Shown piece by piece: positions 1 through 64,000 of a DNA stretch of 64,000 nucleotides. The stretch lies in assembly GCA_045546195.1 (NCBI GenBank), contig JAZQCH010000001.1, positions 231,489 through 295,488 on the forward strand, written 5' to 3'. Positions within the stretch are counted from its first letter, which is position 1. Each line of letters opens with the position of its first letter. Made by a program: the position numbers and the translations under genes. Under the pieces are notes generated by a model that had not been told where the DNA came from, ran no database searches, and saw nothing but the letters and a program-made list of their open reading frames with translations. The stretch comes from Candidatus Enterousia sp. Lineage in GTDB: Bacteria > Pseudomonadota > Alphaproteobacteria > Rs-D84.

Positions 1-13
1 CAAGGGACAATAA

Positions 14-889
14 ATGTCATCAATTTTTGTATTCCCAGGCCAGGGCGCGCAAAGCGTTGGCATGGGACATGAACTGTATGAATCAAATTCGGACGCACGC
101 GCGGTGTTTGACGCGGTGGATGCGGCATTGGGCGAAAAACTGTCGGACGTAATCTTTAATGGTCCGGTCGATACTTTAACATTGACCGCAAATGTTCAGC
201 CGGCAATTATGGCGACCTCTATTGCTATGATGCGTGCGGCGGGGTGTGCACTGCCCGAATATGTGGCGGGACATTCCCTGGGGGAATATACTGCGCTGTG
301 TGCGGCGGGTGCGTTATCGGTTGGCGACGCGGCAAAATTATTGCGTGTGCGTGGCAATGCGATGCAGGCTGCTGTACCTGTGGGTGACGGTCTGACGGCG
401 GTGATTCTGGGGTTGGATATTGATGCGGTGCGTGAAATTTGCGCGCAAACAGATTGCGATGTTGCCAACGACAATTCCCCGGGCCAGGTTGTAATTTCGG
501 GCCTGCGTGAAACGGTTGAAAAAACAATGGAATTGGCAAAATCCAGTGGGGCCAAGCGTGCCATGCCATTGGCATTGTCTGTGCCGGTTCATTGTCGTGT
601 ACAATCACCTGCGGCGGATGCGATGCGTGCGGCATTGGATTCGGTTGAATTTAAAAAGCCAATTGTTCCAATTATATTGAATAAAACGTGCACGCCAACA
701 ACGGACATTGATGAAATCAAAGATGCGCTGGTCTATCAAATGACGCATGGCGTTCGTTGGCGCGAAAGTGTTTTGAACATGGCGAACCTGGGCATTACAG
801 AAATGATAGAGGTTGGACCCGGTTCTGTTTTAACGGGCCTGTGTTCACGCATTACTGATAAAATAACCGCAAAGAAATTGGAGATATAA
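14..889 (+). CDS. fabD: malonyl CoA-ACP transacylase
   Basis: 291-aa ORF with N-terminal 'FVFPGQGAQSVGMG' and active-site 'GHSLGEY' motif typical of FabD; followed immediately by fabG. Confidence 0.9.
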   Translation: MSSIFVFPGQGAQSVGMGHELYESNSDARAVFDAVDAALGEKLSDVIFNGPVDTLTLTANVQPAIMATSIAMMRAAGCALPEYVAGHSLGEYTALCAAGALSVGDAAKLLRVRGNAMQAAVPVGDGLTAVILGLDIDAVREICAQTDCDVANDNSPGQVVISGLRETVEKTMELAKSSGAKRAMPLALSVPVHCRVQSPAADAMRAALDSVEFKKPIVPIILNKTCTPTTDIDEIKDALVYQMTHGVRWRESVLNMANLGITEMIEVGPGSVLTGLCSRITDKITAKKLEI

Positions 890-891
890 CT

Positions 892-1620
892 ATGTTTGAT
901 TTAACTGGCAAAGTTGCTTTGATCACAGGCGCAACCGGCGGTATCGGTGGCGCAATTGCGCGTAAAATGCGCGAAGCGGGCGCGACCGTTGTTGTATCGG
1001 GCCGTAATGTCGCCAAAATGGACGCAGAATTCGGCGATGAATATATCAAAATTCCATGCGACCTGGCGGCGGATGGCGGGGCGGTTGAATTGGTTATGAA
1101 TACGATTGAACGGGCGGGCAAAATCGATATCTTGATTAACAACGCGGGCATCACACGCGACACATTGTTAATGCGCATGACCGACGATCAGTTTGACGAA
1201 GTCATCAACACCAACCTGCGTTCATGTTTCAAGATGTGCCGTGCGGCAATCATGCCAATGATGAAGAATCGCTTTGGCCGTATTATCAACATGGCGTCAA
1301 TCATCGGCACCATCGGTGGCCCAGGCCAGGCAAACTATGCCGCATCCAAGGGTGGCATGATTGCCATGACAAAATCCATCGCTGCCGAGGTTGCGTCCCG
1401 TGGCATCACCGCCAACGCGATTGCGCCGGGCTTTATCAAAACCCCAATGACGGATGTTCTGCCCGACGAACTGAAAAAAACATATCTGGCGCAAATTCCG
1501 GCGGGTCGTTTTGGCGAACCAGACGATATTGCGAACGCGTGTGTGTTCTTGGCATCCGACGAAGCGTCATACATCAACGGCCAAACCCTGCATGTAAATG
1601 GTGGTATGGGGCGTTTCTAA
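892..1620 (+). CDS. fabG: 3-oxoacyl-ACP reductase (SDR family)
   Basis: 242 aa; Rossmann motif 'ITGATGGIGGAIA', 'NNAGITRD', catalytic 'YAASKGG' pattern; 3 bp after fabD stop. Confidence 0.9.
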   Translation: MFDLTGKVALITGATGGIGGAIARKMREAGATVVVSGRNVAKMDAEFGDEYIKIPCDLAADGGAVELVMNTIERAGKIDILINNAGITRDTLLMRMTDDQFDEVINTNLRSCFKMCRAAIMPMMKNRFGRIINMASIIGTIGGPGQANYAASKGGMIAMTKSIAAEVASRGITANAIAPGFIKTPMTDVLPDELKKTYLAQIPAGRFGEPDDIANACVFLASDEASYINGQTLHVNGGMGRF

Positions 1621-1623
1621 TCA

Positions 1624-3267
1624 ATGAAACATTATGATGTAATCATTATTGGTGGCGGACATGCGGGCACGGAATCGGCCGCCGCGTCCGCCCGTCGTGG
1701 TGCGAAAACATTGTTGTTAACCATGGCGCAATCCGACCTGGGGGCGTTATCGTGTAACCCCAGTATTGGTGGTCCCGGCAAATCCCAGATGGTTGCCGAA
1801 ATGGATGCGTTTGGTGGCGTTATGCCGCGTGCCGCCGACCGTGCGGGGATTCATTGGCGCACATTGAATGCGACACATGGCGCGGCGACACGCGCCCTGC
1901 GTGCGCAAATCGACCGTGATTTATATCATAATGCGATTGTTGATATTTTGTCGGAATATAAAAATCTGGATGTTGTTTTTGAACCGGTTGAATCTGTGGA
2001 TTTAGAAAACGCAATCGTTAACAACAAATATCATGCGCGCGCAATTGTTTTAACGACGGGAACATTTTTGAACGGCACGGTCACCCGTGGTGCGGAAAAA
2101 ATCCCGTCGGGACGTTTAATGGACGACGGCACATACCAAGACCGCGACCAAAATATATCAAATATTTTACAGAACGCGGGCTTTCGCATGTTGCGCCTGA
2201 AAACGGGCACGCCTGCGCGCATAAAACGCGATTCGATTGATTTTTCCGTCTGTGAAATTCAACCCGGCGACACGCCCCACGATTGGTTTTCCGACGGCGA
2301 TGAAAACAATAATTATGACGCGGTCTGCTATATCACACATACAACCGAAACTACGCACCAGATTATTCGTGATAACATCAAAAACGCGCCAATGTACAAC
2401 GGCGACATTCGTGGCACCGGCCCGCGCTATTGCCCCAGTCTGGAAGACAAGGTTATGCGTTTCCCCGAACATACATCACACCATGTGTTCCTTGAACCTG
2501 AGGGCTATGCCAGCGACCTTATCTATCCCAACGGCATTTCCACCAGTTTTGGCGCCGACATCCAGGACATCTGGATTCGTTCAATCCCGGGTCTGGAAAA
2601 CTGCGAAATTGCGCGCTATGGCTATGCGATTGAATACGATGCGATTGATGCGCGCGCCCTGAACGATAAATTACAATCCACGGACCGGCCACACCTGTTC
2701 TTTGCGGGTCAAATCAACGGCACATCCGGGTACGAAGAAGCGGCGGCCCAGGGCCTGGTTGCGGGGGCAAATGCTGCGGCGTATGCGCTGAATCTGCCGT
2801 ATTTGGAAATTGACCGCACAAATTCAATGATTGGGGTACTGATTGACGACATAACAACATTGGGTGTGGATGAACCATATCGTATGTTCACATCGCGCGC
2901 GGAATACCGCCTGAAACTGCGGGCGGACAATGCGATTGCACGCCTGGGAAAAATCGGTGTGGATTTGGGGTTAATTGACGCGGCGGCATACGAACGGAAA
3001 TTGGCGGCGCGCGCCGACCAAATTGCCGAAAATGATAAATTTTATGCGGGATATATCGCGCGTAATGAACGCGAAATTGCCGCCTATAAACGCGACGCAG
3101 AATTAAAGATTCCGTCTGATTTTGTGTATTCGGGCCTGCCGGGGCTGACCAATGAATTGGTTGAAAAATTAACGGCAACGCGCCCGGAAAACATTGCCGA
3201 CCTGACGCGTATACCGGGCATGACCCCCGCCGGCATCATGGTCGTGCTAAGAAAAATCAAGGCATAA
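1624..3267 (+). CDS. mnmG: tRNA uridine 5-carboxymethylaminomethyl modification enzyme MnmG (GidA); 3' end rebuilt by an adjacent insertion
   Basis: 547 aa; FAD motif 'DVIIIGGGHAGTE', 'GPRYCPS', 'FLEPEG', 'GYAIEYD', 'FAGQINGTSGYEEAAAQGL', 'EPYRMFTSRAEYRL' aligning along MnmG rather than the shorter TrmFO; C-terminal 17 codons are duplicated downstream at 4558-4609. Confidence 0.85.
   Translation: MKHYDVIIIGGGHAGTESAAASARRGAKTLLLTMAQSDLGALSCNPSIGGPGKSQMVAEMDAFGGVMPRAADRAGIHWRTLNATHGAATRALRAQIDRDLYHNAIVDILSEYKNLDVVFEPVESVDLENAIVNNKYHARAIVLTTGTFLNGTVTRGAEKIPSGRLMDDGTYQDRDQNISNILQNAGFRMLRLKTGTPARIKRDSIDFSVCEIQPGDTPHDWFSDGDENNNYDAVCYITHTTETTHQIIRDNIKNAPMYNGDIRGTGPRYCPSLEDKVMRFPEHTSHHVFLEPEGYASDLIYPNGISTSFGADIQDIWIRSIPGLENCEIARYGYAIEYDAIDARALNDKLQSTDRPHLFFAGQINGTSGYEEAAAQGLVAGANAAAYALNLPYLEIDRTNSMIGVLIDDITTLGVDEPYRMFTSRAEYRLKLRADNAIARLGKIGVDLGLIDAAAYERKLAARADQIAENDKFYAGYIARNEREIAAYKRDAELKIPSDFVYSGLPGLTNELVEKLTATRPENIADLTRIPGMTPAGIMVVLRKIKA
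3217..3267 (+). repeat. direct repeat copy 1 of mnmG 3' terminus (within the functional ORF)
   Basis: 'gggcatgacccccgccggcatcatggtcgtgctaagaaaaatcaaggcataa' repeated at 4558-4609 with 8 mismatches in 52 nt; first 21 nt identical. Confidence 0.8.
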
Positions 3268-3284
3268 AAATCACAGCCCTTTTT

Positions 3285-3312
3285 GTCATTCCCGCGCAGG
3301 CGGGAATAGGGG
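3285..3312 (+). repeat. hairpin repeat copy A (attcccgc-gcag-gcgggaat; 8-bp stem, 4-nt loop)
   Basis: 'gtcattcccgcgcaggcgggaataggg' also at 4130-4158 (+) and 4523-4551 (-); followed by 'cttgaaaa' -35-like box. Confidence 0.8.
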
Positions 3313-3320
3313 CTTGAAAA

Positions 3321-3650
3321 TTACTGTCCTTGTTTGAATCCATCAACAATATATTCAATAATTTTCGCAAGTATAAATGGTGTACAAAAAGCCAATATTA
3401 AATACAAAATAATAAACATATCGCCATCTAAAAAGTCATCCCAATCCGCCATAATGGCCATAATACAACACAGCACAATAGCTACAACTAGGCATAGGCG
3501 ACGAACTCCCGTATTGTTCGGAACCGCAACTAATCTAATCATTTGTAAGATTTTATTGATGTTGTTATGAAAATCATCAATAAACCAAATGATTATACCC
3601 CAAACAATACAAAATAACATAATACCTAAAATTTCTATTAACAGTTCCAT
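3321..3650 (-). CDS. small hydrophobic membrane protein (~109 aa, 2-3 predicted TM)
   Basis: ORF track 3321..3785 trimmed to internal Met 'MELLIEILGIMLFCIVWGIIIWF' whose ATG (3650) lies 4 nt after the stop of the upstream gene; strongly hydrophobic segments; AT-rich codon usage unlike neighbours. Confidence 0.45.
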   Translation of the reverse strand: MELLIEILGIMLFCIVWGIIIWFIDDFHNNINKILQMIRLVAVPNNTGVRRLCLVVAIVLCCIMAIMADWDDFLDGDMFIILYLILAFCTPFILAKIIEYIVDGFKQGQ

Positions 3651-3654
3651 CTTT

Positions 3655-4017
3655 TTATTCCTTTTTGCCGATAATTGCCCAAATGAGTGCGCTGATTGTA
3701 AAGAAAAGCCAGCCACCAAAAATACCACCCAAAGCAGAGAGTTGGTACACTGTATATTTTCTCTTAATATTTCGTTTCCAAGCAATAAACATTGGAGTAT
3801 ATGTCATGATTATTATAATTGGCACAAATATCAAAGAACGGACAAAAGATACTTTAAGGGCAATTTCTTGTGCGCTAGAATAAGCATATTCGGCATTTAA
3901 GGCGGTTTGTCTAATATCGTCATAAGTCATCGCAAATGTAAATATTATACCAATGGTGATTGCCCAAAGAAACATCCTTAATGGAAACTTATTGTTATTA
4001 AGTTGGTTTGTTTCCAT
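3655..4017 (-). CDS. small hydrophobic membrane protein (~120 aa, ~3 predicted TM)
   Basis: ORF track 3655..4134 trimmed to 'METNQLNNNKFPLRMFLWAITIGIIFTF' start preceded by AGGAGAG Shine-Dalgarno (revcomp of 4024-4030); hydrophobic stretches; forms tight operon with 3321..3650. Confidence 0.5.
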   Translation of the reverse strand: METNQLNNNKFPLRMFLWAITIGIIFTFAMTYDDIRQTALNAEYAYSSAQEIALKVSFVRSLIFVPIIIIMTYTPMFIAWKRNIKRKYTVYQLSALGGIFGGWLFFTISALIWAIIGKKE

Positions 4018-4129
4018 AATATTTTCTCTCCTTATACAAAAATAACCGCCATAATTCCCATCGGATTCATGTCTAATTATATCAGGAAAATATACAAATG
4101 TAAAATTGTGTGTATTGGATAAAAACCTT

Positions 4130-4158
4130 GTCATTCCCGCGCAGGCGGGAATAGGGTC
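4130..4158 (+). repeat. hairpin repeat copy B / left terminal inverted repeat of GIY-YIG cassette
   Basis: 'gtcattcccgcgcaggcgggaatagggtc' is the exact reverse complement of 4523-4551. Confidence 0.85.
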
Positions 4159-4187
4159 TTGAAAAAATTTGTGTGCCCTTGTACAAT
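4159..4187 (+). promoter_or_regulatory. sigma70-like promoter (TTGAAA-17 bp-TACAAT) reading into GIY-YIG gene
   Basis: -35 TTGAAA at 4159-4164, 17-bp spacer, -10 TACAAT at 4182-4187; the -35 is part of the repeat-associated 'cttgaaaa' motif also seen at 3313-3320. Confidence 0.5.
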
Positions 4188-4193
4188 TTTGAT

Positions 4194-4523
4194 ATGAAAG
4201 ATTATCACTTCTGGGTTTATATATTGTTTGATGAACGCGCCAAGGGCACTTATATTGGTGTGACGAATAATCTTGAACGGCGTATGTATGAACACAAAAT
4301 GGGATTGGACGACGGTTATACCAAAGAACATAATATTCATAAATTGGGATATTTTGAATACTACAAATATGTTAATAATGCGATTGCGCGTGAAAAACAA
4401 TTAAAGAAATGGAAACGTGCATGGAAATATCGTCTGATTGAAACCATGAATCCAAATTGGCTTGATTTGGCCGACGATTTAGAGAAAAACATAGCGTTTT
4501 GGAAAAACAAAGAAACAGAATAG
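4194..4523 (+). CDS. GIY-YIG nuclease family protein (UPF0213/YhbQ-like, stand-alone)
   Basis: 'HFWVYILFDERAKGTYIGVTNNLERRMYEHK' = GIY...YIG motif pair with the conserved Arg and Glu; ORF track gives 4173 (GTG) but ATG 4194 sits just downstream of the predicted -10; ~109 aa. Confidence 0.8.
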   Translation: MKDYHFWVYILFDERAKGTYIGVTNNLERRMYEHKMGLDDGYTKEHNIHKLGYFEYYKYVNNAIAREKQLKKWKRAWKYRLIETMNPNWLDLADDLEKNIAFWKNKETE

Positions 4524-4551
4524 ACCCTATTCCCGCCTGCGCGGGAATGAC
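4523..4551 (-). repeat. hairpin repeat copy C / right terminal inverted repeat of GIY-YIG cassette
   Basis: 'gaccctattcccgcctgcgcgggaatgac' = reverse complement of copy B; begins at the GIY-YIG stop codon. Confidence 0.85.
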
Positions 4552-4557
4552 AAAATG

Positions 4558-4609
4558 GGGCATGACCCCCGCCGGCATTATGGTGGTGCTGCGAAAGATT
4601 AAATCATAA
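4558..4609 (+). pseudogene. displaced orphan copy of mnmG 3' terminus (encodes ...GMTPAGIMVVLRKIKS*)
   Basis: 52-nt segment 85% identical to 3217-3267, in frame ending with TAA, no upstream ORF body. Confidence 0.75.
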
Positions 4610-4616
4610 AAACATC

Positions 4617-4645
4617 TTGCCAAAATTGGCGGTGTGCGGTATAAT
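4617..4645 (+). promoter_or_regulatory. sigma70-like promoter (TTGCCA-17-TATAAT) for Cys-rich protein gene
   Basis: TTGCCA 4617-4622, 17-bp spacer, TATAAT 4640-4645. Confidence 0.55.
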
Positions 4646-4672
4646 TCCAAGGAAAAATACAGGAAAAACACT

Positions 4673-4702
4673 GCCTAATCCAAAGGGACGATTAGATTAG
4701 GC
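4673..4702. promoter_or_regulatory. 30-nt palindromic element 'gcctaatc-N14-gattaggc' between promoter and start codon
   Basis: perfect 8-bp inverted arms; same 30-mer family (25/30 identical) found twice at 62009-62123 upstream of paralogous gene. Confidence 0.6.
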
Positions 4703-4755
4703 ATAATTTCCAAAAACAATTTCCCAGATTTACGCATGTTTTATCCCCCTTTGTT

Positions 4756-5793
4756 GTGCCTAAAAAAAACGTCGGTTTATTTGCGGTATTTTTGACGGCA
4801 ATAATCGGTGTTCGTGACGCGAACGCATACACCAGTTATATATGTAACGAGATTGGCTCCTGTTCAACTTACTATGTCGCCGGTGGATTCTCCACCACCG
4901 TATCATCCGTGCCAGATGTATATAGTTATGCAGAAGGTTGTGCCCAAGCTGTATGGGTCCGAACCAGTGCCGACTCAACCAGTTCTGGCGGATGCGTGTT
5001 GATTCCAACGTGTCTGTCCTGTGATGACGGGTATGAATTAACAGATAGCGCGTTGCCAATCCTGTTTAACAACAGCAATTCTGCATGTACCAGTGTCAAC
5101 AGTCAATACGACATAAAATACTGTGCCAAAAAATCTGACAGTGGGGACAGCGGCAGTACAACAACCTGCACATCCAGCAATTGTGCATCGTCTGGTTGGT
5201 CGACACACAGTACAGGATACCTGGTGCAAACATTTCGCGAATGTGTAAATGACCAATGTGTTGAAACAGTGCGATATGGTTGTGCCCAGGGTTATTTTGG
5301 ATCAGATGATGGCATAAATCCATATCTAAGTTCGGCATATGGTTGCGTTAAATGTCCGGGCTATTATGTGAGTGGCAACAGCTATGCGACAACAACCAAT
5401 ACCACGCTTGTGCCCACGGTTGCGGGCTGTTATGTTGTGGCAACCGGCGACGAAACAGAATTCTCAGACGGAACAGGAACCTATGTTTTTACCCCGTATT
5501 CCAACGCAACCGAATACTGTTATTATGATTTTGGCAGTTGTACCGGCGTTACACCGGCTTGTGCCACGTCGTCCGGCACAGCATTTGCTGTGGTTTCTGG
5601 CACCAAGGCACACGATGAAACGGGAACTCATTGCTGGTGCAATGTCAATGGCAAAAGTTTCTATTTTTCTTCGCAAAGCACTGCATCTGCTTGTGCAGCA
5701 AACTGTGATGACATGTGTTCAAATGCCGTTTTTGGATTTGGCGCAAATGGCGGTCAACCAATGGTTTCGCTAGACGACCTTGGGTGCTATTAA
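4756..5793 (+). CDS. secreted Cys/Gly/Ser/Thr/Tyr-rich protein, no recognisable domain (paralog P1)
   Basis: 345 aa, GTG start, signal peptide 'MPKKNVGLFAVFLTAIIGVRDANA', >30 Cys, low-complexity S/T/G/Y composition; compositionally similar to 62159..63316 and 30416..32557. Confidence 0.6.
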   Translation: MPKKNVGLFAVFLTAIIGVRDANAYTSYICNEIGSCSTYYVAGGFSTTVSSVPDVYSYAEGCAQAVWVRTSADSTSSGGCVLIPTCLSCDDGYELTDSALPILFNNSNSACTSVNSQYDIKYCAKKSDSGDSGSTTTCTSSNCASSGWSTHSTGYLVQTFRECVNDQCVETVRYGCAQGYFGSDDGINPYLSSAYGCVKCPGYYVSGNSYATTTNTTLVPTVAGCYVVATGDETEFSDGTGTYVFTPYSNATEYCYYDFGSCTGVTPACATSSGTAFAVVSGTKAHDETGTHCWCNVNGKSFYFSSQSTASACAANCDDMCSNAVFGFGANGGQPMVSLDDLGCY

Positions 5794-5851
5794 AATAGAT
5801 AAAAAAACCACTGGAAATTATTCTGGGGATAGATTATAGTCATTTGCGCAC

Positions 5852-5927
5852 GCCGGTGTAGCTCAGCTGGTAGAGCATCTCATTCGTAATGAGGGGGTCG
5901 TAGGTTCAAGTCCTATCACCGGCACCA
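5852..5927 (+). tRNA. tRNA-Thr (anticodon CGU)
   Basis: cloverleaf: acceptor gccggtg/caccggc, D-arm gctcagctggtagagc, anticodon loop ttCGTaa, T-arm ggttcaagtcc, encoded CCA. Confidence 0.85.
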
Positions 5928-5935
5928 CTTATCAA

Positions 5936-5958
5936 TCCCGCCTGCGCGGGATTTTTTA
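5936..5958 (+). terminator. rho-independent terminator after tRNA-Thr
   Basis: 'atcccgcctgcgcgggatttttt' hairpin plus T-run; core is the same cccgc-NNNN-gcggg hairpin as repeats A/B/C. Confidence 0.7.
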
Positions 5959-6013
5959 ATAAAAAACACCCCTGATTTATGGTATAATTACCAAAAATAT
6001 ATGGGGGAATTAC

Positions 6014-7351
6014 ATGATTCAATATAAATTTGGCAAAAGTTATTATATACAAAGCACAGGCAATGTTTTCCATGAACGCGAACTAATCGTTGTTCACGCT
6101 GAATCCAGCCGTGGTCGCCATGCGTACAGTTATGACCAGTCGCGTGGCACCGCCCGTGATTATCAAAACAGGGCCAATGATTTGGGCCTGGCCGAAGAAT
6201 ATATTGCGGAAAAACTGGCCCAGGTATCATTTCGTGCGGACGAAACACCAGTTGCGGCACATGAAAAAATAAGTAAATTTATCGATTCTAAAAATCAGTA
6301 CGCTGAATTTGATGCCTCAATCGCCGCGGATATAAACGCCCGCGAAGATTATCATGTGCGTCTGGAAAACGCCGAATACTATAAACAGGCACTGTTGGCA
6401 TTGACAAAATTTGAACCTGCGGGCGTCCAGGCTATTCTGACTGGCACAAAATATCCATTTTCCATGGCGGCGCATGATTTTGCCCGTGGCATTTCGCATC
6501 GTCAAATTAAACAAGATATTGCCAAATTGTCATCCCCGGTTAAGAAACGCCTGCGTGAATTTGCGGCGCAACGCAATTATATCCTGTCGGACGAAGCATG
6601 TAATACCGAAGCGCGCGACTATATCGACACTGTCAGGCGCAGTTATCCGCTGATTAACCATTCGCCCGAGCGCGTAGAATACATCATCGCCCGTGCGGTT
6701 GATGATATGTTGCGTGATGCGTTGGAATACAAATACTACAAACGCACTGGCAATATGGCGATATTTGTCGGTCCATATGGTCAACGCACCGCAGATTCTT
6801 TATCTGATACAGAATTGCTGGATGTTGTTGGTTGGAACGCGATGCAAAATTATGGCAATGCATTACAGGTCATCCGTCGCATGAATCAAATTATCGCCGC
6901 TGAACGCGACATAACGCCATTTATGACCGAATTGAACAAGACCCTGGGCGACGGCTATGCCAACCAAGAAATAATTCGTATGATGTTTGAAACATTGTCG
7001 CCACACTATAATAAATTCAAGCACAATAAAAAGGTCACAGAATTTATCGGTCGTCTGCGCTTTTATGTCAAAGACGCGCGCCTGGCACAGCACATGGCGG
7101 AAACATTTGGCCTAAAAGAAGCCCCAAAACCAAACAAGGACAAGGCGCGCGCCAAACTGTTGGCCGCCGCCGACCGTATTGTGTCGGGCGACAATGTGTC
7201 GGGTGTTGTCGTTATTGACCGTGAATTACAGTTGGTACGTGATTTTGCGGTCGAACCCACCCCGGAAACATTTGGTCGGATTAAGAAATCTATAAAACCA
7301 ACCGCGGTCCAGGCTGAAATCCTGCGCAAATATGGTCCGCGCCAAAAATAA
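6014..7351 (+). CDS. hypothetical cytoplasmic protein (445 aa), no recognisable domain
   Basis: ORF with extended -10 'tggtataat' and GGGGGAA SD upstream; no signal peptide or TM; adjacent to tRNA-Thr. Confidence 0.55.
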   Translation: MIQYKFGKSYYIQSTGNVFHERELIVVHAESSRGRHAYSYDQSRGTARDYQNRANDLGLAEEYIAEKLAQVSFRADETPVAAHEKISKFIDSKNQYAEFDASIAADINAREDYHVRLENAEYYKQALLALTKFEPAGVQAILTGTKYPFSMAAHDFARGISHRQIKQDIAKLSSPVKKRLREFAAQRNYILSDEACNTEARDYIDTVRRSYPLINHSPERVEYIIARAVDDMLRDALEYKYYKRTGNMAIFVGPYGQRTADSLSDTELLDVVGWNAMQNYGNALQVIRRMNQIIAAERDITPFMTELNKTLGDGYANQEIIRMMFETLSPHYNKFKHNKKVTEFIGRLRFYVKDARLAQHMAETFGLKEAPKPNKDKARAKLLAAADRIVSGDNVSGVVVIDRELQLVRDFAVEPTPETFGRIKKSIKPTAVQAEILRKYGPRQK

Positions 7352-7541
7352 AAGACATCCCGCCAACCGGCGTTATTTTTTGTTATCTGGACTTGCAATT
7401 TGTATAAATCCATTGTAATCTGTGTTGCGATGAAACAAACAACAATAATTATTATTAAATAAAACGGCAACTGCGCTTCTGCGGTGGCTGGGGCGCATAC
7501 GCGCCTTTTTTTAATATAAAAACGAAACAGGACTAAAAAAC

Positions 7542-10500
7542 ATGGCATACAAAAAAACAGACCCACGTCCAGACTTTACAGCAACTGAAAAACAGATGCT
7601 GTCCAAATGGGCAAATGAAAATACATTTCATAAATCACTGGAAAACACCAAATCCGGTCGTCCATTTTCATTTTATGATGGCCCGCCGTTTGCCAATGGT
7701 TTGCCACACTGGGGGCATTTGGGTGTATCGGTTGTCAAAGATATGGTTGCCCGTTTCCAGACAATGTCTGGCCGTTATGTGTCGCGTGAATTGGGGTGGG
7801 ACTGTCATGGATTGCCGGCGGAAAATTCAGTTGAAAAAAAGCAATCCCGCCCCGCCAAAGATATTGTTGCCACCGACGGGATTGATGCGTTTTGTGACAT
7901 GTGTCGCACGGACGTTATGACATATACAAACGAATGGAATCGCTTTATCACCCGCATGGGTCGTTGGGTTGATATTGGTGATGGCTATGGTTATAAAACC
8001 ATGGATAAAAACTATATGGAATCTATGCTGTGGACGTTAAAGTCATTATATGACAAGGGTCTGTTGTACAAAGATTACAGTGTTAACCCATACGACTGGG
8101 TCAATGGCACGGTTGTGTCTAATTCCGAAGCGTCCCAGGACTATCGTGAAATAGTTGATGATGCGGTGACGGTTTGGTTTGAATTGGAAAATGGTGATCG
8201 TGCGATTGCCTGGACAACAACGCCATGGACATTGCCGGCAAATTCTGCGTTGGCTGTAAATCCAAACATGACATATCTGCGTATGCGTGACGCCGATGGC
8301 GCGGTCTATGTCATCGCAGAAAGCCGCCTGCGCGCATATGAAAAACAGTTCGCCAACGCAACCGAATTTGGCCGTGTGACGGGGGCAGATTTGGTTGGCA
8401 TGCATTATGCGCCGCTGTTCCCATACTATGCGGGCACGTCTGATTTGCTGTATCAAATCATCCCGGCCGACTATGTATCAGACGGTGACGGTACGGGCAT
8501 TGTTCATATTGCGCCGGCCTATGGTGCGGACGACTTCTGGGCGGCAAAAAATATCGACCCAAAATTCCCAGTTTTGTTAAATGTTGACGCCTATGGCAAC
8601 TTTACAGACGAAGTTGTGGACTTTGCCGGTCAAAATATCTTTGCGGCAACCCCTGCGATAATGGAATGGCTGAAAACAAATGGCCGCCTGGTTAAAAAAG
8701 AACAGTATAAACACAGTTATCCATTTGGCGACCGGTCCAAGGAAAAGTTAATCTATCGTGCGACTGATTCTTGGTATATCGATGTGCCAAAAATCAAAGA
8801 TAAATTGTTGGCAAACAACGCAAAGGTTAATTGGACGTCCGCCGGTGAACGTTTCCGTATGTGGATTGAAAACGCGCGCCCTTGGTCAATTTCACGCAAC
8901 CGCTTCTGGGGCATGCCACTGCCAATCTGGGAACGCGACGGGGAATATAAAGTATTTGGTTCAATCGCCGAACTGGAAGAATTCTTTGGTGTAAAAATTG
9001 ATGACCTGCACCGTCCAACATTGGACAAATTAACCAAAGACGGTTGGACACGCATCCCAGATGTATTGGATTGCTGGGTTGAATCTGGTTCTATGCCATG
9101 GGCGTCATTACACTATCCGTTTGAAAATGTGGATAAATTCAATGCGACGTTCCCTGCCGACTATATTATCGAAGGCCAAGACCAAACCCGTGGTTGGTTC
9201 TATGCGTTGATGGTACTGGCGACGGCATTATTTGATAAACCTGCGTTTATGGCGGTATCTGCCAACGGTATGGTTGTGGACGAAAATAAAAAGAAATTCT
9301 CAAAATCCCTGCGCAACTTTGTGAACCCAGAACAACAGATTGAACAGTACGGCGCGGACGCGGTGCGTTTGTATATCCTGGGGTCTAATTTTATGAAGGC
9401 CGAACCCGTCCCCGTTGACAAAGAAGGCAAGGTCTTTGTTGAATCAACAAAGACAATCCAAACCCCATTGTGGAACGCGTATCACTTCTTTACATTGTAC
9501 GCGAACGCGGGCAACGTCACCGCGCACGAAATGACCAACCCAACAAATCCGTTGGATAAATATATCCTGGCGGAATTGAATATGTTGACCGACATTGTGC
9601 GTGATGCATTGACCGAATATAAACCAGACGTCGCCGTCAAAGAATTTGTACGATTCTTGGATATCTTGAACAACTGGTACATCCGTCGTGGTCGTGCGCG
9701 CTTCTGGGACGAAGAACAAGACGCGTTTGACACGCTGTACACAGTATTGACGCGTTTCTGTCGCGTATTGGCACCGTTCGCGCCGTTTGTATCTGAATAT
9801 ATCTATACGAATCTGACGGGTGATGAATCGGTACATTTAACATCGTTCCCAGAAACGGTCGCCACCGACACAAAAATCGTGGACGATATGCGTCGTGTTC
9901 AATCGATTGTATCAACCGGCAAGCAATTGCGCGAAGCGTACAAGTTGCGCAACCGTCTGCCGTTAAATTCATTGACGGTTGCGGGTGCGAATATGCCCGA
10001 ATACGCCGATATTATCCAAGACGAACTGAACGTCAAATCGGTTGTGTTCCGTGAAACATTTGATGATGTTGCGGATTCATTTGTGTACCTGATTACACCA
10101 AAAATCGGTGCGCGCCTGGGTGGTGCGTTAAAAGACATAATCCCATCGGTCAAACGTGGCGATTATGAATTGGTGGGCGATAAATTATTGACCGCGGGCC
10201 ATGAATTGAACGCGGACGAATTTGAAATGCGTCTGACCATGCGTGATGGCGTGACGGGTGCCGCACTGCCCGATAATACGGCGGTTGTTGTACTGGACAC
10301 AGATGTTAATTCAGAATTGGTCGCCGAAGGGTTGGCGAACGATGCCCTGCGCTTTATCCAAGACACGCGCAAGGCAGCAAATCTGGACGTATCTGACCGT
10401 ATCATTTTGACATATTCTGCGGATCCGGCCCTGGCAAACGCGCTGGAAATCCATAAAAAACACATCATGCACGAAGCGCTGATTGTCGAAATGGTTGCGG

Positions 10501-10565
10501 GCGATGGCGAATACAAAACCGAAATCGAAGGCTACAACCTGGCGATTTCTGTAAAACGGGCTTAA
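7542..10565 (+). CDS. ileS: isoleucyl-tRNA synthetase, eukaryote-like type 2
   Basis: 1007 aa; 'PPFANGLPHWGHL' HIGH-region variant and 'KFSKSL' KMSKS motif; N-terminus resembles type-2 IleRS of Rickettsiales and eukaryotes. Confidence 0.95.
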   Translation: MAYKKTDPRPDFTATEKQMLSKWANENTFHKSLENTKSGRPFSFYDGPPFANGLPHWGHLGVSVVKDMVARFQTMSGRYVSRELGWDCHGLPAENSVEKKQSRPAKDIVATDGIDAFCDMCRTDVMTYTNEWNRFITRMGRWVDIGDGYGYKTMDKNYMESMLWTLKSLYDKGLLYKDYSVNPYDWVNGTVVSNSEASQDYREIVDDAVTVWFELENGDRAIAWTTTPWTLPANSALAVNPNMTYLRMRDADGAVYVIAESRLRAYEKQFANATEFGRVTGADLVGMHYAPLFPYYAGTSDLLYQIIPADYVSDGDGTGIVHIAPAYGADDFWAAKNIDPKFPVLLNVDAYGNFTDEVVDFAGQNIFAATPAIMEWLKTNGRLVKKEQYKHSYPFGDRSKEKLIYRATDSWYIDVPKIKDKLLANNAKVNWTSAGERFRMWIENARPWSISRNRFWGMPLPIWERDGEYKVFGSIAELEEFFGVKIDDLHRPTLDKLTKDGWTRIPDVLDCWVESGSMPWASLHYPFENVDKFNATFPADYIIEGQDQTRGWFYALMVLATALFDKPAFMAVSANGMVVDENKKKFSKSLRNFVNPEQQIEQYGADAVRLYILGSNFMKAEPVPVDKEGKVFVESTKTIQTPLWNAYHFFTLYANAGNVTAHEMTNPTNPLDKYILAELNMLTDIVRDALTEYKPDVAVKEFVRFLDILNNWYIRRGRARFWDEEQDAFDTLYTVLTRFCRVLAPFAPFVSEYIYTNLTGDESVHLTSFPETVATDTKIVDDMRRVQSIVSTGKQLREAYKLRNRLPLNSLTVAGANMPEYADIIQDELNVKSVVFRETFDDVADSFVYLITPKIGARLGGALKDIIPSVKRGDYELVGDKLLTAGHELNADEFEMRLTMRDGVTGAALPDNTAVVVLDTDVNSELVAEGLANDALRFIQDTRKAANLDVSDRIILTYSADPALANALEIHKKHIMHEALIVEMVAGDGEYKTEIEGYNLAISVKRA

Positions 10566-10580
10566 TAAAAAGGATAAGTT

Positions 10581-10838
10581 ATGGCAAAATCTTATTGTGA
10601 AAAATATTTTTACCCAGAAAAATATAACACATATAAATGCGAACAAAACGAGCAACGGGTATGTCCGTGTGAATGCTATGCTGCTAATTGGTGTTCACAC
10701 AAATTGTCTTTGGATAATAAAGAGTTTGTAATGCTGGACAGTTTGCGTGCTGTAAAGGCGCAAAATCTAAAAATCTTGGAACAAAACAAACAGATTATAG
10801 CAGAGTTGGCATTACAACAATTACATAAATTAAAATAA
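10581..10838 (+). CDS. small Cys-rich protein (85 aa) with C-terminal coiled coil
   Basis: AGGATAA SD 7 nt upstream; stop overlaps nth start (TAATG); AT-rich relative to flanks; Cys pattern C-x13-C-x7-CPCEC-x6-C. Confidence 0.4.
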   Translation: MAKSYCEKYFYPEKYNTYKCEQNEQRVCPCECYAANWCSHKLSLDNKEFVMLDSLRAVKAQNLKILEQNKQIIAELALQQLHKLK

Positions 10839-11476
10839 TGACACCGGCACAATATTTTGAATTGGTACCCCCGACCGTTGATATGACAATACGGTCGGAA
10901 CTGTACCATACAAATGAATTTAACTTTGCGGTGGCGGTGATTTTATCGGCCCAGGCAACTGATAAAAAGGTGAACGAGGTTACCCCATCCCTGTTCCGCG
11001 TTGCGCCAACGCCACAAAAAATGTTGGAATTGGGTATTGACGGGCTAAAAGAACATATCAAAGTAATATCGTTCTTTAATAACAAGGCGAAAAACATAAT
11101 CGCCCTGGCGGAACGTCTGGTGGCGGAAAATATGACTGACACATTTCCAGACAAATACCACAACCGCGATGAATTGATGAAATTACCCGGTATTGGCCAG
11201 AAAACCGCAAACGTTGTATGTAATGTTTTGTGGCACGCGCCAAACATTGGTGTTGATACGCATGTATTTCGTAATGCGCACCGATATGGATGGGTGGATG
11301 ACGCGGACAATACGCCCGAAAAAGTGGAATCAAAGTTAATTAAAATAATCCCAAAAAAATACCATCCAATTGTAAATCATGTGATGGTTCTGCATGGTCG
11401 ATATACTTGTAAGGCGCTGCGCCCCGCGTGTGATAAATGCCCGGTTGCCAAATGGTGCCCAGCGGCAAAAAAATAA
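10838..11476 (+). CDS. nth: endonuclease III
   Basis: 212 aa; 'VILSAQATDKKVN', HhH 'LPGIGQKTANVV', C-terminal [4Fe-4S] 'CKALRPACDKCPVAKWC'. Confidence 0.9.
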   Translation: MTPAQYFELVPPTVDMTIRSELYHTNEFNFAVAVILSAQATDKKVNEVTPSLFRVAPTPQKMLELGIDGLKEHIKVISFFNNKAKNIIALAERLVAENMTDTFPDKYHNRDELMKLPGIGQKTANVVCNVLWHAPNIGVDTHVFRNAHRYGWVDDADNTPEKVESKLIKIIPKKYHPIVNHVMVLHGRYTCKALRPACDKCPVAKWCPAAKK

Positions 11477-11500
11477 ACCGCCATTTGGCGGTTTTTTTAT
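11477..11500 (+). terminator. rho-independent terminator (bidirectional) between nth and fabZ
   Basis: 'aaccgccatttggcggttttttt'. Confidence 0.7.
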
Positions 11501-11943
11501 TGTTCTTCTTTTACCTTCTGCAGGACGGCGGTAAATGTTGATTCTGCGACCTTTTTCCCACCAACCAACGCGATACCGTGGAATTTATACAAACTCATCT
11601 TGGTCAGCAACAATTCCACATGTAATTCCAGTTTGTCGCCTGGGCGCACCATATGCGAAAACTTAATCTTTTCCATTGTGGTAAAGTACCCCAGCATGTT
11701 TTCGCGTTCCGCATCTGATAATCTGCTGAACGCGACAAAGCATGCGGTTTGTGCCAATGCTTCGACCTGTAAAACGCCGGGCATAATCGGATTGCCTGGG
11801 AAATGCCCGTCGCACCAGAATTCATCATCGCGAACATATTTCACACCAACTGCGCTGGTATCGCTGTATTCACGAATTTCATCAACCAATCGCATATTGC
11901 CGCGATGTGGAATAATTTGTTCAATTTCTTTTGCGTCAATCAT
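11497..11943 (-). CDS. fabZ: 3-hydroxyacyl-ACP dehydratase
   Basis: 148 aa; 'IIPHRGNMRLVDEI', 'HFPGNPIMPGVLQVEALAQ' hot-dog motif. Confidence 0.9.
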   Translation of the reverse strand: MIDAKEIEQIIPHRGNMRLVDEIREYSDTSAVGVKYVRDDEFWCDGHFPGNPIMPGVLQVEALAQTACFVAFSRLSDAERENMLGYFTTMEKIKFSHMVRPGDKLELHVELLLTKMSLYKFHGIALVGGKKVAESTFTAVLQKVKEEQ

Positions 11944-11958
11944 TTTTTGTTCCCCCTC

Positions 11959-13002
11959 TTAATTCTTCATCTGTTTTCTCAGCCATGCATAATGACGCAT
12001 AAATTCAGTCCCTGGCCCCGCCGGGTATCCCATATACGATTCACCGTCTGGAATATTGCGGAAAACGCCACTGTTTGCGCCAACGGACGCATCGTTTCCA
12101 ATCTTTACGCCGTTTGCCACACCAACATGTCCCCCCAGCAGCACGCGGTCACCAACAACCACACCGCCGGCCAATCCAACCCCGCTGGCCAAGAAACATT
12201 CGCACCCAACAACAACCCCATGCGCAATCTGGCACAGATTGTCGATTTTTGTGCCATCACCGATGCGTGTATCTGTCATTGCGCCACGGTCAATACATGT
12301 GTTTGCCCCAACTGATACGCGGTCACCAATCACCACGCGTCCAACATGTGGGATAAATATATTTTTGCCGTTTTGCCGTGTGTATCCAAACCCATCTTTG
12401 CCAATAACCGCGTTTGCGTTAATCACGCAATCTGCGCCAATGGTTGCGTTTTCGATATGTGCGCCGGTCTGGACAACTGTCCCGCGTCCCAACACAACCC
12501 CGCGCCCGATATACGCGCCCGGATAAATCTTGACCCCTGGTTCAATCACCGCCCCGCGTTCAATGGTCACGAATTGCCCAACATATGTCGTGCGTTTTTT
12601 TCTGAAAAAGACACCGCGTTCGATAAAGGCATGCTTGCTGATGCCAAATCGTGGTTTTTCGCGATAAATTTCCCCCAGAATTTTAACAATATTCCCACGC
12701 GGACTGTCTGTGATTAACAGTGTCGCCCCCTTTGGCGCGTGTTTTGCCATTTCAGGTTGTACCAAAATCACAGTTGCGCGCGTATTTTCCAGCACACTGA
12801 TGGGCAGGATTTTAAACGCATTACTGTTTTGTTCTGTTGAATAGAACGCCAATTGACCCGCGCGTGCATCTGCGATTGGTGCGACGCCCCGCACCGGCGC
12901 ATTTGCGTCCCCGCGCAATTCCAGACCAAACATAGTCGCCAATGCGCCGGCTGTTGTTTTATTTGCCGCCGGCATAAACAAAGATTTTATTGCTTTCATC
13001 AT
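11959..13002 (-). CDS. lpxD: UDP-3-O-(3-hydroxyacyl)glucosamine N-acyltransferase
   Basis: left-handed beta-helix hexapeptide repeats; N-terminal '[30 protein letters not shown]'; start trimmed to MMKAIK from ORF track 13101. Confidence 0.85.
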
Positions 13003-13186
13003 AGTGAACCGATTATAGATAAAAAAAATTCCACATTCCACATTTTTATAAAAGATTATAATTTTACTTGCGTTTTCAGATTCTGTCTTTATAATAAGCA
13101 TTGTTCTTAAATAATAATTTAAGGGCGGGGTCGAAAAAACCCCGCCCTTCTACTAAGACATGTAATAACGCAAAGGAGTGTAGAAG

Positions 13187-14725
13187 ATGTCTTTTGTATC
13201 GATGCCTCGTCAGGATTTATTGCTTGCGATTGATTCGTTGGCCCAGGAAAAGCAGATTGACCGTGAAATTGTTTTTGAATCGCTGGAAATTGCTGTTGCC
13301 AAGATTGCCAAACACAAATACGGCGAAGAATTTAATATTGTCGCCGATATTGATCGCAAGAACGGTGCGATACATGTAAAACGTTTGTTTGATGTTATCG
13401 AATCCCCAGAATCTGTGGGCGAAGAATACGATCCAAACACTATGTTGACGGTATCCCAGGCAAAAAAGTATGCCAAGAATCCGGTTGTCGGTGATGTGGT
13501 CGCAGATGCGCTGCCTGAACCTGAATTTGGTCGTATGGCATTTCAGACTGCGAAACAGATTATGACAACGCGCGTTCGCGACGCGGAAAAGGGTCGTCAG
13601 TTCGAAGAATTCAAAGACAACATCGGCGACATCGTCAGCGGTATTGTAAAGCGCATCGAATTCGGCAGTGTTTATGTCGATATCAACGGCAAAGCCGAAG
13701 GTTATATCAAAGGCACCGAATTGATCCCAGGCGAACGCCTGAATGTTGGCGACCGTGTCCGCGCCTTGATTATGGATGTTGCGCGTTCAAATACGGGCCC
13801 TCAGATTTTCCTGACGCGTACACATCCGATGTTCATGGAAAAACTGTTTGTCCAGGAAGTGCCTGAAATCTACGAAGGTATTATTAAAATCAAATCCGTT
13901 GCGCGTGCGCCGGGTTCACATGCGAAGATTGCGGTTGAAACGGCGGACCCATCTATTGACGCCGTTGGTATGACTGTTGGGATTAAGGGTACCCGTATCC
14001 AGCCTGTTATCAACGAATGTCATGGTGAAAAGATTGACGTTATTCTGTATTCCGAAGACCCAGCCGTATTCATTGTTAACGCGATGCAACCGGCCAAGGT
14101 CGCAAAAATCATCGTTGACGAAGATACACGCAGCGCGGCCGTCGTTGTTAACGAAGACCAGCAATCATTGGCGATTGGTCGCCGTGGCCAGAACGTTCGC
14201 CTGGCGTCCCAGTTGACCGGCTGGAACATCGATGTTATGAACGAAGCCGAAGAACAAGAACGCCGTGCCAAGGAATTCAAGGAAAAAACAGAACTGTTTA
14301 TCGGCGGGTTGGATGTTGATGAAATGATTGCCCAACTGCTGATTACCGAAGGGTTCCGCACAATCGAAGAAATCGCATTTGTTGACATTTCCGAACTGGA
14401 AAGCATCGAAGGCTTTAATCCAGAATTGGCGGCTGAATTACAGAAACGTGCCAAAGACTATCTGGAACGCGTTGAACGCGACTATATTGATGCGGGTCAC
14501 AAATTGGGCATGTCCGACGACCTGTTGACATTTGACTTTATTAAACGTCCAACAATCATGAAACTGGGCGAATCTGGCATTAAATCATTGGATGATTTGG
14601 CGGATTTGGCGACCGATGAATTGGTTGAAATCCTGGGCGAAGATACAATGTCATCCCGTTTGGCGGGCCGCGTTATTATGAAGGCGCGTGAACTGGCATA
14701 CGGCATAACAAAAGATAACGAATAA
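13187..14725 (+). CDS. nusA: transcription termination/antitermination factor NusA
   Basis: 512 aa; N-terminal NusA domain, S1 and KH regions, C-terminal acidic repeats. Confidence 0.95.
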   Translation: MSFVSMPRQDLLLAIDSLAQEKQIDREIVFESLEIAVAKIAKHKYGEEFNIVADIDRKNGAIHVKRLFDVIESPESVGEEYDPNTMLTVSQAKKYAKNPVVGDVVADALPEPEFGRMAFQTAKQIMTTRVRDAEKGRQFEEFKDNIGDIVSGIVKRIEFGSVYVDINGKAEGYIKGTELIPGERLNVGDRVRALIMDVARSNTGPQIFLTRTHPMFMEKLFVQEVPEIYEGIIKIKSVARAPGSHAKIAVETADPSIDAVGMTVGIKGTRIQPVINECHGEKIDVILYSEDPAVFIVNAMQPAKVAKIIVDEDTRSAAVVVNEDQQSLAIGRRGQNVRLASQLTGWNIDVMNEAEEQERRAKEFKEKTELFIGGLDVDEMIAQLLITEGFRTIEEIAFVDISELESIEGFNPELAAELQKRAKDYLERVERDYIDAGHKLGMSDDLLTFDFIKRPTIMKLGESGIKSLDDLADLATDELVEILGEDTMSSRLAGRVIMKARELAYGITKDNE

Positions 14726-14755
14726 ACCACACAAAACAGACGGAGTTGTTAAAAC

Positions 14756-17170
14756 ATGGCAACATTGACACTTGGAAAATCTGTAACAACTGATGCGGTG
14801 CGCAGCAAAAAGGGCGACGCGGTCTTTGTCGAACGTCGTCGTCGCGTCGTCGCCCCCGGCAGCAAGGAATTGCGTGACGAACCGGTTGCACCATCTGCGC
14901 CAAAAAATGCGGCCGACGAAAAGTTGCGTGCCGTCTTGGCTGCGGCCAAGGCGCGCGAAGAAGAACGCAAACAACGCGCCGCCGAAGAGGCCGCCGCCCG
15001 CGCCGCCCGCGATGCGGAAATTGAACGCGAAAATCGCGAATACGAACAGGTTCGCGAACAGTTGGCTGCGCGTGAAAACGCGACCGTTGCGGATACATCT
15101 GATGTTGCCGAAGATGCGCCCGCCGCGCCCCAGCCGAAATCTGCCCCCGCCCCCAAGGTGTTCACAAATAACGCTGTTGCGGGGACATCGCGCCGTGGTC
15201 GTAATGCGGACGACGAAGACATGCGTCCAACCAAATTTAACAACTCTAAAAAAGATTTCAAAAAATCTGGCAAAATTCACCTGAACGACATTGTTATGGG
15301 TGGTGGCGATGATGACGATGATGAAATCGGAATCCGCGGTGCAAATCGTCGCCGTTCCGAAGCGTCCCTGAAACGATTCCGTGAAAAGGCGCGCGCCGTA
15401 TTTGCCGCCCCGCAAAAGGTGGAACATGTTGTAAGCCTGGGTGACACAATCACGGTCAAAGACCTGGCGGCGGCCATGGCTGAAAAGGCCGGCAATGTTA
15501 TCAAGAAACTGATGGAAATGGGTATGATGGTATCCGTGAACCAGTCTATTGATGCCGACACCGCTGAATTGATTGCGACTGAATTTGGTGCGACCGTTAA
15601 ACGCGTTGTTGTTAAACCATACGCAGAAATTCTGGAACGCGAACCGAACCCAGAACGTATGACACCGCGCGCGCCGGTTGTGACGGTTGTGGGCCACGTT
15701 GACCATGGTAAGACATCGCTGTTGGATGCGTTCCGTAATGCGAACGTTGCCGCCGGCGAAGCAGGTGGTATTACCCAGCACGTTTCATCATACGAAGTTA
15801 AAACCAAGTCTGGTGCCATGATAACTTTCCTGGACACGCCGGGTCACGAAACATTTACAGCCATGCGTGCGCGTGGTGCCCAGATGGCGGACATTGTGGT
15901 ATTGGTTGTTGCGGCAAATGATTCTATTATGCCCCAAACAATCGAAGCGATTAACCACATCCGCGCCGCAAACGTACCGTTTATCGTTGCGATTAACAAA
16001 ATCGATTTGCCAGAGGCAAACCCAACCCGCGTTAAAACCGACCTGTTACAACAGGAAGTCCAGGTCGAAGAAATGGGTGGCGATGTTCAATGTGTTGAAA
16101 TTTCTGCGACCAAGAAAATTGGTTTGGATAAACTGGAAGATGCGATATTGCTTCAGGCTGAAATGATGGAACTGACGGCGGATGCCGAAATGTCTGCGGT
16201 CGCCTATGTTGTCGAAGCCAAGATGGAAAAAGGTCTGGGCGCGGTCGCAACCGTTCTGATGCGCCAAGGCACATTGAAAATCGGTGATGTGTTCGTTGTT
16301 GGTGAAACATTTGGTCGTGTTCGTGGTCTGATTAACTCTGCGGGCGAACGCGTAAAGTCGGTTAAGCCGGGCCAGCCGGCTGTGGTATTGGGGCTGAACA
16401 GCGTCCCAGGTGCCGGTGACGAACTGCGCGTTATGGAAACCGAGGCACAAACCCGCGAAGTTGCCGCATATCGCGCGCAGTTGGCCAAGGACAAAGCAAA
16501 CGCAGTCAAACGTTCATCCCTGGAAGAATTGTTTGCCAAACGTGACGAGTCCAAGAAACTGATATTACCAATTATCCTGCGTGCCGACGTCCAGGGTTCG
16601 GTCGAAGCAATTTCCGACATGGTCAAAGAAATCGCAACCGACAAAGTTGGTGTTGAAATCTTGTCATCTGGCGTTGGTCAGATTACCGAAGGTGACATCC
16701 GCCTGGCGACGGCATCTGGCGCAGTTGTTATTGCCTTTAACGTTCGTGCGGATTCTGCGGTTCGTGACATGGCGCGCAACAACGGTGTTGATATTCGCTA
16801 TCACAGTGTTGTGTACCGCATCACAGACGAAATCAAAGAAATCCTGTCGGGTAAATTGGCGCCTGAAAAGCATGAAACATTTATCGGCTATGCGGACGTT
16901 ATCGCCCTGTTCACCGTGGGCAAAGGCATCCGCGTTGCGGGTTGTCGCATGACCGAAGGTACGATTAAGAAAGACGCGTTCGTACGCCTGTTGCGCAATA
17001 ACGTTGTTATCTATGACGGCAAAATTGGGCAACTGCGCCGTGAAAAGAACGAAGTCAAAGAAGTATCTGGTGGCGTTGAATTCGGTATGTCTTTTGACAA
17101 GTATAACGACCTGAAAGAAGGCGACCGTGTCGAATGCTACGAAGTCGAAGAAGTTCGCGCCCAGTTATAA
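14756..17170 (+). CDS. infB: translation initiation factor IF-2
   Basis: 804 aa; G-domain '[12 protein letters not shown]', 'DTPGHETF', 'NKIDL'; charged N-terminal region. Confidence 0.95.
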
Positions 17171-17196
17171 AAAATCCCCGCCACATGGCGGGATTT
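17171..17196 (+). terminator. rho-independent terminator after infB
   Basis: 'aaaatccccgccacatggcgggattttt'. Confidence 0.7.
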
Positions 17197-17291
17197 TTAA
17201 TTGTGGTCTTTTTTCTTAATATCTTGAAATTTGAATTTAATCTGGTACGATTTGAACCAGATTATTTTTTTATAACCGCAGGACGATAAAC

Positions 17292-19691
17292 ATGAACATA
17301 GAATTGGGCAAAAATATAAATCCGCGTGAAATCGAAACCAAGATTCAAGAATTTTGGGATAACAACACATTTTGGAATAACGATGTCACATCCAACAAAC
17401 CATCATTTTGTATTATGATGCCCCCACCAAATGTGACGGGTAATTTACACATGGGGCATGCGTTGGACAATGTGCTGACGGACATTGTTTGCCGTTACAA
17501 GCGTATGTGTGGTTTTGACGTTTTGTGGCAACCGGGAACCGACCACGCGTCCATCGCAACCCAATTATTGGTTGAACGCGATTTGTCCAAGCGTGGCATC
17601 AATCCACACACATTGTCACTGGATGAAAAATTAAATGCCGCCTGGACGTGGAAGGCTGACAAAGGCGGCCAGATTATGAACCAATTACATGTTCTGGGGG
17701 TGACACCTGTGTGGTCACGCGAACGCTTTACCATGGACGAAGGTTTATCGAACGCGGTCACAAAACTGTTCGTCAAAATGTATAACGAAGGCTTAATCTA
17801 CCGTGAAAAACGTCTTGTTAACTGGTGCCCAAAACAGCAGACATCTGTCTCGGATTTAGAGGTTGAAACCCGTGACGAGCATGGCAAATTCTATTACTTT
17901 AACTATCCATTGGTGGGCGGTGGCACAATTGAAATTGCGACAACGCGCCCTGAAACATTGTTCGGCGACCAGGCGATTGCCGTCCACCCAGAAAATGAAA
18001 AGTTAAAACACCTGATTGGCCGTCACGCCATTATTCCATTAACCGATATTGAAATTCCAATCATCGCGGACGTTCACGCCGACCCAGAAAAAGGTACCGG
18101 CGCGGTAAAGATTACCCCGGCCCACGACTTTGACGACTGGGAAGTTGGCATCCGTCACAATCTGACACCGGTGTGTATTTTGACGCCTGATGCGAAATTA
18201 AATGACAACCCAGTGGTTCCAGAAAAATATCGTGGCATGGACAGATATGTCGCCCGTGCGGCGGTCTTGGCGGACATTGAATCTGCCGGTCTGTTGGTCC
18301 GGGTCGAAGATAAAATTATTCCAACCCCATATTCCGAACGTGGTGGTGTGCCGGTTGAACCATACCTGACAGACCAGTGGTTTGTTGACGCTGAAAAATT
18401 GGCAATCCCTGCGATTGAGGCGGTGGAAGATGGCAAAATAAAATTCTTGCCGGAACATCGTTATAACCTGTTTATGTCATGGATGAAGAACATTCGTCCA
18501 TGGACAATTTCGCGTCAGTTATGGTGGGGTCATCACATCCCGGCCTGGTACGATGCAGATGGCAACGTCTATGTCGCCGAAACCGAAGCGGACGCCATCG
18601 CGCAATCAGGCGGCAAAACATTAACCCGTGACCCAGACGTTCTGGACACCTGGTTTTCATCTGGTTTGTGGCCATTTTCAACATTGGGTTGGCCTGATGA
18701 CACATTGGAATTGAAAAAGTATTATCCAACCGACCTGTTGTACACCGGCGCAGACATTATCTTTTTCTGGGTTGCGCGTATGATTATGATGGGCATATAT
18801 GTTATGGGCGATGTTCCGTTCCGGACTGTGAACTTTCACGGCCTGGTTCGTGATTCCAAGGGGCAAAAAATGTCCAAGACCAAGGGCAACGGCACCGACC
18901 CATTAACCGCAGTTGATAAATTCGGCGCAGACGCGTTGCGTTATTGGATTGCGACGGCACCAATTGGCACAGATTTGCGTTACAGCGATGACGAAGTGAA
19001 ACGTGGTTCAAAACTGCTGACGAAATTATGGAACGCGTCAAAATATACTTTGATGAACCTGTCTGATTTTGAACCGGCGTCGGCACCACAAATTCCTGTG
19101 TCCGACCGCTTTATCGAAGACCGCTGGGTATTGTCCGAATTGAACAAGACGATTGCCGAAACACGTCGACATTTGGAAAAATATGACAACTATAATTCCC
19201 GTGCGGCGATTGATACATTTTTCTGGGACATCTTCTGCGACCAGTATTTGGAATTCATCAAAGACCGTTTCTGGGCGCCTGAAAAATACAGTGCTGAATC
19301 CAAACTGTCGGCCCAGTGGACATTATACACCGTCCTGCGTGCGATAATCGGTCTGTATGCGCCGTTTATTCCATTTACCACCGAAGAACTGTGGCAAAAA
19401 ATCTATAAACCAACCGAAGGTGGTGAAACATTACACCTGACCGCGTATCCAGATGTGAACGCGGAATATGACACAGATGTATCAACCATGGATATTGCGC
19501 TGGAATTGTTGAAAAATATCCGCGGCCTGCGCACAGAACGTAAAATTGGCAACGGTGCGAAACTGGAAATGTTAACAATTCCGTCCGACACACCGGACGC
19601 ATTACATGGTCTGATTAAATCTGCGGCGCGCGCGAATAATATTGAAACGGGCGATGCGTTGGACTTTGTTGTAGCCGAACAAAAACAATAA
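17292..19691 (+). CDS. valS: valyl-tRNA synthetase (compact form)
   Basis: 799 aa; 'PPPNVTGNLHMGHAL' HIGH region, 'KMSKTKGN' KMSKS. Confidence 0.9.
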   Translation: MNIELGKNINPREIETKIQEFWDNNTFWNNDVTSNKPSFCIMMPPPNVTGNLHMGHALDNVLTDIVCRYKRMCGFDVLWQPGTDHASIATQLLVERDLSKRGINPHTLSLDEKLNAAWTWKADKGGQIMNQLHVLGVTPVWSRERFTMDEGLSNAVTKLFVKMYNEGLIYREKRLVNWCPKQQTSVSDLEVETRDEHGKFYYFNYPLVGGGTIEIATTRPETLFGDQAIAVHPENEKLKHLIGRHAIIPLTDIEIPIIADVHADPEKGTGAVKITPAHDFDDWEVGIRHNLTPVCILTPDAKLNDNPVVPEKYRGMDRYVARAAVLADIESAGLLVRVEDKIIPTPYSERGGVPVEPYLTDQWFVDAEKLAIPAIEAVEDGKIKFLPEHRYNLFMSWMKNIRPWTISRQLWWGHHIPAWYDADGNVYVAETEADAIAQSGGKTLTRDPDVLDTWFSSGLWPFSTLGWPDDTLELKKYYPTDLLYTGADIIFFWVARMIMMGIYVMGDVPFRTVNFHGLVRDSKGQKMSKTKGNGTDPLTAVDKFGADALRYWIATAPIGTDLRYSDDEVKRGSKLLTKLWNASKYTLMNLSDFEPASAPQIPVSDRFIEDRWVLSELNKTIAETRRHLEKYDNYNSRAAIDTFFWDIFCDQYLEFIKDRFWAPEKYSAESKLSAQWTLYTVLRAIIGLYAPFIPFTTEELWQKIYKPTEGGETLHLTAYPDVNAEYDTDVSTMDIALELLKNIRGLRTERKIGNGAKLEMLTIPSDTPDALHGLIKSAARANNIETGDALDFVVAEQKQ

Positions 19692-19696
19692 AATCA

Positions 19697-20437
19697 ATGG
19701 GGGATTTGATGTCTGAAAAGTTGATTGAAAAACGCGTCTTACAGGCATACCAGTGCGACCGTTTCAGCAATGTTCGTCCATTGATTTTGATGAACGAATT
19801 ACAATCGATTGCCGACCGCCATGCCGAAGTTTTGGGGTGCGGTCGCACATATTGTCTGGAAAACAATGTTGGCTGGGTTGTGATGTATTACCTGGTTGAT
19901 ATCATCGAATTACCAACCGAAGGCGAAGAATTAACATTTTCCACATGGCCATCATGCCAGGACGCCCTGCGTGCCACGCGTGATTTTGAAATCCACGGCG
20001 CAGACGGTCGCCTGATGGTACGCGCAACATCCCAGTGGATTTTGATTGATATGGCGACGCGTCGTCCGTTGCCGTTGGCAAATCATCTGTCGCCAGATGT
20101 GGTTGTGCCGCATCGCGCGTACGGTTGTGCGTTTGAAAAATTCCCAGACTTTGACACAAACAAAACGCATGTTATGAAATGTCGCTTTGACGATATTGAC
20201 GTGAACCAGCATATCAACAACGCGGTCTATGCGGTATGGGCAACAGAAAGTGTTGGCTATCAATATCGCACAAATCATAAGTTGCGCAAAATCGATATAA
20301 ACTTTAAAAAGGAAATCAACCCCGACACCCCTGAGATTCGTGTTGATGTCGCGATTGACGGGCTGACCACGCGTCACAAGATATGCGTTGGCGATACCGT
20401 TCATGCGGCGGTTATTTGCCAGTGGGATGAAATCTAA
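19697..20437 (+). CDS. acyl-ACP thioesterase family protein
   Basis: 246 aa; double hot-dog architecture resembling FatA/FatB-type acyl-ACP thioesterases. Confidence 0.6.
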   Translation: MGDLMSEKLIEKRVLQAYQCDRFSNVRPLILMNELQSIADRHAEVLGCGRTYCLENNVGWVVMYYLVDIIELPTEGEELTFSTWPSCQDALRATRDFEIHGADGRLMVRATSQWILIDMATRRPLPLANHLSPDVVVPHRAYGCAFEKFPDFDTNKTHVMKCRFDDIDVNQHINNAVYAVWATESVGYQYRTNHKLRKIDINFKKEINPDTPEIRVDVAIDGLTTRHKICVGDTVHAAVICQWDEI

Positions 20438-20475
20438 AAAAAACAGAACCGCCCGTACGGCGGTTTTTTGTTTGC

Positions 20476-21576
20476 CTAATGTTTTGCGTTATTTAATCGC
20501 AATTGTCCACACGCCGAACCAATGTCAGTCCCGCGTTCGCGTCTGATGCGTGTGTGAATACCGTTCTTAATCAGTATATCTTGGAAACGATGTACCGCAT
20601 TACCCGATGGCGACGCAAAGTCGCGTTCATCAACCGCGTTCCATGGAATTAAATTCACCATACAGTTTTTGCCCTGTAATAATTCAGACAACTTTTCTGC
20701 GTATTCTGGTGTCGCGTTGTATAAAACCGTTTCGCCGCTTTCATCGCGCCGTCCCAACAGGATATATTCAATCATCAACTGACGATTGTGATTATCTGTA
20801 AATCGCCATGCCGCATCCAGAACTTCACTTAATTTATATCGGTTGTTAATCGGCATAATCTGCGATCGCAATTCGTCTGTTGGTGCGTGTAAAGAAATCG
20901 CCAGGTTAATCGGTCGTCCCCACTCAATCAAACGGTCAATGCCCGGCACAATCCCGCATGTTGACACCGTGATGCGTCGCCATCCAATCCCCATATCGTG
21001 ATTTGCGCGTTCGATAAAGTCGATAACATTTTCGGTGTTTTGTAATGGTTCGCCCGTACCCATAATAACAATGTGCGACACATCACCATTGTTTGCGTCA
21101 CCATTTGGCCGAATTGGTTTGTCGGCAAATTTATCCGCACGCAGTTCCCATTGTGCGACCAAAATCTGGGCGAATATTTCGTTTGCGGTTAAATTGCGTT
21201 TTAATCCCAACAGCGTACTGGCACAGAATTTACATCCCATTGCGCATCCGGCCTGGGAACTGACACAGACGCTGTTGCCGTATGTTGTGCGCATTAACAC
21301 ACACTCAATCTGTTCGCCGTCGTTCAGTTCCAACAGGAATTTTGTTGTTTCCCCGTCACTTGATTCTAATTTGGTCACGATTTTTACGGGCAGTGTTTGC
21401 GCCACCGCATCTAATTCCCGCCGCAGATTTTCCGGTATGTTTTTCATAGACATAAAATCTGGCGCGCCCCGGTTCAGCCACTCGCGAATTTGCTTTGCGC
21501 GAAAACGCGGTTGCCCCATATCAACTATAAATTTTTCCAGTTCCCCGTCCGTCAGGTTAAATAGGATTTTTTTCAT
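20476..21576 (-). CDS. rlmN: 23S rRNA/tRNA m2A methyltransferase RlmN (radical SAM)
   Basis: 366 aa; 'CAMGCKFCAST' radical-SAM Cys motif, 'GEPL', C-terminal 'GSDIGSACGQL'. Confidence 0.9.
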   Translation of the reverse strand: MKKILFNLTDGELEKFIVDMGQPRFRAKQIREWLNRGAPDFMSMKNIPENLRRELDAVAQTLPVKIVTKLESSDGETTKFLLELNDGEQIECVLMRTTYGNSVCVSSQAGCAMGCKFCASTLLGLKRNLTANEIFAQILVAQWELRADKFADKPIRPNGDANNGDVSHIVIMGTGEPLQNTENVIDFIERANHDMGIGWRRITVSTCGIVPGIDRLIEWGRPINLAISLHAPTDELRSQIMPINNRYKLSEVLDAAWRFTDNHNRQLMIEYILLGRRDESGETVLYNATPEYAEKLSELLQGKNCMVNLIPWNAVDERDFASPSGNAVHRFQDILIKNGIHTRIRRERGTDIGSACGQLRLNNAKH

Positions 21577-22403
21577 AATTTATACCGTTCGTCATTGATA
21601 ACCACAACTGCCTTGCGTCGCAGTTGTTTTAACTGTTGGTCTGCCATAAACATCGCCTGTTTATACATCGTATTTTGTTCGATAACCTTGTCCAGGTTTT
21701 TATATTCATCTGTCTTTTTGGTCTTACACACCAACAGCACCGTTCCATCATCTGCGCGCTGTGACCATGTCATATTTGGCAGGGTCGCGACCCGTTCACG
21801 CAAATCTGCCGCCAATTCATATTGTAATGCGGTGAACTTCTGGGGCACCCCACCAAATGATTCTGCCATTTCCAGGGCATCGTCACACGATTTTGGTTTT
21901 GTTAATTTTTTTGCGATATCCGCCGGCACATCGGTCAGACGTACAATTGTCATTTCAATCGGCAATCCGTGTTCCCGCGCCAGGTTTGCCCGTTCATTTG
22001 CGATATCTTCGTCTGTCACATCAACGGTCGGCATAACGGTACGAGCAACAATAATTTGCCATGCGATTTCTGCGCGCATCGCATTCCGTGCCATTTCGCG
22101 TTCGGTTGCGCTTAAATCCCCCAGATTCATTTTTTTCAGTTCTGCGTCCACTGTTTTATCATCTGGAATCACATTAAAGTTCTGTGCGTATGCTAACTTG
22201 ACACTGTCGTCAATAATGCTTTGCAGTGCGACACGACGATTATCGGTTGATGTCTGTCCCTGGCGTGCCATCAGTTTTGTTCGCGCTGTGACATCTGTAT
22301 CTGTGATTGGTGTGCCGTTCACCGATGCGACGACCGTTGCCCCAAATGCCGGTGCCATCAAAAATACAGACAACAATGCGCAAATGCCTTTTGTTATTTT
22401 CAT
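21573..22403 (-). CDS. SurA N-terminal-domain periplasmic chaperone-like protein (no PPIase domain)
   Basis: 276 aa, signal peptide 'MKITKGICALLSVFLMAPAFG'; position downstream of lptD as surA is in other Proteobacteria. Confidence 0.55.
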   Translation of the reverse strand: MKITKGICALLSVFLMAPAFGATVVASVNGTPITDTDVTARTKLMARQGQTSTDNRRVALQSIIDDSVKLAYAQNFNVIPDDKTVDAELKKMNLGDLSATEREMARNAMRAEIAWQIIVARTVMPTVDVTDEDIANERANLAREHGLPIEMTIVRLTDVPADIAKKLTKPKSCDDALEMAESFGGVPQKFTALQYELAADLRERVATLPNMTWSQRADDGTVLLVCKTKKTDEYKNLDKVIEQNTMYKQAMFMADQQLKQLRRKAVVVINDERYKL

Positions 22404-22418
22404 CCTATTTTTCCTTTC

Positions 22419-24437
22419 TTAATATTGCTGGCCGTTAATTGCCATACCAAATCTGAATTGGAACGTAGTTGTTCCGACATAGTCTTCTTTAATCGCGTTA
22501 TCACGACGATATTCGATTGACATGTAATAGCATGGGTGGTTATAAAAGAACCCGCCTGTGTGTCGTTGAAATGCCTGGGCTTCGATATTATAGATTGCGT
22601 TCCAACGCGCCGACCAACGGTCTGTTAATTGTACACCTGCGCCAATGATTGCTTCGTTAATATCGATGTTTTCCCCCAGTTCTGTATTCCAGTGCTGTGA
22701 CCAAATATGCCCTATATTAAAGAAGTTTCGTGACGACCCAATATTTGCGGATGTTTCGATATGACGCAACGCCAAAGTATCCTGATTTAATCTGAATCGC
22801 GACGCCAGCCCCAGCCATTTCATATTATTATAACTGATGCGCCCGACATAGTCCGACAAACCATTACGGAATCCTGTGTCTAATGCGGTATCTGGTCGTT
22901 CGGTAAAATCGTACGATTGCCCCAAGAATACTTCGACATTAGTGCCTTCTTCGTTAAACGCCGCCCAACGCACACCATAGTCCGCATATGTACCATTTTC
23001 CCACAAATCAAGGCCCGCAAAACGATTGTCTGAAAACAGGGTTGAATCCGTCAAAATTGTACCGGCTGAATCATTGCTGTACGCAAATGTTTCCGCGTCC
23101 ATTTCACGCATAAAAGTAATACGTGCCCGCGGTTCCAGAATCTGGGTCCAGTTGCTGGTTGGTTTGAATAACGGCAATCCCCACTCTAAATACCCACTGG
23201 GCAAGAAACGGTTTTTAAAACCTGAAAATGTGGTAAGTTCATCCGCCATCAATGTATTATCGAAATGATACAGGTCATATCGTGCCGAAACACTGGCGGT
23301 TAATCGATTTCCGCCCCACAACGTCCACGGCGTGGTCAAACGCGCGTCCCCAATCATACGCTGGGCCGATGTTCCGTCCCCCGAAATTCCCAAAACATCC
23401 GCGCTAAATGTTGCGTATGTTTCACCAAACAGCGGTGCCGTCTGATGAACTGCGCGTATATTTGGCAAAATATCCCCGTCGGGTGGCGTGGTCTGAATAC
23501 CGGTACTGTCGCGCAGTTCTTGGAATATATGTGCGTCCGCCACGACATAACTGCTTTGTCCAAACAGTTCTAATTTTGCGCCTGAATCCAAATACGGCTG
23601 GTCGTCATAGAACCCATATTTCTGTAAATATGTTTTATCAGATGCGCGTTCTAAGAATATAGTTGCCCGCGCATATTCACCCAGTTCGATTACATCGTCG
23701 TTAAATATATGCCAACGATTTTCCCCTTCGCGGTTGTGTGTGAACGAACCCTGGGTGCGATATTCAGAATGGTCGGCGTTTAATCTGTGTTCGATTTGGA
23801 ATAACGGATTTTCTTGGGTCAGATATGAAAATGTCACCGTCATATCGTGCGTGTCAGACAAAGAAATATACACGGGCACATTTATCTGGGTTCCCATTTT
23901 ATTCGTCGATGCGAAATCAGGCATCAAAAATCCAGTCTTGTACTTAACCCCCGGGTCGGGCATTTCAAAGTACGGCCACCACAACACAGGTATATCGTAT
24001 GTGCGCAACACTGGGCTGTAAAATTTCAGCATGCGCGATTCCATATCATGGATGATTTTGTACGTTGAAATTACCCACGCATCCCCATATGCGTCACAAT
24101 CATCACACGCTGTAAATGTCGCGTGACGGGCGATTGTTAAATCACCGCGCCGCGTTATGTTGTCTGATTCGACATACACATGGTCGCCCAGCCACAGTTT
24201 TATATCATCCCCCGACAGTTCTTCGCCCTGTTGTGTGATGTATGAATCAGTCAGTGTCATACGCTGACCCGACTGGTTCACGATTTCTGTATCACCGATG
24301 GTTTTTATTGTTTCTGACTTAACATCATATTCAATTTTATCTGCGACAATTGTATGCGGTTCATCCATATTAACCGACATCGCACCTGCCGCCCCAGATG
24401 CCAAACACATCAATAAAAATGAACTAACTTTTTTCAT
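22419..24437 (-). CDS. lptD: LPS-assembly outer-membrane protein LptD
   Basis: 672 aa, signal peptide, OstA-like N-terminal domain and large beta-barrel ending ...RFGMAINGQQY; gene order lptD-surA-like. Confidence 0.85.
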   Translation of the reverse strand: MKKVSSFLLMCLASGAAGAMSVNMDEPHTIVADKIEYDVKSETIKTIGDTEIVNQSGQRMTLTDSYITQQGEELSGDDIKLWLGDHVYVESDNITRRGDLTIARHATFTACDDCDAYGDAWVISTYKIIHDMESRMLKFYSPVLRTYDIPVLWWPYFEMPDPGVKYKTGFLMPDFASTNKMGTQINVPVYISLSDTHDMTVTFSYLTQENPLFQIEHRLNADHSEYRTQGSFTHNREGENRWHIFNDDVIELGEYARATIFLERASDKTYLQKYGFYDDQPYLDSGAKLELFGQSSYVVADAHIFQELRDSTGIQTTPPDGDILPNIRAVHQTAPLFGETYATFSADVLGISGDGTSAQRMIGDARLTTPWTLWGGNRLTASVSARYDLYHFDNTLMADELTTFSGFKNRFLPSGYLEWGLPLFKPTSNWTQILEPRARITFMREMDAETFAYSNDSAGTILTDSTLFSDNRFAGLDLWENGTYADYGVRWAAFNEEGTNVEVFLGQSYDFTERPDTALDTGFRNGLSDYVGRISYNNMKWLGLASRFRLNQDTLALRHIETSANIGSSRNFFNIGHIWSQHWNTELGENIDINEAIIGAGVQLTDRWSARWNAIYNIEAQAFQRHTGGFFYNHPCYYMSIEYRRDNAIKEDYVGTTTFQFRFGMAINGQQY

Positions 24438-25532
24438 TTATTTCTTTGCCAGTATCGCCAATATCACAAACAATAAAATCCCCAGTCCGATTGTCAGCAA
24501 TCCGAAACCTGTTAAACTGGTCACCATATTTGACAGTGACATATACAATGCCATCACTGCTGCCATTGCCCCAACTGCAATCATCGGTGCAAAACTGGTA
24601 CGACGACGCAACAGCGACGAACGCAGCAATATCACCGCACACAACGCCGCCAGTATCAGATTCATAACCGGGCTTAAAAATCGATTACATAATTCAGACA
24701 ACACAATCTTGTGCTGTTTTTCTGTTTCGGCATCGAATGCGATGCGCATCAAATCTGGTGTGGAAATTCTGCGCACGCGGAACGAATTATTTCCATCCTT
24801 GTCCACCAGGTTCAAATCCATATCAAATGTTTCAAATGTACCCGTCACCATTGTGTTGCCCGATGCCTGTAAAGACCCATTTGTCATTACCAACGACAAC
24901 CCGCGTATTGTTGACACCAGCTTACCTTTTTCGGCAAAAATCATAGACGGTGATTCTTCGTCGCGCATATCAGACAACATAACGTGTGCCAAATCATGTC
25001 CGTTCACCCGGTCAACATAAACAACCAAACCATCCGATATTTCTGTAAATGCGCTTTCCTGTAATTTCATATGCGCCATACCGTATTGTAAATTCCACTG
25101 TGTGTCATAAAACAGTGCCTGGCTGCGTGGCACAATCCACAGATTCAGTATAAAATTCAGCACCATTAACACAGTACCCAAAATCAATGCCGGTCGTGCA
25201 ATCTGACTGTGTGACAATCCTGACGCCGCCATAACAGTAATTTCGTTATCGGCAATCATTTTGTTATACACAAAAATCACAGCAATAAAGCAAACAAACG
25301 GAACAATAATCGATGCGATAAACGGTATCATCAGCGCGGTCAGCCCTAAAAAACTGCCCACATCAATTCCATATTTCAACAGAAATTTCATCATGGACAT
25401 AATCTGCATCATCCATGCCAATCCTGTTAAAATCAGCAACAGCATAATGAAAATCGCAATCAGTTGTCGCAAAAAATACCGGTTTAAAATCTTCATGCCA
25501 ATCAGTATAAAGCATAAATTACCAGTTTTCAA
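24438..25532 (-). CDS. LptF/LptG-family LPS export permease
   Basis: 364 aa, YjgP/YjgQ-type 6-TM permease with periplasmic beta-jellyroll insert. Confidence 0.75.
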   Translation of the reverse strand: MKTGNLCFILIGMKILNRYFLRQLIAIFIMLLLILTGLAWMMQIMSMMKFLLKYGIDVGSFLGLTALMIPFIASIIVPFVCFIAVIFVYNKMIADNEITVMAASGLSHSQIARPALILGTVLMVLNFILNLWIVPRSQALFYDTQWNLQYGMAHMKLQESAFTEISDGLVVYVDRVNGHDLAHVMLSDMRDEESPSMIFAEKGKLVSTIRGLSLVMTNGSLQASGNTMVTGTFETFDMDLNLVDKDGNNSFRVRRISTPDLMRIAFDAETEKQHKIVLSELCNRFLSPVMNLILAALCAVILLRSSLLRRRTSFAPMIAVGAMAAVMALYMSLSNMVTSLTGFGLLTIGLGILLFVILAILAKK

Positions 25533-25561
25533 GGCATAGATATCTATTGCCCCATGCCAAA

Positions 25562-26779
25562 TTATTCATGTCGTAAACTGTCGATTGGGTTCAACTTTGC
25601 GGCCTTAATTGCCGGCATTACGCCCGACGACAATCCGACGACAACGGCAACAGATACCGACAAAACCACTGGCCAAATACTGAACGGCACATTATACCCC
25701 AGTATAAAGCGTCCGACCCCCTGGCTTAACCCAACACCAACAATCAATCCGACCATAGACCCAATAAATGAAATCAGCACTGATTCAGATAAAAATTGAA
25801 TAATAATCATGCGTTCGCGTGCGCCGATTGCCTTGCGAATACCGATTTCGCGTGTGCGTTCTGCGACCGATACCAGCATCATATTCATAATCCCAATTGC
25901 CCCCACCAGCAACGACACCGCTGCAATCGCAATCAACAGCAACTTCATATACCCTGTCACGGTTGTCATTGTTTCCATAACCTGTTTCATATCCATAATT
26001 TGGAAATCGTCCACCGCATCATCTTTCAGTCTGTGTCGTTGCCGCAACAGCGCGGTCATCTGTTCAATCGCCAGATTGTTATCCGCATCCGCAAATAATT
26101 TCAGCGCAATCATATTAACAGAATTTGGGAATCTTGACCCTTGGACACGTTTTTTCAGTGTTGTAATTGGCACAATAACCATATCGTCCTGGCTGCCCAT
26201 GGCGGAATCACCCTTGGCGCGTGTGACACCAATAACGACAAACGGCGTGTTTTGAATACGAATAACTTCGCCCACCGGATTTGCGGGCAATCCCAATTCC
26301 TCGGCGGTTTCCGGCCCGATAACAGCGTATGTAGATGCGTTGCGTACCGCGCTGTTATCAAAAAATGTTCCATGTTCCATTTCGATATTTTGAACGATTG
26401 TATAGTCTGGATAGACCCCCATCATAGATGTTCCCCAGTTTTTATTACCATAAATTACCTGGGCGGAACCTGGCTGAACCGGCGAAATCGCCATAACATC
26501 GGGCAATTTTCCAATAAATTCTGCGTCCTGGATGGTCAGTGTTTGTCGATTTCCCGTTCGCACGCCCGCCGATTGCGCCGCGCCTGCACGAATCATAATT
26601 GTATTTGTTCCCAGTGATGAAAATTGGTCTGTGATTTCTTTCTGGACGGTTTCGCCCACAGCAACCATAATCACCACCGCCATAACCCCGATGATAATCC
26701 CCAGCACCGTCAAAAAAGACCGGATTTTATTACCGCTGATGGATAACCAAGATTCTTTTAAAATATCATTAAATGTCAT
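25562..26779 (-). CDS. ABC transporter permease, FtsX/MacB/LolE family
   Basis: 405 aa; N-terminal TM, large periplasmic domain, C-terminal FtsX 3-TM with 'ERTREIGIRKAIGA'. Confidence 0.8.
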   Translation of the reverse strand: MTFNDILKESWLSISGNKIRSFLTVLGIIIGVMAVVIMVAVGETVQKEITDQFSSLGTNTIMIRAGAAQSAGVRTGNRQTLTIQDAEFIGKLPDVMAISPVQPGSAQVIYGNKNWGTSMMGVYPDYTIVQNIEMEHGTFFDNSAVRNASTYAVIGPETAEELGLPANPVGEVIRIQNTPFVVIGVTRAKGDSAMGSQDDMVIVPITTLKKRVQGSRFPNSVNMIALKLFADADNNLAIEQMTALLRQRHRLKDDAVDDFQIMDMKQVMETMTTVTGYMKLLLIAIAAVSLLVGAIGIMNMMLVSVAERTREIGIRKAIGARERMIIIQFLSESVLISFIGSMVGLIVGVGLSQGVGRFILGYNVPFSIWPVVLSVSVAVVVGLSSGVMPAIKAAKLNPIDSLRHE

Positions 26780-26803
26780 TTTTTTATTCCCCCACCGCCC
26801 GGT

Positions 26804-27532
26804 TTACAGTTTGTCATCATTGCGCGGCACGCGCCCGTCATAGTTGATTTTGCCGTCGCGAATATGAATCAATCGGTCGGCATACTTTGCGATATCAAAT
26901 TCGTGCGTAATCATCACGATTGTGATTCCCATTTCTTTGTTCAACTTTTTAAAGAACTGTAAAATTTCGTTTCCCATTTTGCTGTCCAGCGCGCCGGTTG
27001 GTTCGTCTGCTAAAATCAGTTTTGGTTCGCCCGCCAACGCGCGTGCGATTGCGACGCGTTGTTTCATCCCACCCGACAGTTGTGTTGGCAAATATGATTC
27101 AAAGTTTTCCAGTCCTACGCGTTTTAACATTTCTCGGGCGCGGCGCACGCGTTCATCCATGGGCATCCCGCGATACATCAACGGCAACATAACATTGTCC
27201 AATACGCTGCGCTTAGACAGCAGATTAAATTGCTGAAACACAAATCCGATATGTTCGTTTCTGACGGTGGCCAGTTCGTCTGGCGTCAATCCTGTCACAT
27301 CGCGTCCGTACAGTTCATATACGCCCGATGTTGGCGTATCCAGTGCCCCGATAATATTCATACACGTCGATTTGCCAGAACCCGACGGCCCCATCACCGC
27401 CACAAACTCGCCGTTTTTGACACTAAAATTTATATCAAACAAAACCTGTTGTTCGCCCCCCAGTTCCATTGGAAAACTTTTGTTAATATTTTTCAGCGAT
27501 ATAATGGTGTCTGGTGCGCTTTTCTTCTTCAT
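26804..27532 (-). CDS. ABC transporter ATP-binding protein, MacB/LolD family
   Basis: 242 aa; Walker A 'GPSGSGKST', signature 'LSGGMKQRVAIARAL', Walker B 'ILADEPTGALD'. Confidence 0.9.
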   Translation of the reverse strand: MKKKSAPDTIISLKNINKSFPMELGGEQQVLFDINFSVKNGEFVAVMGPSGSGKSTCMNIIGALDTPTSGVYELYGRDVTGLTPDELATVRNEHIGFVFQQFNLLSKRSVLDNVMLPLMYRGMPMDERVRRAREMLKRVGLENFESYLPTQLSGGMKQRVAIARALAGEPKLILADEPTGALDSKMGNEILQFFKKLNKEMGITIVMITHEFDIAKYADRLIHIRDGKINYDGRVPRNDDKL

Positions 27533-27636
27533 CGAACTTCTCTCTCTTTGAACATCCGATATTATAACACGCAGATTCTGATATTTTTATAAAAAATTGT
27601 ACCTAAAAAAAAGAACCGGCATAACGCCGGTTTTTC

Positions 27637-28233
27637 TTAAACCCCACACATCAGCGCGGCCTGGCTGTTTTTCAGCACCAACCACCCCGTCCGAAAATCT
27701 GTTATATAAAGCGTCACAATAAACAACGCTAAAATCCCAATAACCAATATAACATTTGCGCGTTTCCCCCGCAGACAATACAGTGAAATATTATAGAACA
27801 AGAACAACACATACGCGTCAATCAAAATACTGATAATCCACAGGGATGCGCAATTAAACGCCAACGAACTTAAAACCAACATCGCTGGATACACAAAGAA
27901 TACCGACGCCAATCCCTTGGTTGCGATTTCCCAATCGCGTTCCCCGCCGGTGATTTCGGCGACCATCATCAACAATCCGCCAAACACAAACAACAATGTC
28001 ACCGCCAACACAGGTACAATAATGATTGCGTTAAACACGGCCCCCAGTGTCAGTTCTGCTTTCCCAATCAGGCCGATTAACAACACCAAGCACCCGCCCA
28101 ACAACCCATACAGGTATGCCTTTAACATTGATTCTTCCATGTTGCCGTCTGCGACAATTTTTGTGAAATAGCGTTTTGGGTTAATAATCAGATTGCGAAC
28201 GCGTTTAAATGCGTTTTTAAATTTTTTCTTCAT
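27637..28233 (-). CDS. Yip1-family integral membrane protein
   Basis: 198 aa, 5 hydrophobic helices, Yip1-like topology; weak call. Confidence 0.45.
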   Translation of the reverse strand: MKKKFKNAFKRVRNLIINPKRYFTKIVADGNMEESMLKAYLYGLLGGCLVLLIGLIGKAELTLGAVFNAIIIVPVLAVTLLFVFGGLLMMVAEITGGERDWEIATKGLASVFFVYPAMLVLSSLAFNCASLWIISILIDAYVLFLFYNISLYCLRGKRANVILVIGILALFIVTLYITDFRTGWLVLKNSQAALMCGV

Positions 28234-28302
28234 AGTGGCACCCCTAATTTGATTATTTATATTTTTGCTTTATAATTACAAAAAATCAACGGAAAAAAAG
28301 CA

Positions 28303-29637
28303 ATGATAAAGATAACAATAGCTGGCCGCCCAAACACGGGCAAATCAACACTTTTTAACGCGCTGACTGGGACGCGCGACGCGCTGGTTCACGACCGTCC
28401 CGGTGTCACGCGTGACACAATTTCGGGCACATTTCGCGACCGTCCATACACGCTGTACGACACAGCGGGCCTGGAACGTGCGAATTCTGGGATTGCGTTG
28501 GATTCGACCAACATGGCGATTGATGCGGTTGCGACATCGGACGCGGTTTTATTTGTTGTTGATGGTCGTGTGGGGCTGACAAACGAAGACTTGGATTGGG
28601 CGAAATTGGTGCGTCGTAAAACCCGTGCGCCGGTACTGTTGTTGGTGAACAAAAGCGAATCGGAAAAGCGCCTATCCAACATCCATGACTTCTATAAGTT
28701 GGGCTTTGGCGAACCGGTTTTGGTATCTGCCGAACACAAACGCGGGTTCGAAGATATTTATGCGTTTTTGGACAAAATCGCAGGTTCTGCGGCGGATGCG
28801 CCTGTGCCTGAACGGCAATCTGATAATCGCATTAAAATTGCTATTCTGGGGCAACCCAATGTTGGTAAATCGACATTTGTAAATCGTGTGCTGGGGGAAC
28901 GGCGCCAAATTGTTATGGATGCGCCTGGCATTACCCGTGACACGGTAAAAATCCCGACCAAGTTCTATGGTCGTGATATTGTATTGATGGACACCGCCGG
29001 CCTGCGTCGCAAGGCGGGTGTCACCGACGATGTTGAAACATTATCTGCGTTAAAGTCCCTGGACGCGATTGACAAGGCGGACGTTGTAATCTTGATGGTT
29101 GATGCCACGCGCAATATTGAAAACCAGGCCCTGGGGATTGCGGCGCGTGTCTATAACGCGGGCAAGATTTTATGTGTTGCCCTGAACAAGTGGGATTTGG
29201 TTGAACCCGAAATTCGCGATGAAAAATTGCTGAAATTAAAGCATCAGTTTTCAAATTCGTTCCACCAGATTATCAAGCCTATGATTTTGGCGGTATCGGC
29301 TGAAACTGGCATGGGGGTTCAGAATATGTTTCGCCGTATTTATGAACAGTGGGATATTTCGTCGGCCCAGGCACCAACCAGTCTGGTAAATCGTATTGTT
29401 GAAAAACTGGTCGCCGACCGCCAGCCACCATTGTCACGCTTGAAACGCCCGATGAAGATTAAGTTTGCCCGTCAAACTGGTCGTCATCCAATGCGAATTA
29501 CAATAAATGTGGGTGGTGCGTCTGATATTCCGGAATCGTACACGCGGTATTTGCGTCGTGGTATTGCGACCGCGTTAAAGTGGGAACATCTGCCAATTGT
29601 GATTGAATACGAAAAATCCGACAATCCATACGATTAA
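28303..29637 (+). CDS. der: ribosome-biogenesis GTPase Der (EngA), tandem G domains
   Basis: 444 aa; two 'GxPNxGKST' P-loops (GRPNTGKST, GQPNVGKST), KH-like C-terminus. Confidence 0.9.
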   Translation: MIKITIAGRPNTGKSTLFNALTGTRDALVHDRPGVTRDTISGTFRDRPYTLYDTAGLERANSGIALDSTNMAIDAVATSDAVLFVVDGRVGLTNEDLDWAKLVRRKTRAPVLLLVNKSESEKRLSNIHDFYKLGFGEPVLVSAEHKRGFEDIYAFLDKIAGSAADAPVPERQSDNRIKIAILGQPNVGKSTFVNRVLGERRQIVMDAPGITRDTVKIPTKFYGRDIVLMDTAGLRRKAGVTDDVETLSALKSLDAIDKADVVILMVDATRNIENQALGIAARVYNAGKILCVALNKWDLVEPEIRDEKLLKLKHQFSNSFHQIIKPMILAVSAETGMGVQNMFRRIYEQWDISSAQAPTSLVNRIVEKLVADRQPPLSRLKRPMKIKFARQTGRHPMRITINVGGASDIPESYTRYLRRGIATALKWEHLPIVIEYEKSDNPYD

Positions 29638-29664
29638 GCAAACCGCCACATGGCGGTTTTTTTG
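29638..29664 (+). terminator. bidirectional rho-independent terminator
   Basis: 'aaaccgccacatggcggttttttt'. Confidence 0.7.
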
Positions 29665-29668
29665 TGTG

Positions 29669-30217
29669 TTAAAAACTGTAATTTATACCCAGTCCCAGAA
29701 AATTAAATCCGCGGTTCAGGTTTGTAAAATCGCCGTTTGAAAAGTGCTGGGTCAATATTTCTGCGCGTACGCGTTCGCCAATGTTTTTGCCGATGAACAC
29801 TCGTTCCCCGAATACCAGTCTGCTTTCCACATATTCATCCCCGCTGTCGCGCATGTACGGGCCGATTCCTGCGCCAATGTACCATCCACAAATTGATGCG
29901 AATACAACATCCCACGAAACGCCAATTGCGCCAAATGACGCGCCGTCATTGTGTCTGTATGCGAAATTTTGCAGCGCGTGAATATTCACGCGCCCTGGCA
30001 AACGCAGCAAGTTAATCGGCTGGCTGTATTGAATCATTGTGATTGTCATAGGATTTATTTCCCAATCCCACGGCCACACCAAATGCCCCAGGTCGCCGTG
30101 TCCAGTGCTTTGTGCTGCGTATATTCCAATGCTGTTGCGGGTTTCGTCCCCAAACATTGGGTTTGCGTTTATTGTCCAGGGCATCATAAACAAACAGAAA
30201 ATCATAATGCGCTTCAT
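29669..30217 (-). CDS. PagL-like lipid A deacylase / acyloxyacyl-hydrolase family outer-membrane protein
   Basis: 182 aa, signal peptide, C-terminal OMP signature ...GINYSF, 'HFSNG' His/Ser motif as in PagL. Confidence 0.5.
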   Translation of the reverse strand: MKRIMIFCLFMMPWTINANPMFGDETRNSIGIYAAQSTGHGDLGHLVWPWDWEINPMTITMIQYSQPINLLRLPGRVNIHALQNFAYRHNDGASFGAIGVSWDVVFASICGWYIGAGIGPYMRDSGDEYVESRLVFGERVFIGKNIGERVRAEILTQHFSNGDFTNLNRGFNFLGLGINYSF

Positions 30218-30415
30218 ATGGAAAATTATACCGTGTATTTGTCGTCGAATCTATTTGATAAAAATCTTAAAATAACGCCTTTTGTGCGCGACTAAACTAT
30301 TTACAGACCTAAAAAAAATTGATATAATCAAGATAAACATACATGCGTCATGCATGGTGTTTGTGTATAGAAAGGTTGGGTTTCTGGGCGTTCCAGAACA
30401 CAAGGAGAGTTTTTT

Positions 30416-32557
30416 ATGAAAAGTCAAAAAGTTGCGAATTCTGTCAAAAATGCGATAAGCACGGTCTTTTTGTTGGCTGGGGCGTTTTTTGTATGTTCGA
30501 CAATGTTATCAATTCGTGCGGTGTTTGCTGATCCGATTGCGCCGGTTGATTCTGTGGCGACGGCAAACGCATCGCGTGCGTCTGGCAATGCGCGAAATGC
30601 GCGCGCCAATCCGCGTGCCACGGCAAATGCTTCGCGCACATCTGGTAATGCGTCGCGTTCAACCGTGTCGCGCAGTACGGTCCAATCCCGTGCCGTCACA
30701 TCGCGTGCGAATGCTGCGCGTGCGAACGGTGCCACATCGCGTAATGTTGTGTCCCGTACAACGGCGGCGACATCGCGTGCCAATGCCAATCGTGTTCGCA
30801 CGGTTCGCGCCCGTACCGCCACAACCGATGCGGCGAACAATGCCCGCATCTCGTTACAGGGCAGTGCGATACGCGGGTCCAAGGCTTCTGCGACCACCCC
30901 AACATATTCTTATTTGACCAGCAAACTGTACACCGGCAACTATTCGAACATTATTGATTCCACAACTGGTTTGATTTCGGCTGACGCGTTCAGCAACTGT
31001 ATGGAATCATACTATACCTGTATGGACGAAATTTGTACCGCGCGTAATTCGGCCCAGCGTCGTTGTGCCTGTGCCGGCCGTGTCAAGGCATTTGCCGAGG
31101 CTGAAACCGCCCTGGAAACCGCAAACGAAGAATTGATTAAGGTATCTGGTGAATTGGCATTGTTAATCGCGAACAAGGGCAAAGATGTATCCGATGCGTT
31201 CCTGTTAACCGACGCTGAAAAGGTTATGAACTGTGTTTCCTGGCAGGATACGACCAACAAATATGGCCAAAGTTCCGAAGAAGCAATCGAATGGTGTTAT
31301 AACCACGGTATATACGGTGAAAATGGCGGCAAGGTGTCGACCTGTACAATGCCTTCTTACTGTTCGTCAACCGGGGATGGTGCAAACTCATTTGGATTTG
31401 ATGTCGATGCCCTGGACGGCAGTGGTTCCGACATCCTGGCATCACTTCAGGCGTGGGCCGATGCCAAGGAACAGACCATAACAATTCTGGACGACGATAA
31501 TGACGGCCTGTTGGCGTCATACAATAATCTGTCTGCGGCGGTCAGCGGTCTGGGCGGATTTGCCGGCGCGTTGGATTCGGCCGACGATTTAAAAGATTCC
31601 CTGGCGGAAACATGGGGGTATGAATTGTTCGAATATGCCCACAATAATGTATGTTCACGCGTTTTGGATTCCTGTTTTAACGGCATTTACGAAGCGTGCG
31701 GCACCCCACCATCTGGCACAAAATGTTCAAATGGCGCGGGCCAGTGTCCATATAATTACAACAGCCAGATTTCCGTGAACAATTCCGGCACATATGAATT
31801 GAACTTTGTCAAGGCGAACAGTGGTTATTCCGCATCGAATACCGCATCTTGCTTTGGTTATACATCAACATCGGGCGACCCGTATTCAAATCTGCGTGGC
31901 CCGGTTGCGGACGCGCGCCGCAGCATTATGCAAAAATATGCCCTGGACGCGAACGCCGACTGTGACGCCTATGGTGAACAGTTGCGCACCACCGCCCAGA
32001 ATATCGGTTATCAAAAGGTTGCCGCCCAACAGGCCCTGCAGCAAAAGCGTCTGGAATTCGCAACCGAAGAAACAGAAACAATCTTGTCGCGTGCGATTCA
32101 GGCTGGCACAAACTTTGATGCCTGTATCAGTGAACTGTACGAATGTTACGACGCGCAACTGGACGCGCACGGCCCTGGCAAAAACAGTGTCTGGACGGTA
32201 TCGCGTATCCGCACATATTGTTCCCAGGTTGCGAACGTCCCATCGTGCTACGAAGAAATGGTATGTAATCCATCAACATCCCAGTTCAAGGCTGTTATTG
32301 ACAAGGCGGACAGCACAACCTGTGCCAACACCCAGGATTACACAACGAACACATGTCGCAACATTGTGACATTGAACGAAATCCTGAACGGTACCGGCGC
32401 GGACGCGGCGTCCGACCCACGCACCAGCACCGATTCCGCGGCAATCCGCGAACAGTGTATGCAGGATGCGATTGGTATGGATGATGGTGATGTGGCTGTT
32501 CGTACCTGGCTGGAAACCGAGTGGAATAATATGAAAGGTGATAACACCCCCAAATAA
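30416..32557 (+). CDS. secreted Cys-rich protein with N-terminal Ala/Ser/Arg/Asn-rich tandem repeats (paralog P2)
   Basis: 713 aa; AAGGAGAG SD; TM/signal anchor 'ISTVFLLAGAFFVCSTMLSI'; residues ~50-150 are degenerate 'ANASR(A/T)SGNA' repeats; remainder Cys-rich with no recognisable domain. Confidence 0.6.
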   Translation: MKSQKVANSVKNAISTVFLLAGAFFVCSTMLSIRAVFADPIAPVDSVATANASRASGNARNARANPRATANASRTSGNASRSTVSRSTVQSRAVTSRANAARANGATSRNVVSRTTAATSRANANRVRTVRARTATTDAANNARISLQGSAIRGSKASATTPTYSYLTSKLYTGNYSNIIDSTTGLISADAFSNCMESYYTCMDEICTARNSAQRRCACAGRVKAFAEAETALETANEELIKVSGELALLIANKGKDVSDAFLLTDAEKVMNCVSWQDTTNKYGQSSEEAIEWCYNHGIYGENGGKVSTCTMPSYCSSTGDGANSFGFDVDALDGSGSDILASLQAWADAKEQTITILDDDNDGLLASYNNLSAAVSGLGGFAGALDSADDLKDSLAETWGYELFEYAHNNVCSRVLDSCFNGIYEACGTPPSGTKCSNGAGQCPYNYNSQISVNNSGTYELNFVKANSGYSASNTASCFGYTSTSGDPYSNLRGPVADARRSIMQKYALDANADCDAYGEQLRTTAQNIGYQKVAAQQALQQKRLEFATEETETILSRAIQAGTNFDACISELYECYDAQLDAHGPGKNSVWTVSRIRTYCSQVANVPSCYEEMVCNPSTSQFKAVIDKADSTTCANTQDYTTNTCRNIVTLNEILNGTGADAASDPRTSTDSAAIREQCMQDAIGMDDGDVAVRTWLETEWNNMKGDNTPK

Positions 32558-32588
32558 AAACACCCGCCAAATGGCGGGGTTTTTATTT
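32558..32588 (+). terminator. rho-independent terminator
   Basis: 'aaaaacacccgccaaatggcggggtttttattt'. Confidence 0.7.
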
Positions 32589-32727
32589 ATTCACAACTGG
32601 CTTCCACAAACCTGTGCCCAGGTTTTGGGTCCATGATTTTCCCGTCGCTGTATTCTTTGTCAGCTGAAAAATAAAATGCTAATCAACATTTCTTATATTT
32701 ATTGACAAATGCTGTTTCTGTGCTATT

Positions 32728-33087
32728 GTGTCAAGTATGAGTAATATGTTGGAACTTTCGCCAGAACTGCGTGAAATTGTCCGTCTGTCCATTGACAGTG
32801 GCTGGGTGTCTGTATATGTTGATCCCGATGGTGAATTTCATGAATATACGATTTTGGTTGGTGGATCGACGCTTTATCTGCGTCGTACCTATATTGACCA
32901 TGGTATTGAGTATATGATTGAATTTAACGACCGTGTTATCGCGCGCGTTGACATTTCTTCTGGTGCCAAGGCACGCACTGTTTCCGAATCAGAAATTTTA
33001 CAATTGTTCAATCTGTGTTCGGCGCGCATCATCGCCCAAGAAATGCGCACACGAATCCTGGACAGCAATCAAAAACAGTTTTCCTAG
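32728..33087 (+). CDS. hypothetical protein (119 aa)
   Basis: ORF only; GTG 32728 or ATG 32737 start; TTGACA box 32702-32707. Confidence 0.35.
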   Translation: MSSMSNMLELSPELREIVRLSIDSGWVSVYVDPDGEFHEYTILVGGSTLYLRRTYIDHGIEYMIEFNDRVIARVDISSGAKARTVSESEILQLFNLCSARIIAQEMRTRILDSNQKQFS

Positions 33088-33806
33088 ATTGCGCGCACAA
33101 CGCGACAAAATGTCACACCATAAACGGCCGCTGCGCCTGCCGCGATTAACACGCGACGCATTTCTGAAAATGTTGCGCCACTGGTCATAACATCGTCAAC
33201 CAATAAAATCTTCTTGCCGCGGATTCTGTCCGGTCGCACCACAGAAAACACGCCGCGAATATTTTCTGCGCGTTCACGCGCGTTCTTGTGTCCCATGTCG
33301 TCACGATATTTACGACGCACTGAATCTAAATCCATTTTAATCCCATACGCACGCGCGATTGGTCGCGCCAACAGGGTTGCCTGGTTATATCCGCGCTTGA
33401 ACAACCGTCGTGTTGCCAATGGTATGGGCAAAATAACATCCGCGTCCAAGTTAATATCGCGCAACGCCCAAATCATTGCGCGTGCCATAAATCCCGCGTA
33501 TTTAATTTTGCCGGCATGCTTGAACGGCAACATTGCCGCCCTGGATGCGTTGTCATATACACATGCCGAACGAATCCAATCTAATTCTGACTTGCCTGCG
33601 GCGCAAACTGGGCACAATGGCGTCCCGCCTAAATCTAAATCTGCGGGAAACGGATATCCGCACCGTGCGCATTTTGGATTTTCAATCCAGTTTATTTCTG
33701 TCCAACATGTGGCGCACAGTTCACCATGTGTTGACACCGGCGTATCACATAATGGACACGCCGGCGGAAACAGAAACTCTAATATTTTATTTATGAAATT
33801 TACCAC
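33084..33806 (-). CDS. ComF-family protein (double zinc ribbon + phosphoribosyltransferase domain)
   Basis: 240 aa; N-terminal 'CPLCDTP...CATCW...CARCGYPF...CPVC' and C-terminal PRTase 'ILLVDDVMTSGATF'. Confidence 0.7.
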   Translation of the reverse strand: MVNFINKILEFLFPPACPLCDTPVSTHGELCATCWTEINWIENPKCARCGYPFPADLDLGGTPLCPVCAAGKSELDWIRSACVYDNASRAAMLPFKHAGKIKYAGFMARAMIWALRDINLDADVILPIPLATRRLFKRGYNQATLLARPIARAYGIKMDLDSVRRKYRDDMGHKNARERAENIRGVFSVVRPDRIRGKKILLVDDVMTSGATFSEMRRVLIAAGAAAVYGVTFCRVVRAI

Positions 33807-35062
33807 GACATACTTTTATATGTTTTGCTGCCAACTGTATCGCCGAATATGTCGCGCTTTTGTTGTGTCAGTGTTTCGTATTGGTCGCTGGAAATAATGC
33901 GCAGAACGAATCCAGATTCATCACGATTGGACAAAACCGGCACAATTCGTTGCTGGGAAACACCGTTATCGGTCAGCACCTGTTCCACGATGGCCAATCT
34001 GCGTGCCGCCAACTTGCGTCCGTCTTTGGTTTTGGTCATGTGTTCTGGGATGGCCAACTGAATTGCGCGCGTTGGCTTGCTAACTACGATGCCGGCGTAT
34101 TCGGTCAACAGGTTATAGTTTTCGCGTGACAGTGCCGAATCTTCGTTGCGGAATTTGATTTTGATTTCCAGTGGTCGAATGCCACCACCTTCGGAAATAT
34201 CACGTTGTGCGGTAAATCCTTCGATTGACGATGACATATCACTGGCTACATCAAAACTGTCATCAATCGCATATGTTGACAGGTGTTTATTTTCAGACAG
34301 AAATGTTTTTCTGAACGCCTGGCGCAACTGTGCCGGTGTCATTTTTGTCATATCGTCGCGCACGGCAACAATTCGTGGCGAAGTATTTTTTTCAACGCTG
34401 CGTACAACCACATCATCTGTCATTGGCACGACCATACGACGCAGTGATACATTTTCTGTCTCGGCCTTTTTAGTGGCGGTTGCGACACGCACAGGCTCTT
34501 CTGTTTTTGTTTCTGTGATTGGCGCAGCGATAACGCGTGGTGAAACATATCGTACGCTTTCTTCGGCGCGCTTTTGTAATTCGGTTAATCGTGCGATTTG
34601 ATTATCGATTTCAGACAGTGGTGACGCTGTGCTGATGTTTTCAGTTTTTTGTGTTGCGATTGCGACCTTTTTGTCCAGGCTTTCTTCTGGCAACAAAGAA
34701 TCAGAACGAATCACAGAAAACTCACTTGCGCTTGGCATGCGTAATGCGAAATTGTCCGCCACCACCGGTGCGGTATTTTTTGCCCACAAATCATCACTGG
34801 GGCGACGCGGCGCCAACACATCATTGGATGCCAGCATTTGTTCGCCCATATCCACCGGCGCAGATTTTTTTGCGCTGCGCGCGACAACGGTTTTTGTGCG
34901 TGTTGCTGTGGGGGTGACCTTAGCCTTTTTTTCAATACCTTCGCCAAATGCGTTTCGTGCGGAAACCGCGCCCGACGCGATGTTCACGACCGGCAACCGT
35001 GCGGATGCAACCGTTGGCAGTATAACAAACATAGACAATACACTGATTGTAAAACGACGCAT
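33800..35062 (-). CDS. secreted hypothetical protein (~420 aa)
   Basis: start trimmed to 'MRRFTISVLSMFVILPTVASA' signal peptide with GAAGGGA SD; Thr/Lys/Ala-rich middle; C-terminal ~100 aa loosely OmpA/MotB-like. Confidence 0.45.
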   Translation of the reverse strand: MRRFTISVLSMFVILPTVASARLPVVNIASGAVSARNAFGEGIEKKAKVTPTATRTKTVVARSAKKSAPVDMGEQMLASNDVLAPRRPSDDLWAKNTAPVVADNFALRMPSASEFSVIRSDSLLPEESLDKKVAIATQKTENISTASPLSEIDNQIARLTELQKRAEESVRYVSPRVIAAPITETKTEEPVRVATATKKAETENVSLRRMVVPMTDDVVVRSVEKNTSPRIVAVRDDMTKMTPAQLRQAFRKTFLSENKHLSTYAIDDSFDVASDMSSSIEGFTAQRDISEGGGIRPLEIKIKFRNEDSALSRENYNLLTEYAGIVVSKPTRAIQLAIPEHMTKTKDGRKLAARRLAIVEQVLTDNGVSQQRIVPVLSNRDESGFVLRIISSDQYETLTQQKRDIFGDTVGSKTYKSMSW

Positions 35063-35204
35063 GATGTTCTTCCCTTCGTCACAATCATAGAACAAATGCC
35101 GAATCGCACGCAAGTGGAAAATATTGTTTTGACGACAATACCTTGCATAAAAATAAATGATTGTTATAATTCGCACTGAATAACGAAACAAAGGGTAAAT
35201 TTAT

Positions 35205-35801
35205 ATGCTAAAAAAAACAGAAGTTGTTTTATTTGATTTTGATGGAACTTTGTCTGGTCTGGATTCAAACGTTGCGTTTGCGCGTTATTGCTTTCGTCGC
35301 AGTATTCGTCCATGGTTGTTTTTGCCACTGATGGCCATCTGTGGTGTTGCGCGCTGGGTTCATCCAGACGGTGTTTGGTGGCGTGAAAACATCCGTCGTT
35401 TTTTAACGCCCAATATGGTGAAAAAATTCGCCCCTGGTTTTATTAAACAGCACAAGCGCGAACGTTTCGGCTGGGCCAAAGAAAAGGTTCAATCTGAACG
35501 TGACGCCGGTCGCAAAGTTTTAATGATTTCGGCCAGTCCTGATTATCTGTTGCCACAATTGGTGCGTGACATGAAATTTGACGCGGTATTTTGTTCCAAA
35601 ATGGACAAGAAAAAGCCATGGAAATATGAATTTCTGTGCTGGGGTAAAAACAAGGTTTTGGCAATGGATGAATGGGCGCGCGCGAACAAGATTATTCCGC
35701 ATGTCGTCCGTGCTTATTCAGACAGCAAATCTGATTTGCCAATGATGGAAATCGCCGAAGAACAGGTCTGGATTGATAAAAAGACCGGTCTGCGAAAATA
35801 A
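35205..35801 (+). CDS. HAD-superfamily hydrolase
   Basis: 198 aa; motif I 'VLFDFDGTL'. Confidence 0.65.
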   Translation: MLKKTEVVLFDFDGTLSGLDSNVAFARYCFRRSIRPWLFLPLMAICGVARWVHPDGVWWRENIRRFLTPNMVKKFAPGFIKQHKRERFGWAKEKVQSERDAGRKVLMISASPDYLLPQLVRDMKFDAVFCSKMDKKKPWKYEFLCWGKNKVLAMDEWARANKIIPHVVRAYSDSKSDLPMMEIAEEQVWIDKKTGLRK

Positions 35802-35841
35802 ACCCAGTGAATTTTTAATCCACAAATGTTAAAGTGTTTCC

Positions 35842-36114
35842 ATGGCTTTAATGGAAACACTTTTTGATTTAATCAGTGCATCTGCCGGCGCGATATGTGG
35901 TGCATTGTTTGCGTTCTTTTTGAATCGCAAACGCAACCAGAAAATGGCAACCCAATTGGTCGTCAGTCGCCAGGCCTTGGACAAAATCAAACTAGAAAAC
36001 GAAACATTGTTACAGCAAATTCATGACAAGGAAAATTTAATTATACAAATGCAGATGGAAATTCTGGGCAAAAAAGATGCCCCCAAACGCAAATCCAAAA
36101 CTAAACAGAACTAA
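35842..36114 (+). CDS. small membrane-anchored coiled-coil protein (90 aa)
   Basis: N-terminal TM 'LISASAGAICGALFAFFL' followed by heptad-like region; upstream of mrcA. Confidence 0.35.
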   Translation: MALMETLFDLISASAGAICGALFAFFLNRKRNQKMATQLVVSRQALDKIKLENETLLQQIHDKENLIIQMQMEILGKKDAPKRKSKTKQN

Positions 36115-36156
36115 ACATTTGCAAACGTCCCATTTTTGTCCTAGAATCTATTTATT

Positions 36157-38196
36157 ATGAAATTCAAGAAATTCTTGCGCATATTATTAAATATATTCTT
36201 TTGGGCGTTTGTCGCCGGTATTGCGTCGTTGGCGGCGTTGGTACTGGTGTATGGCAACGATTTGCCGGATTACAAAAAATTGGCAACCTATGCCCCGCCG
36301 GTTGCGACGCGCCTGTATGCGTCCGACGGTTCGTTATTACAAGAATACGCCGAAGAACGCCGTGTCTTTATTGATTACGCGGATATGCCGCCGATGTTGG
36401 TTAACGCGTTTATCGCCGCCGAAGATCAAAATTTCTGGACGCATCCCGGCATTGATGTCCAGGGTATAACCCGCGCATTGGCAAATAATGCCCTGCGTGC
36501 GATGGGGCGCGACACAACTCTGTCGGGGGCGTCAACCATCACACAACAGGTGGCCAAGAATTTCTTTTTAACATCTGAACGCACCCTCTCGCGCAAGATA
36601 AAAGAGGCTATACTTGCCCTGCGTCTGGAACGCAGTTTTTCTAAACAGCATATTTTGACCCTGTACATGAACCAAATATTCCTGGGGGCACGCGCGTACG
36701 GTGTTGGTTCGGCGGCATTGATGTATTTTAACAAACCTGTGTCTGAATTAAGCCTGGCGGAATGTGCGTTCCTGGCATCCTTGCCCAAGGCACCGAATAA
36801 TCGCACCCGTGCGGTCGAACGTCGTAATTATGTTCTGCGCCGCATGGTCGAAGAAGGATTTATATCCCAGGCTGATGCCGATGCCGCCGCCGCCGAAGAA
36901 TTAAATATCAACAGTGGCTTTACCGCCCAGATGGAAGCGGACTTTCAATATTTCGCCGAAGATGTCCGCCGTCAATTACTGGGTACACTTGGTCGCGAAA
37001 CATTGTACAACCAGGGCCTGTACATCAAGACAACAATTGTTCCTGAATTACAGCGTGCCGCCGCCGCCGCGTTAAACAAAGAATTGGATGTTTATAACAA
37101 TGGACGCACCGAACAACTCCAGGGGGCGATTATCGCGATGAATCCGCATACCGGTCGCATCGTTGCCATGACGGGCGGTCGTTCATTTCAGGACAGTTCG
37201 TTTAACCGCGCAACCCAGGCATACCGTCAAATCGGTTCAACAATCAAACCATTTGTGTATTTGGCGGCATTGGAACGCGGATACAGTCCACAAACAATGA
37301 TTCTGGATGCGCCGATTGTTGGTTGGCGTGAAAATGACACATTGTGGAAACCTGAAAATTACGATAAAAAATTCTTGGGCGATGTACCGCTTCGTCTGTC
37401 GCTGGAAACATCGCGAAATGTTCCAACGGTGCGTTTGGTTGAACAAATCGGAACCGAAAACGCGATTGAGGCCGCCCAGCGTTTCGGCGTCTATCCCGCC
37501 GATATGAAAAATATAAACCTGTCCATGGCGTTGGGGTCGGGCGAAACGACATTGGAAAAATTGGTTTTGGGGTATTCTGCGTTTATCAATGGTGGTCGCG
37601 TAATTCAGCCGAAATTGGTTGACTATATCGAAGACCGCTATGGTCGCCTGATTGATGGCACACAAACAGAAATTGTTGAATGGTCACCTGAATTAACCCC
37701 GCCGTCGGTCACGACCGATGACGAACCATTGTCCGACCCGCAAAGTCTGTACCAGATGGTGTCGATACTCCAGGGTGCGGTTGAACGCGGCACCGGGAAA
37801 CAGGCGCGCGTTCCCGGCCACACAATTGCTGGTAAAACCGGCACATCTAATGATGTCAAAGATGTCTGGTTTGTCGGATTTTCCAAGAATTTAATTGCCG
37901 GTGTCTATTTGGGGTTTGATACGCCAAAATCATTGGGGCGTGGTGCGGGTTCGCACATGGCGGCGCGTGTGTTTGCGGATTTTATGCGTGTTGCCCTGGC
38001 CGATGAAAAGAACCAGCCGTTTTCTGTCCCAGACGGTATGACATTTATGCGTGTTAACCGGCGCAGTGGTGCCGCTGCCACCGCCGACCCCGACGGCACG
38101 ATTATTACCGAAGTGTTCAAATCGGGCCAATCGCCAAACCCCGCCCCGCGTCAAACCGCGGCAAAATCCAGTGCGGTTGTTGGTGGCGTATTTTAA
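36157..38196 (+). CDS. mrcA: penicillin-binding protein 1A (bifunctional glycosyltransferase/transpeptidase)
   Basis: 679 aa; GT51 motifs 'EDQNFWTHPGID', 'GASTITQQ'; transpeptidase 'STIKP', 'SRN', 'KTGT'. Confidence 0.9.
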   Translation: MKFKKFLRILLNIFFWAFVAGIASLAALVLVYGNDLPDYKKLATYAPPVATRLYASDGSLLQEYAEERRVFIDYADMPPMLVNAFIAAEDQNFWTHPGIDVQGITRALANNALRAMGRDTTLSGASTITQQVAKNFFLTSERTLSRKIKEAILALRLERSFSKQHILTLYMNQIFLGARAYGVGSAALMYFNKPVSELSLAECAFLASLPKAPNNRTRAVERRNYVLRRMVEEGFISQADADAAAAEELNINSGFTAQMEADFQYFAEDVRRQLLGTLGRETLYNQGLYIKTTIVPELQRAAAAALNKELDVYNNGRTEQLQGAIIAMNPHTGRIVAMTGGRSFQDSSFNRATQAYRQIGSTIKPFVYLAALERGYSPQTMILDAPIVGWRENDTLWKPENYDKKFLGDVPLRLSLETSRNVPTVRLVEQIGTENAIEAAQRFGVYPADMKNINLSMALGSGETTLEKLVLGYSAFINGGRVIQPKLVDYIEDRYGRLIDGTQTEIVEWSPELTPPSVTTDDEPLSDPQSLYQMVSILQGAVERGTGKQARVPGHTIAGKTGTSNDVKDVWFVGFSKNLIAGVYLGFDTPKSLGRGAGSHMAARVFADFMRVALADEKNQPFSVPDGMTFMRVNRRSGAAATADPDGTIITEVFKSGQSPNPAPRQTAAKSSAVVGGVF

Positions 38197-38263
38197 TTCA
38201 TATAATAACATTTGTTTATCAAATCTTTTGTGATAAAATGTCAGCATAAGGAAAGGATTTTTT

Positions 38264-39352
38264 ATGCTGACAGACTATTTTTTGAATCATGGTTTTTCAT
38301 TTTTTGCCAGTGGCTGGACGCAATTCGCGGGTGGCTTTTTTGTTGCGTTCCTGGTGATGTTGTTGTTCGGTCGCCCATTTATTCGTGCCATGCGCACCTT
38401 CCAGGGCAAGGGGCAACCAATCAGTGAAAATGTCCCCCAGTCGCATTTACAAAAGGCTGGCACCCCAACCATGGGTGGTATTCTGGTCGTGATTGCGATT
38501 TTAATTGGTGCTACATTGTTTATGCCGATGTCGAATCCAACGGGCTGGATTGCGTTGGCATCACTTGTGATGTTCGGGATTTTGGGATTTATCGATGATT
38601 ATAAAAAGGTCACCAGTCAATCAAAGAAGGCGTCCAATGGTCTGTCGCCCTTAACACGCCTGGTTGTCGAAGGTGTCTTTGTCGTCATCCTGGCATATTT
38701 GATTAACAAGACCATGCCCCCATACATCCCTGAATATTCCCTGGCGATTGGGGCGGGCATCATCTTGCCGTTGGGTGCGTTTTATTATGTGTTTTCGTAT
38801 TTTGTAATTTGCGGTGGCGCGAACGCGACAAATATTACAGACGGTCTGGATGGTATGCTGGCAAAATTATATATGCCGGTATTGGTTGTGTTGGTTGTTG
38901 CGCTCTACGGTGCGACGCGCATTGGATTTATGGATACGGTTATGTTCCTGCCGATGGCAAGTGGTTTGTATGCGGTGCTGGGGGCGGCGTTTGGGGCTGT
39001 TCTGGGATTTTTGTGGTATAATTCCAAGCCTGCTTCCATATTTATGGGGGATGTTGGTTCCCTGGCGCTGGGTGGATTTATGGGTACGGTCGCGATGCTG
39101 TTAAAGTCTGAAATAATCATGGGCGTTGCGGCAGGTATGATGGTTTTGATATTGCTGTCATCGTTCATCCAAACAATGTATTTCAAAATCACGCGTAAAT
39201 TAACTGGGACTGGTCGTCGCGTATTTCTGCGCGCGCCCCTGCATCATCATTTCGAAGAATTGGGCTGGACCGAAACCAAGATTGTTGAACGTTTCTTTAT
39301 CATGTCGATTTTGTTTTCAGGTCTGGCATTGGTTCTGTTAAAGTTCGCATAA
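38264..39352 (+). CDS. mraY: phospho-N-acetylmuramoyl-pentapeptide transferase
   Basis: 362 aa; 'GTPTMGG', 'ATNITDGLDG', 'MGDVGSLALGG' MraY motifs. Confidence 0.9.
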   Translation: MLTDYFLNHGFSFFASGWTQFAGGFFVAFLVMLLFGRPFIRAMRTFQGKGQPISENVPQSHLQKAGTPTMGGILVVIAILIGATLFMPMSNPTGWIALASLVMFGILGFIDDYKKVTSQSKKASNGLSPLTRLVVEGVFVVILAYLINKTMPPYIPEYSLAIGAGIILPLGAFYYVFSYFVICGGANATNITDGLDGMLAKLYMPVLVVLVVALYGATRIGFMDTVMFLPMASGLYAVLGAAFGAVLGFLWYNSKPASIFMGDVGSLALGGFMGTVAMLLKSEIIMGVAAGMMVLILLSSFIQTMYFKITRKLTGTGRRVFLRAPLHHHFEELGWTETKIVERFFIMSILFSGLALVLLKFA

Positions 39353-39363
39353 GATGATGGGGT

Positions 39364-40524
39364 GTGGTGGCTATGTTCAAACTGACGCGAAACGATGACA
39401 GTAAATTAACCAGTTGGTATTTTGAAATTGATCGTCGCCTGTTGGGGTGTGTATTGTTGTTGATTGCGCTGTCGGCGATATTTGTTGTGTCGGCGGGGTC
39501 GGTTGCGGCGGAACGCATCGGCATGCCATGGTACTTTTATTTGGTCAAGGCTATCCCGTTTTATTGTGTCGGTCTGGTATTTTTATTCGCGTCCAGTTTT
39601 TTGAATACCAAATGGGTGTTGCGTGTTTCGGCGGCAAATTTGCTGTTTGGTCTGGCATTACTGCCATTAACGGTCGTTGCGCCGCATATTATTAACAATT
39701 CTGCGCGATTTGTATCATTTGGATTTTTCAATATTATGCCGGCCGATATTATGAAACCTGGCTTTATTATAATGACGGCGTATTTTTTATCCCGGATGAA
39801 GGAACGCTATGGCACGAACATATTCTTTAATCGCGAAGCGTGGCGTTTTGACACCTGGCTCAGTTGGGTATATTATCTGGCACTGTTTGGTTTGACGGTT
39901 TTGATTGTCTTTAACCACCCTGACTTTGGTACTGCGGTTTTATACTTGCTGGTATTCTGTGCGATGGTGTTTATTGCGGGATTGCCACTGGTGTTGATTC
40001 CGGTTTTTGCGGGTATTGGGGTACTGATGTTAACGGTTGCCTTCTTTACATTGGGGCACGTTCATCGTCGTATAATTGCGTTCTTTACCGGCACTGGTGA
40101 CACATACCAGGTTGACAATTCTGTTGATTCAATTCGTCACGGTGGATTGCTGGGGTCGGGCGACGACGCATTTGTAAAACAATACCTGCCCGACGTACAC
40201 ACAGACTTTATCTTTGCCGCCATTGCCGAAGATTTGGGTGCGATAATGGCGTGTGGACTGTTGTTGTTATTGTTCTTTGTATTTCGTCGTTTGATAAAAA
40301 ATGCGACCAATGCACGTGATTTGTTTGTGTTGTATGCGACGGGTGGCACGGCGGCATTATTTGGTACGCAAATCTGTTTTAATATGTTGACGACCTTAAA
40401 TCTGTTCGCGCCCAAGGGTATGACACTGCCGTTCATATCGTACGGGGGCAGTTCGCTGTTGGCATATTGCCTGTTGTTCGGTATGATATTGGCAATTATC
40501 CGCGAAGATAAGTGGAAGCAATAA
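39364..40524 (+). CDS. ftsW: SEDS-family peptidoglycan polymerase FtsW
   Basis: 386 aa, ~10 TM, conserved 'FIFAAIAEDLG' and 'LPFISYGGSS' motifs; between mraY and murG as in the dcw cluster. Confidence 0.85.
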   Translation: MVAMFKLTRNDDSKLTSWYFEIDRRLLGCVLLLIALSAIFVVSAGSVAAERIGMPWYFYLVKAIPFYCVGLVFLFASSFLNTKWVLRVSAANLLFGLALLPLTVVAPHIINNSARFVSFGFFNIMPADIMKPGFIIMTAYFLSRMKERYGTNIFFNREAWRFDTWLSWVYYLALFGLTVLIVFNHPDFGTAVLYLLVFCAMVFIAGLPLVLIPVFAGIGVLMLTVAFFTLGHVHRRIIAFFTGTGDTYQVDNSVDSIRHGGLLGSGDDAFVKQYLPDVHTDFIFAAIAEDLGAIMACGLLLLLFFVFRRLIKNATNARDLFVLYATGGTAALFGTQICFNMLTTLNLFAPKGMTLPFISYGGSSLLAYCLLFGMILAIIREDKWKQ

Positions 40525-40528
40525 GTAT

Positions 40529-41584
40529 ATGGGGGTATCTATGAAGATTTGGATTGCGACGGGCGGCACTGGTGGGCATGTTTATCCGGCATTAAGTGTT
40601 GCGGAATCATTGGCATCGCGTGGTCATAAAATAACAATTTCATGTGACGGTCGTGTGCGCGACATGGTGCGTCGTGGCGCGCCCGCCGGCGCGCGCTTTG
40701 CGCATATTTGGGCGTCGGGTGTTGGTGCAAAAAGCCGTATAAAACAAATCTGGGCGCTGTCCAAGATTGCTGTATCTGCATTTGCCTTGACGCTGCGTTT
40801 TATGATTTTTCGTCCCGACCGTGTGGTTGCGTTTGGTGGCTATGCGTCTGTGCCGGCGGTATTTGCGGCGCATGTATGGCATATTCCAACCTTTTTACAT
40901 GAACAGAACGCGGCGATTGGACGTGCGAATAAATTTGCGATGCGCTGGGTGAAAACATTGATGACCAGTTTTCCGTCTGTATCCGGTATTCCAAACTCTA
41001 CAACGCGCGTTGTTTATACTGGCCTGCCGGTGCGTCGTGATTTTATAAATCTGGCGGGCACTCCATTAAAGCACGATGGCAAATTGTTGGTGACGGGTGG
41101 TTCCCTGGGGGCGCAGATTTTAGACGAAGTTGTGCCCATCGCCATGGCGTCTATGAAAAATAAAAAGATTTTCGTCACCCATCAAACACGTCCTGAAAAT
41201 GTTGAAAAATTACAACGCTTTTATGCGGAAAATAAAATCCGCGCAAACGTGCTGTCGTTTATTCATGATATGTCATCGGCAATCGCGGGTGCAGACCTGA
41301 TTATCGGGCGCAGTGGTGCCAGTACCGTCGTTGAAATTCAAACGATTGGCCGTCCTGCGATTTTCGTTCCATTAAATATTAACCCAGACCAGGCCGCCAA
41401 TGCCGCATCCTTTGCCAAAACGGGTGGTGGTTTTGCGGTGGAACAGTCTAAGTTCACCCCGCGTTGGTTATCATCAACATTGTCTGAATTGTTTGATAAT
41501 CCATCGCGTCTGGATAAAATGGCGGCCAAATCGCGCGTTGAAAACAATGCGGTGAATTTAATCTGCGATGAAATAACGAAATAA
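40529..41584 (+). CDS. murG: UDP-GlcNAc:undecaprenyl-PP-MurNAc-pentapeptide GlcNAc transferase
   Basis: 351 aa; 'ATGGTGGHVYPAL' N-terminal G-loop, C-terminal 'GRSGASTVVEI'. Confidence 0.9.
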   Translation: MGVSMKIWIATGGTGGHVYPALSVAESLASRGHKITISCDGRVRDMVRRGAPAGARFAHIWASGVGAKSRIKQIWALSKIAVSAFALTLRFMIFRPDRVVAFGGYASVPAVFAAHVWHIPTFLHEQNAAIGRANKFAMRWVKTLMTSFPSVSGIPNSTTRVVYTGLPVRRDFINLAGTPLKHDGKLLVTGGSLGAQILDEVVPIAMASMKNKKIFVTHQTRPENVEKLQRFYAENKIRANVLSFIHDMSSAIAGADLIIGRSGASTVVEIQTIGRPAIFVPLNINPDQAANAASFAKTGGGFAVEQSKFTPRWLSSTLSELFDNPSRLDKMAAKSRVENNAVNLICDEITK

Positions 41585-41609
41585 AAAACCGCCATTTGGC
41601 GGTTCTTTT
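41585..41609 (+). terminator. bidirectional rho-independent terminator
   Basis: 'aaaaccgccatttggcggttctttt'. Confidence 0.65.
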
Positions 41610-42273
41610 ATTTTTGCCGACAACAAAACACAGTTCCTAATTCATTTTGTAATTTATCCTGTTCGCGTTCGAAATCAATCTGTTCGCGTGTTTTAATTTT
41701 GTTGCGAATTAAAAAAGAATCTTGTTCGTCGATATATCTGCGTTGTTCATCGCGACAAAATGCGGCGATTTCACGACCGCGTGCGGTATTAAAGAATTCC
41801 GGCCTGTATTCATATTCCCACGATAAACGGATTCTGTCTGCGTCCCATAAACATGCGGATATTCCATCTGGCGCGACGCGTCCAATTGTGTGGTTTCCCA
41901 CAGCGTACAATATTTGTCGGATTGTAGATTCTGACAGGTTTTTATAGTTTTTTGCTAAAAAATCCCGTCCCACCAGAACCGCCCGCGGACCGTGTTCTGT
42001 ACACCATGCGTCGTTTGTACGCGCGCAATCATGTAACCCCGCCGCCAGCATCACCGGCAACGCATCCTGATTGATACTGTGTGCCAAATCGATACCGAAT
42101 AATGCGACTTGGTTTGTATGGCTTAACCCATGATAGCCGAACCTGGATTGTGTTGTGATTTCTGCGATTTGCGGTAAAATTTGATTAAAATACATTTGAC
42201 AATAATACGCTTTGTTATATTTCATAGTACCCTTCCATAATTTTTTGCCGAACCAATGTGGCATATAAAACAA
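41608..42273 (-). CDS. HD-domain phosphohydrolase
   Basis: 221 aa; 'HGLSH...' and 'GLHDCAR' HD metal-binding motifs. Confidence 0.6.
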   Translation of the reverse strand: MFYMPHWFGKKLWKGTMKYNKAYYCQMYFNQILPQIAEITTQSRFGYHGLSHTNQVALFGIDLAHSINQDALPVMLAAGLHDCARTNDAWCTEHGPRAVLVGRDFLAKNYKNLSESTIRQILYAVGNHTIGRVAPDGISACLWDADRIRLSWEYEYRPEFFNTARGREIAAFCRDEQRRYIDEQDSFLIRNKIKTREQIDFEREQDKLQNELGTVFCCRQK

Positions 42274-42401
42274 AAATTATCAAATGAAAATATTTTTTTA
42301 GAATTTTTTTCAGAAAACACTTGAAATTAAATGATTAAAATATATAATAATTAAGATTTTTAATAAAAATCTAAATCAAACCTATTATACAGGGGATACA
42401 A

Positions 42402-42851
42402 ATGGCGCGCAAGGAATTTGTTCGTTTAATGGAAGAAAATATTTGGACGCTGGATAAAATCGCAGAAAAACTGCGCCTGGATCGTGTTGATACGACCGGC
42501 TATCCGCGTCAAATGATGTCAATTTTGGTGCGTCTGCACAATGGTGGTCGTGCGAAGTTAAAAGATATCGCGCGTCGCGAACATGTGTCGGCACCGAACC
42601 TGTGTGCTGCATTCAGAAAGTTAGAGGCCGACGGCCTGGTCGTTCGCACGATTGATGAAAACGACCGTCGTAACACATGGTATTGTGTGTCAGAACGTGG
42701 CGCGGAATTGGCGGTTGTTGCGATGAATTTGTTCCGTGCGGGTGTTGAACGTGTGTTTGCCAACATTTCCCGCGAAGACGAAGCGCGCCTGACCGAAGCG
42801 TTACGCACAATGCGCGATGTTATCAAGAAAGTGGAGTTGAATAATGCATAA
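42402..42851 (+). CDS. MarR-family transcriptional regulator
   Basis: 149 aa winged-helix; first gene of efflux operon, stop overlaps next gene. Confidence 0.8.
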   Translation: MARKEFVRLMEENIWTLDKIAEKLRLDRVDTTGYPRQMMSILVRLHNGGRAKLKDIARREHVSAPNLCAAFRKLEADGLVVRTIDENDRRNTWYCVSERGAELAVVAMNLFRAGVERVFANISREDEARLTEALRTMRDVIKKVELNNA

Positions 42852-44175
42852 ATACAAATCAATATCGATGGTCGCATGTTTATGCGCCGGCATTTGTTTT
42901 TCGCCGGCGTATTCTTTGGATTTGTCATTAAAAGATGCGGTTGCGAAAATCGAACATGAATCCCATGATTTGAAAAAGGCCCAGGCCAATGTATCCAAGG
43001 CCGAAGCATCCCTGGATGCGGCCAATGCCAACCGTTGGTTTTCGATTGACGGTACTGCGTCATACATGAATATGGTGAACGTTGAAAATCCGTCTGAGTC
43101 TATGGGGATTGAATTGCCACCTGAAATGGGCGGTCTGTTGTCTGAATCGTTAAAGGACCAGTCTGTATTCATCGAAATTCCAGATAATATTTTCCAGGCG
43201 GGTCTGACATTTACCCAGCCTATTTATACATTTGGTAAAATCGGCAACGCGGTCAAGTCGGTAAAATCTGCGATTAAAATGGCACAATCGTCCCAGGAAT
43301 TAACGCGTCGTGAAGTTCGCTATGCGGCAACCGACCTGTATTGGACGGCGAAAATGACTGATGAAATGGTGCTTTTGTCTGAAACAGATTTGAAAAACGC
43401 GCGCACCGCAAAAAGCAAACTGACATCTGCCGGTCGTGCCAATCGCAGCAACCTGTTAAAAATTGAATCAGACATTATTTCCAAAGAAGTAAATCTGGCC
43501 CAGGTAAAATTCAATCGTGACACCGCCCATCGTATGTTGAAAATTATGGCGGGCATTGATGTGAACGAAGAATTGGTTTTAACAGACAGTTTCCCATCTG
43601 AATTTGCCGCATTGAACGCGGGCGAATTAAAGTCAACGCCCCAGTGGGAAATTCTGGACGAACAGGTGAACATGTACGAACGCGCCGCGCGTTCAAAACG
43701 TGCGAACAATTATCCGACATTGGCGGCGACTGCGTCGTACACTTATTCGTCAATGGCGGGCGATATCGGCCACCTGTTTGATAAAAAGGGCAGTCAGTCT
43801 GCGTCCTGGGGGCTGGCATTACAGATGCCGATTTTCAACGGTGGGTTAAATCGCGCCAACGCAACGGTCGAAGCAATGAATGCCGAAGCGGCACGCGAAG
43901 ACCTGGCCCAGGCCAAGAAAATCACAACCGAAGAATATAACAACGCAATCAATCGCTATGACATGTTGCGCGACAATTTATCATCTTTGATTGATGCGCG
44001 TGATTTGGCGGCAAAAACATATGATTTGTCGCAAAAGCGTTTTGCCGCGGGTCAAACGTCTGCGGTTGAATTGGCGGATGTGTCGGCGGGTTTGTATTCG
44101 TTGGATATGTCGGTATTACAAATGAAGTACAATCTTTTAATGTCTGCGGAAACGGTAAAAAAGTTAGGTGAATAA
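42844..44175 (+). CDS. TolC-family outer membrane efflux protein
   Basis: 443 aa, signal peptide, two OEP repeats. Confidence 0.8.
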   Translation: MHKYKSISMVACLCAGICFSPAYSLDLSLKDAVAKIEHESHDLKKAQANVSKAEASLDAANANRWFSIDGTASYMNMVNVENPSESMGIELPPEMGGLLSESLKDQSVFIEIPDNIFQAGLTFTQPIYTFGKIGNAVKSVKSAIKMAQSSQELTRREVRYAATDLYWTAKMTDEMVLLSETDLKNARTAKSKLTSAGRANRSNLLKIESDIISKEVNLAQVKFNRDTAHRMLKIMAGIDVNEELVLTDSFPSEFAALNAGELKSTPQWEILDEQVNMYERAARSKRANNYPTLAATASYTYSSMAGDIGHLFDKKGSQSASWGLALQMPIFNGGLNRANATVEAMNAEAAREDLAQAKKITTEEYNNAINRYDMLRDNLSSLIDARDLAAKTYDLSQKRFAAGQTSAVELADVSAGLYSLDMSVLQMKYNLLMSAETVKKLGE

Positions 44176-44776
44176 AATGGAAAAAATACAAAGAACGATG
44201 GCGACTAAAAAGTTCAAAAAAATCGCCTATATCACATTGGTTGCGGTATTGGCGGGATGGGTGATATTCCGTTTTGCGGCGGTTGCGTCTGAAAATGCGC
44301 GTTTTGTGTTTAATACTGCGCGCGTGGCGGCGGACGCTGGTGCGCCGGTTATGGCGATGGAAATGTCAAACAAGTCCGGCACATTGTATGAACCGTTGTC
44401 AATCAAGAATAATCGCGCATATGTGTCTGCGGAACGTGCGAAAAAATTGCGTGCGGGTGCGCGTGTTGGCGATGGTAAAATCGTATCTGTGTCGTCAAAT
44501 ATTGATTATGACACCGGCATGTATGTTGTTCGTACATCTGGTGTATCGGATGGATTACAGATGGCTGAATTTACCGCGCGTGGATTTTTTGTGCCGTTGT
44601 ATGCGATTACAGATGGTACTGTATTCGTCGCCCAAGACGGCGTTGCTGTATCACGCGATGTTAACATTGTGCGCCAGGATTCTGAAAACGCATACATCAC
44701 ATCTGGTCTGCGCGATGGTGACATTGTAATTTTGTCATCGGTTCGTGCCGGCGACAAAGTTCAAATTAAAAAATAG
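44168..44776 (+). CDS. short periplasmic adaptor subunit (HlyD/RND MFP-like, 202 aa)
   Basis: N-terminal TM anchor, beta-barrel-like C-terminus; lacks the long alpha-hairpin of canonical adaptors; overlaps tolC-like stop and precedes acrB-like gene. Confidence 0.55.
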   Translation: MNKMEKIQRTMATKKFKKIAYITLVAVLAGWVIFRFAAVASENARFVFNTARVAADAGAPVMAMEMSNKSGTLYEPLSIKNNRAYVSAERAKKLRAGARVGDGKIVSVSSNIDYDTGMYVVRTSGVSDGLQMAEFTARGFFVPLYAITDGTVFVAQDGVAVSRDVNIVRQDSENAYITSGLRDGDIVILSSVRAGDKVQIKK

Positions 44777-44794
44777 GGCAGGGGGGGTTAAGAT

Positions 44795-47700
44795 ATGTTA
44801 AAGTTTTTTGTTCGCAGACCAATCACCACATTGATGTTTGTTCTGGTATGGGTTGTATTGGGTTTGGTTTCGTTTCCGAATATGAATATTGAACGCACGC
44901 CTGCGTTGGATTTTCCATTGGTTACGGCGACATTTGTGTATCCGGGCGCGTCCCCTGCGGAATTAGAATCCCAGGTTGTAAAGCGTGCCGAAGACGCAAT
45001 GAGTGAAGTTTCTGAATTAAAAAAGATTACATCCTATGTCTATGAAAACAGTGCCATGGTAATGGCGGAATTTAATCTGGGTGTAAATGTTAATGACAAA
45101 TCGTCTGAAATCAAAAATAAACTAGATTCTTTGATAACAGAATTCCCAGATGACATGGAACAACCAATGGTGGAAAAGTTAAACCCACTGCAAGAATCTG
45201 TGGTTGATATTGTAATCCGTGGTGCCGATGCGCGTGATGTCGAAGAATATGTTGACGATGTCTTGGCCACCAAGATTACAGGGATTAAGGGCGTGGCCAG
45301 TGTGTCTGTTTTTGGTGGTCGTGAACGTGCAATCCGTATTGCCTTGAATCCTGATTCTATGGCGGCGCACGGTGTGACGGTTATGGATGTTGTATCGGCG
45401 TTGGGGTCGCATAACTTGAACGTACCTGGTGGTAAAATTGAAACATCTGCTAATTCATCTAATGTGCGCTTTATTGGTGAATTTGCGTCTGTTGATGAAA
45501 TTGCGAATTTGCGTCTGACCACAGTCGAAGGCGACAACTTTAAATTATCTGATGTTGCCCAGATTTCAGACGCTGCCCGTGACATTGAAAACGGCGCGCG
45601 TTATAACGGCGAATCTGTTGTAATTGCATCTGTTGTCAAGGCATCTGACGGTAACGCCATTAACATTTCGAACGCGTTGCGCGAACGCATGCCTGAATTT
45701 CAGTCTGACCTGTCTGCGCGTTTTCCAAATGCGGAAATGTTGATTGCGGCGGATTCATCTGTCGCTGTATCTGATGAAACAGACAGTACAATCAACGGCA
45801 TCATCCTGGGGGTTGTCTTTACTGTATTGGTATTGTTGGCATTTACGCGCAACTGGCGTTCCACAGTTATCGCAGGTGTCGTTATTCCTGCGTCCTTGGT
45901 TGCTGGTTTCTTCTTTATGGATAACAGTGGTTTTACTGTTAACGCACTGACATTGTTGGCATATTCGTCTGCGCTGGGTACATTGGTGTCGAACGCGATT
46001 ATTTTGATTGAATCAGCCCTGCAGGAATTGCGTGCCGGCAAAAAAACCGAAGATGCCGCGATTGACGGAACCAAGAAGGTTGCCGTATCTGTTTTGGCGG
46101 GCGTTGGCACAAATGTTGTTGTGTTCTTGCCACTGGCGTTTATGGGCGGTATTGTGGGTCAGTTCATGGTACAATTTGGTATGACAGTTGTATATCTGAC
46201 ATTGTTGTCATTGATGTTCTCGTTCACATTAACACCAATGATGATTGCGAAATTTTTGCGCCTGACGGACAAAAATAATAAATCGGCCAAGAAAAAACAA
46301 ACCGAATACCCAAAGCCGACCAGCACTGGCTGGATGCGTCGCTGGTTTGAATTCCAGGGGCGTCATCCATGGCGTGTTATTGGTATGGCGTTTGTAATCT
46401 TTATTGGTTCGACGATGTTGATGAAGTTTGTTGGTAATGAATTCTCGCCATCGACGGATGCGAACGAAATCACGATTACAGCACGCGCGCCAATGGGTTC
46501 GACATTTGAAAAATCTGAATCGATTGCGAAACAGATTGAACAGCGTCTGACCGCGTTCCCCGAAGTTGCCGCCACAACCGTAAAAATCGGCGACCAGGGC
46601 TTACAGAACATCGATATTATTGTTGAATTGGTCGATGTGTCCGAACGCGATATATCGGACAAAATGTTGGCCCAGAAAATGTTGCCGGCAATCGCAGATA
46701 TTGCCGACGCAGAAATTCAGATTCGTGCCGGCGAAGCATCATCGGCGGGTGTGTCATCTGACCTGGTGTTAAATGTATTTGGCCCAGACGATGCTAAACG
46801 CGAAGCGTACGCGTCCCAGATTATCGACATCGTCAACCAGATACCCGAGGTTCAGTCTGCCGTCCGCGCACAACAGTTGCCGGCCATGGAAACGCAATTT
46901 ATCCCAGACCAAGAAAAAATGAATTTCTGGGGTGTCCAGAACGCATACGCAGGCACCACATTGCGTACCGCACTGTATGGGAACGACGACTATAAATACA
47001 AAGAAAATGGCGAAGAATATCCAATCATTTTGGAATTTGCCAAAGTGTTCAAAAACGCATCTTTGTTTGATAACGTCTATGTAAATTCGCAAAAGGGCAT
47101 GGTTGCCTTGTCCGAACTGGGCGATGTCAAGATGGCACGTGCGACACCTGATATTCGTCGTCTGGATAAAAACCGCCTGACTGAAATCGATATCAACATC
47201 GGTAAATCAACCATGGGTCCGGTCCAGGCCAAGATTCAGTCTGAATTAAACAAGATTGATTGGGAATATGGTTATTATACCGAATTTGGCGGCATGTCTG
47301 AACACCAGGCCGAAAGTGCCCGCGAAATCGGCAAGGCCTTCTTCCTGGCGACTGTTTTGACATTTATGTTGCTGGCTGCGATTTTGAATTCACTTGCGCA
47401 TCCATTTACGATTGCGACATCAATCTTGACCAGTTTTACAGGCGTATTTATTTTGATGTTCTTGTCTGGTGCGACAATGAATATCGGTGCGATGTTGGCG
47501 TTTGTTATGTTGGTGGGGTTGGTGGTTAACAATAACATTTTGGTGTTGGAACCAACAATCAATCGTGTGAACGCAGGCCAAGATATGTACACCGCCCTGT
47601 GGACTGAATTGATGGACAAACGGAACATGGTTCTGATGACATCAATCGCGGTTATCGCCGGTATGGTTCCCCAGTTATGGTCAATCGACGGTATGAAGGT

Positions 47701-47824
47701 CGCGATGGGTGCGGTTATGATTGGTGGTATGTTCGCCAGTCTGGTATTCACCTTTACATTGACACCGGCGATATTCTTCCTGGTGGAACGCGCCCGCCGT
47801 TGGAAACCAAAATGGCGCAAATAA
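44795..47824 (+). CDS. RND-superfamily efflux transporter (AcrB/HAE1-like)
   Basis: 1009 aa, 12 TM with two large periplasmic loops. Confidence 0.9.
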   Translation: MLKFFVRRPITTLMFVLVWVVLGLVSFPNMNIERTPALDFPLVTATFVYPGASPAELESQVVKRAEDAMSEVSELKKITSYVYENSAMVMAEFNLGVNVNDKSSEIKNKLDSLITEFPDDMEQPMVEKLNPLQESVVDIVIRGADARDVEEYVDDVLATKITGIKGVASVSVFGGRERAIRIALNPDSMAAHGVTVMDVVSALGSHNLNVPGGKIETSANSSNVRFIGEFASVDEIANLRLTTVEGDNFKLSDVAQISDAARDIENGARYNGESVVIASVVKASDGNAINISNALRERMPEFQSDLSARFPNAEMLIAADSSVAVSDETDSTINGIILGVVFTVLVLLAFTRNWRSTVIAGVVIPASLVAGFFFMDNSGFTVNALTLLAYSSALGTLVSNAIILIESALQELRAGKKTEDAAIDGTKKVAVSVLAGVGTNVVVFLPLAFMGGIVGQFMVQFGMTVVYLTLLSLMFSFTLTPMMIAKFLRLTDKNNKSAKKKQTEYPKPTSTGWMRRWFEFQGRHPWRVIGMAFVIFIGSTMLMKFVGNEFSPSTDANEITITARAPMGSTFEKSESIAKQIEQRLTAFPEVAATTVKIGDQGLQNIDIIVELVDVSERDISDKMLAQKMLPAIADIADAEIQIRAGEASSAGVSSDLVLNVFGPDDAKREAYASQIIDIVNQIPEVQSAVRAQQLPAMETQFIPDQEKMNFWGVQNAYAGTTLRTALYGNDDYKYKENGEEYPIILEFAKVFKNASLFDNVYVNSQKGMVALSELGDVKMARATPDIRRLDKNRLTEIDINIGKSTMGPVQAKIQSELNKIDWEYGYYTEFGGMSEHQAESAREIGKAFFLATVLTFMLLAAILNSLAHPFTIATSILTSFTGVFILMFLSGATMNIGAMLAFVMLVGLVVNNNILVLEPTINRVNAGQDMYTALWTELMDKRNMVLMTSIAVIAGMVPQLWSIDGMKVAMGAVMIGGMFASLVFTFTLTPAIFFLVERARRWKPKWRK

Positions 47825-47850
47825 AACAAATCCCGCAAACGCGGGATTTT
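47825..47850 (+). terminator. bidirectional rho-independent terminator
   Basis: 'aaatcccgcaaacgcgggatttttt'. Confidence 0.7.
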
Positions 47851-48165
47851 TTATTTTCCAAAGATAAACGAATTATTTTTTGATATTTCGATAATTGCGT
47901 CCATATTGTCATTGTCTGATGTTCGTTGACGTTTGACCTTGCCACAAATTTCGCATTTATGTGTAATGATAAATTTATCGCCGTCTGATTCAACGGTGAC
48001 CGGTGCCATCATCCCGCCACATGTCGCTGCGCGGTCGCCTGGGTTATTATCGACATGCCGCGACCACAGACAGTTTGGACAATGGTTTGTGTATCCATTA
48101 CCATGTACAACTGCGCCACAATGGGCGCAGTTAAAATCTTCGACTGTTTTTGTAAATCCCTTCAT
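47851..48165 (-). CDS. RNHCP-domain zinc-ribbon protein
   Basis: 104 aa; 'CAHCG...HCPNCLWSRH...C' arrangement; start overlaps stop of upstream gapR-like gene. Confidence 0.5.
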   Translation of the reverse strand: MKGFTKTVEDFNCAHCGAVVHGNGYTNHCPNCLWSRHVDNNPGDRAATCGGMMAPVTVESDGDKFIITHKCEICGKVKRQRTSDNDNMDAIIEISKNNSFIFGK

Positions 48166-48413
48166 TATATACCTAATGCGTTGCGGTACATCTGTGTTAA
48201 TTCGTCCGCTTCGTCCAGTTCATCTGGGTCCAACTTGCGCAGGCGTATCATCTGGCGAATATATTTTGGGTCGAATCCAGCGGATTTAGCCTCGGAATAA
48301 ATTTCTTTGATATCTGCTGCGATTGCGGCGGTATCCTCATTTAATTTTTCGATGCGTTCAATAATGCTTAACAATTGTTGGTTATCAATTGCGCCATGAT
48401 TTGCCTGTTTCAT
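48165..48413 (-). CDS. gapR: GapR/UPF0335 (DUF2312) nucleoid-associated protein
   Basis: 82 aa; 'LLSIIERIEKLNEDTAAIAADIKEIYSEAKSAGFDPKYIRQMIRLRK' strongly resembles the alphaproteobacterial UPF0335 family. Confidence 0.7.
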   Translation of the reverse strand: MKQANHGAIDNQQLLSIIERIEKLNEDTAAIAADIKEIYSEAKSAGFDPKYIRQMIRLRKLDPDELDEADELTQMYRNALGI

Positions 48414-48508
48414 TTCTGTTTTCCCCTTGTTTATTTATGGCTTTTATGATATATCATAAATCGTAAAAATCAAGAAAACAAATTTTTAGATATAGTTAAG
48501 GAATCCTA

Positions 48509-49879
48509 ATGAATAAATATACAAAAATCACGGCATCAATTGGTCCAAAGTGCGAAGATAAAGACACCCTGGCGCGTATGATATCGGCGGGGGTTAACAT
48601 GTGTCGCTTGAATTTTAGTCACGATACTGGCGACATCCAGGGTCACAAAATTGATATGATACGTGAAGTTTCATCTGAATTAAATATTCCTGTTGCGGTT
48701 ATGATTGATTTACAGGGGCCAAAACACCGTATTGGTAACTTTGAAACCGAAGATAAATATCCGCTGGAAATCGGCCAGAAATTCACATTTGATACCGACC
48801 CCGCGCCGGGCAACGCGACGCGTGTCCAATTGCCAGACACCGATGTTCTGGGGTCATTAAATGTTGGTGATCGTATTTTGTTGAACGATGGCAAGATTGA
48901 AATGCGTGTTGATGCGGCGACGCCTGAACGCGTGGACGCAACGGTTGTTCGTGGGACTGAAATTTGGTCGCGTCGTGGCTTTAATTTGCCGGACACAGAA
49001 ATCAACACATCTGTCTTGACGGCCAAAGATCGTGCGGACCTGGAATACGCAATCACAAAAAATCCAGACTATGTTGCGATTTCATTTGTTCAGCGTCCCG
49101 AAGATGTCGCCGAAGTTCGTGATTTTATTACCCAACGCACTGCGCATCCAATTAAAATCATCGCAAAAATCGAACGTCCAAACGCGGTTGAACGCATCAC
49201 AGATATCGCCGCCGCCGCCGATGGTATTATGATTGCGCGTGGCGATTTGGCGGTCGAAGTTCCATATGCCGAAGTACCCGCGATTTCCCGCCATATTATT
49301 CGCGAATGTCGCAAGATGAACAAACCTGTAATTGTCGCGACCCAAATGTTGGGTTCCATGGTCAACAGTGAATTTCCAACCCGTGCTGAAATCACCGACG
49401 TTGCGAACGCGGCGTACCTGCGCGCGGATTCGACCATGACATCCGAAGAAACCACAATCGGTATCAATCCAGTTAATGTAATTGAAACCATGTACAATAT
49501 CTTGGCGCATGCGGACGCAGACGCGATTGCCAATCCTTATGATTGGTCGCGTGTTGAAAACATCCCGGAAAATGATTGGTCGCGTTCGGTTGCGTCTATG
49601 GCGTATCTGAATCGTGCGTCTGCCATTGTTGTGTTCGCGCGTGACACGATTGCCGCAACCCAGATTTCGTGCCGAAAACCTGATATCCCGGTTATTGCGG
49701 TGTGTAATGAATCCGTTGTTGCGAACCAGTTGTGTCTGGCGCGTGGCGTGTTTCCGATTTATTGCCCGGAATTATTCGGTATGCGCGATGCGTTTAATTC
49801 TGCGCGTCGCTTTAATATCAATATGGGCAAATTGGTTATCGTGGACGAAGATAAAATCAGCCTGCGTACATTGGATTAA
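48509..49879 (+). CDS. pyk: pyruvate kinase
   Basis: 456 aa; 'TKITASIGP', 'NMCRLNFSHD', 'MIARGDLAVEVP', 'VIVATQMLGSM'. Confidence 0.9.
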   Translation: MNKYTKITASIGPKCEDKDTLARMISAGVNMCRLNFSHDTGDIQGHKIDMIREVSSELNIPVAVMIDLQGPKHRIGNFETEDKYPLEIGQKFTFDTDPAPGNATRVQLPDTDVLGSLNVGDRILLNDGKIEMRVDAATPERVDATVVRGTEIWSRRGFNLPDTEINTSVLTAKDRADLEYAITKNPDYVAISFVQRPEDVAEVRDFITQRTAHPIKIIAKIERPNAVERITDIAAAADGIMIARGDLAVEVPYAEVPAISRHIIRECRKMNKPVIVATQMLGSMVNSEFPTRAEITDVANAAYLRADSTMTSEETTIGINPVNVIETMYNILAHADADAIANPYDWSRVENIPENDWSRSVASMAYLNRASAIVVFARDTIAATQISCRKPDIPVIAVCNESVVANQLCLARGVFPIYCPELFGMRDAFNSARRFNINMGKLVIVDEDKISLRTLD

Positions 49880-49883
49880 AAAA

Positions 49884-49932
49884 TCCCCCAACTGGGGGAT
49901 TTTTATAAATAAAAACCGCCAATCGGCGGTTT
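49884..49932 (+). terminator. tandem bidirectional terminators between pyk and rpmH
   Basis: 'aaaatcccccaactgggggattttt' and 'aaaaccgccaatcggcggttt'. Confidence 0.65.
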
Positions 49933-49934
49933 AA

Positions 49935-50087
49935 TTAGTTTGCTGCGGTTGCGGCCAGTCTTTTGCGACCCGCTGCGCGACGACGATTCAGAACATCGCG
50001 ACCACCGGCTGTTGCCATACGTGCACGGAATCCGTGTGTACGAACACGGCGTGTTTTCGATGGTTGATATGTACGTTTTGTTGCCAT
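49935..50087 (-). CDS. rpmH: 50S ribosomal protein L34
   Basis: not in ORF track (<60 aa); revcomp translates to [50 protein letters not shown], matching the L34 consensus. Confidence 0.9.
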
Positions 50088-50639
50088 GACTTCAAACCCT
50101 TAGTTTTTTCTTTTGTTTCTTTGTGCTTCAAGTGTACCCGAGCAGCATCATCCGTACACCCGAAAAAATCCGTTTGTGCCCCTATTTAATCACACGTTTT
50201 ATAAAAACGCAACCTTTTTATTTAGATTTTATTAAACCGAACTTTGCCAACGCTTCCATCATCAAATAATATATGAATATTGCGACAAACAGTCTGTAAA
50301 ACGGTAAAAACAAGTGGTTCATTTTTTTTCGTTTCCTTATCGTTGTTTGCGGCACCACCGGTCGCGCAGGTGTTCAATTCCGTCAATAAATTTAATCATC
50401 TGCCCCAGATTCCAAATCTGGCACGAATATTGTGCGCGCGCCAGGCAGTTTTTTCCGGCGGCATCCTGCATTTCCTGTGCCCAATCGCGTGTTTCGATTA
50501 AAATGTCTTTGATTTGTCCCATGCTTTTTATGCTATCACTAATGTTGATTTTGTCAATTGAATTTTTGGGCTTTATTTCTTGACGAAAAGCCCAAAAATC
50601 TGCTATGTTTCTTGTGTTATAAACATAGGAAAGGTAAGT

Positions 50640-53366
50640 ATGTCAGAAAACATTAACGAAGTAATTGAAACGCGTGTTCCCCAGTCGTCTTTGGAACACG
50701 AAATGCGGACCAGTTTTTTGGACTATGCGATGTCGGTTATTGTTGATCGTGCGTTGCCGGATGTTCGCGACGGGTGCAAGCCTGTACACCGCAGAATTCT
50801 GTATGTTATGAACGATGTTGCGCCTGCGACTAAGCCGACTGTAAAATCTGCGCGTATTGTCGGTGATGTTATGGGTAAATATCACCCACATGGTGACAGT
50901 TCTATTTACGAAGCCATGGTTCGCATGGGCCAGGATTTTTCCATGGGCGAAATGTTGGTCCAGGGCCAGGGTAACTTTGGTTCGCGCGACGGGGACAAGG
51001 CTGCGGCCATGCGTTACACCGAAGCGCGCCTGTCAAAACTGGGTGCGTCCCTGATGGACGACATGGACAAAGATACTGTTGATTGGCAACCGAACTTTGA
51101 TGGTTCACTGCAAGAACCGGTTGTTTTGCCGACCAAGTTTCCAAATTTCTTGGTGAACGGTGGTTCTGGTATTGCGGTGGGTATGGCAACAAATGTTCCG
51201 ACATACAACCTGGGGGAAATTTGTAATGGTATTTTGGCGATATTGGACAATCGCGATTTGTCTGATGATGAATTATTCACGATTATCCCCGGGCCTGACT
51301 TTCCAACGGGTGCGATGATTATGGGGCGTGCCGGCGCGTACAAGGCACACACAACCGGTCGCGGTTCTATCATCATCCGTTCAAAAACACACATCGAAGA
51401 TTTTCGTGATCACCAGGCTATTATTGTTGATGAAATCCCGTACCAGGTCAACAAGGCGCAAATGATTATCAAAATCGCCGAATTGATTAAGGACAAGCGT
51501 ATCGAAGGCATCTCGGAAATTCGTGATGAATCATCCAAAGAAGGCTTGCGCATCGTTATTGAATTAAAGCGCGACGCAATTGCGGATGTTGTACTGAATC
51601 ATCTGTTCCAGTACACAGAAATGCAGACCAGTTTCCCTGTTAATATGATGGCGTTGAACCGTGGTCGTCCAATGTTGTTCAATGTTCGTGGCGTACTGGA
51701 TGCCTTTATTGAATTCAGGGCAGAGGTTATCCGCCGTCGTACAATCTTTGATTTGAACCGTGCGCGCAATCGTGCCCACACATTGTTGGGTCTGTCGGTT
51801 GCGGTTGGAAATCTGGACGAAGTTATCGAATTGATTAAATCCAGTCCAAACCCAGACGTCGCCCGCGAAGCATTGATTTCCCGCGGATGGCGTGCGTCTG
51901 ATATTGAATCGTATATTCAATTGATTGACGACCCGAACACAGAATACAAAGACGGCATGTTCTATATGTCCGAAGACCAGGCCCGCGCAATTCTGGAATT
52001 ACAATTACATCGTCTGACCGGTCTGGAACGCGATAAAATCCATAATGATTTGACGACATTGGGTGCGACGATTCGTGACCTGTTGGAAATTTTGGGCAGT
52101 CACGAAAGAATCATCCAAATCATCCGCGATGAAACCACATCTGTTCGCGACAATTGGGCGTCCCCACGTCGCACAGAAATTTCGGATGCTGAAATTGATA
52201 TTGATATCGAAGATTTGATTGCCCGCGAAGATATGGTTATTACTGTGTCTAACACCGGATACATCAAACGTGTTGCGCTGGATACATACCGTGCCCAGAA
52301 ACGCGGTGGCAAGGGGCGCAACGCCATGGCGACCAAGGATGATGACTATGTGGTCCAGGTATTCGTTGCGAACACCCACACGCCATTATTGTTCTTTAGT
52401 TCGCGCGGTATGTGTTATAAATTAAAAACATATAAATTACCCGAAGCGGCCGCCGCGGCCAAGGGACGTCCACTGGTCAACCTGTTGCCACTGGAAAATG
52501 GCGAAACGATTACTGCGATTTTGCCAGTTCCCGAAGAAGACGTTGCCCGCGTTGCCGAATCTGGGGTTGAACATTTCTTGATGTTTGCGACCGCATCTGG
52601 TACAGTGCGCCGCAATCGTATGTCTGATTTTGATTCAATCCGCGCGAACGGTAAAATCGCGATGAAATTGGACGAAGGTGACAGTTTGATTTCCGTACTG
52701 CCATGTAATGAATCCCAAGATGTGTTCTTGGCGACATATCGCGGTCGCGCGATTCGATTCCCTGTGCCGGAAATTCGTGTGTTCGCGGGCCGTAATTCAA
52801 CCGGTGTTCGCGGTATCACATTGGGGGCGGACGATAAAATTATTGGTATGGCGATGTTGAATCGTGGCGAATCTGATTCTGCGGTTCGTGCGGCATATAT
52901 CAAGCAATCGCGTGCCGCCCGTCGTGCCGCCACCGGCATCGAAGAAGAGGCGTCCACCGACGAAGAAGAAACAACAATCGTTCTGGACGATGCGAAAATG
53001 GCTGAAATGGCATCCCGCGAAGAATTTATCTTAACAATTTCTGAAAACGGATTCGGCAAACGCACCAGTTCGTATGAATATCGCCTGACACATCGCGGTG
53101 GTGGCGGATTTACAAACATCAAACTGGGGGGCAAGAATACCGCCGTTGCGGGTTCGTTCCCTGTTGTCGATGACCAAGATATCATCATGGTGACCGACGG
53201 TGGTAAAATCATCCGCACGCCTGTGTCTGATGTGCGTATTGCGGGCCGTTCAACGGCCGGTGTGACATTGTTCCGCACCGCCGATAATGAAAAGGTTGTG
53301 TCCGCCATTTCAATCGAACGCGCATCCGACGAAGACGCAAGCGAAGAATCTGTTGTATCTGAATAA
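50640..53366 (+). CDS. gyrA: DNA gyrase subunit A
   Basis: start trimmed to MSENINEV (AGGAAAGG SD); '[26 protein letters not shown]', active-site Tyr region, C-terminal beta-pinwheel repeats and acidic tail. Confidence 0.95.
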
Positions 53367-53380
53367 TCAGGGGTGCCGGC

Positions 53381-53767
53381 ATGGAAAATACAAATGAATA
53401 CTTTTCATCGATAAACGAAGTGTCCAAGCGATTGGATGTGCCGGCGCACACCCTGCGTTATTGGGAAAAGCAGTTTCCGGTTGCCATCCGTCCCACAACG
53501 GGTGCGGGTGGTCGCCGGTATTACCGTGCCGAAACGATTGAACGATTGATTGTTATTCGCGACCTGTTATATAAACATGGGTTGACAATCGCAGGGGTAA
53601 AAAAATTGATGCGTGACGGGAACCTGCCGACATGTGCGGATGAATTGTTGTCCGCCACCCCGGTCACCACGCCAAATGTGACTGTTGCGCCTGTGTCAAC
53701 GGGCAACAATAATGATTTGGATTTAGCAATCAGTTTGTTGGAATCTGCGAAACAAATACTACAATAA
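53381..53767 (+). CDS. MerR-family transcriptional regulator
   Basis: 128 aa; HTH 'INEVSKRLDVPAHTLRYWEKQF'. Confidence 0.7.
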   Translation: MENTNEYFSSINEVSKRLDVPAHTLRYWEKQFPVAIRPTTGAGGRRYYRAETIERLIVIRDLLYKHGLTIAGVKKLMRDGNLPTCADELLSATPVTTPNVTVAPVSTGNNNDLDLAISLLESAKQILQ

Positions 53768-53796
53768 AAATCCCGCCGATTGGCGGGATTTGTTTT
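53768..53796 (+). terminator. bidirectional rho-independent terminator
   Basis: 'aaaatcccgccgattggcgggatttgtttt'. Confidence 0.65.
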
Positions 53797-53798
53797 AA

Positions 53799-54140
53799 TT
53801 ACTTTACGAAAACATATTTTTTCGCGCCGCATTTTTTTGGGCAACCGCATGTCGCAGGTTTATTGGCCACTGGTGCCAACACCTGACGTTCTGTGCGCTG
53901 CGCGGCACCAAAATTATCGCGCAGATATAAATCGCGACATTTTGTATTGCGATATACAATCTTTTTATCTAAATCCAATGAACGGACATCTTCGGAATAG
54001 CGACGGCCACGTTCCGCAGAATAGAACACACAATCGTCCCCATCCTGGGTGTATCTTACGCCACCCTTGTAATAATCATAATATGACGAACAGCCCGCTA
54101 ATACCAGCAAACCGAACAACGCAAACAAAGTTTTTTTCAT
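53799..54140 (-). CDS. small lipoprotein (113 aa)
   Basis: lipobox 'LLVLAGCSS' after signal peptide. Confidence 0.5.
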   Translation of the reverse strand: MKKTLFALFGLLVLAGCSSYYDYYKGGVRYTQDGDDCVFYSAERGRRYSEDVRSLDLDKKIVYRNTKCRDLYLRDNFGAAQRTERQVLAPVANKPATCGCPKKCGAKKYVFVK

Positions 54141-54290
54141 TTTGTACCCTTTGTGTATAAAAACGGTTATCTCTGTCCGTCCCCCGATTCGTCATAATTG
54201 TGGCACAAATGTCGGCGTTGTCAATAAAAACCCAATAAAAAAATCCCACTAATTTTCACTAAAATATGTTATAATCGCCACATAAAGGGT

Positions 54291-55241
54291 TTGATTATGA
54301 AGTATTCTGAACTTGGTCTGGTTAATACCAAAGATATGTTTGCGGACGCGATTGCGCGCAAATATGCGGTGCCTGCGTTTAATTTTTATAATATGGAAAC
54401 ATTGATGGCGATACTGAACGCGTCGCGCATGACGCACAGCCCGGTTATCCTGGCGGTATCTGAATCCGCGTTAAAGTATATGGGCCCAGATATGTTAACC
54501 GGTATGATTATGGGGGCAAATTTGTCGCCCGATGATGGTGTTGCGTTACATTTGGACCACGGTTCAACTGTGGAATCGTGCGTGCGCGCGATTGAATTGG
54601 GTTTTTCATCCGTCATGATTGATGCCAGCAAACTGCCATTTGACGAAAATGTTGTGTCAACAAAACGTGTCGCAGAAATCGCACACAAACACAATGTCAC
54701 AGTCGAAGCGGAACTGGGCGTCCTGGCGGGAATCGAAGACGAAAATACATTTTCTGAAAATTCCAGTTATACAAATCCATCGGATGTCGAACGTTTTGTT
54801 CGTGCCACGGGCATTGATTCATTGGCAATTGCCATCGGCACCAGTCACGGCGCGTACAAGCGTCGCCGCGATGACGAAGAATTGCGTTTTGATATTTTGG
54901 CGGATGTGGCAACGCGCCTGCCGGGGTTTCCGTTGGTTTTACACGGTGCGTCAAACATCCCGCAAAAGTTGGTGACGCAAATCAACGAATTTGGTGGTAA
55001 ATTATCTGGTGCGCGTGGCATTGATGTTGCGCAACTGCGTCGTGCGACCCAGATGAATGTCTGTAAAATTAACGTGGACAGTGATTTGCGCCTGGGCTTT
55101 ATTGCGGCAACGCGTCGCACATTGGCTGAAAACCCCCAGGGTTTTAATCCGCGTGAATTTTTATCGTCTGCGATAACGACAATGACCCAGATATGTACCG
55201 ATGAAATTCGCGACATCATGGGGTCGGACAATAAATTATAA
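54291..55241 (+). CDS. fba: class II fructose-bisphosphate aldolase
   Basis: 316 aa; 'VPAFNF', 'LHLDHG', 'SVMIDAS', 'LHGASN' motifs. Confidence 0.85.
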   Translation: MIMKYSELGLVNTKDMFADAIARKYAVPAFNFYNMETLMAILNASRMTHSPVILAVSESALKYMGPDMLTGMIMGANLSPDDGVALHLDHGSTVESCVRAIELGFSSVMIDASKLPFDENVVSTKRVAEIAHKHNVTVEAELGVLAGIEDENTFSENSSYTNPSDVERFVRATGIDSLAIAIGTSHGAYKRRRDDEELRFDILADVATRLPGFPLVLHGASNIPQKLVTQINEFGGKLSGARGIDVAQLRRATQMNVCKINVDSDLRLGFIAATRRTLAENPQGFNPREFLSSAITTMTQICTDEIRDIMGSDNKL

Positions 55242-55274
55242 TCAAAAAAATCCCCGCGTTCTGCGGGGTTTTGT

Positions 55275-56489
55275 TTACATACGCGGACCGCGCATAGGGT
55301 TCATGCTTTTTTGCTTGTTATTGGTTGATGCCATCCCTATGCGTCCGACAATAACCTTGTCCCCCATTTGAATTTCGTCTGAAATGATTTCTGTTTCAGT
55401 CGCCGTGGACAGACCCTTGGAATACGGCACCATAACCACATCATCATCACGCAGTATTGCCAGATGTGACACAGGTGTTGCCCCATTAACAATTTCAGCA
55501 TCTAAAAAGTTGGCGAAACTGCGAACCAAGAACGCCGAATTTGCCGCACGCCATACATTTTCTTTTTCTGAAATTATAATCGTCACAAACGCGGTCATAC
55601 CCGGCATCAACCGCAGGTCTGTATTATCGACATCAATCACAACTGTGTACACAACAACGTTCGATGTTGTTGTTGGTGACAGTCGAATTTGCCGTACCAC
55701 GCCATCAAATGTTTCGGTTGGATATGCGTCAACGGTAAAGGTCACTGGTTGACCTTCTTGGATAACGCCAATATCGGCTTCGGACACAGCGGTTTCAATT
55801 TGCATCTTGGTTAAATCTTCGGCGATTTCAAACAGGTCTGGTGTCTGGAACGATGCGGCAACGGTCTGGCCTACGTCCACCTTGCGCGAAATAACGGTGC
55901 CGTCAACTGGCGATGTTATTGTCGCATACCCCAGGTTAGTCACCGCGCGGTCATATGTTGATTGTGCGCGTTTTACCGATTGTTCGGCCTGTTCGTATTG
56001 TGTTTGCGATTGTTCCATTTCTGCGCGTGCGATAAAGCCTTCGCTATACAACGATTTATTTCTTTCGTATTCGCTTTTTGCGAAATTTCGTTGGGACATC
56101 GCGCTGTCCAGTGATGCTTTGGACTCGTCAACAGTTGCCTGTAAAACAGACGGTTCAATCGTTAACAGGATGTCACCCTTTTTGACCTTGGTATTAAAGT
56201 CGACATACAGATTATCAATCGTCCCCGATACCTGGGAACCGACATTGACGGTGTTCACAGGCTGAATTTCGCCAGTTGCGGTCACCACCTGGCGCAGGTC
56301 GCCCCGTGTAATATTCATGGTGATAAACTCGCCGGGCTTTTTAGACGTGCCACCAAAAATCCACCATGCCCCAATTGCGACCGCCACCACCAATAAAATC
56401 CACCATTTTTTGCGCCACATCCACCCGAACACGCGACGGATAAATGATTTTTTTGGCTGCGCCTGCTTTGTTGTATTATTTTTCTTCAT
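55275..56489 (-). CDS. HlyD/MacA-family periplasmic adaptor subunit
   Basis: 404 aa; N-terminal TM, coiled-coil hairpin (QSQTQYEQAEQSVKRAQSTYDRA), beta-barrel and MP domains; overlaps tolC-like gene stop. Confidence 0.8.
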   Translation of the reverse strand: MKKNNTTKQAQPKKSFIRRVFGWMWRKKWWILLVVAVAIGAWWIFGGTSKKPGEFITMNITRGDLRQVVTATGEIQPVNTVNVGSQVSGTIDNLYVDFNTKVKKGDILLTIEPSVLQATVDESKASLDSAMSQRNFAKSEYERNKSLYSEGFIARAEMEQSQTQYEQAEQSVKRAQSTYDRAVTNLGYATITSPVDGTVISRKVDVGQTVAASFQTPDLFEIAEDLTKMQIETAVSEADIGVIQEGQPVTFTVDAYPTETFDGVVRQIRLSPTTTSNVVVYTVVIDVDNTDLRLMPGMTAFVTIIISEKENVWRAANSAFLVRSFANFLDAEIVNGATPVSHLAILRDDDVVMVPYSKGLSTATETEIISDEIQMGDKVIVGRIGMASTNNKQKSMNPMRGPRM

Positions 56490-57813
56490 CTTCCACTTCC
56501 TTGTCTAATTCTGTTTTTATTTCACCAACTGCCAATGCGACCGCCGCGCGTTTGGTAAACAGGTCGTATTTTGCGGCATTGTTTTGTTTTTCTGCGCTGA
56601 CTAATTCAGATTGCGCCGTTTGCCAATCCAACATAGTCGCGCGTCCAACCTTGTACATGCCGGCGGTCACGCGTTCCGATTCGGTCGCGGATTTCAATAA
56701 TGTTTCCGTTTGTTTTAATACGGTTTGGGCGGTTTTATAGTTATGATATGCCGTAAATATATCCAACGTTGCATTGTCATTTGTTTGTCGTTCGATTTCG
56801 ACTGCGCGGTCATAATTTGCCGCCGCTGCGCGCGCGTTATACAGATTGGCAAATCCTGCGAACAATGGCATAGACGCGCGTATGCCAATACTGCCACTGA
56901 CTTTGTCAGACCCTGCGCCAAATGTTTCGGACGGTGTGTCGTTCCACGACAGCGACCCCGACGCAGAAATCGACGGCAGGTTGCTTAAAAACACGCTGTT
57001 TCGTCTGTGCCATGCGGCATCTTTGTTCGCGGTTGCGCGCAACAAATCCGGACGTGTTTTTTGTGCCTGTTCGAATAATTCATCCAGACTTTTTGTTTCC
57101 TGGGGTGTGCCAATGGTTGATGGCAAATCTGCGATTTCAATTTCTTGGTCGGCTGGGAACGACAGTTTGCTAAGCAGTGTTCCCTTGGCGATTTCGCGAT
57201 TATTTTTTGCGCGTTCTAAATCCAGGTCGCGACTGGCCAATGTTGTGTCTGCCTTTAACACATCTGCCTTGGCAACGGAACCGGCTTTGAACTTTTTATT
57301 TGCTGTATCGCGTGCGGTCTGTGCGACGGTGCGCAACATTTCGGCTGATTTGACATCCGCATTTGCGTTCAATAACGCATAGTACGACCCGATAATGCTG
57401 TACACATAGTTTTGTACACTTTCGTCATAGTCAAACCCCGCCGCGCGCCACGCATAGATTGATTGTTTAACATCTGAAAAACGTTTTCCAAAATCGAATA
57501 TTAAATAAGATGCCGACAACGACGCCCCATACGACCAATCGCCCCATTGTTCATTACGATATGGCAACGACGCGTTTGCCGACGCATTAACACTGGGCAG
57601 ATAATCGGCATAACCTGCATTTTTAGAAAAACGCGCAGATTCATATGCCATATATGCCGCCGCCGTCTGTGGGTTGCGACACAGTCCCAATTCAATCACC
57701 TGGGGCAGGCTTAGTTTCCCCGCCGGCACATCCATGCGTGTCATACAGTTATCTGTGGTGGCAAACGCACACATTGGCATCAACCCAAACATAAAAAACG
57801 ACAGTTTTCTCAT
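56476..57813 (-). CDS. TolC-family outer membrane protein
   Basis: 445 aa; signal peptide 'MRKLSFFMFGLMPMCAFA', two OEP repeats. Confidence 0.8.
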   Translation of the reverse strand: MRKLSFFMFGLMPMCAFATTDNCMTRMDVPAGKLSLPQVIELGLCRNPQTAAAYMAYESARFSKNAGYADYLPSVNASANASLPYRNEQWGDWSYGASLSASYLIFDFGKRFSDVKQSIYAWRAAGFDYDESVQNYVYSIIGSYYALLNANADVKSAEMLRTVAQTARDTANKKFKAGSVAKADVLKADTTLASRDLDLERAKNNREIAKGTLLSKLSFPADQEIEIADLPSTIGTPQETKSLDELFEQAQKTRPDLLRATANKDAAWHRRNSVFLSNLPSISASGSLSWNDTPSETFGAGSDKVSGSIGIRASMPLFAGFANLYNARAAAANYDRAVEIERQTNDNATLDIFTAYHNYKTAQTVLKQTETLLKSATESERVTAGMYKVGRATMLDWQTAQSELVSAEKQNNAAKYDLFTKRAAVALAVGEIKTELDKEVEDEEK

Positions 57814-57907
57814 AAAAATTCTCTCTCGTGTTAATATTCTTTCAAATTATACAATTTTTCTATTGAATTACAATTTTTTTTTGCTTAATATGCTTTCACA
57901 AAGTTCA

Positions 57908-57981
57908 GGCCTGGTGGCAGAGTGGTTATGCAGAGGACTGCAAATCCTTGGATGCCGGTTCGATTCCGACCCAGGCCTCCA
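57908..57981 (+). tRNA. tRNA-Cys (anticodon GCA)
   Basis: acceptor ggcctgg/ccaggcc, anticodon loop ctGCAaa, T-arm ggttcgattcc, encoded CCA. Confidence 0.85.
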
Positions 57982-57985
57982 CAAA

Positions 57986-58013
57986 TAAAAAAGAGCCCCT
58001 GGGGGGCTTTTTT
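57986..58013 (+). terminator. rho-independent terminator after tRNA-Cys
   Basis: 'aaaaagagcccctggggggctttttt'. Confidence 0.7.
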
Positions 58014-58156
58014 GGTGCCTGGGGTGGAATTGAACCGGCCCGGTTCGCATGCGCGCCCAGGTTTGTCGCGGGGCATAACAAACCCGCCACGCGACAAACC
58101 ACCGCAAGCAGTGAGTCAAGTTGCGTTTAGCAACGGTCGCCAACGGCGATGCGAAC

Positions 58157-58186
58157 ATTCCGACCCAGGCCTCCACAAATAAAAAA
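58157..58186 (+). repeat. 30-bp direct repeat of tRNA-Cys 3' end (second copy)
   Basis: 'attccgacccaggcctccacaaataaaaaa' identical to 57963-57992; followed by its own terminator 'caccccatgtgggtgatttttt'. Confidence 0.8.
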
Positions 58187-58237
58187 ACACCCCATGTGGG
58201 TGATTTTTTATGTAAGTTTAAGGAAGGGAATATATTC

Positions 58238-59131
58238 ATGACATCCGAATTTGAAACATTGTTGGAATCTATGCGCCCCGCGTCCCCGCGCACAGTTGCC
58301 TTGGCGTGCGCCACCGACCCAAACGCATTGTCATCTGTGTGCGTTGCGCACAAAATGGGTTTTATAGATGCCGTTTTATACGGCGATGAAACCGATATAA
58401 AAAATGTCGCATCCAAACACAATCTGGATATATCTGATTTTAAAATCGTCCACTGTGATGATGAATTGTCGGCGGCAAATGCGGCGGTTTGTGCCGTGCG
58501 CGACGGTCGCGCCGATATTTTGATGAAGGGCCTTATCCACACCGCAGACATTTTGCGTGCGGTGCTTAATCGTGAAACGGGCATTCGTGGCGATGGTATT
58601 TTATCGCATGTGTCGGTGTTGTATTCCCCATCGCGCCATCAGCGGTTATTTCTAACTGATATCGCAATGGTTATGTACCCCAGTTTAGAACAAAAGGTTG
58701 ACTTGATAAATAACGCGGTATCTTTTGCGCGCCATATGGGGGTGGCCACGCCGCGTGTTGCGCCCCTGTGTGCGGTTGAAACATTAAATCCGAAAATGCC
58801 GGCAACCGTTGACGCGGATGCGCTGCGCCAACTGAACATGCGTGGCGAACTGGCAAATTGTATTGTGTCGGGGCCGATATCATTTGATATCGCAGTGTCA
58901 AAGTCCGCCGCCGCGACCAAGGGATATGCTGGCCCTATCCAGGGTGACGCAGACATATTGCTGTTCCATAATATCGAAGCAGGCAACAATACTATTAAGG
59001 CAATGGTACAATTCGGCGATTGGATATTTGGTGGTGTGATTGTTGGTGCACGCGCGCCGATTGTTATAAATTCGCGTTCTGATTCAGACACATCGAAACT
59101 GTTTTCAATTGCGTGCGCGTGTACAATGTAA
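58238..59131 (+). CDS. phosphate acetyl/butyryl-transferase family protein
   Basis: start trimmed to MTSEFETL with AGGAAGGG SD; ~297 aa PTA/PTB-fold. Confidence 0.65.
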   Translation: MTSEFETLLESMRPASPRTVALACATDPNALSSVCVAHKMGFIDAVLYGDETDIKNVASKHNLDISDFKIVHCDDELSAANAAVCAVRDGRADILMKGLIHTADILRAVLNRETGIRGDGILSHVSVLYSPSRHQRLFLTDIAMVMYPSLEQKVDLINNAVSFARHMGVATPRVAPLCAVETLNPKMPATVDADALRQLNMRGELANCIVSGPISFDIAVSKSAAATKGYAGPIQGDADILLFHNIEAGNNTIKAMVQFGDWIFGGVIVGARAPIVINSRSDSDTSKLFSIACACTM

Positions 59132-59225
59132 AAAAATCGGGTGTGTACCCGATTTTTTTCTTGCTTTTGTGTGGTTCATGCCCCACAATCCTTTGGCATT
59201 TTTAAATTAAACGCAAGGAGAAACC

Positions 59226-61886
59226 ATGAGTAATAAATGGGTATATACCTTTGGTAATGGCGCCGCCGAAGGTCAGGCAGATATGAAAAATCTGCTGGGT
59301 GGCAAGGGTGCGAATTTAGCAGAAATGAACTTGGTTGGTTTGCCTGTTCCTGCGGGCTTTACGGTGACGACCGATGTTTGTACATATTATTATGCGAACA
59401 ACCAGACATATCCGTCTGACTTGATGGACCAGGTGCGTTCTGGTATTGCGCATGTTGAATCCATTATGGGTAAAAAGTTTGCGGATTTGGAAAATCCATT
59501 GTTGGTATCTGTGCGCAGTGGTGCGCGCGTATCTATGCCGGGCATGATGGACACAGTTTTGAATTTAGGTTTGAACGACGAAACGGTAAAAGCGTTGGCG
59601 AAAATTTCTGGCAACGAACGTTTTGCGTATGATTCATATCGTCGCTTTATCATGATGTTCAGCGAAGTTGTTATGGGCGCAGACATTGACTTGTTTGAAC
59701 ACACACTGGAACGCATGAAGGAAGATAAAGGCTATAAACTGGACACAGAATTGACCGCCGAAGATTTGAAAGACTTGGTTGAAAAGTTCAAAGAAATCGG
59801 TGTTAAAATCGGCAAAGTATTCCCCCAGGATCCATGGAAGCAGTTGGAAATGGGTATCGGTGCCGTATTCGGTTCATGGATGTCTAAAAAGGCCATCACA
59901 TATCGTAAATTGAATAACATCCCAGCCGACTGGGGTACCGCTGTTAATGTTCAGGCGATGGTATTCGGTAATTCTGGCGATGACAGTGCGACCGGCGTAT
60001 GTTTCAGCCGTGACCCAGCAACCGGTGAAAACAAATACTATGGTGAATATCTGATTAACGCCCAGGGCGAAGACGTTGTTGCGGGTATTCGCACCCCCCA
60101 GCCTATGAGCAAGGATGATTCCGGCCGCCTGTCATTGGAAGAAGCAATGCCAGCAGTCTATAAAGAATTGTGTGATGTTCGTGAAAAACTGGAACGTCAT
60201 TACAAAGATATGCAGGATATGGAATTCACAATCGAACATGGAAAACTGTGGATGTTGCAGTGCCGTAATGGTAAACGTACCGCCGCCGCCGCTGTCCGTA
60301 TGGCGGTTGAAATGGTGGAAGAAGGCCTGTTGACCAAAGAAGAGGCAATCCTGCGCGTTGGTGCGGACCAACTGGACCACTTATTACACCCAATGTTGGA
60401 CCCCAAGGCTGAAAAGCGTGTTATCGCAACCGGTCTGCCTGCGTCCCCAGGTGCGGCTGTGGGTATGGCGGTCTTTAACGCCGAAGATGCCGAAAAATGG
60501 GCGGCTGCGGGTAAACAGGTTATGCTGATTCGTATCGAAACATCACCCGAAGACATCGCGGGTATGAACGCGGCCCAGGGTGTTATCACCGCCCGTGGTG
60601 GTATGACATCACACGCCGCGGTTGTGGCGCGTGGTATGGGAACACCATGCGTATCTGGTTCGCCTGACATTAAAATTGATTATGAATCCAAGACTTTAAA
60701 GACAACATCCGGTGTTGTTATTAACGAAGGCGACTGGATTTCAATTGACGGCGCCAAGGGTCAGATTATCGAAGGCAAAATCCCAACTGTATCTGTTGAA
60801 CTGACGGGTAATTTCGGCACATTGATGAAATGGGTTGATGAAATCAAAACATTAACGGTCAAGGCAAACGCCGAAACACCAAAAGACGCAAAACAAGCAC
60901 GCGACTTTGGTGCCGAAGGTATCGGTCTGGCGCGTACAGAACACATGTTCTTTGACCCATCCCGTATCCAGGATATGCGCGAAATGATTCTGGCCGAAGA
61001 CGAAGCCGGTCGCCGCGCGGCCTTGGCAAAATTGTTGCCATACCAGAAATCTGACTTCGTCGAACTGTTCAAGATTATGGATGGTCTGCCGGTTACAATC
61101 CGTTTGATTGACCCACCGCTACACGAATTCTTGCCACACACCGATGCGGAAATCGAAGAATTGGCGGCGCACATTGGCAAATCTGTTGAATTTATTAAAC
61201 AGCGTGCCGAACAATTACACGAACAGAACCCAATGTTGGGTCATCGTGGTTGCCGTTTGGCGATTACATACCCAGAAATCTGCGAAATGCAGACACGCGC
61301 GATTCTGTCGGCGGCATTGGAAGTTAAAAAGGCAGGCATCCGCGTATTCCCAGAAATCGAAGTTCCATTGGTTGGCTCGAAAAAAGAAGTGGATATCGTC
61401 AAGGCTGTTATCGATGCCACGGCCCAGTCGCTGTTCGCAGAAACGGGTGAATCTGTTGAATACACAGTTGGTTCTATGATTGAATTGCCACGCGCAGCCG
61501 TGCTGGCAAACGAAATCGCGGAATCTTGTGAATTCTTTGAATTCGGTACAAACGACCTGACCCAGACAACATTGGGTATGTCGCGTGACGACACAGCCAA
61601 GATTTTGGATGAATATCGTGCACGTGGTGTCTATGTTGCGGATCCGTTCGCATCTGTTGACCAGTTGGGCGTTGGTCTGTTGATTAAAGACGCGGTTAAC
61701 AAAGCGCGCGATACCAAGGGCGAACATATCCACCTGGGTGTATGTGGTGAACACGGTGGTGATCCAGAATCCATCATGTTCTTCCACCAGTGCGGATTTA
61801 ACTCGGTCTCATGCAGTCCGTTCCGCGTGCCAATCGCACGTTTGGCGGCGGCCCAGGCTGCGGTTAAATACCCACGCAAGAACTAA
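59226..61886 (+). CDS. ppdK: pyruvate, phosphate dikinase
   Basis: 886 aa; ATP-grasp N-terminus, phospho-His domain 'GGMTSHAAVVARGMG', C-terminal PEP-utilising TIM barrel. Confidence 0.95.
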   Translation: MSNKWVYTFGNGAAEGQADMKNLLGGKGANLAEMNLVGLPVPAGFTVTTDVCTYYYANNQTYPSDLMDQVRSGIAHVESIMGKKFADLENPLLVSVRSGARVSMPGMMDTVLNLGLNDETVKALAKISGNERFAYDSYRRFIMMFSEVVMGADIDLFEHTLERMKEDKGYKLDTELTAEDLKDLVEKFKEIGVKIGKVFPQDPWKQLEMGIGAVFGSWMSKKAITYRKLNNIPADWGTAVNVQAMVFGNSGDDSATGVCFSRDPATGENKYYGEYLINAQGEDVVAGIRTPQPMSKDDSGRLSLEEAMPAVYKELCDVREKLERHYKDMQDMEFTIEHGKLWMLQCRNGKRTAAAAVRMAVEMVEEGLLTKEEAILRVGADQLDHLLHPMLDPKAEKRVIATGLPASPGAAVGMAVFNAEDAEKWAAAGKQVMLIRIETSPEDIAGMNAAQGVITARGGMTSHAAVVARGMGTPCVSGSPDIKIDYESKTLKTTSGVVINEGDWISIDGAKGQIIEGKIPTVSVELTGNFGTLMKWVDEIKTLTVKANAETPKDAKQARDFGAEGIGLARTEHMFFDPSRIQDMREMILAEDEAGRRAALAKLLPYQKSDFVELFKIMDGLPVTIRLIDPPLHEFLPHTDAEIEELAAHIGKSVEFIKQRAEQLHEQNPMLGHRGCRLAITYPEICEMQTRAILSAALEVKKAGIRVFPEIEVPLVGSKKEVDIVKAVIDATAQSLFAETGESVEYTVGSMIELPRAAVLANEIAESCEFFEFGTNDLTQTTLGMSRDDTAKILDEYRARGVYVADPFASVDQLGVGLLIKDAVNKARDTKGEHIHLGVCGEHGGDPESIMFFHQCGFNSVSCSPFRVPIARLAAAQAAVKYPRKN

Positions 61887-61919
61887 AAAACAATCCCCCA
61901 TCTGGGGGATTTTTTTTTG
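61887..61919 (+). terminator. rho-independent terminator after ppdK
   Basis: 'aaaaacaatcccccatctgggggattttttttt'. Confidence 0.7.
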
Positions 61920-62008
61920 TTTCCCAACATGGTGGATTGATATAAATAAAATCGCAACAAAAAACGTCCAACGCCCCAGATTCCCTGGCGAATCGTCAAA
62001 AAAATTAT

Positions 62009-62123
62009 GCCTAATCCAAACGGTGGTTTAGATTAGACATCTTTTATACAGCAATTTTGTCCCAAAACCGGTAAAAAGTCAATCCTAATTTGTGCCTAAT
62101 CTAAACCACCGTTTGGATTAGGC
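62009..62123. repeat. pair of 30-nt 'gcctaatc...gattaggc' palindromic elements in inverted orientation (29/30 identical) flanking a 57-bp spacer, upstream of Cys-rich paralog P3
   Basis: left arm 62009-62038 'gcctaatccaaacggtggtttagattagac'; right arm 62094-62123 is its reverse complement; same family as 4673-4702. Confidence 0.75.
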
Positions 62124-62158
62124 AGCGTTATGTACAAAAACAAGGGGAGAAAACAACC

Positions 62159-63316
62159 ATGCATATTTTTGGCCAAGATATCGATATGTACAACCTGTTA
62201 CGTCGGGTTCGCCGTGTCGGGTTGCGTACTGCGGGTATGGTTGTTGCCCTGTTTGCGTCAAACCGTGCGTCGGCGGTGGCGATTACGGACGTCTGCCCCA
62301 GTTGCCGAATTGTCGGCAATTCAATTTGTAATATGGCAGCCAATCCACAGAGTGTAAATGAAAGTGGCGCGGTCGGCACCTGGGTTAATTGGTGTATACC
62401 ACAGCAGAATTTGGGAACAACTACGTATCCGTTGATAATTGATTCCAGCTGTGTGACGAAATTAAAGAATTGGGGCTTGTGTACAACCTATCCAAATGGG
62501 TGTGGATACATGTTGTATAACCCAAACCTGTCGTGTTCCAGTGGTAATGTGAACTATTCCGGTGTATATACTGTGTTTGCGCAAAATGGTATGACGACCG
62601 TGGGCAGTATGACATTGCCATGGACTTCGGTTGCGGGCTATCAATCTTCCAGCGGTCTGATTGTGGCGTTTCAAAACGGTGACATCAATGAAACGGCATG
62701 TTGTATGATTTCTGACACATCTGTCAACTATATCAGCGGTATTTGTATGATTACATCTGGCACAGATGAAAATTGCGCGATAATGGCGGCATGCGGATAT
62801 GTCCCAAATTCATACACATGCGGTTATATGGGGATTAGCAAGACTGGCACCATATCTGGTTCAAACGCATGTCCATCTGATTTTGAATCCTATTTCCGTA
62901 CCAGTCTGTCAACCGGCTGGTGTGATAATTATGGTTCTGGCATCTATGTCGAAGGGCTGGGTGCTATGCTGATTAGCAAGGCCTGTAATGGCACCCTGGA
63001 TACGACATATTGTAATGGCAGATTTTCAAGATGTACATGTGGTTTTGTACTTGATTCATGTAACACGGCATCTGGCTATGAACGTACTGGAAAAACCAAC
63101 GACCCGATTACATACATTGGTGCCGATGGTTATTGTCAGTGTACCAGTGATTCTGCGTCCGTGTTAAATCATGTTTCTGGCGTTACATATTCTGGCTATT
63201 ATTCCAGCGGTCTGTCCAAATGCGTCGCAACCCCCAGCCCCAGCACGGTATCTGGCCTGAGTGACACAACTGGTTCTTATACTGTTTTGTATGATGGGGA
63301 TTGCGAATGGGAATAA
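62159..63316 (+). CDS. secreted Cys/Gly/Ser/Thr/Tyr-rich protein, no recognisable domain (paralog P3)
   Basis: 385 aa; GGGGAGA SD; signal-like 'VGLRTAGMVVALFASNRASAVA'; ~35 Cys; composition like 4756..5793. Confidence 0.6.
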   Translation: MHIFGQDIDMYNLLRRVRRVGLRTAGMVVALFASNRASAVAITDVCPSCRIVGNSICNMAANPQSVNESGAVGTWVNWCIPQQNLGTTTYPLIIDSSCVTKLKNWGLCTTYPNGCGYMLYNPNLSCSSGNVNYSGVYTVFAQNGMTTVGSMTLPWTSVAGYQSSSGLIVAFQNGDINETACCMISDTSVNYISGICMITSGTDENCAIMAACGYVPNSYTCGYMGISKTGTISGSNACPSDFESYFRTSLSTGWCDNYGSGIYVEGLGAMLISKACNGTLDTTYCNGRFSRCTCGFVLDSCNTASGYERTGKTNDPITYIGADGYCQCTSDSASVLNHVSGVTYSGYYSSGLSKCVATPSPSTVSGLSDTTGSYTVLYDGDCEWE

Positions 63317-63327
63317 ACAGGTGAATA

Positions 63328-64000
63328 ATGAAAAAACAGCAACCGCAAATCAGTGTAATTGAAATAGATATTCGTGATGCGAATTACCAGACCGGTATCG
63401 GACGATATATTGATATCGTATCGCGTAATATGCCAGACTATGTTCATACATATCGCATAATTTTATATCGTACAGATGTCGAAGAATTACATATCACCAA
63501 AACCGATACAGAATTGTCTGTGTATTTACCAAAAAATTTCCCGCACAACATACTCAGTGGCATAATTCTTCAAATCTGGGGACAAAAAATTTCCCAGATG
63601 CCCAATTTGATTGTCAAGGTCAACTGTGTCGGTGCAGAATCTCTGGCATACACTATCCGCAATCAGTTCTATTGTAAAACCATCGGCGTCTTACATTTTT
63701 CGCCCCAGTGGATTCTGGACGGCAAACCGAAACGCGCCTATAATCCGTACTTTAACATGGACTATGTGATATCAGTATTCGCGGGCGGTCTGAACTATCT
63801 GCGCGAAATCGGTTATAATCGTGCGCACAGTGTTATTTTGAACGGTATTGAACCGCCACGGATTGGGGCGCGCCCGCGCGATGATGTTTTTCGCTTTATA
63901 TTCCCGAACGGCTGGACACCACGCAAAGGCCTGGTCAAGATTTTGCCTGCGTTTAAAAAGGTTGCTGAAAAACATAAAATCGAAGTTTTAATCCTAGGTG
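63328..64000 (+). CDS. putative family-1 glycosyltransferase, N-terminal part (runs off window end)
   Basis: open frame from ATG 63328 to window end with no stop; shape matches the N-terminal domain of GT4 enzymes; 'KVNCVGAESL..IGVLHFS' region; weak. Confidence 0.4.
   Translation, partial: MKKQQPQISVIEIDIRDANYQTGIGRYIDIVSRNMPDYVHTYRIILYRTDVEELHITKTDTELSVYLPKNFPHNILSGIILQIWGQKISQMPNLIVKVNCVGAESLAYTIRNQFYCKTIGVLHFSPQWILDGKPKRAYNPYFNMDYVISVFAGGLNYLREIGYNRAHSVILNGIEPPRIGARPRDDVFRFIFPNGWTPRKGLVKILPAFKKVAEKHKIEVLILG

Follow-up and report, generated by a model that had tools for sequence, protein, structure and literature searches.

Organisation of the locus

The DNA studied, hereafter the window, is a stretch of 64,000 nt from Candidatus Enterousia sp. 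(GCA_045546195.1, contig JAZQCH010000001.1, positions 231,489–295,488, forward strand). An intact mnmG is followed by an AT-rich segment with three small genes and three hairpin repeats, by a second copy of the mnmG terminus, and by genes for a cysteine-rich protein and a tRNA-Thr (Table 1).

Table 1. Features between mnmG and the tRNA-Thr gene (window coordinates)
Feature	Position	Strand	Description
mnmG	1624–3267	+	547 aa, intact; Pfam GIDA 2.6e-140, SAM_GIDA_C 4.5e-18
Terminal repeat, copy 1	3216–3270	+	functional mnmG end; ends ATC AAG GCA TAA AAA; cassette-linked type
SRM-1	3277–3320	+	NTS-like hairpin repeat; stem-loop 3288–3307; GTCATT box faces left
memA	3321–3653	-	110 aa, three hydrophobic segments; variable cargo
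memB	3655–4017	-	120 aa, three hydrophobic segments; precedes memA by 1 nt (operon); variable cargo
Promoter-like site, memB-memA	4076–4104	-	TTTACA-17-TATAAT, 11/12, with TG
SRM-2	4128–4165	+	left hairpin of minimal ssn module; stem-loop 4133–4152; 4128–4159 100% complementary to 4522–4553
Promoter-like site, ssn	4159–4187	+	TTGAAA-17-TACAAT; -35 box fused to SRM tail
ssn	4194–4523	+	109-aa single-domain GIY-YIG nuclease, Ssn family; Pfam PF01541 1.5e-15
SRM-3	4522–4557	-	right hairpin of module; stem-loop 4529–4548; GTCATT box faces right
Orphan mnmG terminus	4558–4612	+	ends ATT AAA TCA TAA AAA; type seen where mnmG abuts the cysteine-rich gene
Promoter-like site, cysteine-rich gene	4617–4645	+	TTGCCA-17-TATAAT; just past orphan stop
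Cysteine-rich protein gene	4756–5793	+	hydrophobic N-terminal segment (possible signal peptide); right-hand partner of joint
tRNA-Thr(CGU)	5852–5927	+	conserved right anchor of variable region in all lineages

The segment between the terminus copies (3271–4557) comprises 1,287 nt with 34.9% GC, against a median of 46.7% for the window, and is the minimum of 1,255 sliding windows of equal length. The initial annotation had described a markedly AT-richer insert with three small genes and hairpin repeats and without an integrase. The segment is indeed the most AT-rich stretch of the window, ORF and repeat analysis recovered all of these features, and neither the ORF list nor a domain search of 3271–4557 contained an integrase. 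Two features had been missed: all three hairpin repeats represent a single 32–38-nt unit, and those bracketing ssn form perfect inverted repeats.

The genes memA and memB are swappable cargo, enclosed by the third hairpin copy. In strain L097 of the sister lineage described below, their products are 92% and 87% identical at the amino acid level to those of the window, respectively; L081 has other small genes in place of memA, and in L136 it is missing. An addiction or defence module had been suggested for this cargo. PADLOC gave no match, memB matched PHROG 1039 'immunity to superinfection' only weakly (E 2.8e-6), and memA had no match in Pfam, NCBIfam, PADLOC or PHROG. The cysteine-rich protein likewise matched no family in Pfam and NCBIfam profile searches. 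It is hypervariable, exemplified by 97% amino acid identity in strains L091/L092 and 57% in L093, with the flanking genes at 98–99%.

A nuclease of the Ssn family and its hairpins

The GIY-YIG match of Ssn spans residues 6–79, and the sole other match is an overlapping, weak one to the related model T5orf172. The protein aligns without gaps to the 94-aa SsnA of Neisseria gonorrhoeae (46% identity over 89 aa, BLASTP E 2e-27), and a tblastn search against the N. gonorrhoeae chromosome gave E 2e-17; the Ssn-SRM architecture, with SsnA of Neisseria meningitidis, was published by Chenal et al. (Nat Commun 2025, PMC11893778), where SsnA homology is defined by E < 1e-10, a range that includes the window protein. 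Residues Y9, Y20 and E67 align, again gapless, with Y6, Y17 and E64 of Neisseria SsnA, which are the catalytic residues of the N. meningitidis enzyme (PMC11893778), and the catalytic Tyr/Tyr/Glu set is thus kept. A total of 3,159 homologs were found at E <= 1e-5. By its sequence, the nuclease belongs to the Ssn family (CDD cd10448) of single-domain GIY-YIG nucleases specific for ssDNA.

Ssn genes usually lie between copies of the hairpin targeted by their product, and the Neisseria enzymes cleave ssDNA a few nucleotides 5' of the hairpin; furthermore, NTS in incoming ssDNA is cut by SsnA in vivo (PMC11893778). The family is characterised by cleavage of ssDNA and not of dsDNA or RNA. These properties bear on the homing-type insertion mentioned in the initial annotation. 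On such a reading, the GIY-YIG protein would be a free-standing homing endonuclease, with double-stranded mnmG as its target and double-strand-break repair as its means of spread. The GIY-YIG domain itself fits such a role, as does a faint resemblance to TIGR01453, a model of group I intron endonucleases. The TIGR01453 match, however, reaches 19 bits where the cut-off is 56, the protein has 109 aa and no DNA-binding or other second domain, and a duplicated flank is not expected from homing. The four Ssn members that have been tested cleave their hairpin as ssDNA, and N. meningitidis SsnA is inactive on dsDNA (PMC11893778). We regard homing as highly improbable.

The hairpins match NTS at 25 of 28 positions in a base-by-base comparison and carry ATTCCCGCGCAGGCGGGAAT, consistent with the dRS3 consensus; the dRS3-type pattern occurs at three sites in the element, against 0.04 chance matches expected in the window. 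The core of the published SRM motif (HGTCWY..YYVSBRH..WNVSBRG..RNCYNB) matches at 3284, 4129 and 4552 (minus strand) and at one other site in the window (shuffle mean 1.3). The hairpins depart from the full motif at its 3' tail, the palindrome being followed by A instead of C. Folding z-scores range from -2.7 to -4.3 across the copies, SRM-1 reaching -13.8 kcal/mol and z -4.3 as DNA. SRM-1 is a direct repeat of 4128–4165 (97% identity), forms an inverted repeat with 4522–4559, and contains a copy of the CTTGAAAA -35 box. The -35 box of ssn at the SRM tail is kept in all homologous cassettes. Neither dispersed SRM copies nor a second cassette were found in the 64-kb window.

Two alleles of the interval between mnmG and tRNA-Thr

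The last 52–55 nt of mnmG are present twice (3216–3270 and 4558–4612), as a 55-nt direct repeat with 85% identity (blastn E 6.6e-11); a repeat search and blastn thereby confirm the duplication at about 85% identity noted in the initial annotation. A stop codon closes both copies, whose translations are GMTPAGIMVVLRKIKA and GMTPAGIMVVLRKIKS, and the first 21 nt, GGGCATGACCCCCGCCGGCAT, are 100% common to both. A site-specific recombinase would leave such a perfect core as a trace as well.

Seven of the eight differences between the copies are synonymous in the mnmG frame, and when eight random substitutions were simulated, at least seven were synonymous with P ~1e-4. This indicates that both copies evolved as real gene ends, and not as a decayed in-situ duplication. 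An in-situ duplication, target-site or tandem, with subsequent divergence would also place direct repeats on both sides of an insert, as would an assembly artefact. However, the two copies correspond, together with their flanks, to different natural alleles, and the identical joint between SRM and orphan recurs in strains L091 and L092, which are independent assemblies. Taken with the pattern of substitutions, this makes either explanation scarcely credible.

The alleles are found in relatives. Strains L093 and L094 are conspecific with the window (98–99.7% amino acid identity for fabD, fabG, mnmG, orf445 and ileS) and lack exactly 3271–4557. Their single mnmG terminus, matched by both window copies, is contiguous with mnmG and of the orphan type. 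In L093 mnmG passes directly into the cysteine-rich gene, the promoter-like site that follows the orphan in the window directly follows the real mnmG stop, and the downstream flank is also that of the orphan. The sister lineage (L081, L097 and L136) has the order mnmG-cassette-tRNA-Thr, with the cassette directly after a terminus of the copy 1 type and no orphan; the last three codons and the 3' flank of copy 1 are of the same type as in these strains. Since the L093 terminus matches the orphan and that of the sister lineage matches copy 1, the window joins two alternative alleles.

Several expectations of the initial annotation are thus borne out: an empty site with a single terminus and no insert exists in conspecific strains, the orphan with its downstream flank is of the type native to that site, and the functional mnmG end carries the terminus type that accompanies the cassette elsewhere. 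Insertion of AT-rich DNA into mnmG, on the other hand, is only a possible polarity. The cassette is ~92% identical to that of the sister lineage at the nucleotide level, a divergence equal to that of mnmG itself (91.9% identity to L081; 96.5% to L093), and for this reason it may be old at the window locus. The piece consisting of the orphan and the cysteine-rich gene, rather than the cassette, may be the incomer.

Relative to L093 and the sister lineage, the Leu-Arg-Lys codons appear exchanged between the two window copies, which hints at a reciprocal crossover within the repeat (a Campbell-type event). A simple end-join does not account for this exchange.

Ssn cassettes at other loci

The core module is 435 nt long (4120–4554) and consists of a hairpin, a promoter, ssn and an inverted hairpin; the terminal inverted repeats measure 38 nt and are 95% complementary. 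Homology to cassettes at unrelated loci starts at window position 4120 and always ends at 4553–4555. In metagenomes, modules 80–94% identical to that of the window at the nucleotide level occur in at least four unrelated contexts. Ssn homologs of 42–95% identity mostly lie between inverted GTCAT-type hairpins, with compensatory changes in the stems (CCCGC/GCGGG versus CCTGC/GCAGG) that also distinguish the ends of a single module. An identical Ssn protein (P0010), like its close relatives, occurs between differing sequences, homology breaking at the hairpin borders.

The last observation and the terminal inverted repeats could point to an autonomous, IS-like transposon, SRM-ssn-SRM, excised and inserted by Ssn in the manner of IS200/IS605 TnpA or RAYT/REP, with the mnmG tail co-mobilised or captured upon insertion into the mnmG end. 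The resemblance of NTS-ssnA-NTS to an IS is also remarked upon in PMC11893778. Against this, the cassette contains no known transposase family and is not dispersed in the window, and it occupies the same locus in two lineages with core-like divergence. The flanking repeat, with its length of 55 nt, 85% identity and synonymous differences, is not a fresh target-site duplication. Moreover, we know of no strand-transfer activity of GIY-YIG nucleases. Binding and cleavage are the only activities given in the Ssn study (PMC11893778). We therefore consider a transposon of this kind unlikely.

A second scar was identified in L099, an unrelated genome, where a tldD-like gene end is followed by SRM, ssn, SRM, a diverged orphan of that same end and an extra ORF. 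The functional end reads SNGGLTMRSRARLCM and the orphan SNGGPTMRSRARLTGV, each followed by a stop, and the spacing from hairpin to orphan is as in the window (GAC, 6 nt, orphan). Its relative L101 carries the same cassette, 93.8% identical, and has no orphan. These two are the only orphan scars among ~25 distinct cassette contexts examined.

Origin of the duplicated terminus

The architecture had initially been read as that of an integrative element, possibly decayed, or of a small element that a recombinase, of the tyrosine or serine type, would mobilise in trans, site-specific for the mnmG 3' end, supplying a replacement terminus and displacing the original. Consistent with this are the 21-nt identical core followed by diverged arms, the empty site in L093/L094, the restoration of mnmG by an element-linked terminus, and the possible reciprocal mosaic in the repeat, which fits a crossover within the core region. 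However, 3271–4557 contains no recombinase ORF, and a phmmer search with an integrase seed, a weak test, found no recombinase match in the 64-kb window. The sister lineage has the cassette without a second att copy, the right joint is the outer border of an Ssn hairpin, common to cassettes at unrelated loci, and the second scar, in another gene of an unrelated genome, again lies at an Ssn cassette. Integration by a recombinase acting in trans thus appears quite improbable.

The region is an Ssn-SRM cassette, and as the probable explanation we rather favour that recombination left the duplicated mnmG end as a scar, which is then no pair of attachment sites. Two alleles of the mnmG to tRNA-Thr interval, mnmG-cassette-tRNA and mnmG-cysteine-rich gene-tRNA, exist in the population, and the chromosome of the window has kept both. 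One side of the event would have been ordinary homologous recombination. On the other side, the right hairpin would have been joined at its outer border (4554–4557), without homology, to mnmG at 52 nt from the stop. Such a division has a precedent in Neisseria, for which Bentley et al. 2007 (PMC1797815) proposed a single crossover at dRS3, with RecA recombination in the neighbouring gene completing the exchange.

Ssn cleavage, with transforming ssDNA as the putative substrate, could have produced a free DNA end at the border of the hairpin. Extrapolation from the Neisseria enzymes (PMC11893778) predicts a cut at SRM-3 on the minus strand between 4555 and 4556, and homology to the orphan starts 2 nt away, at 4558, although the cut position varies by a nucleotide or more among Ssn homologs (PMC11893778). 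Microhomology at the joint is 0–3 nt. The mnmG tail of the other partner (~50 nt) may have been too short for homologous recombination, and it would then have been end-joined, the cassette not being replaced. Points that count against the favoured account as a whole are the small number of scars among the cassette contexts examined, the outward orientation of the GTCAT ends, the A after the palindrome, the perfect 21-nt core and the exchanged Leu-Arg-Lys codons.

A more speculative and rather doubtful extension is that SRM borders are enzyme-defined joining points in general, an Ssn nick at the outer hairpin edge providing an end that captures foreign fragments or moves the cassette. If so, SRM-ssn-SRM would be a nuclease-driven system of gene acquisition or mobility, comparable, but with a GIY-YIG enzyme, to REP/RAYT or to integron-like capture. 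Its footprint would be orphan gene termini at a fixed spacing from the hairpin (GAC + 6 nt), with the window and L099 as the first two natural cases. Cassettes of this kind have been known since 2025; what is added here is natural evidence that SRM borders may act as DNA-joining points.

Comparison with known systems

The cassette resembles the published Ssn/NTS-SRM systems (PMC11893778) in its single-domain GIY-YIG protein of ~100 aa with the identity to Neisseria SsnA and the Y/Y/E residues given above, in the inverted 30–38-nt hairpins on both sides of the gene with their GTCATTCCC...GGGAAT core, and in the small membrane-protein genes adjoining the hairpins. It differs in its host, an uncultured gut alphaproteobacterium, and in the confinement of hairpins to the cassette within 64 kb, whereas each genome of pathogenic Neisseria has hundreds of them. 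Orientation differs as well, the GTCAT ends pointing outward in the window and toward the gene in Neisseria, and the A after the palindrome stands where Neisseria SsnA needs a critical C (PMC11893778). The Results and Discussion of that paper make no mention of an orphan gene terminus at a cassette border.

As in the neisserial intergenic mosaic elements and minimal mobile elements (PMC1797815; the latter from Saunders and Snyder 2002, as cited there), conserved genes, here mnmG and tRNA-Thr/ileS, enclose a variable cassette with alternative contents at the syntenic site. In both, dRS3-type hairpins bound exchangeable segments, AT-rich DNA lies between GC-rich hairpins, and the arrangement agrees with the proposed repeat-mediated join combined with a single homologous crossover. 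The window differs in its phylum-level context, in having only three hairpins and no long arrays, and in having kept both alleles, with a duplicated gene end as the result.

In REP/RAYT (Y1 transposase) and IS200/IS605 systems (see also PMC11893778), the hairpin that the enzyme recognises stands in inverted copies on either side of a small nuclease gene. Recognition of an ssDNA hairpin, with cleavage fixed a few nucleotides to one side, is common to these and to Ssn. The fold is GIY-YIG and not HUH/Y1, and transposition is only hypothetical for Ssn; by Pfam, the GIY-YIG nuclease is the sole enzyme of the cassette and no Y1 (HUH) transposase is present. Integrative islands such as the SGI1 family at trmE/mnmE target and restore the 3' end of a housekeeping gene. 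The window shares with them the identical core, the diverged replacement terminus, the orphan original terminus at the far end and the AT-rich insert, but it has no integrase, a size of 1.3 kb, an Ssn hairpin as its boundary and no second att copy in the sister lineage.

Homology-facilitated illegitimate recombination, reportedly described by de Vries and Wackernagel in 2002 in transformable bacteria, also combines one homologous anchor with one joint of 0–3 nt microhomology and adds foreign DNA beside a conserved gene. Unlike there, the illegitimate joint lies at a predicted nuclease-defined site in two independent cases.

Duplication of the mnmG terminus

The last 52-55 nt of mnmG are found twice in the window, once as the functional end of the gene (copy 1) and once as a separate, orphan terminus (see table). 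The two copies are 85% identical (blastn E 6.6e-11), the stop codon is kept in both, and the encoded peptides are GMTPAGIMVVLRKIKA and ...KS. Seven of the eight differences between them are synonymous (P ~1e-4 under random substitution), which argues that both are real gene ends, diverged under selection in separate lineages, and not a decayed in-situ duplication. An origin by in-situ duplication, or as an assembly artefact, is hardly credible. The DNA between the copies (1,287 nt, 34.9% GC) ranks lowest in GC content among 1,255 windows of equal size over the 64 kb, the median of which is 46.7%. With these values, the duplicated gene end and the AT-rich DNA that the initial annotation had pointed out are real.

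MnmG of this clade is 547 aa long, compared with a usual length of ~620-630 aa. Both its Pfam domains, GIDA and the C-terminal helical bundle, are present, and the middle or linker region is therefore the shortened part.

Features of the mnmG to tRNA-Thr interval (window coordinates)
Feature	Position	Strand	Description
mnmG	1624-3267		Pfam GIDA 2.6e-140
mnmG terminus, copy 1	3216-3270		functional gene end
SRM-1	3277-3320	plus	hairpin-containing repeat
memA	3321-3653	minus	small protein, three hydrophobic segments; tightly coupled to memB
memB	3655-4017	minus	small protein, three hydrophobic segments; between SRM-1 and SRM-2
memB-memA candidate promoter	4104-4076		strong promoter-like site
SRM-2	4128-4165	plus	97% identical to SRM-1
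Promoter-like site	4159-4187		between SRM-2 and SRM-3; -35 box fused to hairpin tail
ssn	4194-4523		109-aa GIY-YIG gene between SRM-2 and SRM-3; Pfam 1.5e-15
SRM-3	4522-4557	minus	100% complementary to SRM-2 over 32 nt
mnmG terminus, orphan	4558-4612		second gene end
Leader of cysteine-rich gene	4613-4755		146 nt; strong promoter-like site
Hairpin in leader	4672-4703		12 bp
Cysteine-rich gene	4756-5793		hydrophobic N-terminal segment, possibly a signal peptide
Hairpin after tRNA-Thr	5934-5953		AATCCCGCCTGCGCGGGATT, then T run

An Ssn-family nuclease and its hairpin repeats

The Ssn family (cd10448), known only since 2025, consists of single-domain GIY-YIG proteins of ~94 aa (Chenal et al. 2025, PMC11893778). 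According to that study, Ssn proteins bind a hairpin repeat only as ssDNA and cut a few nucleotides 5' of it. Neisseria has this repeat in the form of the NTS (CGTCATTCCCGCGMAVGCGGGAATCYRG), built around a dRS3 core, and SRM is the general name. The same source describes hairpins on both sides of 42% of Ssn homologues, as judged by a degenerate SRM motif, the restriction of incoming transforming ssDNA by SsnA of N. meningitidis, and an association of NTS clusters with membrane-protein genes in Neisseria (PMC11893778).

The window Ssn aligns without gaps to the 94-aa SsnA of N. gonorrhoeae (46% identity; tblastn E 2e-17, BLASTP E 2e-27), with Y9, Y20 and E67 aligned with the catalytic Y6, Y17 and E64. 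In our own base-by-base comparison, the window hairpin matches the NTS at 25 of 28 positions. The core of the published SRM motif occurs at all three cassette sites and at one other site in the window, while its 3' tail finds no match in the window hairpin because an A stands where the Neisseria enzyme needs a critical C. The gene is therefore assigned to the Ssn family as a further member, whose specificity is probably distinct. Searches of NCBIfam, PADLOC and PDB sequences gave no informative match for Ssn, memA, memB or the cysteine-rich protein, and no literature linking GIY-YIG with 'repetitive extragenic palindromic' was found.

The decayed integrase island and the homing element considered in the initial annotation thus give way to membership of the Ssn/SRM family. 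A homing endonuclease is very improbable: the window Ssn has no DNA-binding domain, it scores 19 bits against a cut-off of 56 with TIGR01453, and the N. meningitidis SsnA is described as inactive on dsDNA (PMC11893778). Integration by a recombinase acting in trans is a more plausible but still doubtful explanation; no integrase was matched among all window ORFs (phmmer with one seed, from L083; a weak test).

Every SRM copy contains ATTCCCGCGCAGGCGGGAAT, giving three sites in the element when ~0.04 would be expected by chance in the window, and in DNA folding all three form stable hairpins (z -2.7 to -4.3). No dispersed SRM copies were found elsewhere in the 64 kb. The insert, Ssn, memA and memB are single-copy in the window, and none of them recurs in the 80 mnmG loci. 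Rfam detected two tRNAs only, and nothing in the insert. The stem of the hairpin following tRNA-Thr is nearly the SRM core, without the GTCAT box; relatives carry unrelated stems at this position, and it is probably a terminator only.

An addiction or defence role of the cargo, though possible, was not supported. MemA and memB have no Pfam, NCBIfam or PADLOC match; in PHROG, memB was weakly similar to 'immunity to superinfection' (E 2.8e-6). The membrane-gene cargo is bounded by 38-nt direct repeats (3283-3320 and 4128-4165; each an SRM together with the ssn promoter's -35 box), between which it is kept, swapped or missing among sister contigs (L097, L081 and L136, respectively). This layout repeats the 'repeat-bounded insert' logic of the mnmG-end duplication one level down.

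Allelic states of the mnmG to tRNA-Thr interval

The host is an uncultured gut alphaproteobacterium near 'Candidatus Enterousia'. Relatives in genome collections, in which MnmG is at most 78% identical, have the order fabD-fabG-mnmG-(variable)-tRNA-Thr-ileS; the mnmG terminus occurs once in them, and Ssn is absent.

Closer relatives revealed three states. In the first, represented by the conspecific contigs L093 and L094, mnmG runs directly into the promoter and the cysteine-rich gene; fabD, fabG, mnmG, orf445 and ileS are 98-99.7% identical to those of the window at the amino acid level, and mnmG 96.5% at the nucleotide level. The window aligns with L093 over 1-3270 and then again from 4558 onward, so that L093 3665-3719 is matched by both terminus copies. 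The L093 terminus (...ATT AAA TCA TAA AAACAT) is of the orphan type. In the second state, found in a sister lineage with mnmG ~92% identical in nucleotides (L081/82, L096, L097, L135 and L136), the order is mnmG-SRM-(cargo)-SRM-ssn-SRM-tRNA-Thr, with neither orphan nor cysteine-rich gene, and the terminus (...ATC AAG GCA TAA AAATCACAGCCC) is of the copy-1 type. Its cargo consists of memA, memB and a third gene in L097 and of other small genes in L081, and is absent from L136. The third state, in which SRM-3, orphan and cysteine-rich gene are joined, is found in the window and, independently, in L091/L092.

With features of both the first and the second state, the window is a composite of the two. 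The earlier interpretation of the architecture, a replacement terminus, an orphan and an empty site, holds, with the copy-1-type end in the sister lineage and the orphan-type end and empty site in L093. Natural variation offers the cassette without the neighbour gene, the neighbour gene without the cassette, and the two combined, in which case the gene end is duplicated.

A Leu-Arg-Lys stretch in the two copies shows a likeness opposite to that of the flanking codons. Copy 1 (3246-3255) has CTA AGA AAA, like the empty-site allele of L093 (TTA AGA AAA), and the orphan (4588-4597) has CTG CGA AAG, like the cassette lineage L081/L097/L136 (CTG CGC AAA). This may be the trace of a reciprocal crossover in the repeat, of gene conversion between the repeats, or of unsampled polymorphism.

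The cysteine-rich protein is only 57% identical between strains (window against L093 3720-4897) where the flanking genes are 98-99.7% identical, and its leader is well conserved, with few mismatches. In this it resembles a surface antigen that diversifies while its regulatory leader is kept. Contig L120 has a comparable leader 3' of an Ssn cassette.

The ssn module in other genomes

Homologues of the window Ssn numbered 3,159 at E <= 1e-5, the closest in gut or rumen Alphaproteobacteria or Rickettsiales MAGs. In a survey of 20 metagenome loci and a number of ENA contigs, most homologues (42-95% identical) had inverted hairpins of the GTCAT type on their two sides, and these hairpins were diverse in sequence. 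Their stems showed compensatory changes (CCCGC/GCGGG and CCTGC/GCAGG), even when the left and right ends of a single module were compared. Homology to the window ends at 4553-4555 in every comparison and begins at 4120 in distant cassettes, and the minimal module is therefore ~4120-4554. Modules closely related to that of the window occupy no fewer than four unrelated settings: following mnmG, flanked by an unknown gene on one side and a VTT-domain gene with rbfA on the other, adjoining rpmJ and virB3-virB4, and upstream of a cysteine-rich-gene leader. This distribution argues for a conserved, relocatable unit. Autonomous transposition driven by Ssn is unlikely, though the least improbable of the rival explanations.

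One identical Ssn protein (P0010; L117-L125, metagenome samples) was found with every one of the four possible pairings of two upstream and two downstream flanks, reflecting either a multi-copy cassette that causes assembly cross-overs or real recombinants at the cassette. Contig L116 was suggested as a further mnmG locus by a 547-aa upstream ORF, and its sequence ruled mnmG out. Downstream of the ssn stop (about +45 to +200), the ~90-nt spacer between two inverted SRM hairpins has one orientation in contigs L126-L128 and the opposite one in L132, from different samples, which implies that recombination between these hairpins flipped it. The ssn gene of this lineage follows a putative tRNA gene (tRNA-like, GCA anticodon), with no upstream SRM. 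On the Azospirillum lipoferum 4B plasmid AZO_p3 (255.4-256.0 kb), ssn lies inside the suf operon between sufB and sufC, with an inverted SRM pair on either side. In contig L095, from a more distant relative (MnmG 83% identical in amino acids), the interval from mnmG to the cysteine-rich gene contains two inverted copies of another SRM-like hairpin (type GTCATTGCGAG; 7590-7790), and no ssn gene separates them; the pair resembles a non-autonomous doublet. Just downstream are type II secretion or type IV pilus-type genes (Pfam PilO, T2SSE, T2SSF).

The joints, a second scar and a possible mechanism

At the left joint, informative sites change from L093-like to cassette-lineage-like between 3129 and 3243, a pattern compatible with homologous crossing-over in mnmG as well as with an exchange inside the 21-nt core. 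At the right joint, cassette homology extends to 4554 and mnmG homology starts at 4558, with a microhomology of 0-3 nt only; the join is non-homologous. The Neisseria Ssn cut is reported 3 nt 5' of the NTS (PMC11893778). The GTCAT ends face inward in Neisseria, whereas those in the window face outward, and predicted cuts therefore lie outside the cassette. Extrapolated from Neisseria, the minus-strand cut would fall at 4555/4556, which puts it ~2 nt away from the joint. The mnmG end has a pseudo-SRM (GTCATGCCCG, minus strand), which was considered as a targeting site and dropped, because its predicted cut at 3228/3229 misses the joint at 3215/3216.

A second, independent scar was found in L099, a GC-rich metagenome contig from an unrelated genome. 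Its TldD/PmbA-family gene has the end ...SNGGPTMRSRARLTGV*. Next come a cassette (SRM, ssn and SRM) and, to its right, GAC plus 6 nt (a spacing equal to that in the window), an orphan SNGGLTMRSRARLCM*, an extra 88-aa ORF and the partner pmbA-like gene. Its relative L101 has the same gene end and cassette (93.8% identical), with an SRM pair where L099 has the orphan and extra ORF. By parsimony, a fragment starting inside the gene end would have been added at the hairpin border. Around the Ssn genes of 11 annotated replicons (Neisseria, Planktothrix, Azospirillum, Rhizobium, Sinorhizobium, Shinella, Novosphingobium, Sphingobium and Spirosoma), SRM-type repeats only and no further orphan gene ends were found.

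The cassette of the window differs from that of the sister lineage by ~8%, equal to the divergence of mnmG. The cassette could therefore be vertically inherited, with the fragment of orphan and cysteine-rich gene as the incomer. L093 would then be a whole-interval allelic replacement, which would also explain the 57% identity of the cysteine-rich protein. Alternatively, as first proposed, an unsampled donor gave the mnmG end and cassette to an L093-like recipient.

The locus has an Ssn-SRM cassette, two alternative alleles and a non-homologous joint at the outer SRM border, and the arrangement recurs elsewhere. We propose that Ssn would make a DNA end at this border while the DNA is single-stranded, e.g. 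as incoming DNA or a displaced strand, and that the other side would recombine by homology. The gene tail of ~50 nt may be too short for homologous pairing, and would be end-joined without replacing the cassette; this would explain the 45-55 nt length of both scars.

Comparison with known systems

The likeness of an Ssn cassette to an insertion sequence has so far been a remark in the discussion of PMC11893778 only. New here is an orphan-terminus scar at the predicted Ssn cut site, found twice. A long-standing proposal holds that dRS3/NTS-type hairpins mediate one of the two sides when adjacent genes are shuffled by recombination (Bentley et al. 2007, PMC1797815). Three allelic states, a joint ~2 nt or less from the predicted cut and a second, independent case make this proposal directly testable, and any genome can be screened for the orphan-terminus footprint. 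As a caution for annotation, an AT-rich insert with a duplicated gene end need not be an integrase island. The mechanism suggested for the window matches the model of Bentley et al. (2007) for dRS3 arrays, in which a repeat-mediated crossover is completed by RecA recombination in adjacent sequence.

Follow-up and report, generated by a model that had tools for sequence, protein, structure and literature searches.

A GIY-YIG gene flanked by inverted hairpin repeats in a gut alphaproteobacterium: a very probable member of the Ssn/SRM system of single-stranded DNA endonucleases

The locus considered here, part of a 64-kb stretch of DNA (hereafter the window) from an uncultured gut alphaproteobacterium, raises the question of why a gene for a small GIY-YIG nuclease should lie between perfect inverted repeats next to mnmG. 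The original prediction held that this is no ordinary chromosomal gene but something like a minimal mobile cassette or a homing-endonuclease-like unit. In our assessment, the gene at 4194-4523 very probably encodes a site-specific endonuclease for single-stranded DNA (ssDNA) of the Ssn family, and the three repeats around it are the cognate hairpins, known as Ssn-related motifs (SRM) or, in Neisseria, as the Neisseria Transformation Sequence (NTS). The association of repeat and nuclease is real and specific, yet it is a member of a published system and not a new kind of cassette.

The 29-mer GTCATTCCCGCGCAGGCGGGAATAGGGTC, found on the forward strand at 4130-4158, is exactly inverted on the reverse strand at 4523-4551, a match seen in none of 100 dinucleotide shuffles. 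The perfect inverted repeat reported earlier is thus confirmed, although its true length is 32 nt (4128-4159 and 4522-4553). As ssDNA, each arm folds into the stable hairpin that had been foreseen, with an 8-bp stem and a 4-nt loop (-9.1 to -10.1 kcal/mol; z -2.8 to -4.4). An Rfam scan of 3000-6200 (E<=1) matched the hairpins to nothing, yielding only tRNA-Thr and sub-threshold noise. A third copy on the forward strand at 3283-3320 shares 97% identity with 4128-4165 over 38 nt, CTTGAAAA included, and the outermost pair (3277-3314 and 4522-4559) likewise constitutes an inverted repeat of 38 nt at 95%. The hairpins proper occupy 3288-3307 in copy 1, 4133-4152 in copy 2 (the left arm, 4128-4165, forward strand), and 4529-4548 in copy 3 (the right arm, 4522-4553, reverse strand). 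Copy 1 has the orientation of copy 2 and forms the left limit of an AT-rich block, whereas copy 3 begins within the stop codon of the nuclease gene, as had been claimed. In both arms, a GTCAT sequence points away from the gene. These three are all the copies of the motif in the 64 kb, and every one of them is confined to this locus.

Between the two arms lies the predicted open reading frame, which we call ssn (4194-4523, forward strand; ATG at 4194, TAG at 4521-4523). It encodes a single-domain GIY-YIG protein of 109 aa with Y9, Y20, and E67 as predicted catalytic residues. The Pfam domain PF01541 covers residues 6-79 (E=1.5e-15), and no domain other than GIY-YIG and the related T5orf172 was detected. 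A search of NCBIfam returned a single match, to the group-I-intron endonuclease model TIGR01453, at 19 bits against a cut-off of 56; the PDB sequence search gave no match at E<=0.01, and PADLOC matched neither Ssn nor the two cargo ORFs of the block to a defence system. More than 3,000 homologues were recovered, the closest from uncultured gut Alphaproteobacteria and Rickettsiales, and an exact look-up in public assemblies found no identical copy of the protein on record. The promoter that had been placed between the arms corresponds to a promoter-like site, TTGAAA-17-TACAAT, at 4159-4187 on the forward strand (10 of 12 matches). Its -35 box is entered by the tail of SRM copy 2, AATAGGGTCTTGAAAA, and since the third copy also carries CTTGAAAA, the "-35" box of ssn belongs to the repeat. 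Promoter-like geometry upstream of ssn is kept at four homologous loci (L001, L015, L098, and L131); the consensus itself is weak evidence for a promoter here, with 13 promoter-like sites in 1.6 kb as against 7.0 +/- 3.3 in shuffled sequences.

Proteins of this kind and their repeats have been characterized in Neisseria by Chenal et al. (Nat Commun 2025; PMC11893778), who described the NTS, CGTCATTCCCGCGMAVGCGGGAATCYRG, and defined the broader class of SRM. Their SsnA is a GIY-YIG protein of 94 aa, and 71% of its homologues have an SRM nearby, 42% having one on both sides (PMC11893778). The enzyme of N. meningitidis binds its motif solely as ssDNA and cuts it a few nucleotides upstream, with no activity on double-stranded DNA (dsDNA) or RNA; three more homologues, from two Neisseria species and Wolbachia, cut ssDNA near their own motifs (PMC11893778). 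Cleavage by SsnA is abolished by the substitutions Y6A, Y17A, and E64A, and in N. meningitidis the protein reduces transformation by NTS-containing DNA (PMC11893778). With regard to specificity, the C immediately after the palindrome is the most important single base for binding by the meningococcal enzyme, while the upstream GTC governs cleavage (PMC11893778). The same authors likened the NTS-ssnA-NTS arrangement to insertion sequences and to REP/RAYT, raised the matter of its mobility, and proposed a scenario of domestication (PMC11893778). In the literature that we searched, no later paper on Ssn mobility or structure was found, nor anything relevant that ties GIY-YIG proteins to repetitive extragenic palindromic repeats, REPIN, or terminal inverted repeats (TIR).

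A tblastn search of a 7.3-Gb plasmid collection with the window protein recovered two chromosome-sized N. gonorrhoeae records filed there (E=2e-17). The gonococcal ORF in these records served as our SsnA reference. We took it to be SsnA because its frame (a 90-aa stretch plus four N-terminal residues) amounts to 94 aa, because Y, Y, and E then fall exactly on positions 6, 17, and 64, and because it has NTS flanks; indeed, 11 NTS copies lie within 3.3 kb at the gonococcal locus. By BLASTP, the window protein is 46% identical to this orthologue across an ungapped alignment of 89 residues (E=2e-27), well inside the E<1e-10 homology to SsnA by which the family was delimited (PMC11893778). Its Y9, Y20, and E67 align with Y6, Y17, and E64 of SsnA and are invariant across 20 aligned homologues. 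By these measures, Ssn belongs to the family of SsnA, single-domain GIY-YIG proteins of about 100 aa (PMC11893778), and would probably fall under CDD cd10448. Given this homology to an enzyme that cuts ssDNA, the supposed TIRs are better understood as the recognition motifs of the enzyme than as demonstrated ends of a transposon. Further resemblances are the motifs on both sides of the gene and the extra copies around neighboring genes for small membrane proteins. The differences are that the window holds three copies in 64 kb as opposed to hundreds per Neisseria genome, that the host is an uncultured gut alphaproteobacterium, and that the motif has a distinct tail.

This last difference bears directly on specificity. 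The hairpin core of the window repeats, GTCATTCCCGCGCAGGCGGGAAT, is identical to that of the Neisseria NTS, and the GTC upstream of the palindrome is conserved. When set against the published SRM pattern, HGTCWYN(0-2)YYVSBRHN(0-5)WNVSBRGN(0-2)RNCYNB, which is a search tool rather than a definition, the repeats agree with it from the 5' arm through the stem and depart from it in the 3' tail (AATAGGG for RNCYNB). The sequence that follows the palindrome is AGGG(N)CT, as opposed to C-Y-R-G in Neisseria, with an A at the position of the critical C. Because of this A and the mismatch to the pattern, the specificity must differ, and Ssn activity is not a given. From the sequences, we read the tail as probably marking a variant of the motif, not an exclusion from the Ssn family. 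Among the hairpin-scored loci, every one with a protein that shares at least 63% identity with that of the window (L003, L011, L015, L016, L019, and L020) has an AGGG or GGG tail, and all of the loci checked whose protein is more distant carry a C-type tail. The type of tail therefore follows the identity of the protein, such that motif and protein co-vary by clade, as would be expected of a recognition pair. One consequence is that the published pattern under-detects the family, in that it misses a clade of gut and termite-gut Alphaproteobacteria along with a common stem of Flavobacteriia. As the Ssn family is under development as a toolbox of site-specific ssDNA cutters, each pair of protein and motif is potentially a new specificity.

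The arrangement of hairpin, gene, and hairpin extends well beyond this clade. Three homologous loci with proteins at 95%, 81%, and 80% identity adjoin mnmG, rbfA/lepA, and a class-A PBP gene, with a hairpin beside the gene in all of them, and one of the three shows a compensated change in the stem (CCCGC/GCGGG to CCTGC/GCAGG). A scan of one genome per species provided 80 homologous loci from Flavobacteriia, Alphaproteobacteria, Gammaproteobacteria, Chloroflexota, Myxococcota, Planctomycetota, Omnitrophota, CPR, and others. For each, the 200 nt upstream of the gene were aligned to the reverse complement of the 200 nt downstream. Inverted-repeat flanks, taken as a score of at least 15, were present at 57 of the 80 loci, a score reached by 0.8% of 6,888 within-locus control comparisons; 53 loci outscored all of their own controls. 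The form of the repeat is TGTCAT, an 8-bp stem, a 4-nt loop, the returning stem, and the tail, with GTCAT directed outward on both sides of the gene. The sequence of the stem varies by lineage (ATTCCCGC, ATTCCTGC, ACCCCCGC, ATGCCCGC, ATCCCCTC, and others) while complementarity is kept. Two-sided changes occur at five of the eight stem pairs (23 cells versus 2.9 in shuffles); the set had been preselected for perfect stems, so a figure of 100% pairing is circular and only the diversity of stems is informative. Taken with its spread over many phyla, this arrangement bears out the earlier view that repeats and nuclease belong together and that the gene is not an ordinary chromosomal one.

Within 300 nt of the gene, matches to the published SRM pattern reach 27 times the density seen in the rest of these loci, contrary to what a genome-wide REP-like repeat unlinked to GIY-YIG genes would show. 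The pattern scores at just 23 of the 80 loci, since, as implemented here, it misses the frequent Flavobacteriia stem ATTCCTGC.

By analogy with the meningococcal enzyme, a mode of action may be proposed. Ssn would leave duplex DNA untouched. Where the motif strand becomes single-stranded, be it in incoming transforming or conjugative DNA, during replication, or in repair, the 8-bp hairpin would form, and Ssn would bind its stem and 3' tail and hydrolyze the strand a few nucleotides 5' of GTCAT. Because GTCAT faces outward at both ends of the locus, the cuts are predicted to fall just left of 3283 and of 4128 on the forward strand and just right of 4553 on the reverse strand, positions that would coincide with the limits of the block and of the cassettes that make it up, the cargo operon and ssn. 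Single-stranded recombination substrates could thereby be severed at the cassette boundaries, and homologous recombination across them would be limited or shaped, comparable to the effect on transformation in N. meningitidis. The gene itself would be driven from its own promoter-like site, the -35 box of which falls within the upstream SRM tail. With all three copies at the locus, the 64 kb give no evident sign of a Neisseria-like, genome-wide function in recombination; any biological role in this gut alphaproteobacterium, like the cleavage of ssDNA and the positions of the cuts, is suggested by the published enzymes.

The surroundings of the gene preserve traces of a past rearrangement. The block at 3271-4557 has a GC content of 34.9%, in contrast to 46.7% for the window, and is bracketed by a 55-nt direct repeat derived from the end of mnmG. 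The left copy (3216-3270, forward strand) is the functional 3' end of the gene, comprising the last 16 codons, the stop codon, and 3 nt; the mnmG ORF at 1624-3267 matches TIGR00136 at E=3e-192. The right copy (4558-4612, forward strand) is displaced and nonfunctional, with 85% identity to the left one, and begins 4-6 nt outside SRM copy 3. Seven of the eight sites at which the two differ are synonymous, which indicates that both evolved as coding sequence and that once-functional alleles were joined there, so the block appears to have brought its own mnmG end, displacing that of the resident gene. A decayed version of the remnant is kept in L001, L098, and L131, and the duplication event is therefore older than the divergence of these relatives. 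We would infer that the duplicated end fits a recombination event with one homologous anchor in mnmG and the other end set beside the hairpin. The start of the displaced copy also lies where a cut by Ssn on the reverse strand is predicted.

The motif also has a life apart from the gene. An exact 27-mer from the repeat occurs 48 times on 43 metagenome contigs, several of which share accession prefixes with a termite-gut MAG (L019). Nine of these occurrences flank an ssn gene and nine are at contig ends, leaving 30 of the 39 assessable ones with no adjacent ssn, and in this respect the motif resembles that of Neisseria, likewise a dispersed repeat. Many of the 30 sit in doublets of opposite orientation with 62-108 nt between the copies, and such gene-less doublets carry the inner sequence of the gene-bearing units. 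Judged by their sequence, these doublets may be REPIN- or MITE-like. The check proposed earlier, a search for further units and for solo repeats, thus turns up both.

Such dispersal gives some substance to the foremost alternative, namely that SRM-ssn-SRM is an autonomous, IS-like or homing-like element that cuts at or near its terminal hairpins and is copied by host repair or recombination, with the doublets as nonautonomous derivatives. This proposal shares the enzyme and the motifs with the Ssn explanation and adds active self-propagation. We regard it as possible but unlikely. In its favor, the unit alone, about 430 bp, is shared by L015, L016, L003, and L011 with the window (88%, 79%, 77%, and 76% DNA identity, respectively), their flanks being unrelated to those of the window; the left flank of L011 is syntenic with 36154-40451 of the window, yet the window has no unit there. 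The low GC content of the block, the diverged mnmG duplicate bracketing it with a junction a few nucleotides outside the terminal hairpin, the many occurrences of the 27-mer away from ssn, and the IS-like architecture noted in PMC11893778 point the same way. Were the unit self-propagating, the junction at 4554-4560 would record the joining of the mnmG 3' end of a foreign block to that of the resident gene.

Against this, identical proteins (P0031, P0070, and mostly P0010) occur in many samples in one context each, with no recent movement visible. Of the earlier notion of a minimal mobile cassette, the unity of gene and repeats holds, with mobility a hypothesis. Inspection by eye revealed no target-site duplication at L015 or L016, and the differing positions between species could also result from loss or from recombination at dispersed repeats. 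The window has a single unit in 64 kb. Of the candidates for an empty site, only the left flank of L011 is represented in it, those of L015, L016, and L003 being absent, and as the synteny with L011 stops at the unit, an exact empty site is undefinable. With regard to the hallmarks of IS and MITE, there is no transposase domain, the mnmG duplication, at 55 nt and diverged, is no classical target-site duplication, and gene-less doublets exist. To our knowledge, GIY-YIG hydrolases form no covalent intermediate with DNA and cannot themselves join strands, which places strand joining beyond the enzyme. The unit therefore stands apart from REP/REPIN-RAYT, in which a single-copy gene likewise appears to lie between inverted hairpin repeats recognized as ssDNA, the repeats are dispersed as singlets and inverted doublets, and the position is fixed within a species: a GIY-YIG hydrolase in place of an HUH/Y1 transposase could not alone cut and rejoin. 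Accounts that invoke RAYT/REP itself (an IS200/IS605-type Y1 transposase) were rejected because the window protein has no HUH/Y1 domain. There is perhaps one chance among several that SRM-ssn-SRM propagates itself, or did so until recently, by a new type of mechanism, with the doublets as MITE-like passengers. Cassettes bounded by motifs, a duplicated gene end, shifting positions, and doublets all bear on whether such systems are domesticated or mobile.

Two further explanations dispense with the Ssn system altogether. The hairpins might be generic REP-like or terminator structures, arising by chance or serving as flanks that affect mRNA stability, with no functional tie to the nuclease. They are indeed stable, the motif variant is also found away from ssn genes in metagenomes, and the downstream copy could stabilize the 3' end of the mRNA. 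Yet no T-run follows the hairpins, and a terminator scan made no call at them. Moreover, this explanation accounts neither for the recurrence of the arrangement at 57 of 80 loci across phyla, with conserved nonpalindromic flanks (GTCAT and the tail) in fixed orientation, nor for a tail variant that follows the protein clade, and binding and cleavage have been directly demonstrated for four homologues (PMC11893778). We consider it highly improbable.

Hardly any more credible is a free-standing GIY-YIG homing endonuclease of the I-TevI/Seg type that cleaves alleles lacking the insertion in their duplex mnmG 3' region and is propagated by gene conversion, even though the protein has a catalytic domain of that fold family and a weak similarity to TIGR01453, and the gene is intergenic, inserted at the duplicated 3' end of the conserved gene mnmG. 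At 109 aa, the protein is a bare catalytic domain that lacks a linker and a DNA-binding domain, its TIGR01453 score is far below the cut-off, its homologues are found at many unrelated sites rather than at mnmG, with no phage or intron location, and meningococcal SsnA, the family member assayed on duplex DNA, leaves it uncut and cuts ssDNA only (PMC11893778). The phage form of this reading was rejected because the family has no homologue in 50,697 phage records; PHROGs gave a single weak family match with function-less annotation. The homing-endonuclease part of the original prediction is accordingly abandoned.

The other cassette of the block consists of two reverse-strand genes bracketed by SRM copies 1 and 2. 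Cargo ORF-A (3321-3653) encodes 110 aa and ORF-B (3655-4020, with a start at 4018 after GGAGAG) 121 aa; each product has three hydrophobic segments and no family match, and the two form an operon with a strong promoter-like site at 4104-4076 on the reverse strand (TTTACA-17-TATAAT, 11 of 12). An analogy may be drawn with the dRS3/NIME arrays and the "minimal mobile elements" of Neisseria, in which ATTCCC-N8-GGGAAT hairpins bound variable cassettes between conserved genes. Similarly, the interval from mnmG through tRNA-Thr to ileS is variable among relatives of the window, with repeats at the cassette borders; the window differs in having far fewer repeats with a variant tail and in belonging to another phylum. 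The relative L001 has other ORFs in place of the cargo, yet shares mnmG, the SRMs, and ssn with the window at 92% identity.

The 3' end of mnmG is present twice, as 55-nt copies at 3216-3270 and 4558-4612 that lie one on each side of the SRM-bounded block carrying the GIY-YIG gene ssn (SRM, the Ssn-related motif hairpin with GTCAT facing outward). The two copies differ at 8 sites, seven of them synonymous, and the right-hand copy is also found, in decayed form, in the relatives L001, L098, and L131. MnmG itself (1624-3267) is 547 aa long against a model of 616 positions and matches that model in two stretches; it therefore appears to lack part of the region preceding the C-terminal helical bundle.

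Within the block, the space between SRM1 (3283-3320) and SRM2 (4128-4165) is occupied by a minus-strand two-gene operon (3321-4020), which encodes small predicted membrane proteins of 110 and 121 aa, neither of them with a family match. L001 has other ORFs in its place, between flanks 92% identical to those of the window. The region beyond the block contains an ORF (4756-5793) for a cysteine-rich protein of 345 aa, whose N-terminus is signal-like and which matches no Pfam family. Because it is missing from the otherwise syntenic L001, L098, and L131, this ORF constitutes an indel in its own right, located between the ssn block and tRNA-Thr (CGT; 5852-5927). Across the whole mnmG-tRNA-Thr-ileS interval, the gene contents of the window and L001 are not alike: OmpH stands in L001 where the window has a 445-aa ORF (6014-7351).

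SRM copies are also arranged in other ways. Among the metagenome loci L095 to L137 are +/- SRM doublets without a gene, with an inter-copy spacing of 62-108 nt (e.g., L114 1930-2046 and L132 1130-1246). Their inner sequence is common to gene-bearing units, of which they seem to be REPIN- or MITE-like derivatives. At L097, L105, L110, L126, L137, and other loci, the terminal repeat is prolonged directly outside GTCAT into a second hairpin module, TTTTACAAAAA-stem-AAAG-stem-TTTTT, whose A/T-rich stems vary among copies yet remain complementary; the lineage with this module, found in these metagenome contigs, is possibly from termite gut, and the module was not seen in the lineage of the window. 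Elsewhere, ssn is surrounded by arrays resembling the NIME repeat arrays of Neisseria, in which full and partial SRM copies occur, several in tandem (L016 2300-3040; L011 4860-5440); in L011, for example, the downstream side has four repeats of a 24-nt period. The contigs encoding the Ssn homologue P0010 (L138 to L147) are shorter than 2 kb in 15 of 16 cases, perhaps because the assemblies broke where SRM copies are repeated. In the N. gonorrhoeae record NZ_CP119142.1, which is listed as a plasmid but is a chromosome of 2.17 Mb, the ATG of ssnA (L165 1495-1503) lies 1 base out of the conserved reading frame; either the gene is a pseudogene there or the sequence contains an error.

A second palindromic repeat family, unrelated to SRM, has the form TGCCTAATCCAAA-8 nt-TTTGGATTAGGCA with a 12-bp stem, and copies lie at 4664-4709, 62000-62045, and 62085-62130; the copy at 4672-4703 was called terminator-like on the minus strand. 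Finally, a 51-nt direct repeat (57963-58013 and 58157-58207; 82%) is followed at each copy by a different terminator-like hairpin.

Follow-up and report, generated by a model that had tools for sequence, protein, structure and literature searches.

The window, as we call the whole 64-kb stretch of DNA analysed here, is ordinary chromosome carrying gidA, ileS, mraY/ftsW/murG, ppdK and similar genes. Two of its genes, P1 and P3, encode cysteine-rich proteins that have signal peptides and fall into no Pfam family. An alignment of P1 homologues (P0012-P0018) shows 22 invariant cysteines; an AlphaFold model of P1 made with 8 sequences is too poor for use (mean pLDDT 46). The features of the P1 locus are as follows.

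4617-4645, plus strand: P1 promoter, sigma-70-type, TTGCCA-17-TATAAT (11/12 matches), outside the invertible block
4673-4702, no strand: putative P1 switch site 1; left arm 4673-4684 GCCTAATCCAAA, spacer 4685-4690 GGGACG, right arm 4691-4702 ATTAGATTAGGC
4687-4773, no strand: P1 inverted block, 87 bp, bounded by GACG (4687-4690) and CGTC (4770-4773), the inner 4 bp of the spacers
4705-4751, minus strand: putative P1 switch cargo; SD AAGGGGGA 4751-4744, ATG 4737-4735, 11 codons MRKSGKLFLEI 4737-4705
4756-5793, plus strand: P1, secreted Cys-rich protein; window form with GTG start and no SD upstream, VPKKNVG...
4758-4787, no strand: putative P1 switch site 2, partly coding; left arm 4758-4769 GCCTAAAAAAAA, spacer 4770-4775 CGTCGG, right arm 4776-4787 TTTATTTGCGGT

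The 30-mer GCCTAATCCAAAGGGACGATTAGATTAGGC at 4673-4702 is laid out as a 12-nt arm, a 6-nt spacer and a second 12-nt arm, the two arms being complementary at 10 of 12 positions. Even with up to 3 mismatches allowed, 0 matches are expected by chance. An earlier note had described this palindrome as lying between a near-consensus promoter and the start of P1, and it does, with slightly shorter distances: 27 nt instead of 30 from the -10 hexamer to the element, and 53 nt instead of 54 from the element to the GTG at 4756. That note overlooked a degenerate partner (site 2), which lies 85 bp from site 1 and overlaps the P1 start codon. In the whole 64 kb the element is present in three copies only (4673-4702, 62009-62038 and 62094-62123), all of them at Cys-rich genes. 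The second and third copies belong to the P3 locus.

62009-62038, no strand: putative P3 switch site 1; arm 62009-62020, spacer CGGTGG 62021-62026, arm 62027-62038
62054-62082, minus strand: sigma-70-like promoter in the P3 segment, TTGACT-17-CAAAAT, pointing away from P3
62094-62123, no strand: putative P3 switch site 2; arm 62094-62105, spacer CCACCG 62106-62111, arm 62112-62123
62159-63316, plus strand: P3, secreted Cys-rich protein with its own SD (AAGGGGAG) and ATG

Both P3 sites are complete and their spacers are exact reverse complements of each other. As had been noted, each copy is 25/30 identical to the P1 element, the two are inverted, and site 2 ends 35 nt before the ATG at 62159; the pair was called perfect, but is in fact 31/32 (97%) complementary.

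Surroundings of the P1 locus and other repeats

At the 3' end of gidA (window 3216-4612) there is an insertion of 1.29 kb (3271-4557), on either side of which stands a 55-bp copy of the gidA end (3216-3270 and 4558-4612; 85% identical). The insertion contains a GIY-YIG ORF (4173-4523), two ORFs without Pfam matches and three 32-38-nt palindromic repeats TTGTCATTCCCGCGCAGGCGGGAATAGGGTCT (3277-3314, 4128-4159 and 4522-4559). It is absent from the related genomes L095 and L097 and resembles a GIY-YIG element of the homing or mobile kind. P1 and a tRNA gene (5852-5924) are followed directly by a 445-aa ORF (6014-7351) that belongs to no Pfam or NCBIfam family and is kept beside the P1 allele of L097.

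P1 itself is hypervariable at a fixed locus. Between the window (4756-5793) and L097 (1501-2568) the protein is 57% identical and most of the gene is left unaligned by blastn, while the flanks (gidA end, promoter, tRNA, 445-aa ORF) are 92-99% identical, which points to diversifying selection or to replacement of alleles, in addition to the switch. Elsewhere in the window, a 51-nt direct repeat (57963-58013 and 58157-58207; 82% identical, 194 bp apart) has two different terminator hairpins at its ends and adjoins a tRNA gene (57908-57978).

Both orientations of the P1 block

In the window orientation the minus-strand cargo at P1 reads AAGGGGGA-N6-ATG. From the window DNA it was predicted that a flip of 4687-4773 would bring this SD and ATG in frame with P1 and yield MRKSGKLFLEI-MPNLIVG...; the predicted reading is ATG CGT AAA TCT GGG AAA TTG TTT TTG GAA ATT, then the reverse complement of the right arm of site 1. 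A first look at the same locus, in the P1-family gene P0016/P0017, found 13 assemblies that are all identical and in a single orientation. The predicted form was found in public assemblies: in each of three 90%-identity clusters there are two N-terminal forms exactly 11 aa apart.

P1 cluster: window form MPKKNVGLFAV... (P0012, P0019, P0020, P0022); 11 aa longer, MRKSGKLFLEFMPNLIVGLFAV..., MRKSGKLFLEFMPNLIVG... (P0021)
Second-lineage cluster: window form MPKKNVGF..., MPKKNVGFLTAI... (P0013); 11 aa longer, MQKSGKLFLEIMPNLIVGFLTAI..., MQKSGKLFLEIMPNLIVGF... (P0023)
Third-lineage cluster: window form MPKIIVG..., MPKIIVGLFAAL... (P0016); 11 aa longer, MQKTGNFLIDFMPKKIVGLFAAL..., MQKTGNFLIDFMPKKIVG... 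(P0030)

The replacement of PKKN by PNLI is the trace left when the segment-adjacent arms trade places.

The DNA of these loci differs by a precise inversion. Contig L100, which encodes P0030, has 3 mismatches to L078 in 2,992 bp of flank (99.9% identical) and an exact 87-bp inversion without mismatch, GACG...CGTC; against all of L078-L084, a sister lineage, it has 3 to 10 flank mismatches and the same exact 87-bp inversion. Bases 1-87 of L096, which encodes P0021, are window 4773-4687 reversed with 3 mismatches, the flanks being 97% identical and the contig beginning exactly at GACG. In both L096 and L097 the left arm of site 2, reverse-complemented, adjoins spacer 1 (GACG-TTTTTTTTAGGCAC), and L097 and L098 have the flipped state at the syntenic locus beside gidA. 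The crossover at P1 maps within the spacers GGGACG and CGTCGG, to their inner 4 bp GACG/CGTC. At the P1-type locus the window orientation is found in about 27 contigs and the flipped one in about 10.

Both segment orientations are present in three lineages (L096 versus the window; L100 versus L078-L084; L097 and L098 versus P0013) whose P1 proteins are only 39-60% identical, so the same 4 bp must have been hit independently three times or more. In the window strain, whose arms differ (ATTAGATTAGGC versus TTTTTTTTAGGC), no more than 4 bp at the junction form a perfect inverted repeat. A repeat this short rules out both homologous recombination and assembler error as the source of the P1 inversion. 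Three marks of an inverton are found at P1, namely inverted repeats around a short segment, both orientations at the locus and, judged by sequence, an orientation-dependent signal.

The P3 block

A promoter scan of 61850-62200 found a single promoter-like site, the one at 62054-62082 that points away from P3. P3 site 1, together with the A-run on its left, makes a terminator-like hairpin for leftward transcripts, the order on the minus strand being site 1 and then AATTTTTTTG. Upstream of site 1 lies a stretch homologous to the promoter of the modules described below, now decayed to TCGCAA...CCAGAT. P3 thus has the look of a switch with an invertible promoter, at present turned OFF. Its orientation is the same in 12 of 12 assemblies, namely the window and 11 others (L064-L074), with no flipped form among them, and we infer flipping at P3 by analogy.

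This invariance bears on the view that the two orientations are fixed structural alleles, produced by rare ancient inversions between short repeats and stable ever since, with neither a dedicated recombinase nor ongoing phase variation. Such a view would account for P3, for the partly decayed arms of the P1 type, and for the fact that both orientations are known from assemblies and not from mixtures within one sample. We nevertheless regard it as improbable. It needs the three or more events at the same 4 bp described above, in flanks that are still 99.9% identical around an exact inversion, and it needs them at a repeat too short for RecA-type events; nor does it fit the conservation of the site consensus across species described in the next section.

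A family of paired sites in related genomes

One genome per species was scanned with the pattern CCTAATCYAAA-N4-8-TTRGATTAGG, giving 63 loci. About 50 of these lie in 15 MAGs labelled Alphaproteobacteria, Rickettsiales, Proteobacteria or bacterium, whose names suggest an animal-gut origin (deer, wild mice and others); the remaining loci are unrelated terminator-like hairpins from other phyla. A search for the same site in metagenome contigs gave 4 loci only. At least 15 MAG species of gut Alphaproteobacteria share the site consensus, and three MAGs have about 9-13 pattern-matching loci each.

The modules of these relatives have a common order: a sigma-70 promoter, a leader of about 25 nt, a full site, a segment of about 52 nt, a second site and the gene. 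In about 30 modules of related MAGs a strong promoter, homologous to that of P1, stands at the same distance from site 1. The full site consists of the arm ATGCCTAATCYAAA (consensus), a 6-nt spacer and the inverted arm, with arms of 11-14 bp. The segment is rich in A/T-tracts, often with CCCGGAWWTCCGGG at its centre. The gene starts 0-60 nt past the second site, and its product almost always has a signal-peptide-like N-terminus and often 4-10% Cys. Among 47 non-redundant pairs the centre-to-centre spacing is 85 bp in 22, 84 bp in 11, 86 bp in 8, 83 bp in 4, and 94 and 97 bp in one each.

The spacer sequence varies from module to module (CCACCC, CGTTCC, CGACCC, CCTCCC, CGGACG and others), and the spacer of the second site is the reverse complement of the first. 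Complementarity between partner spacers is 6/6 in 28 of the 47 pairs, 5/6 in 8 and 4/6 in 11. Type-B pairs, whose sites overlap the start codon, match at the inner 4 of the 6 positions only. About half of the second sites have only one good arm.

The spacers also bear on what the palindrome is for. The earlier note had proposed a repressor or activator site, that is, an operator for a dimeric regulator, which might loop the two sites 85 bp apart and co-regulate the Cys-rich family. The dyad-symmetric arms are strongly conserved across species, site 1 lies close (27 nt) downstream of a strong promoter, and a spacing of 84-86 bp, about eight helical turns, would suit looping. An operator, however, does not need partner spacers that are reverse complements of each other, and should not have its arms and the intervening DNA physically swapped and inverted at the same locus; half of the second sites are without one arm, and no regulator gene is linked. 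That a shared dyad-symmetric recognition element controls the Cys-rich genes stands, but because the spacers co-vary and the segment inverts, we think it very unlikely that the element is a repressor or activator site. Instead, the co-variation of the spacers together with the observed inversion of arms and segment indicates that the dyad is most likely recognised by a site-specific recombinase, and an 11-6-11 site with an asymmetric, partner-matched spacer is built like a recombinase core site and unlike an operator. A bound recombinase could act secondarily as a roadblock.

The same survey speaks to the possibility that the element is a miniature mobile element (MITE, REP or Correia-like) that lies near genes by chance, with opposite orientations reflecting independent insertions. 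Like such elements it is palindromic and multi-copy, contigs often break there, and the window holds other palindromic repeats. Its distribution, on the other hand, is far from random: the 47 site pairs found in the relatives by the genome-wide motif search lie directly upstream of signal-peptide genes, strictly placed after the promoter and directly before or overlapping the gene start, and there are no target duplications. Nor would insertions explain a locus with near-identical flanks that differs by a precise inversion only, or why the three copies in 64 kb are all at such genes. We therefore consider a randomly scattered MITE, which the earlier note had named as the finding that would speak against it, extremely unlikely.

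Two further observations concern the sites of relatives. In the MAG JAEXCU01 (L001, L013, L048 and L055) both sites of each module have the palindromic spacer CGGCCG; if a recombinase is directed by the spacer, such sites would have no orientation, and deletion would be possible besides inversion. In many MAG and Logan assemblies, contig ends coincide exactly with sites (L036, L046, L049, L006 and L055); L101 begins 1 nt before the ATG of a site, and L096 at the GACG of spacer 1. Breaks of this kind are to be expected where an assembly graph is tangled by the presence of both orientations or by the many repeats of the site, and the starts of L096 and L101 may hint at samples of mixed orientation.

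Segment orientation and cargo in the relatives

Reverse-complemented segments are found among paralogous modules of single MAGs (L024 versus L030; L047 and L034 versus L022; L052 versus L005 and L061), and paralogous modules of opposite segment orientation keep near-identical promoters and gene starts. Two different MAGs have homologous modules of opposite segment orientation in L019 and L038.

The segments carry different signals. On the sense strand of L022, from promoter to gene, two sites resemble terminators: one is the site-1 hairpin with TTTTTATTTT after it, the other CCCGGATTTCCGGG with ATTTTTTTGT after it. In L047, its flipped paralogue, the sole terminator-like site between promoter and gene is antisense, and sense terminators are absent. 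In many modules of the relatives the block has a T-run and, besides, a CCCGGAWWTCCGGG hairpin with another T-run behind it. The segments of L004 and L088 contain a sigma-70 promoter. In a third class of modules, to which P1 belongs, the ORF (MPNLNHG..., MPNPNVG...) begins with the ATG that opens site 2, and a strong SD and a start codon lie in the segment. Read from the sequence, the orientation-dependent signals are an SD, ATG and 11 codons at P1, a promoter at P3 and terminators in L022/L047.

Such hairpins raise the question of an RNA device in the 5'-UTR, in which the site-1 hairpin alternates with a pairing of its 3' arm and loop with site 2 (a 20-bp helix with a U-run) and serves as an attenuator or RNase III target. 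In many modules site 2 is indeed a left arm, the complementary spacer and TTTT(T) directly upstream of the SD, and the site-1 hairpin followed by a T-run is called terminator-like. The leader of P1, however, folds no better than shuffled sequences (z = -0.91) and matches no Rfam family: at the gathering threshold the whole window gives two tRNAs only, and local searches at an E-value threshold give only sub-threshold matches to generic hairpins and miRNA precursors. Arm sequence is conserved beyond what pairing alone requires, and an RNA device leaves three things unexplained: that segments are inverted, that an SD and ATG stand on the other strand, and that the protein has two N-termini. The 5'-UTR RNA structure suggested earlier is not borne out, and we judge an RNA device decidedly unlikely; the hairpin and T-run features are probably the output of terminator-type switches.

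In L004 a promoter-bearing segment (1537-1660) lies between divergent genes, the left one for a Cys-rich secreted protein, the right one for an ABC transporter. Its promoter currently faces the transporter through the site hairpin and then a T-run, and a flip could redirect the single promoter between the two divergent genes. Switch-linked secreted proteins of a related MAG have eukaryote-type Cys-rich domains (L005, downstream gene at about 2100-2200, minus strand; L004 910-1524, minus strand). One of them has Colipase N- and C-terminal domains (E about 1e-9 to 5e-10), which are unusual for a gut bacterium, and the other Ephrin_rec_like (E = 7.5e-8).

Alternative N-termini or signal peptides are also seen in 90%-identity clusters of Cys-rich proteins with a CPGDD motif (P0083/P0115, P0092/P0142/P0145, P0074/P0128 and P0084/P0148), for example MCILTNATAA... 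versus MKPLCKIRVF...VGTARAA..., 294 aa versus 261 aa, and 278 aa versus 259 aa. One of these clusters comes from a species sampled by more than 100 contigs. The alternative N-termini of the CPGDD clusters may be further switches or gene-calling effects.

Proposed mechanism

We consider it very probable that the palindrome is the core site for site-specific DNA inversion, at which a recombinase flips the short segment between paired sites. The arms would be the half-sites bound by the recombinase and the spacer the crossover region. Sites would pair in opposite orientation, 83-86 bp apart, and strand exchange in the spacers would invert 79-87 bp. A distance of 83-86 bp corresponds to about eight helical turns and the segments are rich in A-tracts, which would fit a tightly phased, near-minimal synapse.

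The outcome would differ from module to module. At P1 the window orientation has the SD and ATG facing backwards, leaving the GTG inside site 2, which has no SD, so this form is predicted to be off or weakly translated; its PKKN n-region still gives a plausible signal peptide. In the flipped orientation the fixed upstream promoter would transcribe SD-ATG-MRKSGKLFLEI in frame via site 2 into P1. At P3 the block promoter faces away in the window orientation, which is predicted to be off, and leftward transcripts would meet the site-1 hairpin and then a T-run. In the terminator-type modules of the relatives, one orientation only would give two sense-strand terminators after the fixed promoter. 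The ON/OFF consequences, and reversibility within a population, are what we infer from these arrangements. Annotation is affected as well: which start codon and N-terminus such a gene has depends on how its block is turned, so that gene callers list two proteins for it.

No recombinase gene was found in the window by Pfam search of 39 ORFs or by a scan of ORFs of at least 120 codons for tyrosine and serine recombinase motifs, and none lies consistently near the modules according to motif scans of 615 kb of related loci and Pfam search of the ORFs beside L088. The single recombinase gene in the 615 kb is XerC-like (L021), scoring 292 bits against an equivalog cut-off of 335; L094 has a serine-recombinase fragment far from the site. 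From the 11-6-11 geometry and the matching of spacers, our guess is that the enzyme would be a tyrosine recombinase. The one-armed second sites and the 4/6 spacer match of type-B pairs, which demonstrably recombine, are awkward for a classical member of that class. The 4/6 type-B spacers would suit a serine invertase too, one whose overlap is the central 2 bp (GA/TC, GT/AC).

In its widest form the proposal is that one unlinked recombinase, possibly of the Xer type, drives about ten or more 85-bp mini-invertons genome-wide, with three kinds of cargo, and so phase-varies a repertoire of Cys-rich secreted proteins; we hold this to be about evenly balanced. If true, few invertible switches in nature would be smaller, and their size would approach the lower physical limit for synapsis. 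One site would be reused for a promoter, a terminator, or an SD with start codon and signal-peptide N-terminus, and would itself partly encode the signal peptide (MPNL... or MPKK...). A secreted Cys-rich repertoire, some of it with eukaryote-like domains, would be phase-varied at the transcriptional or translational level.

With site-specific inversion as its explanation, a nondescript palindrome would become a genetic switch open to testing, in a gut lineage without cultured members. Metagenomic reads reveal how the 87-bp block is oriented, which would give a per-sample ON/OFF profile of the Cys-rich secreted family. A 28-bp site with 83-86-bp spacing makes a cassette of about 115 bp, a potential minimal promoter, terminator or RBS switch once the enzyme is found.

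Comparison with known systems

Bacteroides fragilis Mpi, Mycoplasma penetrans mpl and E. coli fimS are promoter invertons; such systems act at multiple loci, with a master or unlinked recombinase and a shared repeat consensus. They too are small invertible promoters at surface-protein genes, a description that fits P3, L004 and L088. The segments here, in contrast, are 2-4 times shorter and rigidly spaced at about eight helical turns, the repeat itself is a full 11-6-11 palindrome, and the host clade consists of uncultured gut Alphaproteobacteria.

In anatomy the sites resemble those of dif/XerCD, loxP/Cre and FRT/Flp, which have inverted arms of 11-14 bp, an asymmetric 6-bp spacer, matched partner spacers and a crossover within the spacer. 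The minimum spacing reported for Cre-lox is about 82 bp, and the spacing of about 85 bp here is close to it. The arm of E. coli dif shares 5 of 11 positions with the arm here and is unrelated. Unlike those of the classical systems, many partner sites here are one-armed, type-B spacers match at 4/6 positions only, and the recombinase is putative. Xer-type recombinases do serve phase variation in Mollicutes, as with Xer1 of M. agalactiae and XerC of Ureaplasma (PMC3599477).

The cwpV switch of C. difficile, which is flipped by RecV, has its promoter upstream of the invertible region, and in one of the two orientations an intrinsic terminator forms in its leader; the product is a surface protein and the recombinase gene is unlinked (PMC2784873). 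The terminator-type modules of the relatives are alike in having the promoter outside, a terminator in one orientation and no linked recombinase. However, cwpV has imperfect 21-bp repeats 195 bp apart at one locus, whereas the sites here are 28-34 bp long, 83-86 bp apart and present at many loci per genome, and its cargo is a terminator, whereas that of P1 is an SD and start codon and that of P3 a promoter.

Partial intergenic invertons (Milman et al. 2023; Chanin et al., PhaVa) have one repeat in the leader and the other in the 5' end of the ORF, and change the N-terminus (PMC10028968). By the placement of its sites the P1 switch would be of the same class. Partial intergenic invertons are mostly long and shufflon-like, swapping domains, whereas the P1 block has 87 bp and would swap an SD, an ATG and 11 signal-peptide codons.

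A literature search of limited coverage, which is weak evidence of novelty, found no paper with the motif in a relevant bacterial context and none on invertons in this clade. Invertons and phase variation as such are already known. What sets the present switches apart is the tiny and rigid size of 79-87 bp, the conserved and fully palindromic site, the use of one site family for three kinds of cargo, and a second site that would partly encode the start of a signal peptide.

Follow-up and report, generated by a model that had tools for sequence, protein, structure and literature searches.

The window studied here, a stretch of 64,000 nucleotides from Candidatus Enterousia sp., carries three open reading frames which a first-pass annotation had grouped together as secreted, cysteine-rich proteins and which are referred to below as gene A, gene B and gene C. 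The features needed for their description are as follows.

4617..4645, plus strand: sigma-70-like promoter candidate, TTGCCA-17-TATAAT, which agrees with the consensus at 11 of 12 positions and lies some 110 nt upstream of gene A
4756..5793, plus strand: gene A, a Cys-rich open reading frame with a predicted signal followed by N-module, Mid and C-module, as delineated by module HMMs
4756..4827, plus strand: predicted signal peptide of A, residues 1-24, MPKKNVGLFAVFLTAIIGVRDANA, with a putative signal peptidase I site after A-N-A
4828..5136, plus strand: N-module of A, residues 25-127, 6-8 Cys and a CxxC-x-GYEL motif (HMM E = 8e-41)
5161..5529, plus strand: Mid module of A, residues 136-258, ten conserved Cys (HMM E = 6e-57)
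5530..5790, plus strand: C-module of A, residues 259-345, 8 conserved Cys (HMM E = 1e-44)
5852..5927, plus strand: tRNA-Thr(CGT) directly downstream of A; a terminator-like hairpin comes next (5934-5953)
29669..30217, minus strand: PagL-like lipid A deacylase gene adjoining B (Pfam PagL, 5e-11)
30416..32557, plus strand: gene B, consisting of a signal or anchor, a variable linker and a conserved, predicted alpha-helical domain containing Cys
62159..63316, plus strand: gene C, Cys-rich, representing a separate orphan family
63068..63310, plus strand: possible diverged second half of Mid in C (residues 304-384), a weak hhalign match
63328..64000, plus strand: start of a family-1/4 glycosyltransferase gene, recognised from its translation, which leaves the window; its adjacency to C is conserved

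The coordinates and lengths of the three genes (345 aa with a GTG start for A, 713 aa for B and 385 aa for C) agree with the first-pass annotation, while its count of about 30-40 Cys per protein was too high, as each of them contains exactly 25. Relative to a mean of 1.28% over 50 non-overlapping ORFs of the window, the Cys content is raised to 7.2% in A (binomial P = 7e-12), 6.5% in C (P = 7e-11) and 3.5% in B (P = 9e-6). The sum of Gly, Ser, Thr, Tyr and Asn, typically about 26%, amounts to 46.7% in A, 46.2% in C and 37.9% in B. On both measures A and C are clear outliers and B is only intermediate. A signal-like N-terminus can be read in each sequence, as had been proposed, and that of B might be either a signal peptide or an anchor. 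The absence of recognisable domains was likewise confirmed: Pfam, NCBIfam and PHROGs gave no significant match for A, B or C, and neither Pfam nor NCBIfam detected a C-terminal beta-barrel translocator of the type Va autotransporter kind in any of them. PDB sequence searches with profiles of the A orthologs, the A family and the B family were equally without match. A and C can be described as predicted exported, Cys-rich and lineage-specific proteins that are domain-less by current libraries.

Relatives of A were located in metagenome-assembled genomes labelled Alphaproteobacteria (roe deer gut) and Candidatus Enterousia sp., and the housekeeping proteins flanking A are 81-97% identical to those of genomes holding such relatives; pyruvate kinase shares 81% identity with its counterpart in Ca. 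Enterousia excrementavium. Candidatus Enterousia is an anaerobe of the order Rs-D84 with a genome of ~0.75-1.0 Mb, which lacks the TCA cycle, respiration and respiratory chains, is thought to depend on a partner and is presumed to be an obligate symbiont or parasite (PMC12306168). The window itself encodes a Gram-negative (diderm) envelope, as indicated by LptD, LpxD, PagL, two TolC-like proteins, HlyD and AcrB.

The first-pass annotation had further interpreted A, B and C as three paralogs of one expanded family, for which we found no support. Pairwise BLASTP among the three proteins gave E values of 0.05 or higher, and when the families of A and C were compared by hhalign, the probability was 2.9% and only the signal peptides were aligned. 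When the A-family HMM and the three module HMMs were run with filters off on all stop-to-stop ORFs of the window of at least 50 aa, the sole ORF matched was A, which the Mid-module HMM detects with E = 6e-57 (HMM based on orthologs) or 5e-22 (HMM built from 92 instances). The same Mid HMM gave no HMMER match to C at E <= 1 or at E <= 10 and none to B, for which the hhalign probability was at most 0.9%. Moreover, the homolog sets of A, B and C differ sharply. A word-index search retrieved seven homologs of A with identities of 36-97%, whereas B has more than 1198 homologs, the best 120 of which all match over their full length with identities of 65-99%, and C has two, 99% and 36% identical, to which a metagenome scan added no further relatives. 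Expansion thus applies to A, with its 87 family representatives and multi-copy relatives, and not to the window, in which a single member is detectable; it is genome-wide and dispersed.

It might be argued that A, B and C are diverged paralogs whose similarity has been erased by fast evolution. Such a view could appeal to their common style, with a signal and 25 Cys in each protein and a Gly/Ser/Thr/Tyr/Asn-rich composition in A and C, and to a faint hhalign match between residues 304-384 of C and the second half of Mid. The probability of the latter (20.6%, P = 1e-3) lies below any accepted threshold, even though four of four Cys are aligned, and we take a kinship of C to the Mid family, suggested by this sequence match, as a lead rather than a finding. 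A common origin of all three appears improbable to us given the non-significant BLASTP, HMMER and hhalign comparisons. It is also at odds with the predicted secondary structures, beta hairpins in A (pLDDT 43) and all-alpha with long helices in B (pLDDT 51), both of low confidence, and with the conservation of B at 65-85% together with its own paralog family of the same linker-plus-helical layout.

In B, a hydrophobic stretch of 20 residues is followed by RAVFA and, behind the possible cleavage point, DP; the subsequent linker (residues ~40-165) is variable and rich in Arg, Ser, Thr, Ala and Asn. The adjacency of B to the PagL-like gene recurs in the related genomes L013, L014 and L019. B is a conserved, envelope-associated, predicted helical protein which is unrelated to A and C and under purifying selection. 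The N-terminus of C shows a long Arg-rich n-region and a hydrophobic core and runs through RRVGLRTAGMVVALFASNRASA to a predicted cut in front of Val, the AxA cleavage site being conserved in the ortholog. C contains 20 invariant Cys and is only 36% identical to its syntenic ortholog in L012, as opposed to 79% for the adjacent glycosyltransferase, where the gene following the C ortholog matches Pfam Glycos_transf_1. C is accordingly a real, fast-evolving protein, conserved in place and probably exported as judged from its N-terminus, that is Cys-rich in the same general style as A but evolves separately.

A comparable discrepancy between gene and neighbourhood is found for A. The gene order fabD-fabG-mnmG-A-ileS is conserved in L007, where A lies directly between mnmG and ileS, and in the same relatives A is 34-49% identical compared with 81-97% for FabD, FabG, MnmG and IleRS. 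Among the A orthologs (34-97% identity) 23 of the 25 Cys are nevertheless invariant. Nei-Gojobori estimates between near-identical strains, which rest on small counts of 8-33 substitutions per gene, gave dN/dS values of 0.90 for A (6 nonsynonymous and 2 synonymous changes, plus a 4-codon indel), 0.30 for C (5 and 5) and 0.08 for B (7 and 26). Small as the counts are, they rank the genes consistently, with A and C changing rapidly around a constant cysteine framework and B subject to ordinary purifying selection. Instead of diversifying selection, the loops may have experienced relaxed constraint, which could likewise account for the fast divergence. That the ORFs are chance reading frames or decaying pseudogenes, for which the GTG start of A and the lack of an obvious Shine-Dalgarno sequence might speak, is effectively refuted by conservation, namely by intact full-length syntenic orthologs in several species with invariant Cys frameworks, by the very large number of B homologs and by dN/dS values below 1 for B and C.

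The N-terminus of A, MPKKN-VGLFAVFLTAIIGV-RDANA followed by Tyr, has readable n, h and c regions, and Ala24, the last residue before the predicted cut, is invariant among orthologs. Of 92 family members, 14 carry the starting motif MP[NK]x[NKI][VG]GL, which within the window is confined to A; some relatives starting with MPNxNVGL have no clear hydrophobic core. A type IV pilin or pseudopilin was considered and rejected, as MPKKNVG is followed by LFAVFLTAIIGVRDANA with no Glu at +5 and with a signal peptidase I-type A-x-A site instead. The C-terminus (...SLDDLGCY) lacks a hydrophobic stretch, and neither a surface anchor nor a route across the outer membrane was identified for A. The mature protein would retain an odd number of Cys (25), among which there are only two CxxC motifs (C86/C89 and C197/C200) as well as CxC and Cx3Cx3C spacings. 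Internal repeats were not detected by hhalign self-comparison. The AlphaFold2 model based on 8 sequences is unreliable (pLDDT 43), and a Foldseek search of the PDB with it produced no match at E <= 1e-3.

The promoter candidate upstream of A is a consensus match only; shuffled sequence is expected to contain as many such sites as the region does. Hairpin stability in the 5' UTR does not exceed that of shuffled sequence (z = -0.97), and Rfam finds two tRNAs and nothing else. Compared with L007, the window contains in the surroundings of A an additional 159-aa membrane ORF, a GIY-YIG gene, the tRNA-Thr gene and a 445-aa ORF. The 159-aa ORF, located 600 bp upstream of A, matches a PHROG annotated as 'immunity to superinfection'. 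One A ortholog adjoins PilO, T2SSE and T2SSF; a link to pili was dismissed, since other orthologs and the window show no such arrangement, and the 445-aa ORF following A has no similarity to PilO.

An exhaustive profile search with the A orthologs (E <= 1e-3, representatives being clusters at 50% identity) revealed 87 representatives of the A family. About a dozen of them are full-length relative to A; most comprise 160-250 aa with a predicted N-terminal signal, match the middle part of A only and end in Mid. For a census of modules A was split into N, Mid and C parts and the resulting HMMs were re-run on 93 family sequences, which gave the following architectures.

N-Mid-C: 12 sequences
N-Mid: 7 sequences
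Mid-C: 3 sequences
Mid alone, after a variable head: 66 sequences
Mid repeated 2-3 times: 3 sequences
C-module alone or doubled: 2 sequences

Mid is thus present in all but two of the sequences (91/93), at times in 2-3 copies, the N-module in 19/93 and the C-module in 17, with repetition in the member P0198. Ten Cys columns of Mid are conserved at 50% or above within the motif W..GY..RT.R.C...C..T.Y.C..GYYG...GC..CP...C(Y)...D..G.Y...C(YY), in which W, GY, Y-x-C-A-x-GYYG, G-C-x2-C-P and D-x3-G are conserved besides Cys; the protein usually ends with ...CYYSN. The C-module, characterised by SGT.CWCN.NGKSF...C...C...C......LGC at or beside the C-terminus, has exactly 8 Cys in 15 of its 17 instances. 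Pfam recognised nothing in the consensus sequences of Mid, N- and C-module even at E <= 10 and no family common to the 82 members searched, and a literature search found no description of the Mid-module family.

Genomes of about 1 Mb contain the family in several copies. Two cluster members are encoded on a single contig of 1,056,449 bp, and a metagenome scan with the Mid alignment detected 52 loci, four on one 278-kb contig and two each on several others. Re-scanning of the fetched loci with the module HMMs raised the number to at least 6 Mid genes on the 278-kb contig (ERZ777306.17) and showed many 20-kb stretches with 2-3 Mid genes, some as adjacent pairs or tandems. Family genes mostly stand alone between housekeeping genes. 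By cluster name, several of the Mid loci can be assigned to Ca. Enterousia species or to Alphaproteobacteria with contigs of about 0.85-1.06 Mb. A is, in conclusion, a member of a multi-copy, unannotated family that occurs in Candidatus Enterousia and in related alphaproteobacteria of the gut with genomes of about 1 Mb. The family is defined by Mid, a module of ~100 residues that contains ten conserved Cys and to which variable heads are attached.

In a few relatives the heads correspond to known domains. In P0206 a colipase domain (residues 15-74; Pfam 4.9e-16 and 4.7e-6) precedes Mid and aligns with porcine colipase at E = 3.6e-19 and ~59% identity over 63 residues. The protein has an MPNPNVGL start similar to A and is encoded on a bacterial contig of 10 kb with housekeeping neighbours. 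P0202 and P0174 carry a saposin-B region directly before Mid, and in P0198 Ephrin_rec_like repeats occur together with two or three C-modules. Colipase, saposin B and Ephrin_rec_like are domains of eukaryotic type that are extracellular and rich in disulfides, and two of them act at lipid surfaces. The presence of such heads suggests that Mid serves as a common scaffold or carrier and that specificity is conferred by the heads. The likeness to vertebrate colipase (PF01114/PF02740; PDB 1ETH chain B) is confined to the head of P0206 that is fused to Mid. A itself has no colipase domain and carries the uncharacterised N-module as its head, so that the colipase link illustrates which heads the family may possess and not what A does.

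Among known systems, the Ephrin_rec_like/GCC2_GCC3 family (PF07699) and related TNFR- or furin-like cysteine-rich domains are among the closest to Mid. Its second half contains, by eye, a similar succession of C-x2-G-Y-Y-G, G-C-x2-C-P and C, and like these modules Mid would be rich in beta hairpins according to the model, extracellular according to the predicted signal, and modular. True Ephrin_rec_like repeats even stand beside C-modules in P0198. However, nothing in Ephrin_rec_like corresponds to the first half of Mid (C..W...GY..RT.R.C) or to the CWCN-type C-module, and Pfam reports no PF07699 match in A (E <= 1), in the module consensuses (E <= 10) or in 81 of 82 members, P0198 alone being matched. 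With Pfam membership failing in this way, the resemblance noted by eye does not amount to demonstrated homology.

In general character, the A family calls to mind the variant-specific surface proteins (VSPs) of Giardia and the high-cysteine membrane proteins of gut protists. By analogy, both would represent multi-copy, Cys-rich, Gly/Ser/Thr-rich extracellular families of an anaerobic gut dweller, diversifying rapidly on a fixed Cys scaffold with a presumed resistance to proteases. As eukaryotic type I membrane proteins, VSPs contain numerous CXXC motifs and possess a transmembrane helix at the C-terminus together with a CRGKA tail. A, in contrast, has just two CxxC motifs and neither the helix nor the tail, and no sequence similarity to VSPs was detected. 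With autotransporter passengers and classical Gram-negative adhesins A shares an N-terminal signal, low-complexity Gly/Ser/Thr-rich sequence and a presumed role at the surface, but at 345 aa it has no C-terminal beta-barrel, beta-helix repeats or Pfam adhesin domain and ends in a Cys-rich C-module; autotransporter passengers are typically Cys-poor. Searches of Pfam and NCBIfam revealed no clear homology of A to a characterised family such as an autotransporter passenger. The family is new and of a known general kind, that of multi-copy, fast-evolving, cysteine-framed and, as the signals predict, extracellular proteins of host-associated microbes.

On this basis we tentatively propose, as a reading with nearly even prospects, that A and its family are protease-resistant, probably disulfide-stabilised extracellular proteins which bind ligands of the host or of a partner organism. 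A would be exported via Sec and cleaved after Ala24, and the mature protein might fold into three small, compact, cysteine-framed modules rich in beta hairpins. The conserved, even-numbered Cys sets would form intradomain disulfides or possibly metal clusters, yielding a compact scaffold that resists gut proteases and leaves the loops between the Cys free to evolve fast, presumably under diversifying pressure. The site of action is expected outside the cytoplasm, either at the cell surface or, after release, in the gut lumen, and the ligands could be surfaces, membranes or lipids of the host or partner. What is directly apparent from the data is the membership of A in the family, the modularity and multi-copy state of the latter, the conserved synteny and the fast divergence around a fixed Cys framework; from these we infer export and cleavage, disulfide formation, extracellular location and ligand binding. 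A role in interaction with the host, as previously suggested, or with a partner appears plausible for A in view of the reduced genome of the organism and its presumed lifestyle as symbiont or parasite.

Two alternative functions deserve attention. The family might consist of secreted antagonists related in kind to bacteriocins or toxins and aimed at competitors or at the partner cell, with the heads as warheads and Mid for delivery or receptor binding. The size of 160-250 aa, the export signal, the many paralogs, head swapping and rapid divergence would all suit such proteins, the folds of the saposin- and colipase-like heads act on membranes or lipids, and the ORF with the 'immunity to superinfection' match in the vicinity of A could be read in the same sense. 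We nevertheless judge this function unlikely, because a conserved adjacent immunity gene is missing, members are solitary among housekeeping genes, with A directly between mnmG and ileS in L007, and no toxin domain appeared in any library searched.

The second alternative concerns the chemistry of the cysteines, which may serve as ligands for metals (Zn, Fe or Fe-S) rather than pair as disulfides, making the family periplasmic or surface proteins for metal binding or redox buffering in an anaerobe. The CxxC, CxC and Cx3Cx3C spacings and the odd Cys count of mature A are in line with this idea. Giardia VSPs, the closest compositional analog, are reported to bind Zn and Fe. Without respiratory chains (PMC12306168), quinone-dependent oxidation of the DsbB type may also be missing, which renders disulfide formation in this organism uncertain. 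Conversely, the number of conserved Cys is even in Mid (10) and in the C-module (8), which fits paired intradomain disulfides, the conserved columns comprise G, Y, W, P, D and T without His/Asp/Glu ligands co-conserved with Cys, and Mid is fused to colipase and saposin heads, whose folds are classical examples of disulfide stabilisation. We regard metal binding by the cysteines as a serious alternative of low probability.

The ligand-binding proposal for A and its family bears on a group of bacteria, Rs-D84/Enterousia, that is widespread in animal and human guts with genomes below ~1 Mb. As so small a genome nevertheless devotes several genes to a single fast-evolving family of predicted exported proteins, its products are prime candidates for molecules of partner or host contact. 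Neither Pfam nor NCBIfam contains the Mid-module family, whose three modules can be addressed specifically by metaproteomics, structure determination and binding assays; the relatives with colipase and saposin heads suggest a testable link to host lipids. More speculatively, and with a rather low likelihood in our estimation, Enterousia and its relatives would possess a modular exported proteome in which Mid, as a lineage-specific Cys-knot carrier, presents heads that can be exchanged, some of them captured from the vertebrate host (colipase, saposin B and ephrin-receptor-like repeats), and in which the N- and C-modules of A would be further ligand-binding heads under diversifying selection. 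If host capture were true, a biosynthesis-poor bacterium could in this manner attach to, or exploit, host lipid digestion or the membranes of its partner.

The conserved N-terminus MP[NK]x[NKI][VG]GL, exemplified by MPNLNVGL and MPKKNVGL, is common to distant members of the family of exported Cys-rich proteins to which A belongs (14 of 92 family proteins). In the window it was found only at the start of A, whose gene is embedded in a small variable island between mnmG and ileS (window 3268-7541) with the following features:

3655-4134, minus strand, 159-aa membrane ORF with a match to PHROG 'immunity to superinfection' (4e-6)
4173-4523, GIY-YIG gene
4756-4779, MP[NK]x[NKI][VG]GL start of A
5852-5927, tRNA-Thr
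6014-7351, 445-aa ORF without Pfam match

Since the family members P0206, P0205 and P0154 lack a clear hydrophobic core after this start, the motif may not be just the n-region of a typical signal peptide. The related locus L007 displays the plain order mnmG-A-ileS without the extra genes of the island. In one related genome (L001/L005 11548-16195) the ortholog of A is located directly upstream of a type IVb-pilus-like PilO / 225-aa / T2SSE / T2SSF cluster, an arrangement seen neither in the window nor in the other relatives.

The two further Cys-rich proteins of the window, B and C, have no detectable relationship to A. Each of A (345 aa), B (713 aa) and C (385 aa) contains exactly 25 Cys, which is most likely a coincidence. 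For B, the related loci provide a paralog:

L013 9277-11457 (also L014), B paralog of 727 aa with 33 Cys

The L013 paralog shares with B the layout of signal, Ser/Thr/Arg/Ala-rich linker and helical domain, the latter beginning CQEQYNDCMDQFC...RCSC in the paralog; B is therefore a member of its own small paralog family. A PagL-like lipid A deacylase gene adjoins B in all genomes examined (window 29669-32557, L013, L014 and L019), albeit in varying relative orientation, and this constant neighbour hints at an outer-membrane-related role of B. The next gene downstream of C encodes a family-1/4 glycosyltransferase both in the window (62159-64000) and in the ortholog locus L012. Given the high Ser and Thr content of C, glycosylation of this protein is conceivable.

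Several further window ORFs (119-463 aa) gave no Pfam match:

27637-28233, minus strand
32728-33087, plus strand
33800-35191, minus strand
41608-42273, minus strand
44168-44776, plus strand

A probably spurious minus-strand ORF, 57868-58584, overlaps tRNA-Cys (57908-57981).

The modules preceding Mid, the core module of A's family, include a saposin-B region immediately before it in P0202 (residues 149-178) and P0174 (residues 72-101). P0198 carries Ephrin_rec_like repeats (residues 313-373) alongside repeated CWCN-type C-modules. In P0206 a vertebrate-type colipase domain (Pfam Colipase, 4.9e-16) is fused to Mid; over 63 residues this domain shares about 59% identity with its porcine counterpart, colipase (E = 3.6e-19). 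The P0206 gene is surrounded by bacterial housekeeping genes:

L020 8001-8723, P0206 gene (NCBI MAG GCA_014802705.1, contig JAAVBR010000071.1)

The family of A shuffles eukaryote-like Cys-rich heads, and the colipase domain of P0206 looks like a host domain captured by a gut bacterium.
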